In this document: in pieces, positions 1 to 64,000 of the stretch | Numbering within the stretch: the first letter of the stretch is position 1 | How the letters are laid out: each line of letters opens with the position of its first letter | Source: Raillietiella orientalis | Taxonomy: Eukaryota | DNA length: 64,000 nt | Direction: 5' to 3' | NCBI GenBank assembly: GCA_036172245.1 | Contig: JAYWIR010000001.1 | Location: 3,968,001-4,032,000, forward strand | Made by a program: the position numbers and the translations under genes | Notes under the pieces: generated by a model | Told to the model about the DNA's origin: nothing | Databases searched by the model: none | The model's input: only the letters and a program-made list of their open reading frames with translations

Positions 1-1061
1 GTGCCTCAGGCAATTGGATCTGTTGAAGGAGGTTATCAATGCTGACGTGTTTCTCAAAAGTGCCCTGCAGGTGGCACTCATTGGGAACGGAGGATTTGTA
101 GCGCACAGGGATTCTTTATCGCACCCACATAATCTCCATTGAAAGATTAACGGACCTACAGTGCCTGAATTGTGAGAACTTTTCCATGAAAATGTTTTTC
201 ACATGAATCTGAAACGGGGTCATTCCATCCGAACGTCTGATTTTTGAAAATGTTCTCTAATTTAGAAAGCCTCCGCCTTTTCGAGGTTTTCAGGCTGTCC
301 TTTTCATCAACATTCTGCAGGAGTTTTTTCAGGAAAACTGCTTAGCCCATTTCCTTTTTATTTCCTGCTGAAAGTACAAATTCCTCAATTTTTATGCTGG
401 CAACAGCAGATGGTTAGGTGATAAGCTATGATTACTACTATAAAAGGCACTAGTTGAATCCTTAGACGGAGAATAGAACTCTGATGCGATATCTACGCAA
501 ATATCCTATTGAAATGTGTCATTAAAACTCCAAAGCATTGAGATGATGCTGGTGTTCACGAGGAAAGTTTGCCACACTGTACCTGTATCAGGAAAGTTGC
601 TGAAGAAGCATCAGACTGAATCATATAAAGCTCCTCGGAAATTTCCAAACTTTGCATCAGAGTGTCCTAAGCGCTAAGGGAAAGATGTTTCGCATTAAGG
701 CTGCTGAATTTTTCATTTTTTTTTAAAAGAGTGCAACTTCATGCCAGATACGAGTTTAGAATCTGATTTCTGTTCTGTGTAACCAAGAAAACGCCTCAAT
801 AGAATGTTGAAAAAGGCGTACTTTTTGATTATAGAGAATTAACAGTTTTCATACTACTGGGATAGTCAGATCTTATAGATGGAAATCACTCTTGAAAGAG
901 TTTGTGGGGGTGGGAAAGCTGAAAAGAGTAAAAACTTAAGGATTAATGATTTCCCTCAAAAGAATCCAAAGATAGGAACATCTCACGGACAGGAATTCCT
1001 AAAATTTCAAAGCTCCAATTCAGATTTGGAACCAGTAGAAAGAATGCAGCGAAACAAATCA

Positions 1062-1090
1062 ATATATATATATATATATACATATATATA
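1062..1090. repeat. (TA)n microsatellite
   Basis: atatatatatatatatatacatatatata read directly. Confidence 0.9.
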
Positions 1091-1309
1091 ATAAATAAGC
1101 GTCCAGGGTTTTGTAATTCAGTTCGAAATGTGAAAGATACTTTGTTGTAAGGAAGAGGTCACGGGAAGAGAAACATCGGCGTAGGGGGAGGAGGAAATGA
1201 AATGCAGGAGGACAAAAGGATTCATAACTCGGAATCTGCTGTGCTGACTGACAGAAAGTCCTAACGCCACGAAGTTTAACTTTCTCTAGAATTAGGTTTT
1301 CCATCCTGT

Positions 1310-2640
1310 TTGTTAGGGCATTTATTATAAAAAATGATAATGAAGACACATTTTTGCGGTAGGAAACGTGGTTCACCATGCACTGAAAAAGCACGTTGAA
1401 CCTGCAAGATACCGGTAAGCAGACCGGCGAGGTCCACCTCGGCAACGGAAGGGGAAGGGAAAACCGAAAACAAACAAATAAAAAAAAGGACATGAAAAAT
1501 TTTTCACAGGTAGGTGGGGAATCGAGGAAGGGATCACAGCTCGCTGCGAGGCGTCCTCTGCATCCTGTGCAGGATACTCGTAGGATTGCTCCGGATGTTG
1601 CCTGGGGGGTCCATCTCTTCGCGGTCCCTCGAGGAGATTCTTGTCCAGTGGATGGCGTCTCTTCCATTCTGGCCTCTTCCTGCGTTCCAGGCCGCCATCA
1701 TCGCTCGAAGGCAGCAAAGAACTGCAAGCGACGTGGCTGGCGGCAGTGTGGCACACAGGAAAAGGCGTAGCAAAATATCCTTGGGGTCGCCCGTCGAGAT
1801 TCAAAGGGTCTTCGCTAGGCGATCTCAAGAGGTCCGGAGGGCAGCACAGTCTAGAAGCAGATGATGCGGGAGGGTTTCCCTCTCCCAACACCTGCCACAG
1901 TTTGAATCCACACTCTTCTGTGTCCAGTGGTGAAGGCGTTCTTTGCATGGGATTAATTCGTTTTTTTCAACCGGATTTGCTGGTGCATTTATTATAAAAA
2001 CATAATAAGCATAGATTTTAGTTTAGAACACTTGGTTCTAAACGTTCAAATGTTCTTTACCGCTTGCCACTGGGGCTCGATGTGGAGAGAAGGAAGACGG
2101 GGCAAAGCGAAACAAAGAATGAACAAAGACAGGTAAAAAGTTCTTTGCCTGGGGTGGTTGGCTGGTTGGGAAGGGATCACTGTGTGTCCCGCGACGTCCC
2201 ATTCATCCTCTGGAGGATGCTGGCGAGTTGGCATTTGTCGGTTCCCAGATGAAGCCATTTCGCAGCGATCCTCAAAAAGAGTTTCGTCCAGTGGATGACA
2301 CCTCTGTCAGTCTGAGCCTTCTCGCGGCGTTCCACGCTGCCAATACATCCGCATGGAGCAAATGGTCGCTACGTACGCGGGTTGTGGCGGTGCTCCACGC
2401 ACCAAGAGGCGCTTCAAGATGTCTCTGGGATTGCTCCCGGGGATACGGAGGGCCATCCAAAAACGTTCCCACAGGGACCGGAGGGCAGAACAGTCAAGAA
2501 GCAGATGCGGGGGGGTTTCCCTTTCCCCGCACTTGCCGAACTCCTCACTAACCCACCCCAGGGTCCAGTGATGGAGGCGCATTTGCGTGGGATTCCCCAA
2601 TGCAGCAGCAGCAACGCCGGTTCCTGCCACTTGAGAGGGA
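1310..2640 (-). mobile_element. Two diverged tandem ~670-bp copies of the 3' end of an L1/Tx1-like LINE ORF2
   Basis: Colinear similarity between 1310-1985 and 1985-2640 (gcatttattataaaaa, gtccagtggatg, ccggagggcag.acagtc.agaagcagatg). Translations KCGERETPPHLLLDCSALRSLW (CCHC finger) and AAWNA, the latter in both copies. Confidence 0.55.
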
Positions 2641-5600
2641 TTAATTAGGTAGCGCAGGAAGCAACTTTGAACTGAGTATCGATGGAATGTTTCTGAATCC
2701 TTGGAGGCACAATTTTCTGAATTGAATCTCCAGCTTTTCCAAAGCATCGAATCGGATGAATGTAGAGCAACATTTCTATGCCATGGAGAGGTCAGACTTG
2801 GCCACCTAAAAGGGGAAAGATTGGCAGGAAGAAATTCCTTGTGAATCGATTACAAATTTTTACAAACGAAACATTTTCCAGACATCTCTCATATGGACGG
2901 CCAGCTGGAAACAGCTTGAAGTTTCGAAAAAACTCTCAAACCTCGCAGGAAAAGTCTTCCGTGTCTTCCGTGAAAATAAAAAACAAAAATCGGTGCATGA
3001 AAGCGAATTTGAATTCAGCAAAAGCACAATGACGATGCCCTTGTGTCATCATTCGGAAAGCAGTTTTTTTTTTTTTTCTAGCTCGAATCCAACGTGAAGT
3101 CATTAATGGAAGCATCAGTGGAGAATGTACGACTGTGTTCATTCGCTATGATGAAAATCGTTTCCAACGAGTGATTTGGAGGAGGACAGGAAGGGCGCAT
3201 GACTGCAGTTCCTATCTACGTTCTTCTAGTGTACGTCTCTACCGAAAAAATCCTGTACCAGCACCGCCGGAAATGCAATGTAAAATTTTATTCATATTTT
3301 TTTTTCCGATGGGAAACTGTTTCGTTAATTGTTTTCCACTTATAAAAGAATCTTCTATATCTTTCTGATTAGAGGATGAGGTTTAAAGATGATTTAAGGA
3401 GTCTATTTTTCTGAGAAACACGTAGCAAGCATGGATTTGGATAGTTTGGACTTCCTGGCTTTTTACGCCTACGCGTGTTTGCTCCTACACCCGGTGATAA
3501 TCCCCACAAAGTCAAAAGCGGGAAAACTCTTTTCGCTTCCGATTTTCGCGAGGCTTGCGATGTAAATCTTGGCACAAGGGTTGCCAACACAATTTAATGG
3601 AATCCCTCTGGGTGGCCTCCGAAAACCCGCCCAAAAGTCCCCCCCCCCCATAAAAATCTCCAGGTTTCAATACCTAGGAATTTATTATTATTATTATATT
3701 GCGTCCCCATATCTTGAGTGAAACAGTGAATAAAAATTGTACAGTACACACCTAATAATTTAATACAGCACGAGGTGTTGAAGCCCATTATATCACAGCA
3801 CACGTAATGTCATTTAATCTTCCGATTCAACGGTACAAAAATAAAATTACCAATCAATTGTTGATGACGTGACGTTTATGTTATGAAGCCACGGCTGCTG
3901 CCCGTGTTCTTCGACACGTTTGCAAAGGGAGGGCCGCACTGCCGCTCTTATGGTTCAAAGGAAGCGTTAGAACAGTCTGTAAATTGCAAGGAAAAATGGA
4001 AATTTGCCGTTGCACTGAAACGAACAGAATTCAAATATCGAAATGCTTTAATGATAAGGAAGTCGTTTTCCTCGACAGCCTTTGTCGATAATTTACTAAT
4101 GCGAGTCCATATCGGCCGGAAGTCGGAAGCAGGGGTGGATGAAACATCCGGAATTCTGTGCAGGACCGTCTACCACATCCATCGTTGAAAGTTTTCCCTA
4201 CGACCCATGGAAAAATCCCTAAACCTCGGCGGCCGGAGATGTAAAAACCACTGGAGTCCCCGCCCAGCGGGATAAAATGCTTTTACCCGCTAGATGGGCT
4301 TTCCCAAAAGGCTAGACGTAGCGGGAAAACCTCTAAATTGGCAGTCGCTCTTGGCACCCCTTTCGGTTCGTGGTATCCCGGAAGAGCTCAGTGCCTCTTT
4401 CTGGATGCTTATCACTTACTCTTGCGAACGATTAGGAATCGCGCGTGCGATTCCTGCGCGGGTGATTTAGCGCCCCATCATTTCGTCTCATTTCATTTTT
4501 GCGAACGTGGTTGCCTGTTCCCTCTGTACAAGGATACTTGGACACGTGGTGAGTGAGTACGAGTAAATTAGCGAGAGTAACCCAGAAACTCAAAACGCTT
4601 TCTTTTTCTTTCTTTATCATCATGATTGAGTTTTCCGTGCTCCAAATCGAGTATTGGCTCCTTGAAGGGAAGAAAAGGTAAGACCATCCAAATGGCATGG
4701 CTCACTGCCTCTCAAAAACAAATTTCCACTTTCCTCTGGTCCCCACTTGTAATCTTCCAGTCACTAAAAAATGAGTCATTCTATTTAATTCACTGCGTCC
4801 ATGGAAAATTACTCATTAGGGCGTTTTTTGCTTTTTCCTTTCACTTTTATTCCATCACAACTTTGATGTTGCTGAAGCAATACGCATTTCTCTTCCTTCC
4901 AGCATCGGTCCTGGATTAGCAAATTATTACAATTACCCCCTCCCCCCCCCGCTTTCCACTTCATTTGTCTCATAGGGTCTCCGGACAAATCCCAACAGGA
5001 AATCGAATTCACAATTTGGGGACTTTCCGTCCATTTCAGGAGTGCAGACAAAACAGAGCAGAAGGATTATTTACTCAGTCTCCAATAGATAAATGAATGA
5101 GGAGACGAAAACTCGACTGTTTTTTTCTCAGTCAGACATGGCGTCAGTTGTCAAAGAGCCCGTAGTGCCTGGTTTCCTCGCAGAGCCAACGCCTCCTCTG
5201 AATCGAATCCGAATTTTGCGGGTTGTTCCTGGAACAGCTGCCCAAACATGCCTCCTCACGAAGCTCACCTAGAATCTCCTCCTGGAGTCTTCCACGCGAA
5301 CATCCACTAGTGTCACGGAAAACCACTTTTCCATTTACGCGGAGCCGTTTTCTGTCTTCATTCCAGGGTGGCAGGGAGTGATTCGATCACCTTAGCTTTC
5401 CTCACTCCTTTTTATGATTTTGCGGCGAATGAAATCATGCATTCCTGGCATCTCTTCGAGCCGATATCCAGAATTTCAAGCCCGATTCCCAGATTCTCAA
5501 TCAAAGGTGCATTCTCTAGGGAGAGCACACTAACGAGTTCTGGAAAGCACACTGAGGATAATAATTCCGAAGTTTAAGACAAAGTCGATTACAGAGGGTT

Positions 5601-8449
5601 GCTGAGTTTTCTCTGAAATCTGATTTCTCTAAATTAGAATTTCTAGCCGTGCAAGAGAATTATTCTTCCTCCACCTCCCCTCCCTTTGAACACAGATTAG
5701 CAAACTTATGATGCTTTGGTCACGATGTTTCAACGTACGGAGGATTCGCCCTAGTTTCGTATTGGTCTGACAGCGAGCTCTTAACACGAACGACACAAAA
5801 CACATTTTGAATTTTTTCTTTCACTTTCTCGATTCTTTTTTTTTTTTTTTTTAGCTTCTTTTCAAATAGGAAGATGCGAACGCAAACAAAAAGATGATGC
5901 TCTGGTTTCTCTCCTCCTTTGTATTTTTGCATACACAGAGGTCTTTAGATATCAACGACATCCGTACCAAGCATGTTCTTAGTTCATTTACGGAGAACAA
6001 CACAGCCCTATTGCTTACCTGCCCTATTACATCAACGTTATTCGTTTAGGGTTTCTCGGCGGGAATTATTTGCGGAACATTTTCGTCTGCATTCCCGAGA
6101 TGGTATCGGTTTCACTTCACAGGCATCAGTGCCTGCGTTTTATCCTTGTGATGACCGAAAGATTCTCAGCTTCCTCCACGATCATTCCCTCGGAGCTTTC
6201 AAAAACATTTTTAACGTCGCTTATGCATGCGACCGTCTATCTACTTTCACGCTGCAGCTGTATCGATCTACTTTCACACTCTTCCAGCCGGTTCTTGGTT
6301 TCCTTCAGGTCCCTGTTCCCTCACTGCATTCAGATTTCAGTCAACATACTTGACATCCGAATTTCACTTCCCGCCCAGATCTGGGAATCCTCTTGCAGGC
6401 AGCCACCACTGCGATGGTGCACCGACAAAACATCAAACAAGCACGGGAGGCTCACTACGTGCCTCGTCCGTCTTAAATACAGAGCAAACGTTTGAATTCT
6501 CATCTCTCTCATCAGCTGTGTTTACCCTTCAGAACTAAAAAAAATAAAATAAAATAAAACGCGGTGACTGGGTCGGCAGGTTTCACTCAGATGATCACAA
6601 ATTGCAGAGGATTTCCAATCCGGGTCCTCACGTGCAGTGAGCAACTTGCCCTCTTCGGCGAGTCTCATGAAAAAAAAAAAAAACAAAGGCGAACCTAGTA
6701 CGCGTGCTTCCCCGAAGAGGCTTAAACTTCGAACGGCCTCATTAGAATTTTCCGACCCGCGGACCGACTGAAATCCTCAGCCGACCTTGACGGGTTCGGG
6801 ACTCTTGCAAACACCTCTACGCCACCGCAGCGATGGTGTGTATGAAAAATGGAAGCTTTCCAGAGCTTCTGCTGCACTCCGCGTTTAAGTTCATGGCCGA
6901 GGCCTTCCTTGTAGAAAGTCATATTCCAGATCGGTCCACTTTCCAGCGACGCTGCGATCCTGTCAGGGAGTCACTTGAAGGCTGCGGGGTTGCAGAGAGT
7001 TCACCCGTTAGCCTCTGTTTTTTGGGGCGTCCGCTTAGACTCGGTGGGTGTCTCGTCGGGGAATTCGGCAAATCCTGGATTCGAATATGACGCTTGCCAG
7101 GGAACTTTACTTCCGAAGATGGCCTCAGCGTTCGGTCTGGGAGACCAGCATCCCGAGTGAAGTTCCAAACTGAATCTTGCGAAGATAAAGCTGAAAGTGT
7201 ATTAGAATATTCTTTAATTTATACTAAATGCCGAATGTCTTTTATAACAATTATTTATTCTTAATATATAATACATTACCTTTTAATTAAGAATGTTAAA
7301 ATTAATCAATTGGGGGAATGAATAAACTTTCACTACTATATAAAAATAACTAACCAATCCAAACACTAAAAAGATGAAACTCAAAATCCTTACCTAATTC
7401 TAATTACCACTACCTCACATGAAAAAATTGCTATAACCCACCCATAAACTATAAAAAACATGCCATTCTGTAGTCTTCTCGAATGCTTGAGGCAAAGACC
7501 GTAAAGAAAGAAGTCATCATGTGAGGCGTGCCAAATTCGTGGCTGTGTCTTCATGATATGTCCTTAAATTTAGCCCCTTTACTTTTCCATGCTTGTCCGT
7601 GCACTCTCTTCTATCCTGCTTCCTTTGCAGTGCTCGGTTTCGTAACTTGAAACTGTTTCTCGTGATCTCGCTTAAGCTGATGAGAGGCATAGAGACAGCG
7701 ACTGAGAGCCACCCATCCATCCCAAGGAAAAAGAGCCGGAATAAGTTACTTTCGAGCAGCATCCACAAGCAGGATTGTCGGCGACTCATTAAATTTGCAA
7801 AAAGGGATCTTAGCAAGAGACTTGTCGCCAGATTAGTGCCATCTGCTGAAGAACAGTCATCAACGCGTTCCTTATTACTCGGTGGAAATTCATTTCTCTG
7901 CTTTGACGGTTTCTATCAGTTGCCTCTGATTCAATTTCTGCAAAAGAAAAGTGTCGGCTGGAGGAGGAATGCTTGAAGAATAGGGAAAGACATCCTCAGA
8001 TGGGAGGTAACTCTTAAGAACTGCACAGAAGTGCAGGTAGCATGGGCTTTCAAGACAAAGTTAAGAAGACAAAGAAAAACACACTGCGTAGAAGACGATG
8101 AATATCTAAGGGTAGCGTTGATTCATTCGACATAAAAACAGTGCCTGAAAGCTCTGGGAAGTTGGAATTACCTGAATCATGCTCACGGAGCCATCTTCAG
8201 AATCGCACTGGAGTGTTAGCTACTGACGTCAAGACCTGTGCCGAAGACAGCTGTTCCAGGTGAGCTCGCGACAGAACCCTTCTGAGAGTACCGTCGCGAT
8301 CCACATACTCGATGGAACCTCCCAATGGAAGGCGGCGGCGGATCTGCACTGCTTGGGTGCATGTTCGACTCTTAAGCGTCATCCATCATCAGGACCGGCA
8401 GGTGGGTTCGTCCAGAGGCGGTTCCATTCCCCGGCTGCCAGCGTCCTTC

Positions 8450-10600
8450 TGCCCCGTGCCAACCAGCACTTGTGGGAACTGAGAAGAGCCGCGTGGGGAG
8501 CTGCAACCCGACGTTTGGTTCGTTTCGGAGAGCCAGTTCCGCTCACCGAAATCGACCCGCCGGGCACTTCTGGATCCGGCAGTTCGGGCTTCAGCGTTCA
8601 CGCAAGCTGCACTCCTCGCTCATCTGAAGTCTAAGAATGGATGGAGGTTATCCGGTCTGGTGACCTTTCATCCTTCGCTTCACCGGATGAGACCCTGTTC
8701 TCTTTCCGCTTTGACCAGCGCCAGATATAAGGGAAACTTTGATACTGGCAAGATACTCTTTTGCTGGCGCTCCTGCAGGATAGCACGCTGATGGTCACGG
8801 AGGATGAATTCGGTACTGGGTAAGGGCGGACGAGGGAAGAAGGTGCGCGAAGCAGGGTGGACCTTTGTACTTTCAGATCAGCGAGTCGTCGTTGTGGAAT
8901 GAGCAGGAGGAGATGAAGGGCGGCTGTCTCCCGATTCGCGTTTCTAACGATGTGAACTGCATCTGGCTCCTGAGGGACCTGTGAGCTCAGCTGACGACGC
9001 AGCAGAAGTTCTTGGAATGCGTGAATTTGGAAGCCCTCTAGATGCTGTGCAGCGTGTGCGAACTGTATGCCTCCCAGGTCAAGGGAGTCGTTCGGTGAGT
9101 GCAAGAGGAGCCAGAGGTGCTGCTGACCCTCTTGTGGAGCGTCAACAGTAAGCTGAGCGTCGTTCTGGAAAAGAGGAACAGCAGGACGGAAGCGGTTCTG
9201 GGGCATCTGGAGCAATTAAAGACTCAAATTCGCAGAGCTTCTTTTTGTTACGGATCGACTAACAGGGAACCAGATAGCGGTACTTTTCACGGGGCTGCGA
9301 GCGTGAGCTCAGTCGATCGTGAGCTCCCTTTGCAGAGAGGAAGAGACAGAGCAGCGCATGCGGAAACATTTGGGCGGCGATTTCGGAAGATTCAAAAAGT
9401 TTATCGGAAGCCTTCTGAACGTAATTATGACGATGATCGGCCGGTCGATGTTGCCTACAGGATGTACAGCAACACCTTAGAGCTGAGAAACACTGAAGAA
9501 TTGAGCAACCGTCCAGAGTCAGTCAACTTTCTCATTTTAGATGATTTTCTGAAACCAATTTTTTCTCGTCATGAAGGAAATTGCAAAGCAAATTCACCAG
9601 AATACAGAGAGAATTTTTGAGCTGGAGCATCGCTGAGAAAAATCGTGAAGGTCAAGTGGCAAAAGGTTCCTTCAAGACCACTACGAATCTGTGTGAAGAG
9701 ATGAATGAGCTGAATAGACGAGAAGAACGAACCGCCCCGTTGGCTCCTCATTCAGAGGAGACCTCCAGAGAGAGAGGTGGCATCAGTTCGAGCTTCCGCT
9801 GAAAGCGGGAACCTCGACTTGCAGCAAGCATCGGCAATGAAATCTCCTGACTTTCATGGGCTTTTCTTCAGCCCGCCTTCTTGCACTAGATCTTCCATTA
9901 GTCGTTTCGTCAGGGCTTCGCAAAATGAGACATGTTTTCCTGGTAGAGGTGTAACTACAGCATCAGTTCTTGAAGCAGAATGTCATCTTATCTTGCCCCA
10001 TCACGCTGAATTTCCAGCATGCCCGCTCCTGAGCTTAGACCTCCAGCTCACGACCTGGGAAATCTGGTGGCTTTCTGCAATCTCGTCAATCGTATCGGGA
10101 TGTTTGTACTCCGCAGGAGGGGTCTACTAGAAACCTCATCCTCATTGTTCGGTTTCCGCTATCCATCTGCTCAAGCTTCGGGATGAGTAGCAATAGAGCT
10201 GCTACCTACTCGAAGAGATCGTTGGTCCATTGTCTTCCCTCCCATTCCAAGGTTTACTTCTTGGAAAGAAGTGGGCTAGAGTACGGTCTCTCATGGACAC
10301 AGATGCCGCTTCCCGCTTTTGTGGGCAAGATCCGTCGAGTCAAATAGCCTTTGTGTTTCAGGGAAATTCCACTTTTAATCTTTTTCCAGAGATTCCTTAG
10401 ACTGTGAACTGCGTCATTACATCGGAGGGCGCCTGCAGCTCTCCAACGAGAACAGCAAAAGCGGCATGAAAGGTGAGGCGCCGATGCTCCTTCAGGCGCC
10501 TTGTTATCGGTTGCTGCAAGCAGCCTGCAGGGACTCTTGCAGGTGCTGACCATCTGCTACGAGGAACCGGACTCTCTCGTCCGGTATGGAGAGTTCCGCT
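8450..10600 (+). mobile_element. Degenerate L1/Tx1-like LINE fossil (end of ORF1, endonuclease, linker, start of RT)
   Basis: Ordered motif remnants across frameshifts: LSDQRVVVV (~8871, SDH-like), EQLKTQIRR (W..LK..IR-like), MKSPDFHG (KSPG.DG-like). Confidence 0.45.
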
Positions 10601-10829
10601 ATCCTCCGCCGGTCTCTCACGCGCAACACAGGAAGATTCTCTTTTTTTTTTTCAAAAGGCCAGTAGCGAACCCGCGAGGAGATCGTTACTATTGGCCTAG
10701 GATGATGGAAATCTCTGGGTTCTTTTTTTTTTTTTTCCGGGTTTTCTTTGTTTTGGTTCGTGAAGTGAGCCGCAAGAGCGGGTCGCGTGCCTCGCGGCGC
10801 GCGTGGCCCTTTTTGAACACTGTTTTGTT

Positions 10830-11650
10830 TCCACGCCTCTCCGCCTGAGGCAAGGGGGCGATGTTTTCTTCAGGATAGGGCTATGGATATGAATCCAGGA
10901 AGGGCTCGGAGTCCGTTTCCTCTCTCACCCTTGGGGGGGATCGCACCTCCCACCCTGGTTGTCTCTTTCCTCATTCTCTCCGGAGGGACCCTCCCTCCCC
11001 AATGGGGAGGGGCTGTCCTCTCCATTTCAACTTCTCCGGAGGGCCATCCCCCTTGCGGGGGGTGGTCCTCTCCATTTCAACTTCTCCGAAGGGAACCCGC
11101 AAGGGAACCGCTCCTTTATTCACTCCTCTGAAGACAACCCCGAAGGGACGCTTCCGAAACTCAGAAGGGGCGCTGCAGCTTCCCGCAGGGAATCGCTCTC
11201 GCTTGCTTCATTGTGCACACTCTGTGAAGAGGCGACGACTCGGAAGGGTAACCCCCGCTGAGGGGGGTCCGCTCCATCGAACAACTAGGAGAGGAGCCCG
11301 CGTGGGCTCCTGCTCCATGTTCCTTCTCTTGCACTCTGTGAAGAGGCGACGACTCGGATGGGACCCTCGCTAAGGGGGTCCTGCTCTCCGTTGTACGACC
11401 GGAGGGGGAACTTTCCACTCCTTGGATTCCTGGAAGGACCCGAAGGTCGACTTCATTGTTCCGGCCTCCATCAGGGGCCTCCGGCTTAAACGACCACCGG
11501 TGCCACGCCTGAATGTCATCGGCCAACCAGCGCCATTGCAGGAGAAACTCGGAACCCAACGACGCAGTGGCGTCAGTTTCTGCCAGAGTATTCGATCCTG
11601 CGACGCATGGTGCCACGCGCGGAGGCCTTAACCACAAAGCCTCCGACAGG
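10830..11650 (-). mobile_element. tRNA-derived SINE, copy 2 (with internal tandem duplications)
   Basis: Minus-strand head GGCTTTGTGGTTAAGGC...GGATCGAATAC at about 11580-11650; shared motif tatgaatccaggaagg at ~10888. Confidence 0.6.
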
Positions 11651-11659
11651 AAGATTCTC

Positions 11660-11950
11660 TTCCATAGCGCTTTGAGACAACTCCCTGGCGATCTCGCGTA
11701 CGGAGGCTTGCTCGCCCCTCTCAAAACGCACGACGCGTATAAACCTTGGTGAGAAGACCACGGGGGCCTGGGATCGACCCTTTTTTCCATTTGAGGCTTA
11801 CGCTCTTCGCCTGCGGATGCATTTCCTTGCTTTCGAGTTCTCCTTTGCCCCTGGAACCGAAGACGCCTTTCCCCGGAACTCGTCGACGGAATCCAAACCT
11901 CCATCCAGCCTCTCTCTCTACACCATCCTGCTTGCTGGGAAGGACAAGCC
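11660..11950 (-). repeat. Repeat related in inverted orientation to 21590-21830; probably a LINE endonuclease N-terminus
   Basis: Shared tgcatccgcaggcg and atggaaaaaagggt.ga.cccagg...cgtggtc.tctc; both translate EKRVDPR..WSS. Confidence 0.55.
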
Positions 11951-14900
11951 TCGTATGCGAGCCTCGGTGGAACGAGGAGGATAAGAGGAGGAGGAGAAGG
12001 CACTCGACGCGTTTCCCTGGGTACGGCTTTATGGAGCAGGGACGAGCGCAAGAGACCCTCGGAAAAGAAGAAAGAGAAGATCAAAGAAGGATTTTCAGGA
12101 ACCTCGATCTTCTGCAAGTGGTGGACCGCGGAAAGCCATCTCCATGGTTCTAAGCTAGCAGATAGCCTCCCGTGCTCGACATCCGGGAACCGATCCTCTG
12201 AAACGAAACTGGGACGTCGAAAACTGGGAGTGCTGCTTCCACGGTAACCTCGTGGACTTGACTCCGGAGTTTCTTCTTCGTCGGGAGTTCGATAACCCTT
12301 CAGCCACTGAATTTCAAAAGAGAGCACTTCGCTTCCGCTTCATCTCTCTCAAGGCATTCCGCATGATTACCTGATCAGCTGCTGACTTGCTGGTGGTGGT
12401 GAGCTAGCATTTCGAATAAGATCATGGGTGAGCAGCGTCTCATCTCCTCTTCCGCTAGATGTTCGAGGAGAGCTGCTGTTTCTGTTTGCCGCCGTCGCAT
12501 CAAAATCCAGCAAACATGGGACAATGCAGAAGTCTTTTCTTCGTCTTTGTTCAGGTTCTTCCGTCTTTCCCTCACCGGATGGATAATTGTCATTCAAAAA
12601 GAAGTCCAAGATTATCTTCTCTTTCCTTGCTCCCATCGTCCTTCAGGAATGTTTCCCACCGTGCTCTACGATGTCCTGCTTCTTCAATTTACGTTTGCAC
12701 TGTCCCGAGTTTTTTTGCTGAACATGCAATCAGGACCCAAGAAGCGATAGAAGCGATCTGTACAGTCCCGAGGGAGTGTTCAAAGCAAGAGACATGATGA
12801 TGAATGATGCGCATTTGATTTCAATGGACGGCTTGCTCAGTTGCAGAGACATCCGCTAGGAAGACTACCAAACGAAAAGCCCTTTGGTCATTCCAATAAA
12901 ATGTCGGACCCCGTCTATGAAACAGTCACTTTGAGATAGCCACCCGTCATCAGGGTCAGCCCATATCCGTAATGACCAAGTTTCAAGTTCTATCGCGACA
13001 TGTGCACAGATGAGTCACACGCATACAAACAAGAAACAGTATGCAAAACGTGCATGTGCACATATCTCGTATGAATGTGCGAGTCGATATGGACACCATC
13101 ATATCGTACAGGCACGTGCATTTGTATTCGCAACATGTATTTTGGTGAAATTCATACGTTTATTGGTAGGTTAATTATGTTTGTATTAATAGCAATGTAA
13201 ACAGTAAATGAGTATATGTGTATACACAGATAAGCGTGAACACGCGTGGGCCAAATTCTATGGCGCACGCACATAAGTAGACTTGCTCCACGATTCCGAG
13301 ACAAGGCACACGTATAGATCATGGATGTCATCTCTGCATTAGGTTCTATGGGTTTTCAACAAATGTAGAGACTCGTCTTTTCCTCAGTCTAGGGAACTGC
13401 CACTGAGCAGCCGAAAAACCGTGACTTCAGGAGAACTTGGGAGCACGCTCAAGAAGTTTGGATGCCATCTGAAACACAAACTACCTATGTGGCACGAAAA
13501 CATCAGTGCTGCGAGAAGAATATCGAAGTAAAGATGTGTTGCTGGTCGTATCTTGGGAGATGGAGCGAGCTCTCGTGGCCAAAGAGCACGTCAGTTTGAA
13601 GCTTTCCCAAATAAGTAGGGATGCCGATTGCATGCCCTACTTTGACCGAAAGTTGCGAGCTAAAACGCGAGGGAATACACCAAGGCTCCATGCATCCCCC
13701 TATAGAGGTGCGTTGCTTGCCGAAAGCCTCAGAAAATGCGAAAAGAGAAGATGATGATATGAGTTGCGAGGTCGCGGGGGTTTCGATCCGTGAATTCTTG
13801 CAACGATGGAGATGCTAATGATAGGAAGAATCAAAAAATAAATAAATAAAACGAGGGCGATACCTCCTGCTTTACGGAGATTAGCACAACAGTTGCGGAG
13901 AAGACGATTTGAAATGAGCGTAAAGACGTGTCGTTCCGGGCTGCCAATTGCCGAAGTCGGCAGGACGGAGGCGGCCAGTAGCAACCGATGTCGCCTCCGT
14001 CTCTCGAGTCGGAAGACGAAGGAATAGATTTTAATGAATGAACGAAATCTGAGTTGCCTCGACCTGGTAGCGCTTCCGAGCTCTGATGACTTGCAGAGCA
14101 GACGCCGTGGTGAAGTCTTTCTCCCATCAAGCGCATCGGGCTGAACTTGTAAATTGGAAGAAGCAAGAAGACTAGTTGGGATGGGGCGGAGGAAGCCTTT
14201 CTGCTCCTGTTGCTGAGTCGAGACCAAGTTCTTTCCATGCGGCACCCGCCTCGGTGCCACCCCTGCTCGTTTCAAGATGATCGTGGATGCTCACTTTCAA
14301 GGGAGGAGTGCTGCTCCGTCTTCTTTAAAGAGTACTCGTTGCTCGAGGAGGCTGAAGAGCTCTGATCGAGCTCTTCGCTGAGATTTGGTTGGGTTCGGTT
14401 GGCTTGGGTTTTAGGATCCCGAGATTTCCGAATAAGGCCGAGAACCAACCATTTTCGTTCGGTTCTCGCCTCTTCATCGTGAGCTGGGTTGAGGATGGGG
14501 TGAGGTGGAAAAAGCCGTCGGGAGCCACCTTTTTTTTGGAGCCAGCACTCCCGGGGAAGGAGAGCAAATCCTCTGCTGACTCATTGGTGTTCAATCTGTC
14601 AGCTCCTGATTACTTTGTATGTTTGTTTGTATTTATTCTGTCCGTCTCCATGGTTGAAAATTATTAGCTAAAATCGTACATTAAGCAGCATCTATCCCTG
14701 CAGAGTGAACCCCGAGCACTAACGAGTGTTCCGGAGCTGACCAGACTATGCTCTCGCAGGGGTGCATTCTCATAGCGAAGTCTTTAAAGTAGGACTATTC
14801 CCAGCACTCCACAGGGATTTCTGTGCCATCCTCTACCATGTTTTGTGTGCTCCATGTCAAGGACTCTACCTCTAAGGCTTTTGTTGGACAACTCACGTGA

Positions 14901-16809
14901 CTGCTCTATGGCTGTCGATTCAACGTCACGGCAGCAGGAGCTGGTAAGAAGCCGGAAGCGACATTATGGAGATGCAAGATTCACTAGTTTGCCGCTGATG
15001 GTAAACAAACATCAAGGACGAGAAGAAAGGGGAGAAAAAAATGAGAGAAGGAGGGGAGGAATCTAAGATGCCACACAGCTGGGAGGCTGGAGAAGATAAA
15101 AGATCTTTCGGAACGTGCCGAACCAAAGAGTGCAAAGTGCTGCTCAGAGCGAGAAGATCTAAGAAGGAGTTCCGTGACCTTTCAGATCAAGGCCCATCCT
15201 GTAAGAAGGGCAAGCTGCTGAGGTTCGCGCGGATGCAGCTACGAATCACAACTGCAGAATCCGAGCGCCAATGCAAGGTTTCCTCAAGGGTGCTCTCTCC
15301 CTGAAAAGAAGAAGAACAGCAGAAAAAGCCGCAGCAGCAACAAAGAAACTTCGAGAAACCCATGGCGGCTCCGGAGAGGGTCGCGTGGAGAGGTTTCCTA
15401 GCTACATACACATGAGCGGCAGCTTCCAGGGATCAAAAAGGGACGGATTGCCTGGATGGAGAGCGGAGTATCAGGAGAACTGGTACGAAGGAACCGGTCC
15501 GTTTCGGCGAGAATACCCGGATATGAGGATCGGTAAGGAGACTGGAATCTTCTCAGATTTCGAGAGGACGCCTTACTCGCGGGCGAAGGCTTCGGAAGCT
15601 CCGCAGAGCAAACGCCTGGACGCAGCGAGTGCTGGAGACTGCGCTCAACAACACCATCGTGCGACGGCGGCAGCAAACGCGCTGCAACCCTCGTGTGGCG
15701 ATGGCGGCCGACCCCGATGCGGCAAAAGGTCCGGAAGGGCCGCGTGCGAGGGATGGGAGAAACGGAAGGAATTTCTCTCTCTTACGCATGCCCACGCCAA
15801 AATCAAGAAGGAAGATCTGAAAGGGGTCAGAAAAGGATATCGGGGAGATTTGGCGAGGCCACCTTTCCGCCATCGGCGGCGGCAGGAAGCTGCGGATGTC
15901 AGAAACCGGAAGCAGCCGCTGATCCCTCGCTGTTTTTCTCGAGCTGAAGAGTGGATAGGCCGAGGCAGCTGCAGGCGATCCGAGGCGGTAGCGGACCGCG
16001 TGGGAGACATCCGTTCGACCTGCCCTGTGCGCGAGCGAAACTCCACGGTGCCGTGCGTCCGGTTCACAACCGCGGGAGGCTGCCACTCCGCCGAAGGTGC
16101 AAAGAAGGGGACGGGGGGAAGGATCGACTGTGGAGACGGCTCCGTCACCGGCCACACTGCCCGCCCTCGTCCGCGCCGACGGATGCAGGGTAGCTTCCTG
16201 GAAGCAGCTCTTCCTCACCACGGGGCAAACCAGCCGTGGGGTCCGCTGAGGGCTGCTAACTAACGGATGCAGATCCTTTATGAGAGAGGGTTAGTCCTTG
16301 GTCCCTCCTCCCCATCTGATACCCTTCTGTCGAGGATGACGCAGCAGATCGTATCGAACGTGCCCGAACCGCCCCTGGAAGAAGCAAAAAAAAAAAAAAT
16401 CGATACGCGCGGGGATGCGGAACGCGGTTTTCTCTGGGAAAGCTGGATACGTCCATCCATGGGCCAGCAAGTATTTGCAGTCTGTCCTTGATCAGGCGGC
16501 GGTGGAGATTTCGATCCTAACTGGAAAATGAGGGGCGAGCGGATTCTCCCGGAAAAAGCCCGGGAGCTGCTGCTGTGCAGCGACATAAAGGGGGGCTTTT
16601 TCCTTTTCCAGGGCGCGCGATCAAAGCCTGAGACGGGAATGAGCGCAATCTGCAAGCGCACGCGCCCAGGTGCTCCAGAGAGGAGGGGAGACTTGCTCGT
16701 CGTGAAGATGCGAGTGAGGAACAACAGTCCGGGAGGGAGGTTGTGGCCGAACCGGTCCCTACAGAAGGAAGATCTGCAGTGTTCTTGCGCCATGTGTGCT
16801 CTAGATGGA

Positions 16810-17330
16810 GGATGCGTGGCTGCTGCGGTCTCCGCCCGTGACACCGAGAGTCGCGGGTTCGAATCCTGCCCGGGAAAGAATGGACGCCGGGAAATGGGAG
16901 GTGCGTCGTGAGTTCCAGTTCCTCCTGCAAGATGACGCTGGTTGCCCTGCGGATTCCGGGCGTGGCAATGGTGGGAGCTGAAAACCGGATGACCCTGTTG
17001 ACTAGCCGGGAGTAGAAATTGACCCTACGGGGTCCTTCCAAGAATCAAGGAGAGCTAGTTCCCTCCAGGGTTCCCCACCGGTTGTAAAGATGGGATTGTA
17101 CCATGGCACTGGTTGATACCTCCCTCTCGGGGGTTGCCTCTCCAGAGTGTCAGGAGCGCCCTGCTTTCTGCAAGAAGCGATTCTTCATAGAAAACTGGGA
17201 AGCGTCCCTCCCTTCGGGGTTCCCCTTGAGAGGAGGAATCAAGGAGTGGATCCTTTCCGGAGGGTCCCTCCGAAAAGAATAAGGAAGGTTTCCTCCGCGG
17301 CTCCCTTAGGAGGCAACCAGGGCAACCAGG
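16810..17330 (+). mobile_element. tRNA-derived SINE, copy 1
   Basis: A-box-like TGGCTGCTGCGG (~16817) and B-box GGTTCGAATCC (16856-16866), followed by a body that matches the reverse complement of the four other copies. Confidence 0.7.
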
Positions 17331-17373
17331 GCAAGCGTCGTCCGGGAAGGAGAGAGCTACAAACTCCAGTGGT

Positions 17374-17379
17374 TTTATT
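17374..17379 (-). promoter_or_regulatory. Candidate polyadenylation signal AATAAA (3' UTR about 630 nt)
   Basis: First canonical AATAAA I could find on the minus strand downstream of the stop codon. Confidence 0.4.
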
Positions 17380-18003
17380 TTCAGATTCTCGTTTAAAGGA
17401 ACTTCAGTTATGTATCACAAAAATAAATAGTCCTTTGGCATCTGACACAACGGCATTTCACAGACACGCATTCGTCCTGCAGAGCAAAGAGTCCGCAAAC
17501 TTTTTCGGTTAGAGGGTCACGTTTTTACTGCAATAATAATAGGCTATCTTCATAAAATAATCTTCGAGGGTCAACATCACTGATTAAGAATTGCACACCG
17601 TTATAACAAAGACGCGGGTCTGAGGACCTGCACGAGGCAGTGCAGAGCTTTCCGCTTCACGTAAAACCACCAGCGGAGGTAGGACCGGAAAATGTTTCGG
17701 GAAAACCTGCCAGAGGGCTGCGGAGTCGCGGTGGGCGGGTGGGGATGACCCTGCAGAAGCATCGAGCGATCGGCAGGCTCCGACTTCCCGAAGCTCGGGT
17801 TCGCGGGAGGGGGAGGGGCTTCCGTCCACGTCGCCTCTTTTCCAGCTTTGCTCGGCGGTTCCGGGGGAGAACAACCCCCTTTACCCTCCCCCCCCCCCTC
17901 GGAACGATCCATTCGTATCACAGGGAGGCGCTGCCGTCTCGGTTGCCACGGTTACATCTAAACACACCGTTTCCCGTGCTACATGAGGAAATCGTGAGTG
18001 CAG

Positions 18004-18212
18004 TCATACGCTCTCCATAGACGAAAGCCTTGCTCCCGTTATGGCCAGGTGGTCACAAACGTGGACGTATCGGTTGGAAGGCGGGCGAGGCGGGTCATGT
18101 CGGCGCTTCCTCTTCCTGTGGCAGCAAACGCACAGTCCTATCAACAGCACGAAAACCGTTCCTATCCCTATACCGATCAGCAGGAAGAAATCGATTTTAC
18201 CCCTTTGAACAC
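18004..18212 (-). CDS. lev-10: Last coding exon: TM helix and tail (CVQRGKIDFFLLIGIGIGTVFVLLIGLCVCCHRKRKRRHDPPRPPSNRYVHVCDHLAITGARLSSMESV*)
   Basis: cttttcAG| acceptor; phase 1 completes the last LDLa Cys; hydrophobic helix followed by a basic stop-transfer cluster; TGA at 18004-18006. Absent from the ORF track. Confidence 0.9.
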
Positions 18213-21200
18213 CTGAAAAGACACACCACAGTTAACATCGGGAGGGGAGCCGAGCGTGCCGCGCGGGGACGAACGGGAGAGAGCAAACAGCGGAAAGTGT
18301 CAGCTGAACGGGAGACGCAAAGAAGGGTTTCTTTCGCAACGACCTTTTCGGGTCACGGATCATGCGTATTTCGCCTGCGGGCGACTCGAGGATAGTCTTC
18401 GACTTCGAAAAGAGTTGGGTGACTCAGCTGCTCTCAGGTGCTGGGGGGAACCTCCATGGCGCCTCCGGAAGGTGAAATGAGGAGGAGGAGGAAAACGCCT
18501 GGGGGAAAGGGAGAGAGTATCGAGAGGAGACTGTCCGAGGAGCCTCACCGTGGAGGAGAGGGTGAGGATTTACAAAGCCGAGTCTCATGCAGATTCCCAA
18601 GAGGAAGGTGAAGATCATTCCCGGCAATGCTCAAAGGGAGGGGGGAAGGGCAGTTGCGGAGTTCTCGAGGAGCGTCTTCTTCCGGTCCGATCCAGGAGTC
18701 TACGTGGTGGTTGCGGGCACGGAAGGCCACACGTTCTCCCTGGCAGAAGCCGGTCGCGGTCATCCAATCCCCCTCCCCCTTCCTTCGGTACGTGTATCCC
18801 GCCAAGGGTGGTCCAGACGGGTGCTCGACCTTCTGGCGGGGTGGCTGAACTTCCTGAACTCATCCTTCAGCTATGTTCCGTAGCATAGTTGCCCGGAGGG
18901 CGTGGATAAAGGCACGAACAACATCACCCTGGTCAGGTACTACTCGATCTACTAATACAGGACGAACGACCTCCTGCATCGTGCTACGTCCTGATCCTGA
19001 AATCCTTCGAGGTGACACATGGATCGCAATGTTCGGGATATGCGTCCTGGTGTGCACTCTGGGCATGTCCTCACTGACTTTGCGATGCTTGCAGCAGAGG
19101 TCGCGTTTCACTTTCTTGGTGGAAAATGTTACCTTCAGCGTGTTCTGCGCCGCGGTACTGCAGGCAGAATAGGAGAGGTCGTGTTGTTCTTCTCACGGGG
19201 CTCTCTTGCTCTCCTGGAAACTCTTCATGGTCACCATGCGCTGCGCTTTTCAAGCTTCGATCCTCTCCCTGCTGATGAAGAACTGCGTGAAAGACGATCG
19301 ATACGAAGGAAGACCACGACAGCTGCCTGCTCAAGCTGATCTCGAAACCGTTCTACGTCTTTTCTGATAACCTGAACCTCGAGAACGCATATAAATGGCA
19401 CTTAGGGACCATCGAGGATGCCCTCTCGGAGATAAAGAGGCAGGAGAACGAGTTCGCCGTCCTCAAGGACTGCGAGAGTTTGCGTTCAAGCTAAGGTTGA
19501 CCGTAGGAGTAGAAGAACCATCCTGGACCACCAGAGCGAGGGCACTTTTGCCTCAGCAAGGAATTCGTGGCTCAGCATTACAGAGAAGCATTTTTCCCAT
19601 CCTTGACTGCCACTCGCTGAGAATGAGACCTCCACCAGCAGCGACCAAGTCGAAGTCGGACTGAGGCTTCCTCCGCAGAGGATGGCAGAGCACTGCTGCA
19701 GTTCTCTTGCACGCGGAGGTCTCCCTCGGAAACTTCACGCCACTCTCTGAACTTCCGGCCCCCACGCCATCCTAAGCTGCATTGCGTGAGGTAATAATAA
19801 TCAGTAATGGCTCGTCCACGCGGAGGGAAACGGTGAAAGGATGAACCCTTTCACCGACTCGATGACGGGGAGGACATCACGATGGCCTCAGCCTCAACAA
19901 CAGGTGAGAGGGACAGAAGAACAGTGGACCCACGTTCCTCTTCACTACATCCCTCGTCCACTCACACTACTAGAGCATCTCCGTCTTGCAATTCCCAATC
20001 TCCACCGTGTCTTGTTTGCTTATTTACTTGCTTGTTCGTTTCCTTGCTCTTCCTCTAGCTTCCCGCCTCGTGCTGCCCGTTTCCATCACTGCTCACCCGC
20101 GAGCCGGCGTTCCCTGTATTTAGTGTACAAGGCGCTTCCTTATGTGTGCATTCATTTCATTCAGATGAGCGCTCCCGACCGGATTGTCCATCAGGGAAAG
20201 GGGTGGAAAGGAAGTCTTGCATCCCGTAACAAGGACTTCGGCGTGGTTCCAGGCCGGAGAAGTGCAGGAACCATTGTGGAGGCGGACAGTTTCGGAGGAG
20301 GAGACGCGGTACCTGGAGCGCCACGTAAGAGCCGCAAGTTTCGTCGCCTTCCCTTCCACTTCCCCTCGCACTCAAGAGGATGCGGAAGATGAGCATGGCT
20401 GCGAGAGCGGAGGAAGAGGAGCACGGGTCTTCGAGACGGATCGATGCCGGCTAGTTAAGGCGTGCTCTGTGTCTGTGCCAGCACAGCAAGTGAGGGCAGC
20501 AAGATGAAAGGTTCCTAGAGAGTCCGTGGGACATCACTCGATGGGGGGATCACGCCGGGCGCAGGGAGTTGGGGAGGGGGGGGGGGGTTCGCGCGGCGAG
20601 CAAGTTCGGAGTGCCCTCGCCACTCGAGGGCGCCGAACGATGGTGAACCGCAGGTGCTATTGGTGCGCCACCTGCGGTGAGGTTCCGTGTGTCCCAACGA
20701 GTTCGCCCCTGAGCAGCCTGCGCGTGCGTGCGTGTGGAGTGAGGATAGGCGCAGGGTACGAGGGAGGTCCGCAGCGTGCTTCCGCTTGTCCTTCTTCGTG
20801 CCCGTGCGCGCCTCGCAACTGGATGGAGACTCTCCTTGCTTCATGGAAGTCCGTTGCCTTCAGAGGTTCTGTTCTCTCGGACCAAGGAGCTCGGAGATTG
20901 GAGGCGGGAATTTCGCCACGGTGGACCTGCTTTCCTGGATGGCGAGGACGAGAGCGGAAATGCATGCGGAGACAGGAGCATGCGTGTGCGTGCGTACCCA
21001 CACGGAAGTCCCAACCAGGTAGAAAAATAAAATAAAAATAAAAACCGTCGCCATGGCGGAGGAGGCTGGGTAGGAAAAGAGGCATAGGGAACAATCAGAG
21101 AACCTCCAAACAGGGAAGGTCCTTACGGGCGGATGCATGACTTGGCAGCTCCAGGGAAGGGAGGAAGGGAAGTATCCAGGATGACGGGCGACAGCTCCGG

Positions 21201-24200
21201 AACGCGCGTCTTGGAAGCTTCAATCCCCCAGGCAGCTGCGCTCCTAATGGCGCTCAGTTTACGAGAGGCTTCGAGAATCAGGAGCAGGTGGAGGGGGAGG
21301 GAGCTCCCTTGGATGTTCAGGACAGTCCGCTGGCTGGAAGTCCGGGAGAGAAGAGCGCGCAGAAACACCCGCCACCCACAGCCTGGGGGAAGAATCTCCT
21401 GTGACCCGACGGGGAGGAAGGGATAGAGCGATCTTTGCTCCTTTTTGTAGAGCCTCTCAGAGAAAAATCTCTCTGGGAAGCTCGAAGAACCCCTCGAGGG
21501 GGGTCAGTCTGAACCGCAGCTGTGGAAGTGTATCCCGGGAGACGCGCCGAATGACTTCTCTTCCTCCTCGCCCCACAGATGCGCTCAGATAAGGCTTGTC
21601 CTGTCCAGAAAGCGAGAAGGAGAAGAGAGGGAGGCTAGATGAAGGTTTCGATGTCAGCGGCGGGTTTCGGTTAGGCAAGATGCACGCGGGAAAGACGTCT
21701 TCGGTTCCAGAGGCAAAAGACAAGAAGAAATAAAGTGCATCCGCAGGCGCGGAGCGAGAGCCTCCAGATGGAAAAAAGGGTTGACCCCAGGTCTTCGTGG
21801 TCCTCTCGCCGGAGGCGATGCATGCACATAAAGAAGGGAAGAGTGGGTTCGAACCACGCCGGGTGGCTGACCACGGGATCACGCGCAGCTGCTGTGGTAT
21901 TGGAAGCTCCAGATGGAAGCACGCGTCCCTGCTGGGAATGGCACCTCGACGTGAAGTTCGTGGACACTCCCGAGGACGCATCTTTTCACGGTCACGGGAC
22001 GCATCAAAAACTCGCAGCACCCGCGAAGGAGGCAAACGAGGAAGCATTGTTCACCGCGGAGGATAAAGAAAATTCCCTCGGGAGGTGATATGCGCTCGCA
22101 TGTTTTCCTCCCTTCTTTCCTTTACCCTCTAGATCTGGCTCTCCATGAGGATCCTAAGGAAGGGTAGGTATTCTAAATAAGAGAGACCAGTCGCTTCCTT
22201 GCAGGTCGACCCTCTAGGCCAGGGGTGGATGCTTGCGATGTAGCGACTTCAATCCCAGGTGTTGGGGCGCCGCCGTCGGCAACGAGGCGACCGGGATGAA
22301 CTCCACCGAAGCGGTGGGTCGCGCGCTCCCGGGCGCTCTTTCGCCATCTGGCACCACCCGTTGCACAGAAGGCAGAAGGACCCTCTTCCTCTTGAGAACG
22401 ACATAAGGGAAGACGACCCGAGGTCGCATAGACTCTCGGAACTTCCGTTGGTCATTCTGCCGCAGTGGACGGTTCGGGAGCTGCTTGAAGCTTCCCATCG
22501 GATCCTCGCAACGAGACCGATTCCTACCAGGGTGGCTCAAGACGGAAGTTGTGTAAGACTCCTGGCAGGTGTTTCCGGAACGGTCCGAACTCGAATGCGG
22601 AAGAAGATGTTTCCAAACGTCTTCTTCCGCAGGCGCAGGCTCTCCACTCGAGAACGCGGAGGGGAAAAGCGAAAAAGAAAGCGGAAGAATAAAAAGACCG
22701 AAGAAGATCGGTCAAGATGAAGGTCACTGCTCTCTGCCGGGTTCATCAGGAGAACACTCGAGGTCACCATCGGAAATCAAAGAGATAATGATGACCCACA
22801 TGAAAGAGTGAGCCTGGTTCCGAAGAGAAATGGCTTCTGTTTCAGGAAGCGAGAAAGATGACCTTATCGCACTGATGGAAGATCAAATGGATGATCAAGT
22901 ACTGGTGGAGTACGCGAGGAGGTTCAGACGCGAACACCCACTGCAAGATCACGTTTGAAATTAGCAGTCCCTTTTTTTTTTCTTTTCATTCTAAAAGCCT
23001 CAGTTAGTTAACTGACAAGGTAGGCTGCGTGTGGATTGGTCGCTGTGATCACTTTGCGACCTCCCGCCACTTTCGCAGAACCCCTTCCCATCAGTCTGTG
23101 GCAGTTCATGGCATCTGGATGGTCCATCTAGTCAAATTGGATCCGAAAAAGGCTGAGCGGAAACCAAGCTGAGGCTGGTAGCAGCAGCTCGCGATGCCGT
23201 AAATGCACAGTATGCAAAGGCAAACTCAGGCATTCCCTCTCACTCCTTGCCCCCATTCCTCCTCCAGAAAAAAAGAAAAGACGGGAAAGTTACGTCGGGG
23301 ATCGGAATTGCAGGAGAAGGCAGGATGCGTGAGCGCCCACGCGGCGGTCCCAAGCAGGCGAAAACAAAAAAAAAAGCAAAGCAAAATCCGTCGCCATGGG
23401 GAGAGAGAGGTGGGTGGGAAGGGAGGCATTGGGAACAACTCGGGAACAAACAAACATCCGGGTCCGTCGACCTCCTGATGTTAGCTGTTTCGCAGCGGTC
23501 TTTCCTCGATCACCCCGGCTGCTCGTGGCTTCAAGAGCGACATCGCAGCTCCATCCGAGGGAGTAGCACTCGAAAACTTTGGGTGAAGATACCGCGGCGC
23601 ATGCGCACGCACTCACCCAGCACCTTCAGAGAGGACTCGAAAAATTCAATGGGCGGGATTTTTTTTTTTTCTTCCGGCCATCCATCGCAACGTACGTCAA
23701 CTAGCCTTCCGGGAACAAAATTATTTTTGGCCATCCAAGTGCCAAAAAAGGGTATCTCTAATTGCGACATCAGTAAGGAATCCGCTGACTGTGTAATCCT
23801 TCTGGCATCTTCGCGCAATTAGTCTTGATATTCCAGACAAGCGACATTAAATCAGACCCGGGACCACTAAATCTTCCGCGATCTTTTCCCTATCCTCTGC
23901 GACTTGCTACAGCATCATGTGTGTTTGTTTATTCATACGTGGCAACCGAATCACTCAGTATGCGCCATAATCAAAATGCTGGGATGCTTCTTGAAAATGA
24001 TACCCGACGACGCTGACGCATCGGAACCGTTCCCTGCCTGCATTTGCTCACTGATCACACTTATCAATAACAGTCATCAATTATTTAAAAATGCGTGGCA
24101 CAGAGCGCAGTTTTTAGAACGCTGAAAACAAAACAAAAAAAAAACAAAAAAACAGCAAACATTGCGAAGCATCCCTAAATGCATTTTTCGTATATTCTGC

Positions 24201-27200
24201 TATTATGATTGGTTTTAAGGAGAACCATTCAGACTACCATGATGAAGATGGACGGAATCATCACTTCCATAATCTTGCAGCTTGCCTTCCAATTACCAGC
24301 GGGAAGTTCAAGACCACGGCAATGATTTTCATCCCTCACGGTTCCATAACATGCGTACAGCTCGAATAATTATCGATGCTCTTTAGCGTGGTGGTTCTGC
24401 CGCACGAAAATGTTGCGTGAATATTGAAATGCCCTTCTATTTCGGTTCTTCTATTTCGGTTGCTTGGGGGTAAACAAACCTTGTATTACGTTTCCTGTAG
24501 TCGCGGATCCCATTATCGGAATAACATTTCTTATCGTGGACGGGGTGTTGCACCCGGAAGACAGCAAGGTAAAAAACTGAAGGTGGGGAATTAACGTGGG
24601 GATGCACCCGAGGCCTCCATGCAGCACACACACAAAGATGCTCACGGTTTTTGACTCGTAGGAGGTCACTTCGATTTTGCGTGCAGCTGACTGCCGATTC
24701 ATGCGATGCAGCGCCAAACGAACCTCCTGACCCCTCGCAAACATCGCCTACAGCAGGACGAACTGACTGGACGGGCAGAGGACGTGAAACTGCGTGCTGC
24801 ACCCTGCACTACCGCTGAATCATTCGCCTTGCGATGATCATCGAAGGACACGGCGAAACCAAAAGGGTTACTTTCAAACCATGGCAACTGGTAGCTTCCA
24901 ACCCAGCCCATGGCAAAAATAGGCCACCGACTGAGATCAGATTTGGTACTTAGAGGGGTGAGCATGCTTGGGAGATCTTTCCAATGTGAGGCAGAGGAAA
25001 AGCAAATACCACTCCTTTTCGGAGGGAGTCGCGGCTGCAGTGAACGCAAGAGTCCGGCAAACAGCTATGTGGTGAGGAGGGCTAAAGACTCTATAAGACA
25101 AGAAGTCAGAATAGGGGAGGAGATGGTCTGCGGTGCTTTGCGTGTTTGAGAGACGTACTAAAAATCAGAATAGGTCAAGGGCTAAACTGAGGCCTCACTT
25201 TTAATGAATTCTCCAGGAAGATGAGCTAAGCCAACCCTCCTAACTGGACGGATGGAGAAGGGACCCTCTGCCAGCTTCCTCTGCCTTCCTTAAAAGGTTG
25301 CCCGTCGAAACATAGAACTGAATGAAAATCCGTTCTTCAAAAACGATGAATGAGTTCCCGTGCTAAGGAGACCGGTGTTCTTCCTGCCATCACCTGAAGG
25401 TTCACGACCGTGTGTTCATTGCAGCTAATGAGATGACATTTCAAGAGATGAATTCCAAGATCCGATCACCATACAGTTTCAGTGAGCTCATCTTCGATTT
25501 CAGCTCCAGACTACACTCTCAAAGCTGCGCACATCGAGTTGGTTCGGTTGCTGGATGCTCCAGCAAAAAAAAGCTTTTTCGGCGTCTGATGCAATATGTT
25601 TACCGATGCAATGTGACCACCGATCTCTGGATCATCTCTTCGCTGTTCTTCCTTTTACTCCTAGATTCGTCCAGTGCCAGCCAGTCAGCAGAAATGTAAC
25701 GGAGGAGGGCATCTATCCTGAGTTTGCGGTTTGGAAGCGCTCTTCCCAGCAGAGCTGCACCGTTTTCGAGATCATACCGAGAAGGCAACTCGAGCACTGT
25801 TTACGAAATTGCCTTCCCAAGCTCAAAATCTGACGTTTCCTACACCCTAAAGGACACGCCAGGCATCTCATGTCGCCACGAGCATTCGCCGTTCGACCTC
25901 AATGGATTGTTAAAAGCAATGATTGTCCCGAAACTTTGCTATGGAAACTGAGTTGATGGTGCTTATCAGTCGCTTGAGTGCTCTCAGATGCTGCATTCAG
26001 CGTCGCAACATTTTTTCAGTTACCGGAATCGCAATACGCGGGGGCTGATGCTCCGCTTCGTGATTCCAGTCTATCCCGAGCGTTGATAGGTTATTCAAGG
26101 GAGCATCTTGCTCCGAAAGGAACTACCGGGATAGAACTTGGTGCAGGCGAGAAGTGTCTATGCGAGGGAACCCACCCCAGACCTTCAACAGGAGGAAGCA
26201 GTAAGCTAATCGGACATTCGGGCAACGTGCAAAGTGCTTTCGCGTTCCAGGAGGTTTCATTGGAGCAGGCAGGGGAGGAGCTGGGAATATTGACTGCTCT
26301 GAGTTTACGCGAGCGCAGCTCGAATCCCGACAGAGTGCAAAAAGAGTAAAAAAAAAAAAATCAGAAAGAGGAAATGTAAAACAAGATGCCACCAGGGACA
26401 GAAGACATGACGTGTGTCGGCTCAAGGCCATTCCTGTGGACTAGGGAAAGGAAACACCAGCCTTGCTTCTTATGACCACCATCGCACCAACACTGTGGAG
26501 GGATGCTTGCACACACATGCACCTGCCGGATGCCCAGTCGATCGGCTATGCGGAGCCTAACCTTGCTCGAGGCATCGAATCGCTCCGTTTCAGTGTTTCA
26601 TTTGATTTTGTTTTGTTTTCTGCAAACAGTGATGGCAGAAGAAACACACATATGTATCCGCGTTTGATCTTCATTCCTGAATGCAACTCCATCTTTTGGC
26701 ATGAAACAGGTTTCCAGAAACGGAAGCACTATCTGCGGATTCGGGAATCCGTCTGAGTACAGTCCAGGAACCAATTAGGTCGCCTGTACGTGATGTCTCT
26801 GCTTCCTCACACCACTTTTCCTCCTACATGATTTCAAATTTGATTTGCAACTTCCGCTCCCGATGTTTTGTTTTGAACTTTGTCACATTTTCAGGGCAGG
26901 AGAGAACCACAGAGGCAGGAGGGAAGCTCACGGTCCAGGAGGACAAAAGATAATGGAACTCGCGGAAAACATCCTCGGCGTTCAAACTTACGACGACGGG
27001 GGGAAGAAGAAGCTCTTCCGACGGGGCTGCCCTGCCTCTGCTTTGAAGCCAGAAAGGCTGCAGGTACACATCTTCGGAGGCCTCGGTTCTCCCGAAGACG
27101 AGAGCTCAGTTTACCTTGTTCTACCGCGAGTGTTCCTCTCAGCCCCGAGCATCCTTCTCAGCCAAGCAAGCACTCTTTCCTCAGGGTCTTTGGCAGTGAG

Positions 27201-30200
27201 GCGCATCTCCAGCGCATGACACCTTTTTTTTTTCTCTCTCTCTCTCTCTCCCCTCCTTTGGTTTCCGGAAGTATCTATGGTTACCGAGTCGTTCCTGTGG
27301 CAGTTTCATCCGATCGGATCATTGCGCGGTTTCCTGCTTCCTCGCGGCTGGGTTAACCGAGGACGGAATGAAGCTACGGAATGAGCAAAAATCCGAGTGA
27401 GACGAAAACACAAAGCATCCTGGACAACATAAGGACTGTTCCGTTTCACCTGTGCATTTCGCCTCTGCTTTTCATCATGGAGCTGCATCTACGGAGCCCA
27501 CTCTAAAGCGATGACGGGTGCTCGACGCAACGCTCACGTCTCACGGAAGGGATGATCAATATCAATCCTCAGTAAAAGTTTTTGCGAAACAGGCAGGGTC
27601 TGCTCTCACGCGAAGATGTTCGCGGTAGAAGAAGAAGAAGAAATGAAAAAAAAAAAGGAGACGGAAGACCTCAAGAAACAAAAGTGATTCAGAAGTTCGA
27701 TTGCGGTCATCTTATCTGGTTAACTCCGAGTCACGCTCTGTTTATACGGAAGAAGCTGACCGCACAGGCTCCGTTCTTTAGGGATGAGGCGAGGAAAGAT
27801 CATCCTTCCTCGCCTCGTTTCTTTGGAAGCGGGAAATAAGCACAAATCAATAAACGGAACATTGAGAGATGAGGGGGCAGGAATCAAACCTACAATCAGC
27901 TTCATCTGACTGATCTCCAAGGCCACAATTGAAGAAAGAGTCACACTTCAGTTTGCTGGATACACAGAAACTGCTGACTTTGCAGTGGAACTGGTCACAG
28001 CCGGGACCTGGAAGCAGGGAGGAAGTGGAGTCAAGACGTGGTTCAGCCAGTCCTTCTCCCACTTGCCATTCTTAATCTCGGTCCACACTGCACGGAATCC
28101 GGATCCCCCGGTTGACTTGTCGGCGGATATGAACCTGAAAGGCCAAGAGCAAGTTTTCGCCGTTGTCATCGCTTGGAAGGGAAGCTGCTTCTCCCCCTCT
28201 CCCCCCCCTTCTCTCTCGTAGATGGCGAACCCATCGCATGCAACGGAGAGGCAAAGCGGGCGGTTTCGCTCCCGCCCACCACCGACCCCGCGAACTCCCG
28301 AGAAGTTCGGGATGGAAATATTCCCGGAGCTGGAGCTCCCGAAGGCTCCTAGCTGAGGTGCTCGGCATCGTCCTGAGGCTCTTGAGGCGAGTGGGGCATC
28401 GCCGGCTCTTCCGCATTCTGTGAAGGTGTGGCCCTTTACCGGTCCCTACTGAGGAAGAGGTGGGGGGTGTAAGAGGGAGGCATCTGCTTCGAAAGAGCCG
28501 GCCGCCAGCAACAGATGTCCTGCTTCGATCCCTTCTCCCTTTCTTCCTGTTCTCCCGTTGGCTCCAAAGCAAGCTCAAGGAGCCTTTGAGTGGCGGGGAG
28601 AATTTAAGGAAGAGGTGGAGGACTTTTGCTTTTTCCCTTTCTCTGTTACCTTGCTAATCCTTAGAGAGGTTCTCGTAAGGATCTGGCGCCTGAGATTCCC
28701 TGCTACCTCAGAATGGGAGGCTTCTCTCTGTGTTTTAGATACTTAGAGGAACTCGAGATTTTCGTAGCTTGGGAAAGCGACGACAGTCTAAGGGTTCCGA
28801 GGGCAAATCGACCTCCAGAGAAGGATAGCTTTCCCTCCTTAGGGTCGGAGCTTCGACCAAGGTACCACCCCTCGGTCCGAATTCCCAGCGGAATTTCGCA
28901 GGCTCCCCTATCCCCCTTCCCGCTCTGTCGGATGGATCTAAGATTCCTTCTTCGCCTGTCCCTCGCCTCGAGGTCTCGGTTTCGTCTGTTGCAGGCCAAA
29001 GTCCCGCTGAATCTGCTGAAGAGGTGTCAATCCACTGAGACGAACCCGCATGGGTTAGTTGGGCCACGATCCCCTCAGACAAACCTCCCGCGCAAGCGAG
29101 ATTCCTGTGGTGCTGTCCCTTCAAAACACCCCCTACGGATATCTGGTCTCTCGGCCGAGCAGTACTGGGTCCTGAGATGCCGCAGCTTCCTGACCGTCAT
29201 GCACAGACAATGAACTCTTGTCTCCTGCGACGTCATAGTTCCAGTTTCCTGCCGCTCGATTGGGGTCCAGTGATTTCCTTGCTACGCTGGATCCGGTCCT
29301 TTTGCTGATCTTTACGAAGGGGCTGGTGCCTCGTCCTTCTCACCTCTATCCTCCTTTTGTCCTGCCCTTTCCTTTCTTTTATCCAGACCAATCACTTGAG
29401 GTAGAGGCGTCCAAAATTTTAGTCTTCGAAGGACCATCAGCGAGCAGAAGCAGCTGCCGCTTGCCGTTCCACATCCCCATTTTCTGCAGCAGCGGTCCAC
29501 TTGGGCCCAGCCCTCCTCCTTCACTCACGAATGCATTCGAATCTGGGACATGCTTCTAGCCCCTGTTCCTCATCTTGAGGAAATTTCGTTTTTCTGCGGG
29601 GAATAAGGGTTTTGAAGAAATGCGGAGGTAGAATAACTTTCCTCAGCTTCCACTGCCTTTCTTGAAACGCCCTGCTTTGCCCATCGTTGACAGAGGGGGA
29701 GAGGGAGGAAGAAGGGAGGAAAAGGAAGGGAAGAGGGGCATTCCTTCTCCCCCTTCTTCCTCCCTTTCTTCTTTCCACCCATCTTCCTCATTTACTCCCC
29801 CTTTCTTCCTTCCTTACTCCTCCCTCTTTCGCTGTTCGAGCTCTGAGCATTCTTCTGCCATTCTCCGTCCTCAGACTAAATCTGCAGGTCCCAACCTTCG
29901 GCGTTGCACAGCTGCAAAGGTTGGTTGGTCGTCCAGAGATTCGACTAGGAACCAGCTTCTCCGTGGGATGTTCTCGTCCAGACGCCTCGTCAAGTGAATG
30001 CCCAGGATGTTTGGGCCCCGGAAGGGGCCTCATCAACTTGCAGAGCCAAAGAATGAACCAGGAGCAGAAGGAAGAGGGTTGCGTCACATGAGGACAACCG
30101 TGCACTCTTGTCTTCTCCCAGACACCTGTCGGAATGAGTCTCTCTGTAGGACAGAGTAAGCGTTCCAGTAACGCCCAACTGGTCCAGAACATCTCTTTCT

Positions 30201-33200
30201 GACCACCTGCCTAACCTAAACCTCCCATCTCAAGGCACCGGCAACAGCCGTGCGGACCAATTTTTGGAACCTCGGCAAGACAGGCAACAACGAAGCTCTT
30301 CGAGCGCCCGAAACCTTCCGCGGAAGGCGCTCGGGACATCTCCAAGAACCTCCGGGATAGAGGGAAAATTTCGCCGCAAAGGTGGCGGTCTTGTTTGTCC
30401 GGTGGCTCCTGCAGCGCCCCCCGCAGGCAGAAGAGAGGGAGGGACGGCTCCGGTCGATCGAAACGAGGCGGCGGGCGAAAGAGGGGAACCCAGCGAGAAA
30501 CAACAGTTGCAGCAAGAGCAACAAGAAGCAAGCCTTGGCGATGATGGATCACGAGCGTCCAGGAAGGTGGACAGACGCTGCTGCTGCTTTACCGGTTCAG
30601 CCACGGAAAGCACGGAGGGCTCCTCCCTGCTTGCTTTTCCCTTCTCGCCACTCGGCTCTCCGAGGAACGAGGGCTGCGCGCGCGAGAGAGCATATGTGCT
30701 CGGGAAAAGAAAAGAGACAGAAAGGTCCAAGCGAGCGGGAGGGACCTCCGTCTGTTCCGATAGTGCCAAATTCTCGTCACGAGTTCCCATGAAAAATTCG
30801 CCCATGCGTGAGGAGCCTTCCGTGCTCGCGCATACAGGGGGCGCTTGGGATCGGTCCGCGCCTCTCTGGGAAGGACCAGTGGGCAAGAAGAGCTGCTTCC
30901 CTCGGTTTCAAGGCCCAGAAAAGCGAGACGCGCAGCCGATTCTTGAAGACTCAGGATCTCGAGGTCTCTCCCATCCTGTTCCCTTTCCCCAGGAATCTCC
31001 TCCTTCTCTCCCCTTTTCCATTCCCTGAAGCAAGGTAAAGACTCATGGCAGCTCCACTTACGAGATGCGGAGCGAGTTCGCCTGCGTTAGGATCTGCCGG
31101 TGCTCCTCTTTCAGCTTCTGCCCGCACAGCTCGATGGGCGTGTTCGAAGAGGTAGCGTAGATGCGCACGGCGGCGCTTGCACAGCCACGTTCTGGCGGAG
31201 GTGTAAAGAGAGCAAACAGGGAGGGATGGAGGCTCACCTTCCGGGTCCCCTTCCATGGAGAACCTGTCGAACACAAAGAGGATCCTGTTCGGGGGACGTA
31301 CCCGGATGAACCAGTTGCAGGTCTGAGCCACGGCTTCGTAGCGGTCCGGGTGGTTGGGGCTCGAGATGACGCCGCTCTCACCAGTCGTAATGTTGGCGCC
31401 GCAGTCTCCTAGGAGGGGGGGAGAAAAGGCACACCGTCAGCCCTCGCAGGGAACCTCCAGACTCTTCCGCTTTTTTCATTTTTTTTCTTTTCTTTTTCAT
31501 TACCGACGGCGGATTTCACAGACTGGAAGATGTAGCGAGCTCTGAATCCCCCGGACACACCTTGGCCGTCCGCACGCAGGGTGACTTTTAGCCCCTTGCT
31601 GCCTGGCCCGGATTCTATTGGGGCGGGTGCATACCTTCCACAGTATTTACCCATCATCAACTCGCTGCTGTCGTGGAGGTCGTGCAGCTCAACCCAGTCT
31701 TCGTCGCAGTCCTCGCTGGGTTAGCACGCGCAAGCGCATTGAAAGGGGGACGGGCGCAAACAGCACGTCTCACCCGTACGAGTTCTCCTTGGGGTGCAGG
31801 GTCGTCAGGTCAAACGCGTCGAAGACCAGCCGGACCGCTTCATTCTCCCCGGCCTGCGGAGAAAAATAGAGACGGGAAGCAGAGAGTCGGTGCGGATTTG
31901 CAGAGGGGGTGGCGGGGGGTCGGAGAGAGGAAGCGGAAAAGGAGCTAGGCTGCAGCCCCCATCGCTGCCGCCGCCACCGCTACCAGGACGCTCGCGTTCT
32001 TTTCGAATTGCGCGACACAAGCGATCAGCAGCGGACAGCGAGTGCGCGCGGTACCGGAGGTCAGCACCCTCAGTGCCTCAGCCCGACGCTCCGCCGAGAA
32101 GCAACATGCTAGGATGATGGAGATCCCTCGGAGTTCTCCTGTTTTTGCTGAATTCCTTCCGGTCTCTTTTTCTTTTGGTTCTCCAGGAGTGCTGAATAAT
32201 TGTCCGCCTCCTTACAGGGAGCTCACGAAGCTCTTTGACACCGCCCACACCACCCGAGGGTGCGTGGAACTCTTCAAGTTAAAGGGGGAATCCAGGGAGA
32301 CTGTTATCACCCTATAAATCCAGAAAGGGCTCTGGAGTAAGGAGTCGGCCATTCTCCCTCCTGGGAAGGAACTCTGAAGAGAACCCTCCAGCCTGGTTGT
32401 CTCCAAAGAAGGAAGGAAGCCTCTTCCTTGTTCTCTCAGAAAAGACTCCCTGGTTTGTGGGGCGGTTCCTCGTCTCTTCTCCAGGGGCACCAGCAAGGGA
32501 TGAATCGCTTCCTGTTTCCTCCTCTGGAGAGAATCCCCAAGGAACACTTCCAAATTTTCTCTGAAGGGTCGCTGCCGAAGGGATCGGAGCACTTGTTCAC
32601 ACTCTGGAGAGGTGCCAACCTGCTTCATGTCCCCATCTTCACAGTCAGAGGGATACCCTGAATAGAACCCACTCCTTGATTCCTGAAAGGGCCCCGGAGG
32701 GTGACCTTCAATCCTGGCCAGTCAGCAGAGGCATACGGCTTCCACCAGTGCCGCACCCGAAGCCCCGCAGATCAACGAGCGCCATCCTGCAAGGGGAACT
32801 CGAAACCCACCCATCCCCTATTTCTCGACATCGATCCTTCCCCGGGCAGCATTCGAATCCGCAACGCTGAATGCCGTGCGAGGACCGCAGTCATACTGTC
32901 ACCAACGCGGGCAGCTTCAAGACCCCCCGAAAGATATTCGCCAAAGTTGAATCTAACACAAGGCGAGTTGAGCGCTCGCGCATGTGAGAGCGTCCCTATT
33001 CTCGATCGCTGCCTCCGTCCTCCATCCGAGATCTTCTGGAAGACCCATCCGCTCCGTCGCCGAGCACGTTTCTTCCTTCGAGAAACTCCAGGGGTACGCC
33101 GACCAGGAGTCTTTTCCGCTCACGAGGACTTCTGGAGCTTCCGCGCAGGAAGGCATAAGTGCTTGCGGGCAAGAGATCGACAGAGATGAGGAATTTGAAA

Positions 33201-36200
33201 GCGGGTGCAAGAAGGTCGACCCTCGATTGCGAGGATTTCCTCTCAGGAGAACCACTCTTCTCCATCGCCCCTGTCGACTCTGCTTGCGCTTCGCCGCTGT
33301 GCGACGCAAGGTGCGCGGAAGCAGAAGTTTCCGGTGCCTGATGGTCATCCTATTCTTCCAGAGATCAGGACCCAAGTAGGGGCCGACCGCTACTCTTATC
33401 CTGCTGTGCATCCCTCCATTAGCGACGGGCGACACTGGCGTCGGTATGAGACTCATCCCCGGGTAGATGCACTTCCTTCCAGTGCGACCTTCCCTGCAAC
33501 CGCCTCAGTGCTTTCCTTTTTCGTTCGGAGTTGCCGATATCCTCGGAACCGATCCCAGAAGTCTAGGCCGTGGGTCAGCCTCGGCAGCTGTAAGCCAGAA
33601 TGACACGTTCTCCTTGGAAACGCCTGCATGAAATTCTGCTTCGTAGTGCCAACCTCCTCCCTCCTCCCCCAAGAAACGCAGACCACTCTTTTCTTTGCTG
33701 AGAGCCCTCTGCCGAGGGGATTCTGGGTGGACGTTGGATGCGCCCTTTTCTTTCCGGGACGGCATCCAGCTCGGAAGTCAATCGAAGCCTCTTTCGACAG
33801 ACTGAGGTCAGAAGTTTCTCCAGAGATTCGTCTCTGGTATTCTCCCTCCTGGAAGAGATGCATGCATCTTAGCAGTTTCCGAAGGAGCAAACTTTGCATG
33901 GAAATCTTCGTCTCATTTCGTGATTCTAGATCCAGAAGTACTACTGGATAATGAATACTCCATCACTCCCTCTGAGGCTTTTGTCCGCAACTCTGGTATT
34001 GCAGGAATTCTTGCTGAGGTTCCTGTGCTCTTCTCTAGTGCTTGGGTGTAGGTCTGAACGGGGAAGACTAGTCGTACCGACGGATTTTTTTCTCATCCTT
34101 TAAGAGATGTTCACAATTCGGTGCTCGGATGTGGCTGAGCCTTCACAAGAAGGCTTGTGGCCTCTTCTTAACGATGGAGGAGCAAATCTGTCAGTGAGGC
34201 CAGTCTTCCCCGTTCGGAGCAGGAGAGGCTCTTCTGCTCCTCCTCTTGCTTTCTGTATCCTTGAGCGCCTGCGTGGATGGATGAGCCTTCTAGCTTCTTG
34301 CATCGCAAAAGCGAAGACCCTCTCTTTCCTGATTCTCTAAAATTCCTTAGAGGTACAGAACGAGCTTTCTCCTAGCTGGTCGCTTTTTATCTGTGCGGGA
34401 ATCTGCGCTTCCAAACAGCTGACGTCGCTAGCCGCAGTTGTCTTGGAAATTCATGCCTTCTGTTTTCGAAGGTGCTGGTTAACTATTTTGCAAGTGCACG
34501 AGCTCTACAGGTGCCTCGGCTTGGTAACAGGAGGTGCCCTAAATGAGGGTCGAGATGCTGTTGAACCCAGAAGAGTTCGCGAGACAGGGAATGAACGTAA
34601 GCAGATGACTACAGAAGCGCATTCGGTGTATCGCGAAGAACCGAAGGACCTTTATGTAGCTTAGAGTGGATCGGGAGGAGATCTGAATTGAGCTATCGAG
34701 TGGCGATTCTTCCTGATGCCGCACACTCGATCGCAGCTCTCGCTTCTGCGGAGTGTGACAACACCGCTCGCCGGGCAACGCGCAGGATCTCTGCTAGCTT
34801 TTTCGGCATCCTTCTCGCGTTTCCTGCCAGCTGTTTCCTCCCACTGATCCGGCAGGAACGTTTCGATCTTCATCCCGACGTGAATGCGGAGATCCCTCGT
34901 TGTGCGTGCTCAGAAGGCCCGCGCTTGTTCGTTCCGCAAACCCTCAGGCTGAAGAGAAAGTCAGCGCCTCAATCGCCACCTTCCGTCGGATTGCTGGCTA
35001 CATTTGAACGCGGCCGGAGAGGTCGCCAGCACCCTCTTGACCGCATTTCCAAACCACGGCTTCCTCAAGCAGTGCGCTCATCTTTGCGTGAATGCTTGGC
35101 ATCCTACACGTTGAGGCGGCGGAGCGAACGACGGAGGGTGCGTGCCACGGGTCGTCGATCACTTACCAAGAACATGTAGACGCAGGTTGTGTTAGATGGG
35201 TAGTGGGATGGGTGTCTGGGGGAGTTGAACTCCCCCCTGAGCTGGCTCGAGCTACGGTAGGTAAAGTGGCAGTTTCCATCCGGCGCCTGCGTGCCGGGAA
35301 TTTGGTACTCTGAAGAGACAAGGACAAGCATATCGGTCTCTGAGGCGCCGCCTCTGCGGCGAAGATGGGTATGTCACCTGCGCCCCCCGGTTGTCGCCTC
35401 ACGCGAGCAAGAACCAACCTGTTTCGAACCGGTAATGGGCCTTGAACCCCTGGCCCTGTCTTTCGCCGCTGCTGAAGATCATCATGACTCGTGGTCCTTC
35501 TGTCATAAGAGGTGCGGGCAGCTCCTTCCCGCAGAACTCGATGTCGAACTTGTCGAAACCTTGGAAAGTCTCCTGTCCGTGCACGTAAATTTTGAGATAT
35601 CCGTCGGTGCACCTGGAAAGGGGCGACGAAGGGCGACTGAAAACGGTTTTCTCCGGGAGGGACAAGGGGGTGGGGAGGGGGGAGGAGGTTGCGGCGGTCG
35701 CATCGCCCCTGCCGGGACACCAAGCTGGAGGGAGAAAACGAAGGGGAAAAAAAGCATCCCACTTACTCTCCCTCTTTGTCTTCGCCGCCGGGAATGTCAA
35801 ACTTCTCGAATTCCAGGTAGACCTTTTCGAAGTGCTGGATGTCGTGCATCCCGTAGATGTAATACTTGCACACGATTTTGGGGATGTACGGGAAGGGGTA
35901 GTTGGGACTGTAGATCGTTCCGTTGGATTTCTCCTTGCTCAGGATCGTTTGATCGCACTCTGTTCCGCGCAGGTGAGTCCCCTCGTTTTTGGTGATGAAA
36001 TCTGGGGGAGAGATTTCGGAAGTTTGCCCCTTCCATGTCTCCGGCTATGACCGTCCTCTAGACCTAATTTGACGAAGCTCTCGCTGAATTCGAAAAGACC
36101 CGTGAACCCTCTGTTCTGCACGTCGGACACCCGCTTCAAGGAAGAAAAGGTGACGTAAAGCGTGTTGTCGCTGGAGAACACGACCACATTCCTCTGCTGA

Positions 36201-39200
36201 CCACAGTAGGTGTCTATGAGGGGGGCCGACTCGTCCAACCCGTCGAACATCTTCACCCGGTCGAAGGGGCAGCTGAAAAGGAGCGCGCCCCGGTGGAGGT
36301 CGACCGTCAGGGCAGCGAAGCAACCTTACTGCTGCCCTCCGGAAAAAACATCGAAGTCTCTGAACTCTATCCTTATCCTCTGTCCCTTTCGACCGATGAA
36401 CTTGTAAAAACACTTGATGTTTTTGGGGTAAACACCAGGGTAAGTGGGTGTCATCAGAGTTCCCCTTCTCTGCTGCTCGCTGTAGATGGTGTATCCACAC
36501 AGGGTGTTGGGCGAAAGGACACCGATGGTGTAGTTGCCTACATCGGAAGAGAGTCGATAGCGTTTGGCAACGAAACGTCTTGAGAAAGCCGAGGCAACAT
36601 GTTCCTTTAGGTGTTTTCACCTCCCCGTCCACTGCCCTATCTTTCAGAATCCACGCGGCTGCTCCGGACAGGGATTTTCTATGAAACGGGTGAAGGCGAG
36701 AGCGGTGTCCGAGAGAGGGCTCGTGGAAAGGAGGGAGGAGCAAGCTCAGAACCCGTCAGCGGGAAGACATCGGAACACGCGCGCAAGCATGTCCACCGTG
36801 CAGGACACTTTGTTTCCTTTGGGGAACCCGAAGAAGGACGCCAAAGAAGGTCTTCGCTGCGTGCGGAAGTGGACGCCGAAGTGGTCGTGAGCCTGATCGC
36901 TCCAGCTGCCCTGGGATTCAATTCAAGCGCGTGCAGATGCCGTTACCACTTTCTGGAGTTTTCATCAAAGCCAGAAGGGAAACGGATTTTCCGAACCCAC
37001 GCTCTTTTTTTTTTGTTTCCTTCAGTCTGGACTGTGGGAGGCAGATGGAGTTTTCGATCGACCCACGGAGATGCCGGAACCGAAAAACGGTTATTTTCTT
37101 CGGAGAGTGGTGGAGTGTCTTTCTCGTGGACTTCTCCATTCCTGTGTCCACATCGGGAGAAGAAGGAAACAGCTCCTGGGTCCATCCCAAGAGGATTGAT
37201 TCTTCCCCTTCCGGTGCTCCCATCGCCTTGTGGTCCTTTCCCACGTCTGGTGTAGGAAGGGGCGCGCGCCCACGACGAGCCCTTAAGATTTTGCCGCCCC
37301 TTCGCATACGCGTGCCGCATTGCGAGCAGAGGAGGGAGTCGTAGCGCTCCCGAGCGGACTCTAAGCCGCCGCGTTCCTCGAAACTCGTGCAGTTCTGGAG
37401 TCCTCCTGGTTAGGAAGGGAGTCCAGGGAGGGCATCAAATGGAGCGCCGTGCGAGCTGTGCGAGGGAGGAACTTTTCTTCCTTCCTCTCCCATGAAGGAT
37501 TCGGCACTCTTCGGAGAGCCGCTGGAGGCGAGGTTTCCACCTATCCTGGAGAGGAAGGGACTCCCGCCAACTCTGCCATGCCACGGGCACATTCCTTCGC
37601 AGCCACCAGTGCAAGCGCTCGTAGAGCGACGCCGCCTCTCGTGGGAAGTTCCCGTTCTGGGGTTGCTTCCCCAGTTCCTTCGCTCACGGGGATCGTCGGC
37701 CGACCCTCAGTTAGAACTGCGAAAGGGAAACCACCACTCACTTTCCAGGCACACAAGCGCTGTTAGGGTTGGGTGTCACTCGAGTCATCAGAAAGGGGAG
37801 GTCCCGTCTTTCCGCAATGACGATGATGATGATGCGAGTGACCTGTTCATGGAGGCTGTTGAGCAGCCGAACGAAAAGGCTTGCTGAGATCTTTGATGCC
37901 GATCTTACGATGGGAGATATAGGAAAATTGTCCAGAACAGAGCAAAGAAACCTGCGAAAGCAGCTGCACAAAGGATCCATCCTCCCATGGTGGCCTTTGG
38001 CTAGATCAGGCATGCCCATAAGGCTGAGGAGCTGCCGAGATCGACTAAAAGTGACCCTCGTCAACGTGCAACCCGCCAGTTTCGTCTCGACAGGCTTCCA
38101 TCTGAGGCCCTTAATCCATGCTAGGGACCCTCGGACAGATGGTAACAAAGTTGAGTGTTGGTGCTGCGTGAGGAAAACAATTCTTTCAGGATGCAGATGC
38201 TGGCAATATTTTGATTCCAACTTCCTCAACAAAATCAAACTGCACCAATAGAATGTGAAAGACACCCCAGTAATGGAGGGGGAAAAATGAAAAAGTGAAA
38301 ACAAAAGCCTAAGGATGAGGGAGACTTCGGGGACAGGCAGTCGACCCAGAGGACCAATAGTGCCGGAGCACCGAAACTATTCGTCATCGCCGTCCATCAG
38401 TGGAAAGTTTTCGAAAAAAGATGGCTTCGGAAGGTTTCAGAAAGAGCCGCTTTCTCTTCCAAGTTTCTTGTGAGCCTGAATTCTGGAGTCAGGAAACTGG
38501 AGAAGACTGCTACAAAAGAACCGGCAACTGCAGTGACATCCTTGCAACTTCCTCTCTGCTTTTCAACCAAGCCGAAGAAACAGTCCATTCATTGAACTCT
38601 TGTTTAGATCCTCTCCTTAGACATACGCATTGTTTCAGGTGTGCAAGAGTTGCACTTTGGTGCCAATTCCTACCTTTCTCTGAGGTGGGGTTGAGAGGGA
38701 AGAAGGAAACGAAACGCATATCGGGCTCAAGGGTAAGAGTGATAAGAGGAACTGAGTACTGACGTGAGGTAACGCTGCAGAGAGTGACCTGCACCTTGTT
38801 TGGAAGAAAAGAGCACACGAGAAGATCAGCCGATGAGGCAGTGGTATCAGTGGAATCATTTTGCAGTGTCTTTTGCAGTGCCCATCTACCTTGAAACATC
38901 AGAGATGCCAAGGTTCCGTAATGAATCAGTCCAGTCAATCCGTAAAGATGGAATGGATGCTGCCAATCCTCATTTGCACTGCAGAACGGAAAAGAAACAA
39001 GATGGATCACGAATGAGGAACCTCCTCTAAGCACCCCCCTCTTGAATCTTCTTTTGCTTTGATGCATTTGCAGGCAACAACGAATTTGTTCCCCGCCGCA
39101 TCAATGCCTATCGATGCAGGTGCTCATGGTAACGAGGCCATCGAGTCTGCTTCCGTGTATGAGGTGTGGAAACTGATTCTTTGGGATTGCCTGATGCGTC

Positions 39201-42200
39201 CCATCAAAGCGCTTAGCGGACGCACCGATCCTTCCTTCCTTTTCCTACAGATTTGAGCAAAGGGCAGATTTCGATCAAGACGAAGCCCTAGGAGCGAAGA
39301 GGGGGGGAAAGAAATGTGCCAAAAAGATGCACATGCTTGCAGCAAGAAATTCCTTTTCTTTCTGAAAATTGGATGGGCAACCAGCTCGTAACCTTTTCTA
39401 ACACGTGGGATGCTCTGGATGCATCCCTCATTTTTGCGTCACACTCCCGAGCTCTGCATCGCGGAAAGATCCACAGTTTCCCAAACCCATTCGTTTCTCT
39501 GCAAGGAGGAGGATGTAGGAAAAAGCTGATCTCGGTGTTTGCGTTGATGCGTCAGGAAGCGTTTAGAAAAAAAAAAATGCAATTCTGAGACGGGATTCTA
39601 TTCCCTTTGGACGAAAGGGAAAAACAGGGGTTTGAAGATAGGAAAACAAAGACCAACGAGGAAATAGTCAGCCATCTGGTGTAGAATGAGATGATCGATT
39701 CAAGATCCAAGACTACCGAGGAACAAGGCTGGAGACGAACATTTGTCTTCAAGGACAGAGCAGTTGCCCTGTCAGCAACTTGATGACTCGCTTCGTCGAG
39801 ACTCAAAAACTGAAGTAAACATCAGGGCAAGTCATCGATCGTCCTGGTTATCGAAGCTGCAGCTTGGCCATGCTTAGAGACATCAATCCAGCTCTTGTTT
39901 CTCTTTCAAACTCTGGAGATGGATGGCCATCAGGGGAGCAAACCTTCAGATCATCTTTCGTTTCTGAGTTGTGTACCTCCCTGAAAGACTGGATTTTCTT
40001 GAAGACCATTGTTTCTTGGCGCGGAGGAAAGCAAGAATCCATCTTGTCGGTGCCTTCTGGTTTCCTGTGAGAGCTTGTTGCCATCCACGGCTGCTATCCG
40101 TGCTTTCGCTCATTTCTGTTTTCAGCATTTCCTCCTGCCCCCGAAATTCCGATCGTGAAACTAATTGCACTCTTTCCCTTTCTGGTAGGTTCCGTAGGTT
40201 TCTCCGATATGCCTCAGATTCGCATGCAGTCCCTTATCTACGTTAACATCCTTCTGGAACGAACGATTTTAAGCGCAGTTCCAGAAAAGGATGAGATCTT
40301 TTCTGATTAAGCGAAGCACCGTGTATCTTCACTTCCCCAAGTGTCACGGGAATTAAATGAGAAGTGCACAGCGTTCAAAGATCTCTGGACCCTTTGGATA
40401 AGTCGGAGGACAGCACTCTGCAGCCTGGGAGGTCAATTGATACGCTCAGCAGGGCACAGAGAGGAGCTTTCAAGAGTTCCTCCCTCCGCTAGGAGCAAGT
40501 GAGGAAGCAACCCTTACACATGACGTCCGTCTCGTTGGCTACAGAGCCACGTGAGAGGAATGGAGAATGGGTCTTCCGAGAAGACGATTGATCACCTCCT
40601 CGAGGAGGTCCTTCCTTCCAAAGAGGCTGGCACCCTGACAGTTCTTGTATGCCTGGCGCAGCGCTAAGGCGCAGCACTCAAAGAGAATCGAAACTTGGAT
40701 GACTCGCACATGCCCTAAGGCATCTATTGGATGACAGAGGTAACCGAAGCGAGAAAGGAGGCAAACTACGGTCGAGAGAAAAGGACGTTCTCTAAGTTCG
40801 ACCGAGGAAAGTGGTGCTCTCTGCACTAGAGGGAGAGAACCAAATCCCTCAAGATCTCAGTGACCTCGCGAGGGAAAGTTCAAGTTGTGAAGAGAAGAGA
40901 CGAGGTCGTACGGCCGGATTTCACGCTTCATCCTGCGTTTCCAGGAGGCTGGAGAGAGACGCGAATGTGCAGTCCAGGCAGGAGATTTCCTGTTCAGCCT
41001 GCTTTTCTGGAAGAGGTGCATCTGGATAGTCGTCACTCGGAAAGGACGAAAGTGACGCGCCTGCGCACCGGGGTACAAGCCGTGTGCTTACTCTCGATGG
41101 AATCGCAAGATTTCCGTAGAAGAAACTGGAAGGGGAGGAATGGCTACTGGGATCGATTTTGGAAGCTTTTTTTTTTTTTGAGTCTCGATCCCGTGGTCGA
41201 TGGTAAAGTGCATTCCGTGACGGAAGAGGAAGAGGGGGCGCTGACTCCGTCTTCTATGTTAATTATCCTCCTGAAGAATCATGTGGTTCCCAACCGTTTA
41301 ATGGACGAGGCTCGACACCGCAGTGCGGCCGCGGCAGTGCTGAAGACAAATGTTGGAGAGACCAGAATATTCACATCGTGATGCACGGAATGAGGCTCGT
41401 CACGCAGAAGAAACGCTGCCAATCAGACGAAACGCAAAAAGCCAGGGCGAAGTTCTTCACGCGCTTTCACGCACGTTGATGAGAGAGACGCGTGGCGTCC
41501 CACGGGAAGCGCAGCATGCAATCCAGATTAAGCAGTGACCGTTCTGGACAAAGGCATCGTTTGAGACGCCGCAAGCTTCTGCAGGGCAAAGACGAAAGGT
41601 CACATGGCTTTTCGTGTGGGAAATGCAGTCTTGGTGGAGCCGATAGCGAAGGTCGGTTGCGAGGGATTCCGTTGCTGAGTGTGCGGTACCATAAAAGCAA
41701 CCAAACACGAGTCGGGTGTGATGGGAGCGGCGAAGCACTTCGAAAAGTGTTACCAAGAAAAAGAAAGGGAAACGTCAGATGTCCGCAGCCGGGCGCGGTG
41801 ATGAATATGAAGATGTCGGATGATGAAGAAACAAGAAGCTGGAGAAGACCAGCGAGTGGAGTAAGAGGAGGAAATTAAGATGAGGACGAAGAGGGGACGG
41901 AGAAAAAGCGAGAGAAGAAGGAAGAAGTGAAAGAAGAGAAGGAGAGGAAGAAAAGTGGAAGAAGAAGTGAAATCCAAAAAAGAGACAAAGAAATTAGTGT
42001 GGACTTTTTTAGATTTTTTTGGAGAGAGGAAAAACTCTATTCTGGAAGTCAGCGGGTGGATTTGTGTTCGACACAGGAAGATTTCATGTCTGAGGAGATC
42101 AAAAGATCGGCTGTCAAAAGACTCCCTATCCCTTTTCGCACCTGCACGCCCGGTGTAGAGGGACCTGCATCCTGCGGACCAAGCGTTATCCCATTCGGTA

Positions 42201-45200
42201 GCTGAAGCCATGAAACACGAACGTGTCGCGCAGGGAAGAAACGGGAAAGGATGGGAAGAAACGCTAACAACCAACGAAGTCAAAGCCGGCTCACATGAAA
42301 GAGTTTCGGGATACCAACAGCACGTTCTACAGATGGATTTTAACTGATGAAACTGAAACTGAGGTCAACCAGGTCGACTTCCCGCGAGCCAAGGCAAATC
42401 CAGAGCAGTCGGGATGATTTAATCAACCTCTGATTAGTGGGAAGGAAACCCTCCTCGTTTCGAAAAGTTCTGGTCTTGTCTGCAGGGGCGGGGTATCTTG
42501 TATACGTCAGCAGCAGTCACGGATGAAAAACACACAGCTCCGCTTCGCGCTTGCACCTAGGAAACAGCGAGCATCCGCGCGCCTAGAAATCGTAGGGAAG
42601 GGCTGTTGTCCTCAGAGCGGTTTATCCTTAAATAGATCGACAACTCGTCGGATGGCTCATTTTAAAACTGCCGCACAGGCGTCCTGCTGCTCCTTTCCGA
42701 TTTTTCAGCAAGCGGAGGGGAGCACCTTCCAAAGGTGCAGAGGACGTCTGGTCGGGGCAGCTGAGACCCGCATCGGGTGGCCGAGGCCTCGGAATGGATC
42801 ACATTCCAACTCGTGGCCGAATGGTTGCATTTCAGAAGGCCCAGATGAGAGGATTCGTTCGCGCTCGCGTCGGGACAGCGGAAACCCCAATTTTCAAGGC
42901 TCAGAAGGGGGGGGGGGGGGAGGGGAGTGAAAAAAAAGGAAAAAAAAAAGAAAAATCGGAGGTGCAAATCGATGCGCTTTCGGGCGAGATGAACCAGCAG
43001 ATATTCCGTTTTCGTTCGAACCGGTTCCCCCAATGCACGCTGGGTTTGCGAATTTCAAGTTTCTTTCCACAGTTGTGATTGCTCCTTCGCCCGTTTCAGC
43101 TCGACCGTTTCCTAGGTGACTGTCCGCATCGCGGGCTTTTTAGGAGCCGCAGCTGGAAGCGCGCCTGCTTCGCTGTGATGTTCTCCCCCCCTTCCCCACC
43201 GCATCTTTGAGGGGTCGCATCTGGGGGCACGCCTGCTACGCCACCCTAGGGTGCGTGTCTCTTCAAGTCATGGGGCATCCCCTGAAGGGGATCACCCTAT
43301 GAATCCAGGAAGGTTCCGAAGGAAGGAGTCCGTTCCCCTCTTACCCTTGGGAGGGAACCCCGAAGGGAACCTCTTCCTCATCCCTCCGGAGCAACCCTCA
43401 GAGGCAGCCACTCCTCATTTCTTCTCCAGAGGGCATCCGCAAAGGATGAGCCTGTTTCTTCCTCTGAAGAGAACCCTGATGCTTTCCAATTTCTCTGGAG
43501 AGCACTTCCCGAAGGGAGCGACTCACTTTTTCACAGTCTGGAGAGGTACTTATCAGCTCCATGGCTCCATCTTCACAACCAGAAGGGAAACTCGAAGGAC
43601 TCCTTGCTTGCTGGAAGGACCCCGGAGGGTCGACTCTTAGTCCCGGCCAGTCAACGGGGGCAACCGGCTTCCACCAGTGCCGCACCCGAAGCCTACAGGC
43701 CAACCAGCGCCATCTTCCCGGCAAGACTCGAAACCCACGATGCACCCCCTGTTTCTCGGTGTGCATCCACCCTTCCCCGGGGGGGATTCTAACCCAAGAC
43801 GTCTGGGTAAGACACGCAAGGACTGCAGCCAACGCGAGCCCCTGCACGACTTTGGAAGGAGGAGGAATTGCACGCCTTTCCAGCAAGCAGCATCACTTTT
43901 CTTCAGAAGAACACGGGAAACTCGCGGAAATCCCAGAACCTCTTTGTAATTTCCTGCATCTCTTTGACAGAAATGACAAAAAGATCGATCTCTCCAGCAA
44001 AACATTCCTTTTTTTTTTTTTTTTGGTCCTCAAACATCCACGTGTGGATTTTTTTTTCTTGCATAGCAATGAACGAAGTGTTTCTTCTGCCTTTGCTGTC
44101 TATTCTTTTGTCTTCTGAGCGCTTCATACTAGGACGCGCTTAAGGGACGAAATCACCTATCATCATTTTAATTCTAATGCTTTTCCTTTGTGGTTATCAT
44201 CCTGTTCTTCTTTCCTACTAACCATGGAACCCATGGTGTTCGTACGCACAAGCGTGCATCCGTGTAGAGTAAATACAGTCCGTTTCCTTTAACTGTCCCG
44301 TGCTGAGGTCCATCAGAAAAGAAATGACACCATCTATCTGCTCCATCGTTACGCTCTGATCGGTGGGAGCACAAGATGTCAATTTTCCGGTCCACCCTGG
44401 CATCTCTCCAAACCTGATGCGCCTCCAAAGCGCCAACGACCGGTGCTGATTCTGCATAATCAATAACTATCGGTATTCTTGGCTTCTTCGCGGGCAGATC
44501 TTGATCGTCCATTCACGGATCAGACCATAATTAATAATTGAGAAAGTGTGCTGGAATTCATCCTTGAACGATCGAATGAAAGGCTAGGAATTTTCCTTTA
44601 GAATCCTCGAAGGACTGGAAAGCAGCACCGGTGCAAACGGATCTCGCGCTTTTTCGTACCTCAGGGAAGATCCTGCTCGGATGCAAAGATGCGGACGTAC
44701 AATCGAATGAATTTAAAGAAATGTTGAAGCATAGAAAAAAAAAAAAAAAAGAAACGTATCGAAAGCCCTGTTTTTTTTCTTTCCATCATTCGATCAGAGG
44801 CGTGAGCCTCCATGAAATCAACATAAAGCGGGACAGTTTTAAAGGCGAAAGATCTCCGCCGAATAGAGAGAGTTATCACAGGAGCAAAGTGTTAAAACCA
44901 AGGAACGCAATCTGCGAGAGATAAAGCCGGAGAGGTGATGATTCGAAAAAACGTCTCTCCGCAACATTAAGTTCAGAAGTGGAAGAGTTGGTCCAGAATT
45001 AGATAAAGTGACAAATGTCCGCGACTTATGAGAATGCTCTGAAGAACAGTAGATGCCGTTCGCCATCCTCCCTCCCCCTGACCGCAGCCGCCTTCCAAAG
45101 AAGTAATCGATGAAGGACAAAAATCTTTGGGAACCGGGGGCGGCGAAAACCCGAGCCACGTCGATTGCTTTGATCGAAAAAGAGGATCTTCCTTGATCAC

Positions 45201-48200
45201 ACATCCTGGATGCTTGCACAAATAAGAAGTGGACAGGTACACCGATGGATTCACGCCGTTGTTTGCATGATCATCTCCGCCCTAATGCAAGATGCGATGG
45301 GGTCTCCGTGCTCTGCTCAAATAAAAGTGTGACATGCGCGGACATGCCCAGAGATCGAGAGATTAGGCTCGGGAAATGGTCCTGGAGAACTCACGTACAC
45401 TTCCAGAGTTTAGACCTTCTTTGAGACCGGATCGGGAAAAGACAATACAAAGATAAACCACGCCATCATGCATTAATCGCGGAGGACGTAATAACCAATG
45501 CTCACGTTATTACGTTAGGAGAATGCCCAGTATCGTCTTTAAAAGATCATATCATGCACAAGAGGGAGGACTGCTTCAGGAGGAAATCAGAAATCCAATT
45601 GATCCGATCTGGTAGCGAGGGCATTAAGAAACTGTTTGCTTTCAGGAAGGAAATCCACTTGTGTTTAGAGACGAGCTCAGCTCTGGTCCTCGATGATGAA
45701 TGAACGATGCCGAGTTTATCAACCAGATCCATCCTTCTTGAGCGCGCTCCGTTTGCAGCGTGAGGCTCAAGTTGCCGCAAGCACGGAGTCTGATTCTCTG
45801 TTCTTTCCGAAGCCTCTTGAGAGGGTGCTCTCCGAAAGACACCTCTGAAATTTCCGAACATGTTGCTGAGAGCATCGTCCGTCGCTGGACCATTGCTTGA
45901 ACGAAGCAATTGATGAACCAGATGAGTTTGAAACGCAGAAGGATATGCCGAGGTTCCCATTTATCCATCGGATGCCTCCACAACATCCACAACATCACGG
46001 AGGATAAGAAAAAAGCGCCCTGGACCTCTTCGGGAGGGTACCTGCGACTGCAAAAGGCCTTCTCTTTAGCGAAAGGATGGCTCTTCGAGAGCCTCCTCTG
46101 GGTCGAATAGATAAAAAAAGAAAAACAAAGATAGGAGACTGGTGAAAACATGGCAATGAACTCAACTGTTCCCTAAAACGGCTGCACTGCGTAACAAATT
46201 TCGCATCCACGGTGGGCGGCTTTTCGGGAAGGAACAAAACTTCCAAAATGGTCCAGGGCTCAGAGACTCGAATTTCCAGCTGAGCCTGCCACTCTATTGC
46301 TCTTGCCAGGAATGTGAAAGCGTGTCTTGCATCAAGCCATGGCTGCTCGACGCGGAGAACTTTCGGAACCTACGATATCAGCCAAGGGGAAAGAAAGGGT
46401 AAAGCAGCAAACAGCCAGCGCATCATCTTGTGCAATCTTGTAATGAGGGGAACTCGATTAAGTTTAGCAGCATCCACAGAAAATCAATACGCGCAGCTAC
46501 GCCGACGTAAAGTCCGTTGAAATGCACTGGTCGCTCCATTTCAATTTCAATCGGAAGTCAGCCGTTGCAAGAGAAGACGGGTTTCCCATCGATCTGCCTG
46601 TGCACGCCACGGCAGGGAGACCTCCGAGACGACTGCTTCTGAAGAGGCAATGCACAAGAGCTTTTGCGTTGTTTTTGAATCTCAAGACGTGGAGGATGTT
46701 CAGTGCACATTGGAGCAACGGAGAGTCGTCAGATTTCCCTTGAGCCCCGTCCTAAAAGACGCTCAAGAGGAACCGACCACAAAACCGAAAAGATGCAGTA
46801 AATGCAGCTGCACTTTTTCCACGTGAGATAATGCATAACATGTTAAAAACACTGAAAGATACACGAAAAAGAGAATGGAATGCGGAATAGTTTGGACAAG
46901 GAACACTCAACAGCAAGACGGATTAGCGGAGAATCTCTTCGACGCAGACTCGGGGTGTTCTCCGTCGCCATCGCGACCCAAGCTGGACGGGCATCGCCCA
47001 ACTAGGGACTGCTCCAATCGTCTGCGTCGGAAGAGCTCAAGGGAAGATAGGTGACTTCCTCAGACAGGTGCGCCAGCAGCCGGGTTGAGATCAAGGAGTG
47101 GCATGAGAAGCCAGTGATTCGATTCAAGAAAGACTCTCTGAGACACTGGGAGTTGGAGGCGCCCAGCCGGGCCTCCCAGGAAACGAACTCAGCGTGGAAT
47201 TGGTATCCATTAGCTCGCTCGTACGAGTGAGCAGCAGCAGCGTTGGAAGAGGCAGGAAGAAAGGAGGGCAAACGCCGAGGACAGACTCCGCCCTACCGGG
47301 AAAGGAAAAACTCCCCAAAATTGCAAGAGAGAAAACAAGTGGAGAAGATGTGGTAGGAATTCACTTCCTCGTGTGCTCTTCTTCTTTTTCGTTGTTGCAT
47401 ATAGGAAAAACTCGAATAAACCCTGAAAATCCAACAGATGCGAAACTTGAAGGTGCGAACAAAGATGCCCGCCATCAGATCAAATGGCTGCACAGGAGGA
47501 GTAGCTGAGCACACGAGGAGGCAAACGGAACTTTCGAGGTCGTCCGGCGAGCGGACCGGCGGAATTGCAGGCATGGCGAATCACGTGAGGCGCAACCCGG
47601 TCGCTCCGCCCGACCCGCTTCCCAGCGACCTTCTCGAAAAGTCTTCGGTGGCCGCCATTGCGCTTGGAGAACTCAAGGCGCTTCCCTACAGGAGGGGAGC
47701 GGCTCCGAGCCATAAACTCGTGAGATTGCATCTGCCATTCAGGAGTCACGACACGTCTCCCGAACGAAAAGGGAAAGTGCTGCTCGAGTGGCGTCACATT
47801 AATCTCGAGGACGACACTCTCATCCTTCTCCAGAGCGTGGAAAAGAAAGGAGTCGTAAGAGGCTCTCCCTAGTCGAAGGAATTCGGAAGGAGGCTGGCGG
47901 CGTTCCCCCCCCCCAGCGGTGGGGGAAGATGAACCGCTGCTTCCAGAGGGGAGCAACTTTGCAATTCAGATTTTCTTAGTGGATCTTGCAAGAAACCTCT
48001 CCAGTCCAAACGCACATTTCCATTGCAGCTGTGGGCGCGGGTTTTAGACACTTATCAACCGGATTTTTCAGGATTATCTGGCGTTGCCAGAGCGACCCCG
48101 GCCCGCTGACTTCACATGGAAGCTCTCACGGATACCCATTAGTCAGTGGAGTTCGAAGCGAACTACCTATCCTTTGAGAGTGATAGGACTAGGCGCCGTA

Positions 48201-51200
48201 GGGAAAACGAGCGGGCGCAGGGAACGTTTTTCCACAAGGAACAGGCGACACCGCGAACTCACTTACTTGCATTCAGGAAGCGGAAGTATCCCTGGAACAC
48301 TTCGGAGGTTGTTGAGTTCATCTGGGAGTTGTACACGATGGCTGCGTGCCTATGCAGGCTAATCCTTCTTCGTGGCGGGATGGTGCCGCAGTAGCGACCT
48401 CCGAAAGGGGAGTAGATTAGGTCGAAGGTCGAGTTGATCTTCTGTATTTCAAAATACAGATCGATGTACTCGAGGTTGCACCTGAACACCCAAGGAGACA
48501 CCAGTCAGGTATGAATGATGAGAGAAAAGTCACGCAGCATGGGCCGTTCGCGGAGGAAGGTCGGGTCCGCAGCCACAGAAGCGCACCATCCCGCGATAAG
48601 GCAGTAAAAAACCTGGAGCGCACACAGTTTCCTCGAGGGTGCTTTCTCTGCTCTGAAGATGCAGCAGAGGCTGCATCTGCAGCAAGCGACGCATGATCTG
48701 GATTCAACAAAGCATGAATTACATTAAATGGGTCACAAGGCACATCCGCAAGCCCGGAAACTTTAGAGGAGGGACAACGTTTGATCCCAACGACTCAGCT
48801 TGCTTGCTCTTTCTTTTTTTTTCGAACAAGTTTCTCCCTCTGGAAAAAAAAAAGGACCAGTGGTCGCTCGCGATCCCTGACTTTCGGAGTTGAGTTTCCT
48901 CACTTTCTCGTTCTACTTCCGGTACCGAGTGCAAGCGTTGCAGGATGCCCCAGCTTCCCTGGACTTTGCATCCGCGGTCCGTGAGAGAGGGACTCCGTGC
49001 TCCCTTGTGCGTTTTTCTTCCGCTACGAGCTCGCGAGGTGATCCACCAACGGGCGCGCGAATGGCAAAGGCCGTTTCCTCCCGTTCGCTACTCGAATCGC
49101 GACTTTGGAGGAAGAGGAGGGAGGGAGGAGGAGGAAAGGAGGAGGAATATTCGCTGCTCGGCACTGGTGAGGGCGAAACGCCTCTCTGGAGGGTGCATTG
49201 GCTTCTGCCCTTTGACGGTGCCACAATGATCGGTTTCCTCAATGCCTCCTCTCTTGATGCTCTACAAGAAGAAGTGGGATGAGGTATAAAACTGCAGGTC
49301 ATTGGGAACACACAGAGAGGATTTCCCCCAAATCATTCTTATTCTGCTCGTTGCTGAGATGAAAAGAGTCTGAACCAAGACGGCTCCACAAAGTTGCATA
49401 GCAAAAGAGAACTTGAGCCCAAGAAAGTGTTCTTGGGCTCCTGCTCTCTTTCTCTCGTTCGAAATAAAAGCTTCTAGAGGAACACGTTTAAGTGAGCAGA
49501 GCATGTGATTTTTCCAAAGCAGAGCTCACTTTAATGAACTTGGTCCAGAAGCTGGGACTTTCAGAAAGGAGTGGGTGGAAAGGAGGAGGAATAGTAGAGG
49601 AGGAGAAAAGCAGAAAGGTTCCTAGGAAACTACCCGGAAGCGGTTCCGCATCGCCTATGAAGTGATCAACATGTTTTCCATAAAGTTCTTGAGAAAGATG
49701 TTAATTTTATCCTGCAAAGGAACATCATCAAGCCGGTAACAGCATGATGGCTACAACAACCATGACAGTAAATCAGCAACACCCTGCAGCCCATGGTAAC
49801 TGCCTTCTGGAGAAATATGCTCACTGAAAGAGAATGCATGCGCTTGACCGTAATTGTCTACAGACAGAAGGAATAGCAATGTCCCCTGAAGGCATCTGTG
49901 AGGGCGAAGATAAGATGTGAGGAATTCGAGGAAAAGCATTGGCGGCAAATTAACACGAGGTTGGCAATCCCAGCCAAAGCCTCCTGGTACGGAGGTCGAA
50001 GAGCTTTTCTTGACTGGGCCCTCGTGGGCGGATTTCAGTCTTTAGAAGTAAAGATGCTATTAAAAATGGAATCTCTCTCTTGGGCAAAACAGGGTAGATC
50101 CTTACTTAAACATTTAGACGGAGTCCTATGCAAGAAGCTGAGAGAAAACCTACTGGTAGGACTTGGCTCTGCGAGAAGAGGTCCGACCTTTCCAGCATCA
50201 TTCAATGCTTTTGTGACAGATTCAAACAAAGGGATGGAGGACTGGTTAATGAACTGTCAGACAGCCTTCAGGAGCAAGTGGAGAATGTGTGGTGGGCAAG
50301 GCGATACGGAAAAGGTTCTGAACCCAAGAGTTTCAGGAGCGGATCCTCCCAGAGCGGCACTTTGGCGCTTTACTCATGTTTGCTCCTCGAAAGATGCTGG
50401 GAACTTCCTCGGAGAAGAGCAAAGAAGCTTCCCTGGGAAACAGAGTGGTGCTGACGGGGGGTGCATCCAGCCGGTCAGGGTAAGAAACGTTTCCTTGCTT
50501 CGTCCTGTGTGGGCGTGCAAGAATGCTTCCCCGCTTTCCCAGAAGATGCCACTATTCGCGCAGATTTGCGGCGATGCTCCGTCCGTCGCCATAGGGAAAC
50601 AATTCTCCAGCATCGCGTGGGTTCTTCGCAATGGGAAGGTCAAGGGCTTCTGATCGCATGTTCAAGGCAACGGACCCTCCTTGCTGGTTTGCCTGATGAC
50701 GTGAGCATTTCCCGCATGCGTGGGTGTAACCGTCCCGGCGTAAGCCGTTTGACAGACGACGTCGCACGAAACTGGGAAGCTGACGCTCCGTGTGAACGCG
50801 CAAGATCCGAGTCTCCTGCATGGATGGATACCCTCCTCCCCCAGTTTTGGCAGTTCCGAAAGCTCAGGGCTCCCTCTGTCGGATACCCCTCCCTGCAAGG
50901 CCGGAGTCGCCGTGCCGTGCCGCACGGATTTTTTCTGAGGATTTCGGCTCCGCACTGCTGCTCTCCCTCCCCCCCTCCCATCCCGGGATCTTCCAATAGG
51001 AACCAGGTCCGCAGTAATTTTTTTTCTTTTTCTTTCTTCCTTCGCGCGGGGAATGGAGGTGGCATTCTCTTTTCTTTCCTTTCCTTTCGAATCCTCCATG
51101 GCTTAGAGACGCAGCTTACGAGTTATTACATTTTAAGAACTGCATCTAGGCTCAGCTGATAAGCAATCTTTCGGCAAAGGAGGGCCAATTGATGAACGCT

Positions 51201-54200
51201 GGGAAACGCTGCTGCTACTTCCGGGAGAAATTAATTACATCGGAGCTATTTTTTAAAAATCCCAAGAATGTTTCATGCTTGCCTGTTTATTTATTTTATT
51301 TTGTTTTATTTTCCTTTCTTAATTGGCGAGAAAAGAATTCTTGTTCGGAAGGGGAGGAAGGGAGAAGGGGGAGCACGCCGCCTTGCAGCAGCCACGCGTT
51401 CGCACAGGGAAGTTTGCCCCGCTCGGTTCCCGAACTCCAGGAATATTGATCACGCCCGAAGCTAATTCCGAGAGTAAACACTTTTAAGCCAATCAAAAAC
51501 GAGTAATCCGCAACATAAAGCAGATCTGGTTCCGCGAAAGGAACTTCCGCCCGCGGAGGGTGGCGGGCTGCGGCTTCAGGAACGCTCCCGGCTCTGCGGA
51601 CAATGGGAAGGAAGGAGCGAGGGGCGACGACGCGCGTCGGAAGTCCCGCATACCCTTCTCCTCCTCCTCCCGGCGCAACCAGGTCGGTTCCCCGCCGGCT
51701 CAGCCGCTCGTGGATGCCGAGGCTGCCACCGCCGCGAGTCCCCTGAAGGTGCGCGCGTCGTCGTCGTCATCATCATCATCATCATCATCATCATCGCGTA
51801 GTCGCGGGTACGCGGAGGGGGGGAGGGGGGCTTCTCTGCCACCTGGACGACTTCAGCCCGAGGTTATCGGGAGGTCCAGTCGCACGCTCCCCAAGAAGAG
51901 CCTTGCGCTTCTGTTCCTTCCGCGGTTCCAGCATCCCGTGGCGGGCTGCGGGAAGACCCCTCCGCTGGACTCCGAGAATCCCTCCGGAGCTCCTGGCGGG
52001 AGCCTTCCGCTCCAATCTGGAAACCTTCCGGGTTCGGGAGGAACGAGGTACAGGTCTCCGGGGACGCTTTGCCCCCCGATCCATTCCTCAAGCTAGAGGG
52101 CACCCCGGGAAGGTGCCATCCTACGAATCCAGGAAGGCTTCGGAGGGAGGAGTCCGTTCCTCCCAAGCTTGGGAGGGGAAACCCGAAGGGAACCTCTTCC
52201 CCATTCTCTCCGGAGGAAACCCGAAAAGGAATTGCTCCTTGCATCCTCTTTCTCCGAAGAAAACCTCGAAGGGACGCTTCCCAATTTTCCCTGAAGGGTC
52301 GCTTTCCGAAGGAAGCAGCGCTCTTCGCTGCACCCTGGAGAGGTGTCGATCCACCAGCTCCATGGTACGAGACGAACGGTTCCACCTTCATAACCGGAGG
52401 GAAACCTTGAAGGGCTCCTTGATTCCTGAAAGGTCAACTTGCAATCTCAGCCAGTCAACGGGGGCATTCGAAGCCCACAGAACAACCAGCGTTCTCCTGC
52501 GGAGGAGAGTAACGAGGAACTCACGACGTGCCCCCCATTTCTCGGCGTCAGCCCCCTTTTCCCCGGGCGGGATTCGAACCCGCAACGCTCTATGCCGGGC
52601 GGAGGGCATAGCCACACATGGCTGCCGCAACGGGGAGGGGTCTGCTCTTTGTCATGCAATCCTGGTCACCTGCCCGAAGAGCGCGCGCGATCCCGGCGGG
52701 CGAGGTGGCAGGTAGCTGCGCGCGCAGCGCGCGTGGGGCAGGGACGAGCAGTTCAGCACTGCGTTTACGCGCTTCTTGCGGCGGAGCCGTGCTTTGCGCA
52801 TCGGTCCGCGCGTTCGTCCGCCGAGACGAATCGCCTCTCCAGATGCTCTGAAAGTTTCCGGAAGGAGTTCCGCAGGAGGGTCGGAAGCGCAAGACGAGAA
52901 GCAGATGGAAGCACAAAAACAGAGAACAAAAGAAAAAAATTGGTCAGTTCTCTGAGGAATAACAGCCCCCTGTCTTCCGGAAGGAAAGCGACGTACACTT
53001 GGAAACTGGGACTGATGGTCCATCCATCCGTTCATAATTTAAGGGTCAGTTTGCAAAATGCTTTAGCGAGAAGATTCGAATCCGCTTAAAAAAAGACTCC
53101 CCCTCCCCCTCCCAGAGAAGTAAAATAAAATAAAAGTTCTTCCTGCTTATCGTCATTATCTCCAGCCGTCGATGCTGCTCATCCGTTTTTAGCAGCAACA
53201 GACGGTTTCCGTCTTTCTTGGTACAGGCATCAACACCCTCAGTCAAGCTGTCGAGCCTGCGTAGAAAAGACCGCGGAACCCGAGCAAGCAGACCCTGACC
53301 CGACGCGGAGGAGTGGAGGGCGAGGCATGGAAGGCTGCCGATCCTAACCGCGGAGGCGATCCAGCAAAGCCTTCACCCTTGAGCGCCCCCTGGGAAAACA
53401 CCGCCAAGTCTGCTTGGCACGTGCAAATCACGGGCTGACGAACGAGACGGGCTAAGGACGAGCGGAGAGGAACGCTGGCTCAGGAGACGCTTCTCTGCCT
53501 TCAGCCCCCACTGAGGTAGACACCATGGTGAATAACGGCCGACTGTAAGAAACAGCGGAGCACATCCTCCGGATGTTGATATGAATTGGCAAACATGCGG
53601 AACCCAAATTTAGCCGTCCAATCGGGTCCGCAGACCCCCTCTGCCGTTCTTCGCCCCCTTTTCTACGTGTCGGGGCTCAGTTTCACTGGATACGGTCCAC
53701 GCTGCTTGCTCCAGGGAGGTCGTGTGGCAGGTGTCGTGTTCTTCGACCGCTTCCAGAGGGGAAGGCAAGAATCACACGAAAGCATCAGCTGCGCTGATGC
53801 TGCAGTGTGCAACTTCCCGAATTAGGTAGGCCAGGAAAGATTCAGGCTATCCACGGAACACCATGACAGATGGTGCTTGCGACGCAGGTCTGCAGTGCAT
53901 CCGCGGTGCAGATGTTTAGAGCTGCAGGAGGTCCAGAGAAAGGGGAGGGAGAGATCCTGTAGAGCGGAGGACCACCTTCGCAGCCTTAGAGCGAAAATCC
54001 GGAAATGGAAACTCCTATCGAGAAAGAAAGCCACCCTATGCCGCGCCGCGGGAAGGTGATGAAACCCACCGGGAGGGGACAGCGAGGGAATTCCTGCGAG
54101 GACTGGTTGGAGGCCAGGCCCACGTCCGCCAAGTGAACCACACTCTCATCTCTTTGCATTGTTCTCTTGGGAATTTTCTCTTCGGAGCCGCCTAGAAATC

Positions 54201-57200
54201 TCCCTTCCTAGCGCCTGGCCACCACCCGGAGCCACGAAGCTCGCGCCTCCGCGATGTCGCGCGGCGCAGATAGCTGGCACTTCACCCACCCTGGGGGTCC
54301 TTGCCTCGGGTGATGCAGCTGACTAGAGGAGAGTGTTCCACTTGGCAGGCGATTGCCCTTGCAATCCTGACCTACTCGCTCTGGAGAAATTTCGATTCCC
54401 TTTTGTCCTCATGTCATGTTAAAAGCATGGGGGAGAGTGGCTGCGACAGAGACCTGCGGACTCGACTCCCCTTTGCTTTTTCGCCCACACTGATGGTTTC
54501 CGCACCGTGCTTCTGCATCCTTTCGTCACTCTTCCTGTTTCGCCACTCTTGAATCTTGGGAAATTTTTTGGAAGATCCTACGGTGTCCGCCGCTGCTGCT
54601 TCTCTTTTTCTCCATCTCCTGAACGCGCTTTCTTCTCTCCGTCCCTTCCTTCACCTCCATCTCTTGCATAGAAGAAGGATTGGGTAGGAGGATTCTACGG
54701 TCTTTTCCCAGCTGCATCACCTTTTGACCAGCACTGAGCCTCGAGCTCTGCTTTGAGGTCGCCTCAGGGCTGGTTCCTCCGCCAGCGCGTGCGGATAACT
54801 CTCTGAGTAGCGGAGTGCCCGTGAGAATCGCAGCAACGCGATGAAATCTGCTGCCATCCGAAAGACTGGGATCACCGACTGCATGTGCGGAGTCGAGAAG
54901 GGGCCGTTCGTCCCCGAGATCTGAAGATTGCTCAAGACGAGAACGGCAGAAGCATCCCAGCACGAGCGTCTTCTGTCCGGCTCGGAAAGAGCCCACAAAT
55001 CAACCCCTCAGCAGCTTCCGTCTCCAGGATGGTTGGACGAACTGCTCCCATGCAGCCTCCGAAATCTCCTCGTGGTCACGAGTGGCTCAATCTTCAAAAC
55101 TCGCTCTGGACGGCAGCCTGTGGCAAGCAAGCGAAACTCAGACACGCGAGGGGAGGCGGAAAGCGCTACCCTGTGCGTGTGTGTTTCCTTTCCTGCGCAG
55201 CTCCCTACTCAAGAGCGCGCCGCATGTGCAAGGCTGGTGACTCGGCTCTAGCGACACTGTCGACTAATCGATGGACAGAAGTGGACCGCTGATGGTGCTC
55301 GGATGAGACGTGCTTGCACAAGTCCTTCCTACAAAAATCTCCTCTTCTCTTTAAGGAAGTTTGCTTTCCAGATCACCACGCGGTCGGAAGAATGACAGGA
55401 GGAGAGGAGGAGGAGAAAGGGAGGAGGAAGAGGTGATTCTTTGAGGATTTGAGGAGCGTTCGTGCGCCTCCTGCACCGCTATCGCAAATTTCCCTTTGCC
55501 CTTTCCTGGAATGCTTGCCGCTCCGCAAACAGTCGGTTGCCATCAGCTGATCGTCTTCGAGGAGCAGCTGGTGACCTTGTCCTGGGTGCGAAAAGAGACA
55601 GAGGTCCGGAGGGGCAAGGGTTTCCGTGAAGCTTGCCGAAGAAAAAGCTGGAGCTGGGGAGCGGCGCACGCTGCCAAAGATGCGGGCAGAGATGATTTTC
55701 CCTCGGCAACGCCGTTCTCGCGTTTCCGGAGCTACCCGTCCTGCACGTTCGAAATGTCGGCTGGCTACGAGCGACAAGAACAAGAGGCGGGGAAAGGGGA
55801 GTGAGGTGAGAAGGAGAAAGACGAAAGGATTCTGCGGTGACCTTTTCTAGTCCTAAAAGAGAACCCTCCACGATTCATTCTTCGGGAAGGCCCCGGCAGA
55901 TGGATCCGACCGCTTCGTGCGGGGAATACGCCCCGAAGTTATCCCTCAGTTTGCTGTGCCGTTTTGCACCTCCGGAGGTGGCTGCCATCTCCAAGATGAC
56001 AGAGCTCAGGGGGTCAAGTGGCGACTTGTTTCATTTCGGCATCACACGACCTCAGGGCCATTTTCCAGCGCCTTGATAGAGAAAGGGGCTCACCACCAGT
56101 TCAGCAGGGCAGGAGGACAGCTTGCCTCTCCTGTGCAAATAAAAATGCGCTAGGACGCTCCCGAGGCACCTGCACGCTCGAAGAGTTGTAGACGGAACTC
56201 TTCTTCGACAGGGTCGTTCCGAACGGCTTGGGAGTGGAGAAGACAGGAAGAAGGAGGAGTCATGGAGAGATGGGGAAGGAGAGAGGAGCGGGAGGGAAGC
56301 ATTGGTGCTGGGAGGAAAGCCGAAGAGTTGTGAACGGAAAGCAGATGCGGTTGTCAGATGCGAAGCCCAGAAATCTTCACACTGGACAGAACGAGGCTGG
56401 GAAGGAGCGGAAGTGACGTAGATCTTTTCTCGCTTTTATCCCAAAGACACATCTTCTCGGACGCCAAATGAACCAACGTACGTAGTCCTTGGTCCCCGCT
56501 ACCTTAGCTTTCTTTCCTTCGAGGACTGACCTTGCCTCCTCTCGCGGAGACCGCCTGAACGGGGAGAAGCGCTTTTTTTCTCTTGCCCGTTGTCTGACGT
56601 GAGCAAAGTCGGGGAAGAAGGGGAAAAGTCTTCCCGTTCCCTCCGAGGGGAAGTTTCGTGCCACTCCCTACCCCCTTTTCTTGCTGTCGCTTCCTCTTCC
56701 ACCTCCCCTTTCGCTCCCAGACGGAAGGAACGCCGCTGCTTACTCTGGGGGAAACTTCCTCATCTGCAGGGAGGTGAACACGACCTCGACGTTCTCTCCG
56801 GGCTGACCCACGAAGAAATAGATGCACTGAAGTGTCGTCCCGTCGTGGTTCTCGATCTCAGGAGAGGTGAACGTCCCGTTCCTCAGCGTGCTGGAGCTTC
56901 GGAAGATCCTGTCGCAGCCTGAGAAGGGGTGAGCATGAGGACGACGGAAGTTTTGCGCCAAGAAATAAAGGAGGAGAGGGAAAGGAAGAAGAATCAAAGA
57001 GGAGGAATGAAGGTGTAAAGGAGGAAGAAGAAAAAAAGAAGGAAGAGGAGAAGGAGGAGGAGGAAGAAGAAGAAGAGGAATGGAAGAAGGAGGAGAGGAA
57101 AGGAGGAAGAAAAGCAAAGGATCAAAAAAGAGTGATGATAGAGGAAGAAGGTGGAAGAAAAGAAGACGAGGATAAGGACGAAGAGGACGAAGGAACAAAA

Positions 57201-58551
57201 CAGGAAGAACGAAAGAGGAGGTGGATGGGAGAAAGGAGGATTCTCTCCTGCTCCCTCCCTTACCGTTGCTGTTCTGTAGGAAGTGGGAGATGCCGTCCGT
57301 CAGATTGTCCCGGAGTCTGAAGGATTTCCATTCTCCTGGAAAAAAGAGAATGAGAGAGCTGAGTGGGCAAAAAAAAGAGAGGGAAGGGGCAGAAGGACGA
57401 ATGGAATCCGCCCACCTTGCTTTGACTCTCACCCTGAGCAAAGCAGCAGGAGGAGAGACAAAGGGCAGGGTCTCCTGTTTCAGAGCTCCGTCTCTCAAAA
57501 GAACTCGCGCTCGCGGGAGGGACGAAAGGTGGGGAAAGGAGAGAAGGGGAAGGGGCCGGAGGAAGGGAGCAGAACCCTTCTGCTGCGGAAGGAACGCGCG
57601 AGAGAGCATTCGCGTGCTCTTGCAAGGATGGGAGAGGCTTTCCCTGGCCGGAGGAGGAGCCGGCTGGCGGCGGATCTGATACCGTTCCTCCAAATATCGA
57701 TCGCCAGCAAAAGGAATCTTTTTCCTGCTCCTTCTCCCCTCACCACACGGAGGAAGGAGGCGAGAAACGCAACCTCGGGGCGGAGCCAATGGGTTGGCCC
57801 GAACTTCCCTCCTCCTCTTAGCCGCATGCTTACCGAGGCGCCACTCCCGTGAACCGGGGGGGCTCTCACTAGGGAGAGCTGGCGAGGAGGGCAAGTGGTG
57901 ATGGTGGCTACCGGCAAGGAGAAAGGAAAGGCACATGCAAGCCCATGTTTCCGTATTTCCAGTTGCAGTCCTCAGAAACCTCCGAGGCCACCAGCCTAAC
58001 GGGAGCGGAAGGGTGTTGGCTCGTGGGGACACCGGGTGCACGACCAAACTTCGGTCCAAGAGGTAAAGGGGAGTTCAGGAAACTCCCTTCCCGTCCCCTT
58101 TCTTCCTTTTCGGAGCCCCGGAGGTAGCCCGGAAACGCGCCGTGAGCGTGCGCGGCGAAGATCGCCACCGGCAGACCTTCGGCATCCCTGGGGACGCCGC
58201 GAGGCGAAAAGCAGAAGGTCTGGCGGTGGACGAGGGAGGAAGTCGGGAGGGGGCCGCCTCTCGCCTCGTTCGCGCAAGGCGGCGGCCCCGGCCCCACTCA
58301 GTGTCATGTGGTTGCTTGGGACGCTCCCCGCGCATGGGGTGATGGGAAGGAACGGAAGTGGATGGGTGGATGAGTGAGTGAAGATTACCTGCTCTTTCCT
58401 CAGGGCTTGTGTTTGGGTCATGCCGGCGAAGGAGGCTGACCCTTCCTGTCTACGCGCGCACACGGTTTTTACCGTAAAGAATGAGGAAAGTGAAAAATAC
58501 CAACAGGATGACCAGCGAGAAGCCGACGGCCACACACATCATGATCTTCAT
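18004..58551 (-). CDS. lev-10: Multi-exon gene: LEV-10-like type I membrane protein (5 CUB + LDLa + TM + short cytoplasmic tail); 813 aa without, or 867 aa with, the optional 162-nt exon; the true N-terminus is uncertain
   Basis: 15-16 exons joined by GT/GC-AG introns with all phases compatible. 15 exons total 2442 nt = 814 codons including TGA. The domain order matches what is known for C. elegans LEV-10. The symbol is assigned by architecture plus the EAT-18-like 5' exon, not by a database search. Confidence 0.8.
20530..22900 (+). mobile_element. Degenerate LINE fossil (zinc-knuckle-like ORF1 remnant, then endonuclease-like segment 21590-21960)
   Basis: RCYWCATCG..CP remnant near 20655; 21590-21830 matches 11660-11950. 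Boundaries are approximate. Confidence 0.35.
24170..24760 (-). mobile_element. Degenerate MULE/Mutator transposase fragment
   Basis: SPPSVFYLAVFRVQHP...K....Y resembles the P..F.QL..IH segment after the first catalytic Asp. Confidence 0.3.
25690..26500 (+). mobile_element. Degenerate RTE-clade LINE reverse transcriptase fragment
   Basis: Ordered remnants GIYP...WK, LPESQYAG (cf. LPESQCGF), EKCL.E, AF.EVS and IAPTL (cf. QGCVLAPTLF). Confidence 0.55.
27894..28007 (-). CDS. lev-10: Exon: LDL-receptor class A module (GPGCDQFHCKVSSFCVSSKLKCDSFFNCGLGDQSDEADC)
   Basis: Six cysteines and the D.SDE motif; cttccAG| acceptor, T|GTAGGT donor. Confidence 0.93.
28067..28134 (-). CDS. lev-10: Exon: CUB5 end (FISADKSTGGSGFRAVWTEIKN)
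   Basis: F.S......GF.A.W motif; ctttcAG| acceptor; non-canonical donor G|GCAAGT. Confidence 0.88.
31062..31191 (-). CDS. lev-10: Exon: CUB5 middle (ERGCASAAVRIYATSSNTPIELCGQKLKEEHRQILTQANSLRIS)
   Basis: C....V.I and LCG motifs; ccgccAG| acceptor, TC|GTAAGT donor. Confidence 0.9.
31238..31408 (-). CDS. lev-10: Exon: CUB5 start (GDCGANITTGESGVISSPNHPDRYEAVAQTCNWFIRVRPPNRILFVFDRFSMEGDPE)
   Basis: CG...SG.I.SPN.P..Y...C.W.I motif; ctcctAG| acceptor, G|GTGAG donor. Confidence 0.92.
31504..31715 (-). CDS. lev-10: Exon: CUB4 end (EDCDEDWVELHD...MGKYCGRYAP...GFRARYIFQSVKSAV)
   Basis: C..D.VE, GKYCG and GF.A.Y motifs; donor G|GTAATG. Confidence 0.92.
31774..31853 (-). CDS. lev-10: Exon: CUB4 middle (AGENEAVRLVFDAFDLTTLHPKENSYG)
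   Basis: V.L.F..F.L CUB strand; tccgcAG| acceptor, GG|GTGAG donor. Confidence 0.88.
32230..32915 (-). mobile_element. tRNA-derived SINE, copy 3 (intronic)
   Basis: Plus-strand motifs atcaccctataaatccagaaagg, ttccaccagtgccgcacccgaagcc and cccgggcagcattcgaatccgc (reverse B-box). Confidence 0.7.
35167..35309 (-). CDS. lev-10: Exon: CUB4 start (EYQIPGTQAPDGNCHFTYRSSSQLRGEFNSPRHPSHYPSNTTCVYMFL)
   Basis: G.F.SP.HP..YP.N..C.Y motif; tcttcAG| acceptor, |GTAAGT donor. Confidence 0.92.
35419..35612 (-). CDS. lev-10: Exon: CUB3 C-half (CTDGYLKIYVHG...EFCGKELP...GFKAHYRFET)
   Basis: FCG and GF.A.Y CUB motifs; ctttccAG| acceptor, G|GTTGG donor. Confidence 0.92.
35767..36001 (-). CDS. lev-10: Exon: CUB3 N-half (DFITKNEGTHLRGTECDQTILSKEKSNGTIYSPNYPFPYIPKIVCKYYIYG...VYLEFEKFDIPGGEDKEG)
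   Basis: G.I.SPNYP motif; cccccAG| acceptor, GA|GTAAGT donor. Confidence 0.92.
36064..36272 (-). CDS. lev-10: Exon: CUB2 C-half (CPFDRVKMFDGLDESAPLIDTYCGQQRN...RGFTGLFEFSESFVKL)
   Basis: C..D.V..FDG and YCG motifs; cttttcAG| acceptor; weak donor G|GTCTAG required by phase. Confidence 0.92.
36330..36537 (-). CDS. lev-10: Exon: CUB2 N-half (SNYTIGVLSPNTLCGYTIYSEQQRRGTLMTPTYPGVYPKNIKCFYKFIGRKGQRIRIEFRDFDVFSGGQ)
   Basis: P.YP..YP...C.Y CUB motif; tgtAG| acceptor, CA|GTAAGG donor. The ORF track does not show this frame. Confidence 0.92.
37860..40900 (-). mobile_element. Degenerate L1/Tx1-like LINE ORF2 fossil in intron
   Basis: Ordered remnants KRKEGSVRPLSAL (RPISLL-like), LRRGSKQ (RG.RQ-like) and LMGMPDL (GLGLPDL-like). 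The 5' boundary is uncertain. Confidence 0.45.
41200..41760 (-). mobile_element. Degenerate MULE transposase fragment
   Basis: VFGCFYG (GC.FH-like) followed by P..W..H and an RTNN-like remnant. Confidence 0.3.
43230..43845 (-). mobile_element. tRNA-derived SINE, copy 4 (intronic)
   Basis: Motifs atcaccctatgaatccaggaagg, ggcttccaccagtgccgcacccgaagcc and gggattctaaccc (degenerate reverse B-box). Confidence 0.7.
44700..46150 (-). mobile_element. Degenerate MULE/Mutator transposase pseudogene
   Basis: Ordered remnants GT...PSAFQ..LVH, FP.....G..C.FY, DVARVF....FLSFIDYF and SRT (RTNN-like), matching MULE DDE domain order. Confidence 0.55.
48267..48481 (-). CDS. lev-10: Exon: CUB1 C-half (CNLEYIDLY...GGRYCGTIPP...FQGYFRFLNA)
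   Basis: CUB G.YCG motif; ttcAG| acceptor, A|GTAAGT donor; phase 2 in, phase 1 out. Confidence 0.9.
49900..50850 (+). mobile_element. 3' half of a degenerate L1/Tx1-like ORF2
   Basis: HWRQINTRL....SWYGGR (W..I..RL..LS..GR-like), GGFQSL....SLSW, and AWVLRNG plus Cys remnants (zf-RVT-like). Confidence 0.45.
51758..51796. repeat. Compound (TCG)3(TCA)9(TCG) microsatellite
   Basis: Read directly. Confidence 0.9.
52060..52640 (-). mobile_element. tRNA-derived SINE, copy 5 (intronic)
   Basis: Motifs cctacgaatccaggaagg, cccgaagggaacctcttcc and cccgggcgggattcgaacccgc (reverse of GGTTCGAATCC). Confidence 0.7.
56744..56918 (-). CDS. lev-10: Exon: CUB1 N-half (GCDRIFRSSSTLRNGTFTSPEIENHDGTTLQCIYFFVGQPGENVEVVFTSLQMRKFPPE)
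   Basis: CUB motifs C..G.F.SP...C.Y; acceptor ttctcAG|, donor GA|GTAAG. Confidence 0.9.
56960..57240. repeat. GA-rich (GGA/GAA) low-complexity tract
   Basis: Nearly pure purine on the plus strand. Confidence 0.85.
57834..57995 (-). CDS. Candidate 162-nt phase-1/phase-1 exon (GWWPRRFLRTATGNTETWACMCLSFLLAGSHHHHLPSSPALPSESPPGSREWRLG); alternative acceptor at 57907
   Basis: Acceptor CCCTTCCGCTCCCGTTAG|, strong donor G|GTAAGC, length divisible by 3, in frame with CUB1. Confidence 0.45.
58450..58551 (-). CDS. eat-18: EAT-18-like small transmembrane ORF / 5'-most coding exon (MKIMMCVAVGFSLVILLVFFTFLILY|GKNRVRA*); internal donor G|GTAAAA after 58473
   Basis: ATG at 58551 with an in-frame TGA about 40 nt upstream; 26-residue hydrophobic run. 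Close match to the EAT-18 TM core as I recall it (MKIMMLVAVGIALLILFIFFGFL). Lies immediately 5' of the lev-10-like CUB exons. Confidence 0.65.
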   Translation of the reverse strand: MKIMMCVAVGFSLVILLVFFTFLILYGKNRVRA

Positions 58552-59524
58552 GCTCCGCACCCCCGTCCACGTGGAGCCACCACCAACACGTCACGTCACA
58601 GTGAAAGGGGAAGGGGCGGGGAGGCTAGAGGGGGACAGATCACCTCATTCCACAGAGGGAAGGCGGAGGGGGCAGAGGGGGCGTAGGCGACAGCAGCGCC
58701 AGGGGGTCAGGGGGGACCAGCACGAACCAAACGGACAGGAGAAAAGGAGAGAGAAAGAGAGAGGGGAGAAAAAAAAAAGGGAGAAAGAAGCAGGAAACGA
58801 ATCTCGACCGAAGATCTTCCGGGAAGGAGCGGCGGAGGCAGCGGACGGGAGCTGCTCGATCGGGCGAAAACGGCGAGGTAAATGGGAAGCTGCGTGCGTT
58901 CGGGGAGGGAGGGAGAGAGGAAGGAGGAGGAAGGGAGGGAAGAAGAGAGGAAGGGGGAGGAGGAGGAAGAACAGGAAGGGAGGGAGGGAAAAGGAGGAGG
59001 AGGAAGAAAGGGTGCTTTACCGAGATTAAGTCGTTTTCGTGGGAGCCGGGAGAGAAAAGAAAGCTGGGAAGAGCGCGGATTTTCGAGCCGGGGAAGGAAC
59101 GAAAGGAAGGAGGATAAGGACGCCTCCACCGTGCCCCGTCGTCCACGGCCATTCGAGGGAAATTATTGCGGGAGGTGGAAACGAGGAGGAGGAAGAGGAA
59201 GGGGGAGCAAAACGCCTCGCGGGAATTCCCTGAGGTGTGGAGGAGCTCCGGAAGAGTTCCAGGGGAACTGGAGACTAAATGCTGGAGGCGGCGGATCGAA
59301 CGCGGCTGCGCCTGAGGAGGAGGCGAACTTCTGCGGCGACGCCTTCCTTCGGCGCGGATTCCGCAGGAGTCCCAACGCTTCGCTCGCGGAGACTTGGCAC
59401 GAAAATGGGAACGGATTCCGGTACTTCGCCCCTTCGGTGGACAAGGCTTTGCAATGCGTTGGCGATGAACGAGGGACATAGCGAGGTCCATGGCGGCGCA
59501 TCTTGTCGACCGGCAGGAACGGGT

Positions 59525-59930
59525 GGAGAGGAGAGGAGAGGAGAAATGTAGGAGGCGCGATTAAAGCGTAGGAGAAGGTGGGATGGAAGAGGAATAGAGG
59601 AAGAGGAGGATGGAGGGGAAAGTGAAATGGAAGAGGAAGTTAAATCTAGGAGGACGGGAAGAGTAGGAAGATGAATGGAGGAGGAGGAGGAATTCGTGAG
59701 TAGGAAGAGAAATTAAAGAGAAAGAGGATGAATGGAAGAGTAGGAGGAGGAACTCAAGCGTGGGAAGAAGAATTCTGGAATGAAAAAGTAACAGGAAGTG
59801 GAATGGAAGAGAAGGAGGAATAGAAGAGGAAGAAGAGAAATGGAAGAGGAGGAGGAGGAATGAAAGAGAAGGAGGAGGAACAGAGCAGGAGGTTAGATGA
59901 GAGAGGAATGGAAGAGGAGTGGAGGAGATG
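59525..59930. repeat. GA-rich (GGA/GAA/GAATGGAAGAG) low-complexity tract; similar tracts at 58735-59010 and 41860-41990
   Basis: Degenerate purine repeats read directly. Confidence 0.85.
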
Positions 59931-61899
59931 AGTCGTCGGATGGGAATTTCGTATCCACTCCTCGTCACCCCCTTTGGGCGGGCCAGGAAAGTCGACTCCT
60001 CGTCGTCAGCGAGCAGAAAGTGGATGACAGAAGGGTCTCTTGGATCGTGAGGAAAAGAGACAGGGAAGGTACGTATGCATATGTCATTCAGCATGGCCCC
60101 TCTATTTAAAACGAGACAAACATCCGCCGACTCGTTGGCCGCGGCTGCATCTCAACAAGAGCAGCGTTGAGCCGGGATTCCGAGTAAGCAGAAGACGAAA
60201 ATGACTAGGAAGATGTGGAAGATTCTCAGATTCTCACTCCTGGAAGAGTCTCTCCAAGATGAAACGGCGTTGAAACGACAGGGGATGTCACGGGGCACCG
60301 CGATCAACACTCACTACGAGAGGTGTGGTCTATGGGTCGCTAGGAAACCAAACTTCCGCAGGGATGTCCCTGCCCCTTGGGAAGGAGTCCCTAAGCCCGC
60401 GCGTCTGCTGCTGCTGAATGCTCCCTCTAGGGAGGAAACAAGGAGGAGTTGGAACGCTTGCATCCTCGTCGCAGGAGGGAAGACGGGAGACGATAAAGAG
60501 AATGTGCGGAGCGAAGGATGGGAAGATGTTAGGAATTTCGCAAGCGCAGCCTGGAGCAGTCGACGCGTGTGAGGAAGATCGAAAGCGGCAGATGGCTTCT
60601 CGAATCGCCCAGCAGCACGTTACCAAGCAACCGGAAACTGGAGTGGCGGTTCCCGATTCCCAGAAACGAATCCCCGACCCATTTCGCGTGGGGTCGGAGG
60701 ACAGAGCTGCAGCTCCAGACCTCCCCTCCATCTGTTCCTTACAATTCATAGGTTGCAGTTCGTGTGCGCGAATTCAGGCGGAAAGGTCTGATAGGAGAGC
60801 GGGTTAACGCGTGGGGACTATTCCTTACAAGCGAAGTACCTCTCCTCCTAGACGTGCCCCTAAGCGGTAGAAAACTGGAGCTGCTCGCAGTAGTTGAAGG
60901 AGAAGAAAAGCCCGTAGAAGAAACCGGAAGGTAGGAGGTTCCCAGGGATACTGGGATGACGTGACGTGCTCGAAGTCGAAGGATTCCTTCCAGCTTACGA
61001 TCCCGGCAAAATCCGGACACCATTCTTCCTCCTTCCTGTCGGAGGGACGTGGGAACGCAATCGCTCGGCTCTGAGGTTCGGCAGCCCGGACGGGAGAGAA
61101 TCCCGGCTCTGCGAGAGCCACCGCCGTCCGCTGGAAGCGGGCGGCTTCGACAACGCGCTCCCCGTCTCCGGAATCCCGGCGGCGACGGGACTCTTGCCCT
61201 CCCCCATTAGTTCCGGCCTTGTGGGAGCGCCCCGCGGCAGTCTCCGCCTTCCCCTTCGCGTCGGGCACAGGCGGATCGATACGGGCGGAGGAACAGATGG
61301 CGGGCAGCGAAGACTCGGCGCGCTTCCGTTCGGGAAGAGGACGAGTGTGGTACGGAGGTTCCGATCCTGCGCGGTACTCGCAGGAGGGGGACGGGAGGCT
61401 GTCCTGTGGTCTTTGCTCCGCTCGCTCCAGACGAAGCGCTCGCTGACAGACTGACTGCTCGTCAAATCCGGTCTCGCCCCCATCCCGCATCCTGGGTTTT
61501 TCTCCAGGAATGCCTCGGATGAGGAAGAGCAGGGGGTCTCTTCACCGTCAGGAGCGGGATGCTTTTGCTCGGGGTGGCGTGGCACGTGCGCTGCGACCCT
61601 CTCTCGCTTCCACTCGAGCGCCAGCAGAGAGAAGGGAAGGGAAAGCTCATGCGGCGATGCCCCCGCGGAGGTTGCTTTCGGGAGGAAGGCAGAAGCAGTC
61701 CTCTTCTCCTTTGACTATTCTTTGCTTCCCGCTCTATCGATGGCAGTGCTTAAGCTCCGTGAATGGAACTGGGGTCGGGCTCAAGAATTCGAGGGATCAC
61801 CCGAGAAGAAGAAAAAGACCAGTTCCCTGTTGATCGGTTCTGGTTCAAGGGACCATGGTGATTTCAAAGATTAGCAAAGTGAAAAGGTGCTCCCAAGTT

Positions 61900-63800
61900 T
61901 GGTTTGGTCACGAGAGGAGGAAACTTCTCCCTGCCTGTCTTCCCGGGAATGCGAAAGAGGGCAGACCTCTCGTCACGCTGCGAACCATCGCTCTTCGCCT
62001 TCGCTGTCAAGGAGACGCGGTCTCGGTTTCCAGGAAGCGGCTCGGTTGATTCACCCCCCGGGTGACGACGAGGTGATCTCATCAACCGGCGGCTGAGGCT
62101 TCCCAGACTCAGCAGCGGACTTCAGCAGGCTGCGCTAATGGTGAAAAGTTTTCCAGTCGAAGAAGAGGTCACGTTCTGAGGTCACCCGTGCTACTTGGAA
62201 AACGCAGTCCTCTCGACCTCAGCTCCCGAACGAGAGCACCGAAATGCTTCGTGAGAGCTGGGATATATGGAGAAAAAGTCTTGAAACGGGGTCCAGAATC
62301 CACTCAACATGGATACAGTTCCAGTGGCTGTTCTGTAAGGCAGTCTATCGGAGACGTGCAGCAGTTCGGCGCGGCGCTTGTGCGGAATGTCCTCGCTCTT
62401 TGACGGGTGGTGTCGGTATGGCGATGTTCCACGTCGCTCTTGAGGATGCACTCAAATCCCGTGCTGCAAGGAAAGCTGCTTATCTTGCGAACCGTTCTCC
62501 TGGAACATCAAGCAATATCAAGCAGCTCAGGAATCAGGCTGAGAGGATTTCGGACTAATCCCAGCTGTGACTGCTTCGGAGATTCTCCGAAAATTATGGA
62601 GCTAAGTTGTCGTCAGTGATGTACTCTGAAGGATCCTGGGTTACCTTCTCGATTCCGTCTGGAGAATACACAACCCCATCGTCCCTAAGAACAGATGCTT
62701 CTTGGCAAGCGATTCGAGTTAACAAATGAGATTGCTCTTTGAAGATCCGATCACTTGAGAGCCATCTCTACCTCCATTGGAAACGAGGTCTCTCAAGGCT
62801 CTTGCAAATTTCGCTCTTAGGTCATATATCTAAGAGGTGGTTGCAGTCTTTCCTCTCTTATAATGAAGGTGATCGACGCACGTTCCTGTTTGAGCAACAA
62901 CTATGGATCCAGGCGACACGACAGCAGATCCGGGCAGACGTACTTCCTATTTCTATCTAATCATAACCCTAATGTCCTCCGCAAACGCTCACAGATTCTC
63001 GACCCCTAACAACTACCTGACAGCTTCATGAAGAATCAAGCTTTCAAAAGAGCGGGAAGTCTCTGAGATGTTAAATTTTTCCCAAGTTCCAGCTTTCCAC
63101 CCTCTTTTAAATTGACCTGATCAAGACTAACGTCTTCGTCGGAGAGCGCTGCTTGGGATTGACCCTATCATGTAGCAATGAGAAAGCGGGTTCTCTGGCA
63201 CAGTAGAGTTGCGAACTCAAAGCACACGGTCTGAGTGGAAGCGATGTAGTAAGCGCTGGGCAACGAAACCGAAAGGGCACGACCAAGGAGTGGAAACAGA
63301 GGAAGAGTGAGGTTCATGGGAAAAAAAGCAATCTGTGAGATACCACGAGGCAACCTCTACGACTGCATGGCTATATTCGCTCATGTGAGCTCCCATTCTA
63401 CCCCCCCCCGGGACGTAGGCAAAACACGGGTGGCCATTCATGAGCGTTTCAAGCTCCACATAAGGGAGAGTTGAAGGGGTAGCATGAGCGAGGGATCTCT
63501 TTCGAAGACTTGTGACAGAGGTGAAGGGAGAGAACGACAAGGAGCTGAGCTGGTCGAAAGCTTCTCCGCATGGGACAGTTCACACGAGGAAAGGAAGAGG
63601 GATAAGAGAAAAAAAGATGCCCATCTAACTTGTAGAAACCTGAGCGCATGCAGTGGACAAGGAGATTCAAGATGTCAGGGAAAAAACATCTGCGGTACGG
63701 GCGAAATATCGAGAGAGAAGGCAACACAAGGGAACTGCCGATTTCCCTGCTTTCTGCTAAGGCCTTCAAGACTGCAGTTGCCACATCAGTAGGAGGAGAG
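61900..63800 (-). mobile_element. Degenerate L1/Tx1-like LINE fossil (endonuclease to RT start)
   Basis: Ordered remnants SDR(V), GTW.KFNIS, SDRLP..LELY...FW (PDGLP.EFY..FW-like) and ENFSPL...SRRLM...NQ..F. Confidence 0.4.
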
Positions 63801-64000
63801 GAGGAAGTGGAAGGAAGGGGAAGGAGAGGACGTCGCCGTTCCGGGGAAACCTAGGTGAGGTGAATACTTCTGGAAACGCTCGCTAGCCCCTCAAAAACAC
63901 GTGGGAGCAGCAGCCTATTAGTCAGAGGAGAGGTGGCGAGCCATGAGAGACCTTCCAGAGGCTTCGGCGGAAAGGAGAAGAACAGGGGGGGACCTGGGAT

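Follow-up and report, generated by a model that had tools for sequence, protein, structure and literature searches.

A short hydrophobic reading frame upstream of the CUB exons

The 64,000-nucleotide stretch of DNA analysed here (hereafter the window) raises the question of what is encoded by a short, strongly hydrophobic open reading frame (ORF) located at the 5' end of a gene for a protein with five CUB domains: an EAT-18-like micro-protein, as proposed in the initial annotation, or a piece of that gene. The main value of the analysis is a correction: the ORF is most likely an ordinary signal-peptide exon, with no separate micro-protein. With high confidence, it can be assigned to the coding part of exon 1, carrying the secretion signal, of a 15-exon gene of the LEV10 family.

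Translation of the letters shows that the annotated 33-codon ORF, MKIMMCVAVGFSLVILLVFFTFLILYGKNRVRA followed by a TAG stop, is real and lies on the minus strand (58551-58450), the strand having been left unnamed in the initial annotation; on translation, the plus strand of 58450-58551 holds no comparable ORF. This ORF is more than a product of chance. The mean hydropathy of its residues 3-26 is 2.73, the top value of the 814 stretches on both strands of the window that begin with ATG and stay open for 26 codons, while the second independent stretch has a value of 1.81 and a single stretch out of 814 attains at least 2.5. Also, its best 19-residue hydropathy window (2.94) ranks first among the 536 ATG-to-stop ORFs of 25-200 aa. 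Around the start codon, position -3 is occupied by an A, and a TGA is found in frame 13 codons upstream.

The ORF contains a GT donor (TAC G|GTAAAA), with exon 1 ending at 58473 and the donor starting from 58472, in phase 1. The acceptor of exon 2 at 56919/56918 (cccttctcAG|GC TGC GAC) has a long pyrimidine tract and is likewise in phase 1; the two phases agree, and the start of exon 2 coincides exactly with the first cysteine of CUB domain 1. Because codon 27 straddles the GT donor, the tail of the ORF, KNRVRA plus the stop, is intron sequence. The ORF had been described as directly upstream of the five-CUB gene: the gene is indeed real, downstream and on the same strand, but its first CUB exon lies 1,554 bases further on (56918). 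The most easily seen CUB exons are about 22 kb from the ORF, at 36.5 kb.

According to this model, exon 1 would provide the initiator methionine and a 24-residue hydrophobic stretch, which would serve as the signal sequence for the endoplasmic reticulum (ER). Splicing would join base 58473 to base 56918, G and GC forming a Gly codon, and translation would proceed directly to the cysteine that opens CUB domain 1, while the seven extra codons and the stop would be the opening bases of intron 1, mimicking a 33-codon micro-gene. Judging from the splice signals and the phase match, this predicted 58473|56918 junction is probably the one used in vivo. The signal is probably cleaved, possibly near G27, and the gene product, a type I membrane protein 813 residues long, would belong to the protostome LEV10 family.

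The region around the ORF (56.7-59.7 kb) is CT/GA-rich, of low complexity, and generates long spurious ORFs. Such surroundings would suit a chance hydrophobic frame in a promoter region, the true first exon being located elsewhere, either before 58551 or within intron 1. This reading is very unlikely, as the ORF ranks 1/814 and 1/536 in the hydropathy scans, which revealed no rival hydrophobic ATG-started stretch upstream of exon 2 in the window, and as ATG, donor and phase are all consistent. Intron 1 itself (58472-56919) has no ATG-started hydrophobic ORF, i.e. no eat-18-like exon. Since the orthologues P0005 and P0006 have an acidic linker of 30-35 residues between the signal and CUB 1, a small extra phase-1/phase-1 exon within intron 1 may nevertheless be conceived.

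Database searches for relatives of the ORF used its 46-aa stop-to-stop form as a query and have weak power for 33 residues. Among proteins of 25-81 aa, no candidate had three 5-residue words in common with this form, and none of the 28 candidates of 82-2000 aa matched it at E ≤ 10. The top score of the ESM Atlas search was 0.77, and a local short-BLAST of the mini-ORF itself against the 213 other proteins collected here gave a lowest E-value of 0.69. Signal peptides are not conserved in sequence, and for this reason exon 1 is beyond confirmation by homology.

The 15-exon gene model and its product

The complete gene model, a by-product of the analysis, describes an arthropod LEV10-family gene whose relatives are named 'cubilin-like' or 'tolloid-like' in public records. 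It spans 40.5 kb of the minus strand, from 58551 to 18004. Once spliced, its exons (Table 1) total 2,442 bases, corresponding to 813 codons plus the stop, in a frame devoid of internal stops; GT-AG borders delimit 13 of the 14 introns, the exception being GC-AG. Concerning the rest of the window, none of the 113 ORFs of at least 125 aa outside the CUB exons matched a Pfam family at E ≤ 0.001.

Table 1. Positions of the predicted exons and of the read-through into intron 1 in the window.
Feature	Position	Strand	Description
Exon 1, coding part	58473..58551	-	ATG at 58551; 26 codons + 1 base, MKIMMCVAVGFSLVILLVFFTFLILY + G; putative N-terminal hydrophobic signal
Intron 1, start	58450..58472	-	Read-through (G)KNRVRA + TAG (58452-58450); outside the spliced CDS
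Exon 2	56744..56918	-	CUB domain 1, first half
Exon 3	48267..48481	-	CUB domain 1, second half; ...SPFGGRYCG... motif common to orthologues
Exon 4	36330..36537	-	CUB domain 2, first half
Exon 5	36064..36272	-	CUB domain 2, second half
Exon 6	35767..36001	-	CUB domain 3, first half
Exon 7	35419..35612	-	CUB domain 3, second half
Exon 8	35167..35309	-	CUB domain 4, start
Exon 9	31774..31853	-	CUB domain 4, middle
Exon 10	31504..31715	-	CUB domain 4, end
Exon 11	31238..31408	-	CUB domain 5, start
Exon 12	31062..31191	-	CUB domain 5, middle
Exon 13	28067..28134	-	CUB domain 5, end; followed by a 59-base intron with GC donor (G|GCAAGT)
Exon 14	27894..28007	-	LDL-receptor class A domain
Exon 15	18004..18212	-	Membrane span, HRKRKRR basic stop-transfer stretch, cytoplasmic tail ending -MESV, TGA at 18006-18004

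Read from its N-terminus, the 813-aa model shows a hydrophobic signal, then five CUB domains, an LDL-receptor class A (LDLa) domain and a C-terminal span; the last residues of its tail, -ESV, are PDZ-ligand-like. Single-ORF Pfam scans found CUB halves in seven window ORFs and LDLa in one, the remaining domain pieces being located by tblastn, and the domain count combines both sources. By hydropathy, the predicted protein has two hydrophobic segments only, residues 1 to ~33 and ~749-777, which gives the type I single-pass layout with an N-terminal signal and one C-terminal span; removing exon 1 leaves a protein without a signal. As a further by-product, a C-terminal S/T-x-V ending was found to be kept across the family, from arthropods to molluscs, which fits a synaptic scaffolding role.

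The model is collinear with its arthropod orthologues, with 45-51% identity across nearly the entire length. The termite protein P0009 displays 51% identity to residues 14-813, and P0005, P0006 and P0007 display 49-50% identity from residue 28, the first one encoded wholly by exon 2, to residues 793-813. P0005 and P0006 possess five CUB stretches and an LDLa domain each. In P0012, P0041, P0009, P0017 and P0036, the hydrophobic N-terminal stretch stops 1-7 residues short of the first CUB cysteine.

This layout is shared with the signal-peptide first exon of type I membrane proteins, which likewise brings an initiator Met, a basic residue (here K2), a hydrophobic core and a phase-1 end, and is joined to the exon of the first extracellular domain. 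Unlike in a usual cleaved signal peptide, the core encoded in the window is long (24 residues) and lacks a clear polar c-region ahead of the first CUB cysteine. Exon 1 might accordingly be used with the stretch left uncleaved, as an N-terminal signal anchor holding the protein in the membrane at both ends, and LEV-10, SOL-1 and Neto are described with an intracellular N terminus in one paper (PMC9546428). We consider such an anchor unlikely: a review describes LEV-10 as type 1 (PMC9083331), the orientation of LEV-10 is described as the reverse of that of EAT-18 (PMC7173930), the N-termini of the orthologues are ordinary and signal-like and are followed by a C-terminal span, and a small residue (Gly) directly precedes the cysteine. 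A signal that is probably cleaved is thus the preferred reading of exon 1.

Placement in the LEV10 family

A profile built from five arthropod orthologues retrieved 7,282 proteins at E ≤ 0.001, of which the best 150 were listed and the names of 30 of these were checked. Two of the 30 named clusters correspond to the oyster XP_011443281 and Lingula XP_013404900.1 proteins, both of which appear under LEV10 in Orvis et al. 2022 (accession list in supplement sheet 6; PMC9282427), and four of the 30 are from nematodes. C. elegans LEV-10 (NP_001021691.1) is not among the 30 named clusters of the best 150; the nearest rhabditids seen there are Pristionchus mayeri and a Panagrolaimus cluster, the Pristionchus protein P0036 showing 31% identity to the model over 830 aligned positions.

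In a quick maximum-likelihood (ML) tree of 34 rows, which left out named SOL-1 and Neto sequences, the model falls inside the pancrustacean clade with an SH-aLRT of 99, and this clade sits within an ecdysozoan group that takes in the nematodes. The family is single-copy in protostomes and its tree tracks the species tree. Both the profile and this tree without named SOL-1 and Neto sequences thus group the model with published LEV10 proteins over other CUB proteins. Since the profile retrieves the oyster and Lingula LEV10 proteins as well as nematode members, two points of the initial annotation hold: the gene next to the ORF is LEV-10-like, with its five CUB domains, LDLa domain and C-terminal span, and the genome does not look like that of a nematode. 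The genome is arthropod-like.

The composition of the protein agrees with this placement. A review (PMC9083331) presents LEV-10 as a type I protein that carries five CUB domains and a single LDLa domain, and both the type I layout and this set of domains are found in the window protein. Neto, SOL-1 and SOL-2, which are treated as families related to LEV10 (PMC9282427), are also single-pass proteins with extracellular CUB domains, with LDLa in Neto and SOL-2; by their published descriptions, Neto combines LDLa with two CUB domains and SOL-1 carries four CUB domains, vs. five plus LDLa in the window protein. As for function, the clustering of levamisole-sensitive acetylcholine receptors at synapses is known for C. 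elegans LEV-10 only, according to the review (PMC9083331). By analogy, the window protein might organise synaptic receptors as C. elegans LEV-10 does. Nicotinic receptors are insecticide targets, and the window has no bearing on whether arthropod LEV10 proteins organise them.

Comparison with EAT-18

In nematodes, EAT-18 serves the EAT-2 receptor as an obligate auxiliary subunit, and the ORF resembles it in its small size, its single membrane span and its location at a LEV-10-family locus. In C. elegans, eat-18 (Y105E8A.7c/d) starts from a separate first exon, which is located within intron 1 of lev-10 and splices to exon 2 of lev-10 in a frame other than that of lev-10; the protein has 71 or 78 aa, its C-terminal part is extracellular, and its N-terminus is M-R-S-L-E-R, as encoded by the cloning primers given in the Methods (PMC7173930).

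These features differ from those of the ORF in several respects. Instead of occupying its own exon in intron 1 and being spliced in a different frame, the ORF is located upstream of every CUB exon and is in frame with the CUB protein. Its 33 codons compare with 71-78 residues in EAT-18, and in place of an extracellular C-terminal part it has seven post-span residues, which are encoded by the intron. The initial annotation proposed a match to a putative EAT-18 core at about 16 of 23 residues; from published primers and descriptions, the N-terminus is M-R-S-L-E-R in EAT-18 vs. MKIMM in the ORF. Also, the ORF has two residues before the span and seven after it, with one and three basic residues, respectively, so that by the positive-inside rule a free peptide would favour the opposite of the N-in/C-out orientation reported for EAT-18.

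An independent, EAT-18-like single-pass micro-protein would imply an unspliced or alternatively processed transcript, with two products made at the locus from the same promoter. The ORF is real, starts with an ATG, is strongly hydrophobic and lies at the 5' end of a LEV10-family gene; the C. elegans lev-10 locus does encode EAT-18 (PMC7173930), and retention of intron 1 would yield exactly the 33-residue peptide. Even so, a micro-protein of this kind is extremely improbable, given that the tail starts precisely at a GT donor in phase with the next exon, that the exon, frame, length and N-terminus of eat-18 are different, that the charge count would favour the opposite of the orientation reported for EAT-18, and that no resembling protein was found, in searches that are weak for 33 residues.

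The EAT-18-like identity is not supported, in view of the donor phase, which fits exon 2, the in-frame join and the different gene structure of eat-18: the ORF is predicted to splice in frame to CUB domain 1 and to supply the signal of the CUB protein. The proposal of a conserved two-product locus regulating nicotinic acetylcholine receptors (nAChR) is not borne out either, for the position, frame, length and N-terminus of the eat-18 exon differ. Finally, the initial annotation had warned that the ORF could be mislabelled as a signal peptide, which turns out to be its best-supported reading. Where a short hydrophobic ORF runs only a few codons beyond a GT donor and precedes a gene for a secreted or membrane protein, a signal-peptide exon should be the first reading considered.

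A possible second small product

There is a very slim chance that the arthropod LEV10 locus, like its nematode counterpart, also makes a small single-pass product; if so, the EAT-18-like 'nested auxiliary subunit' arrangement would reach beyond nematodes. One conceivable source may be a transcript that retains intron 1, with the 33-residue peptide translated from 58551, and another may be a further hydrophobic mini-exon with an ATG start, located in intron 3. The latter has its ATG at 37988, in the context gccaccATGg, and 26 codons, MGGWILCAAAFAGFFALFWTIFLYLP; a GTAAGA donor comes after 37909. Its frame is mismatched with the next CUB exon, at 36537; a join to 36578 would keep the frame. When its ORF was compared by short-BLAST with the 213 other proteins collected here, the lowest E-value was 0.66. 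By position, this intron 3 mini-exon fits the EAT-18 arrangement better than the retention of intron 1 does.

Identification of the open reading frame

The 33-codon open reading frame (ORF) of the initial annotation is a real frame with the coordinates given there, and belongs to the minus strand, the plus-strand reading of the same interval being unremarkable. Its translation is MKIMMCVAVGFSLVILLVFFTFLILYGKNRVRA, followed by a TAG stop. With a mean hydropathy of 2.73, it heads the 814 ATG-started stretches of 26 open codons found on both strands of the window, the independent runner-up reaching 1.81 and a single stretch attaining at least 2.5. It also holds the best 19-residue hydropathy window among the 536 ATG-to-stop ORFs of 25-200 aa. 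Since it ranks first in both scans, it is not a chance frame. As to start context, position -3 is an A, and the frame is closed by a TGA 13 codons before the ATG.

Between 17 and 47 bases upstream of this ATG are a TGACG motif in doubled form (TGACGTGACGTG) and a CACGTG palindrome, which may, judging from their sequence, be promoter-proximal elements. CT/GA-rich low-complexity tracts are dense around exon 1 and within intron 1, and give rise to long spurious ORFs, none of which has a Pfam match in this region.

Positions of the features discussed, in window coordinates
Feature	Position	Strand	Remark
33-codon ORF	58551-58450	minus	
Exon 1, coding part	58473-58551	minus	
Intron 1	from 58472	minus	
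Exon 2	56744-56918	minus	CUB domain 1, first half
Long intron	48482-56743	minus	8.3 kb
Long intron	36538-48266	minus	11.7 kb
Long intron	18213-27893	minus	9.7 kb
Exon 13-14 intron	28008-28066	minus	59 bases
Last codons (-MESV)	18007-18018	minus	
Second hydrophobic mini-ORF	37905-38000	minus	ATG at 37988; lies in CUB-gene intron 3
Doubled TGACG motif	58598-58587	minus	
CACGTG palindrome	58573-58568	minus	
CT/GA-rich tracts	56740-59700	both	
Spurious ORF	56743-58074	minus	444 aa
Spurious ORF	58643-59560		306 aa

Structure of the CUB gene

Pfam scans covered 150 ORFs on the minus strand from 22 to 40 kb and located CUB half-domains in seven of them and an LDLa domain in one. A single CUB exon, used as query of a large protein collection, retrieved five proteins with E <= 0.001 out of 301 candidates, all of them arthropod "cubilin-like" proteins (shrimp, with 68% identity, mite, prawn, Daphnia and springtail). 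These are built alike: a signal at the N-terminus precedes five CUB domains and one LDLa, and a short tail follows the C-terminal membrane span. When these homologues were compared with the window by tblastn, the minus-strand matches formed a collinear series between 56916 and 18010 that left uncovered no more than the N-terminal 80-93 residues of the homologues. The start of the gene is therefore far closer to the ORF than the CUB cluster at 36 kb implies.

A donor splits codon 27 of the ORF (CTT TAC G/GTAAAA), and the acceptor of the first CUB exon (cccttctcAG/GC TGC GAC) follows a very long pyrimidine tract. The one base 5' of the donor and the two bases 3' of the acceptor form a Gly codon, so that the frame is continuous from MKIMM...LILY through this Gly to the first cysteine of CUB domain 1. 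The remaining junctions were set in the same manner, with the homologues as guide, resulting in 15 exons totalling 2,442 bases (813 codons and a stop) without internal stops. Of the 14 introns, 13 have GT-AG ends and the remaining one has GC-AG ends. The model is 45-51% identical to the arthropod proteins over near full length, and several alignments with orthologues begin at residue 28, the first one wholly encoded by exon 2.

Only two hydrophobic segments occur in the model (residues 1 to ~33 and ~749-777), hence the ORF provides the signal sequence otherwise missing from the CUB protein. Orthologues are laid out alike, the hydrophobic N-terminal stretch stopping 1-7 residues ahead of the first CUB cysteine in P0012, P0041, P0009 (termite), P0017 and P0036 (Pristionchus). 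Very probably, the ORF represents the exon encoding the signal peptide in an ordinary gene of the LEV10 family, extended by seven codons of intron sequence; its tail, KNRVRA and the stop, would be the first bases of intron 1, read through.

As for the gene as a whole, it spans 40.5 kb vs. 2.4 kb of coding sequence, because of its three long introns. The intron between exons 13 and 14 keeps the frame only with a GC donor (G/GCAAGT), a nearby alternative GT at 28062 putting the phase wrong. Scanning 113 long ORFs across the window revealed no further gene recognisable by Pfam.

Comparison with EAT-18

The ORF had been proposed to encode an EAT-18-like micro-protein. C. elegans EAT-18, considered here through its published description and the N-terminus encoded by its cloning primers (M-R-S-L-E-R), has an intracellular N-terminus and an extracellular C-terminus, and the first exon of eat-18, located in lev-10 intron 1, is spliced out of frame to lev-10 exon 2 (PMC7173930). 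Whereas this exon is nested in lev-10 and uses its own frame, the ORF lies upstream of all CUB exons and joins the first of them in frame. EAT-18 counts 71 or 78 residues (PMC7173930), while the ORF has two residues before and seven after the membrane span and begins with MKIMM. Protein searches found no relatives of the ORF, which weighs little for such a short and hydrophobic query. Differing in position, frame, span flanks and N-terminus, i.e. on each structural point, the ORF lends the EAT-18 proposal no support.

The nematode eat-18 arrangement is resembled more by the mini-ORF of intron 3, which ranks second in hydropathy among the independent ATG stretches of the window. In the context gccaccATGg, it runs for 26 hydrophobic codons, MGGWILCAAAFAGFFALFWTIFLYLPS, then TAA, and a GTAAGA donor starts directly after these codons, at 37908. 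Its phase (a 2-base partial codon) is mismatched with the next CUB exon (36537), the sole fitting acceptor being a weak one at 36578. Exons 4-6 are open for ~190 codons in this out-of-frame reading (counted by hand), and in this are unlike the short tail of EAT-18 type. The surroundings of the mini-ORF showed no coding neighbour. It may be a chance stretch or an alternative first exon; something more interesting, e.g. a separate small product, would be very unlikely.

Placement in the LEV10 family

A protostome-specific LEV10 family was described by Orvis et al. 2022 (PMC9282427), with accessions for oyster, Pomacea, Lingula, Capitella, Limulus, Drosophila, honeybee and C. elegans (supplement file 1, sheet 6). 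LEV-10 is presented as a type 1 protein with five CUB domains and one LDLa (review PMC9083331), the same layout as in the model; an intracellular N terminus is stated in PMC9546428, at odds with PMC9083331 and PMC7173930.

Searched against 1.84 billion representatives, a profile of the five arthropod proteins matched 7,282 with E <= 0.001, including 484 with E <= 1e-30. Among the best 150 of these 7,282, single-stretch full-length matches (~800-1,000 residues) were mixed with very long multi-CUB proteins (10-25 matched stretches). Names were looked up for 30 of the 150, five of them without organism name. Four were nematodes (Trichinella, Soboliphyme, Pristionchus and a Panagrolaimus cluster), and the others included insects, a spider, a mite, Artemia, a tardigrade, a priapulid and a horsehair worm, as well as an annelid, a nemertean, bivalves, a rotifer and flatworms. 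Two correspond to LEV10 proteins of Orvis et al. (PMC9282427): the P0035 cluster contains the oyster XP_011443281, and P0136 is the Lingula XP_013404900.1. C. elegans LEV-10 was absent among these 30 names.

In a quick ML tree comprising 34 rows, with SH-aLRT support, the topology agrees with the species tree. The window's protein falls within a pancrustacean clade (SH-aLRT 99), followed outward by chelicerates, the tardigrade and then nematodes. The lophotrochozoan LEV10 proteins fall outside these groups, and six unnamed shorter CUB proteins form a separate long branch. The profile matches (including the two published accessions), the tree position and the domain layout bear out the suggestion that the gene is LEV-10-like: it is an arthropod member of the LEV10 family, in agreement with already published knowledge. 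The suspicion that the genome is unlike that of a rhabditid nematode was also justified, the genome being pancrustacean-like.

Public records name family members cubilin, cubilin-like, tolloid-like protein 1/2 or dorsal-ventral patterning tolloid-like (P0009/P0159, P0011/P0197-P0201, P0018/P0215 and P0035/P0177-P0180), and none of the 30 clusters checked bears the name LEV-10.

Concerning the C-terminus, the model ends in -MESV, and the orthologous endings, from insects through to molluscs, are -DSV, -ESV, -TVV or -SIV (compared in P0004, P0005, P0007, P0009, P0025, P0027, P0035, P0041 and P0042). This conserved S/T-x-V ending resembles a class I PDZ ligand, which would fit a synaptic scaffold role.
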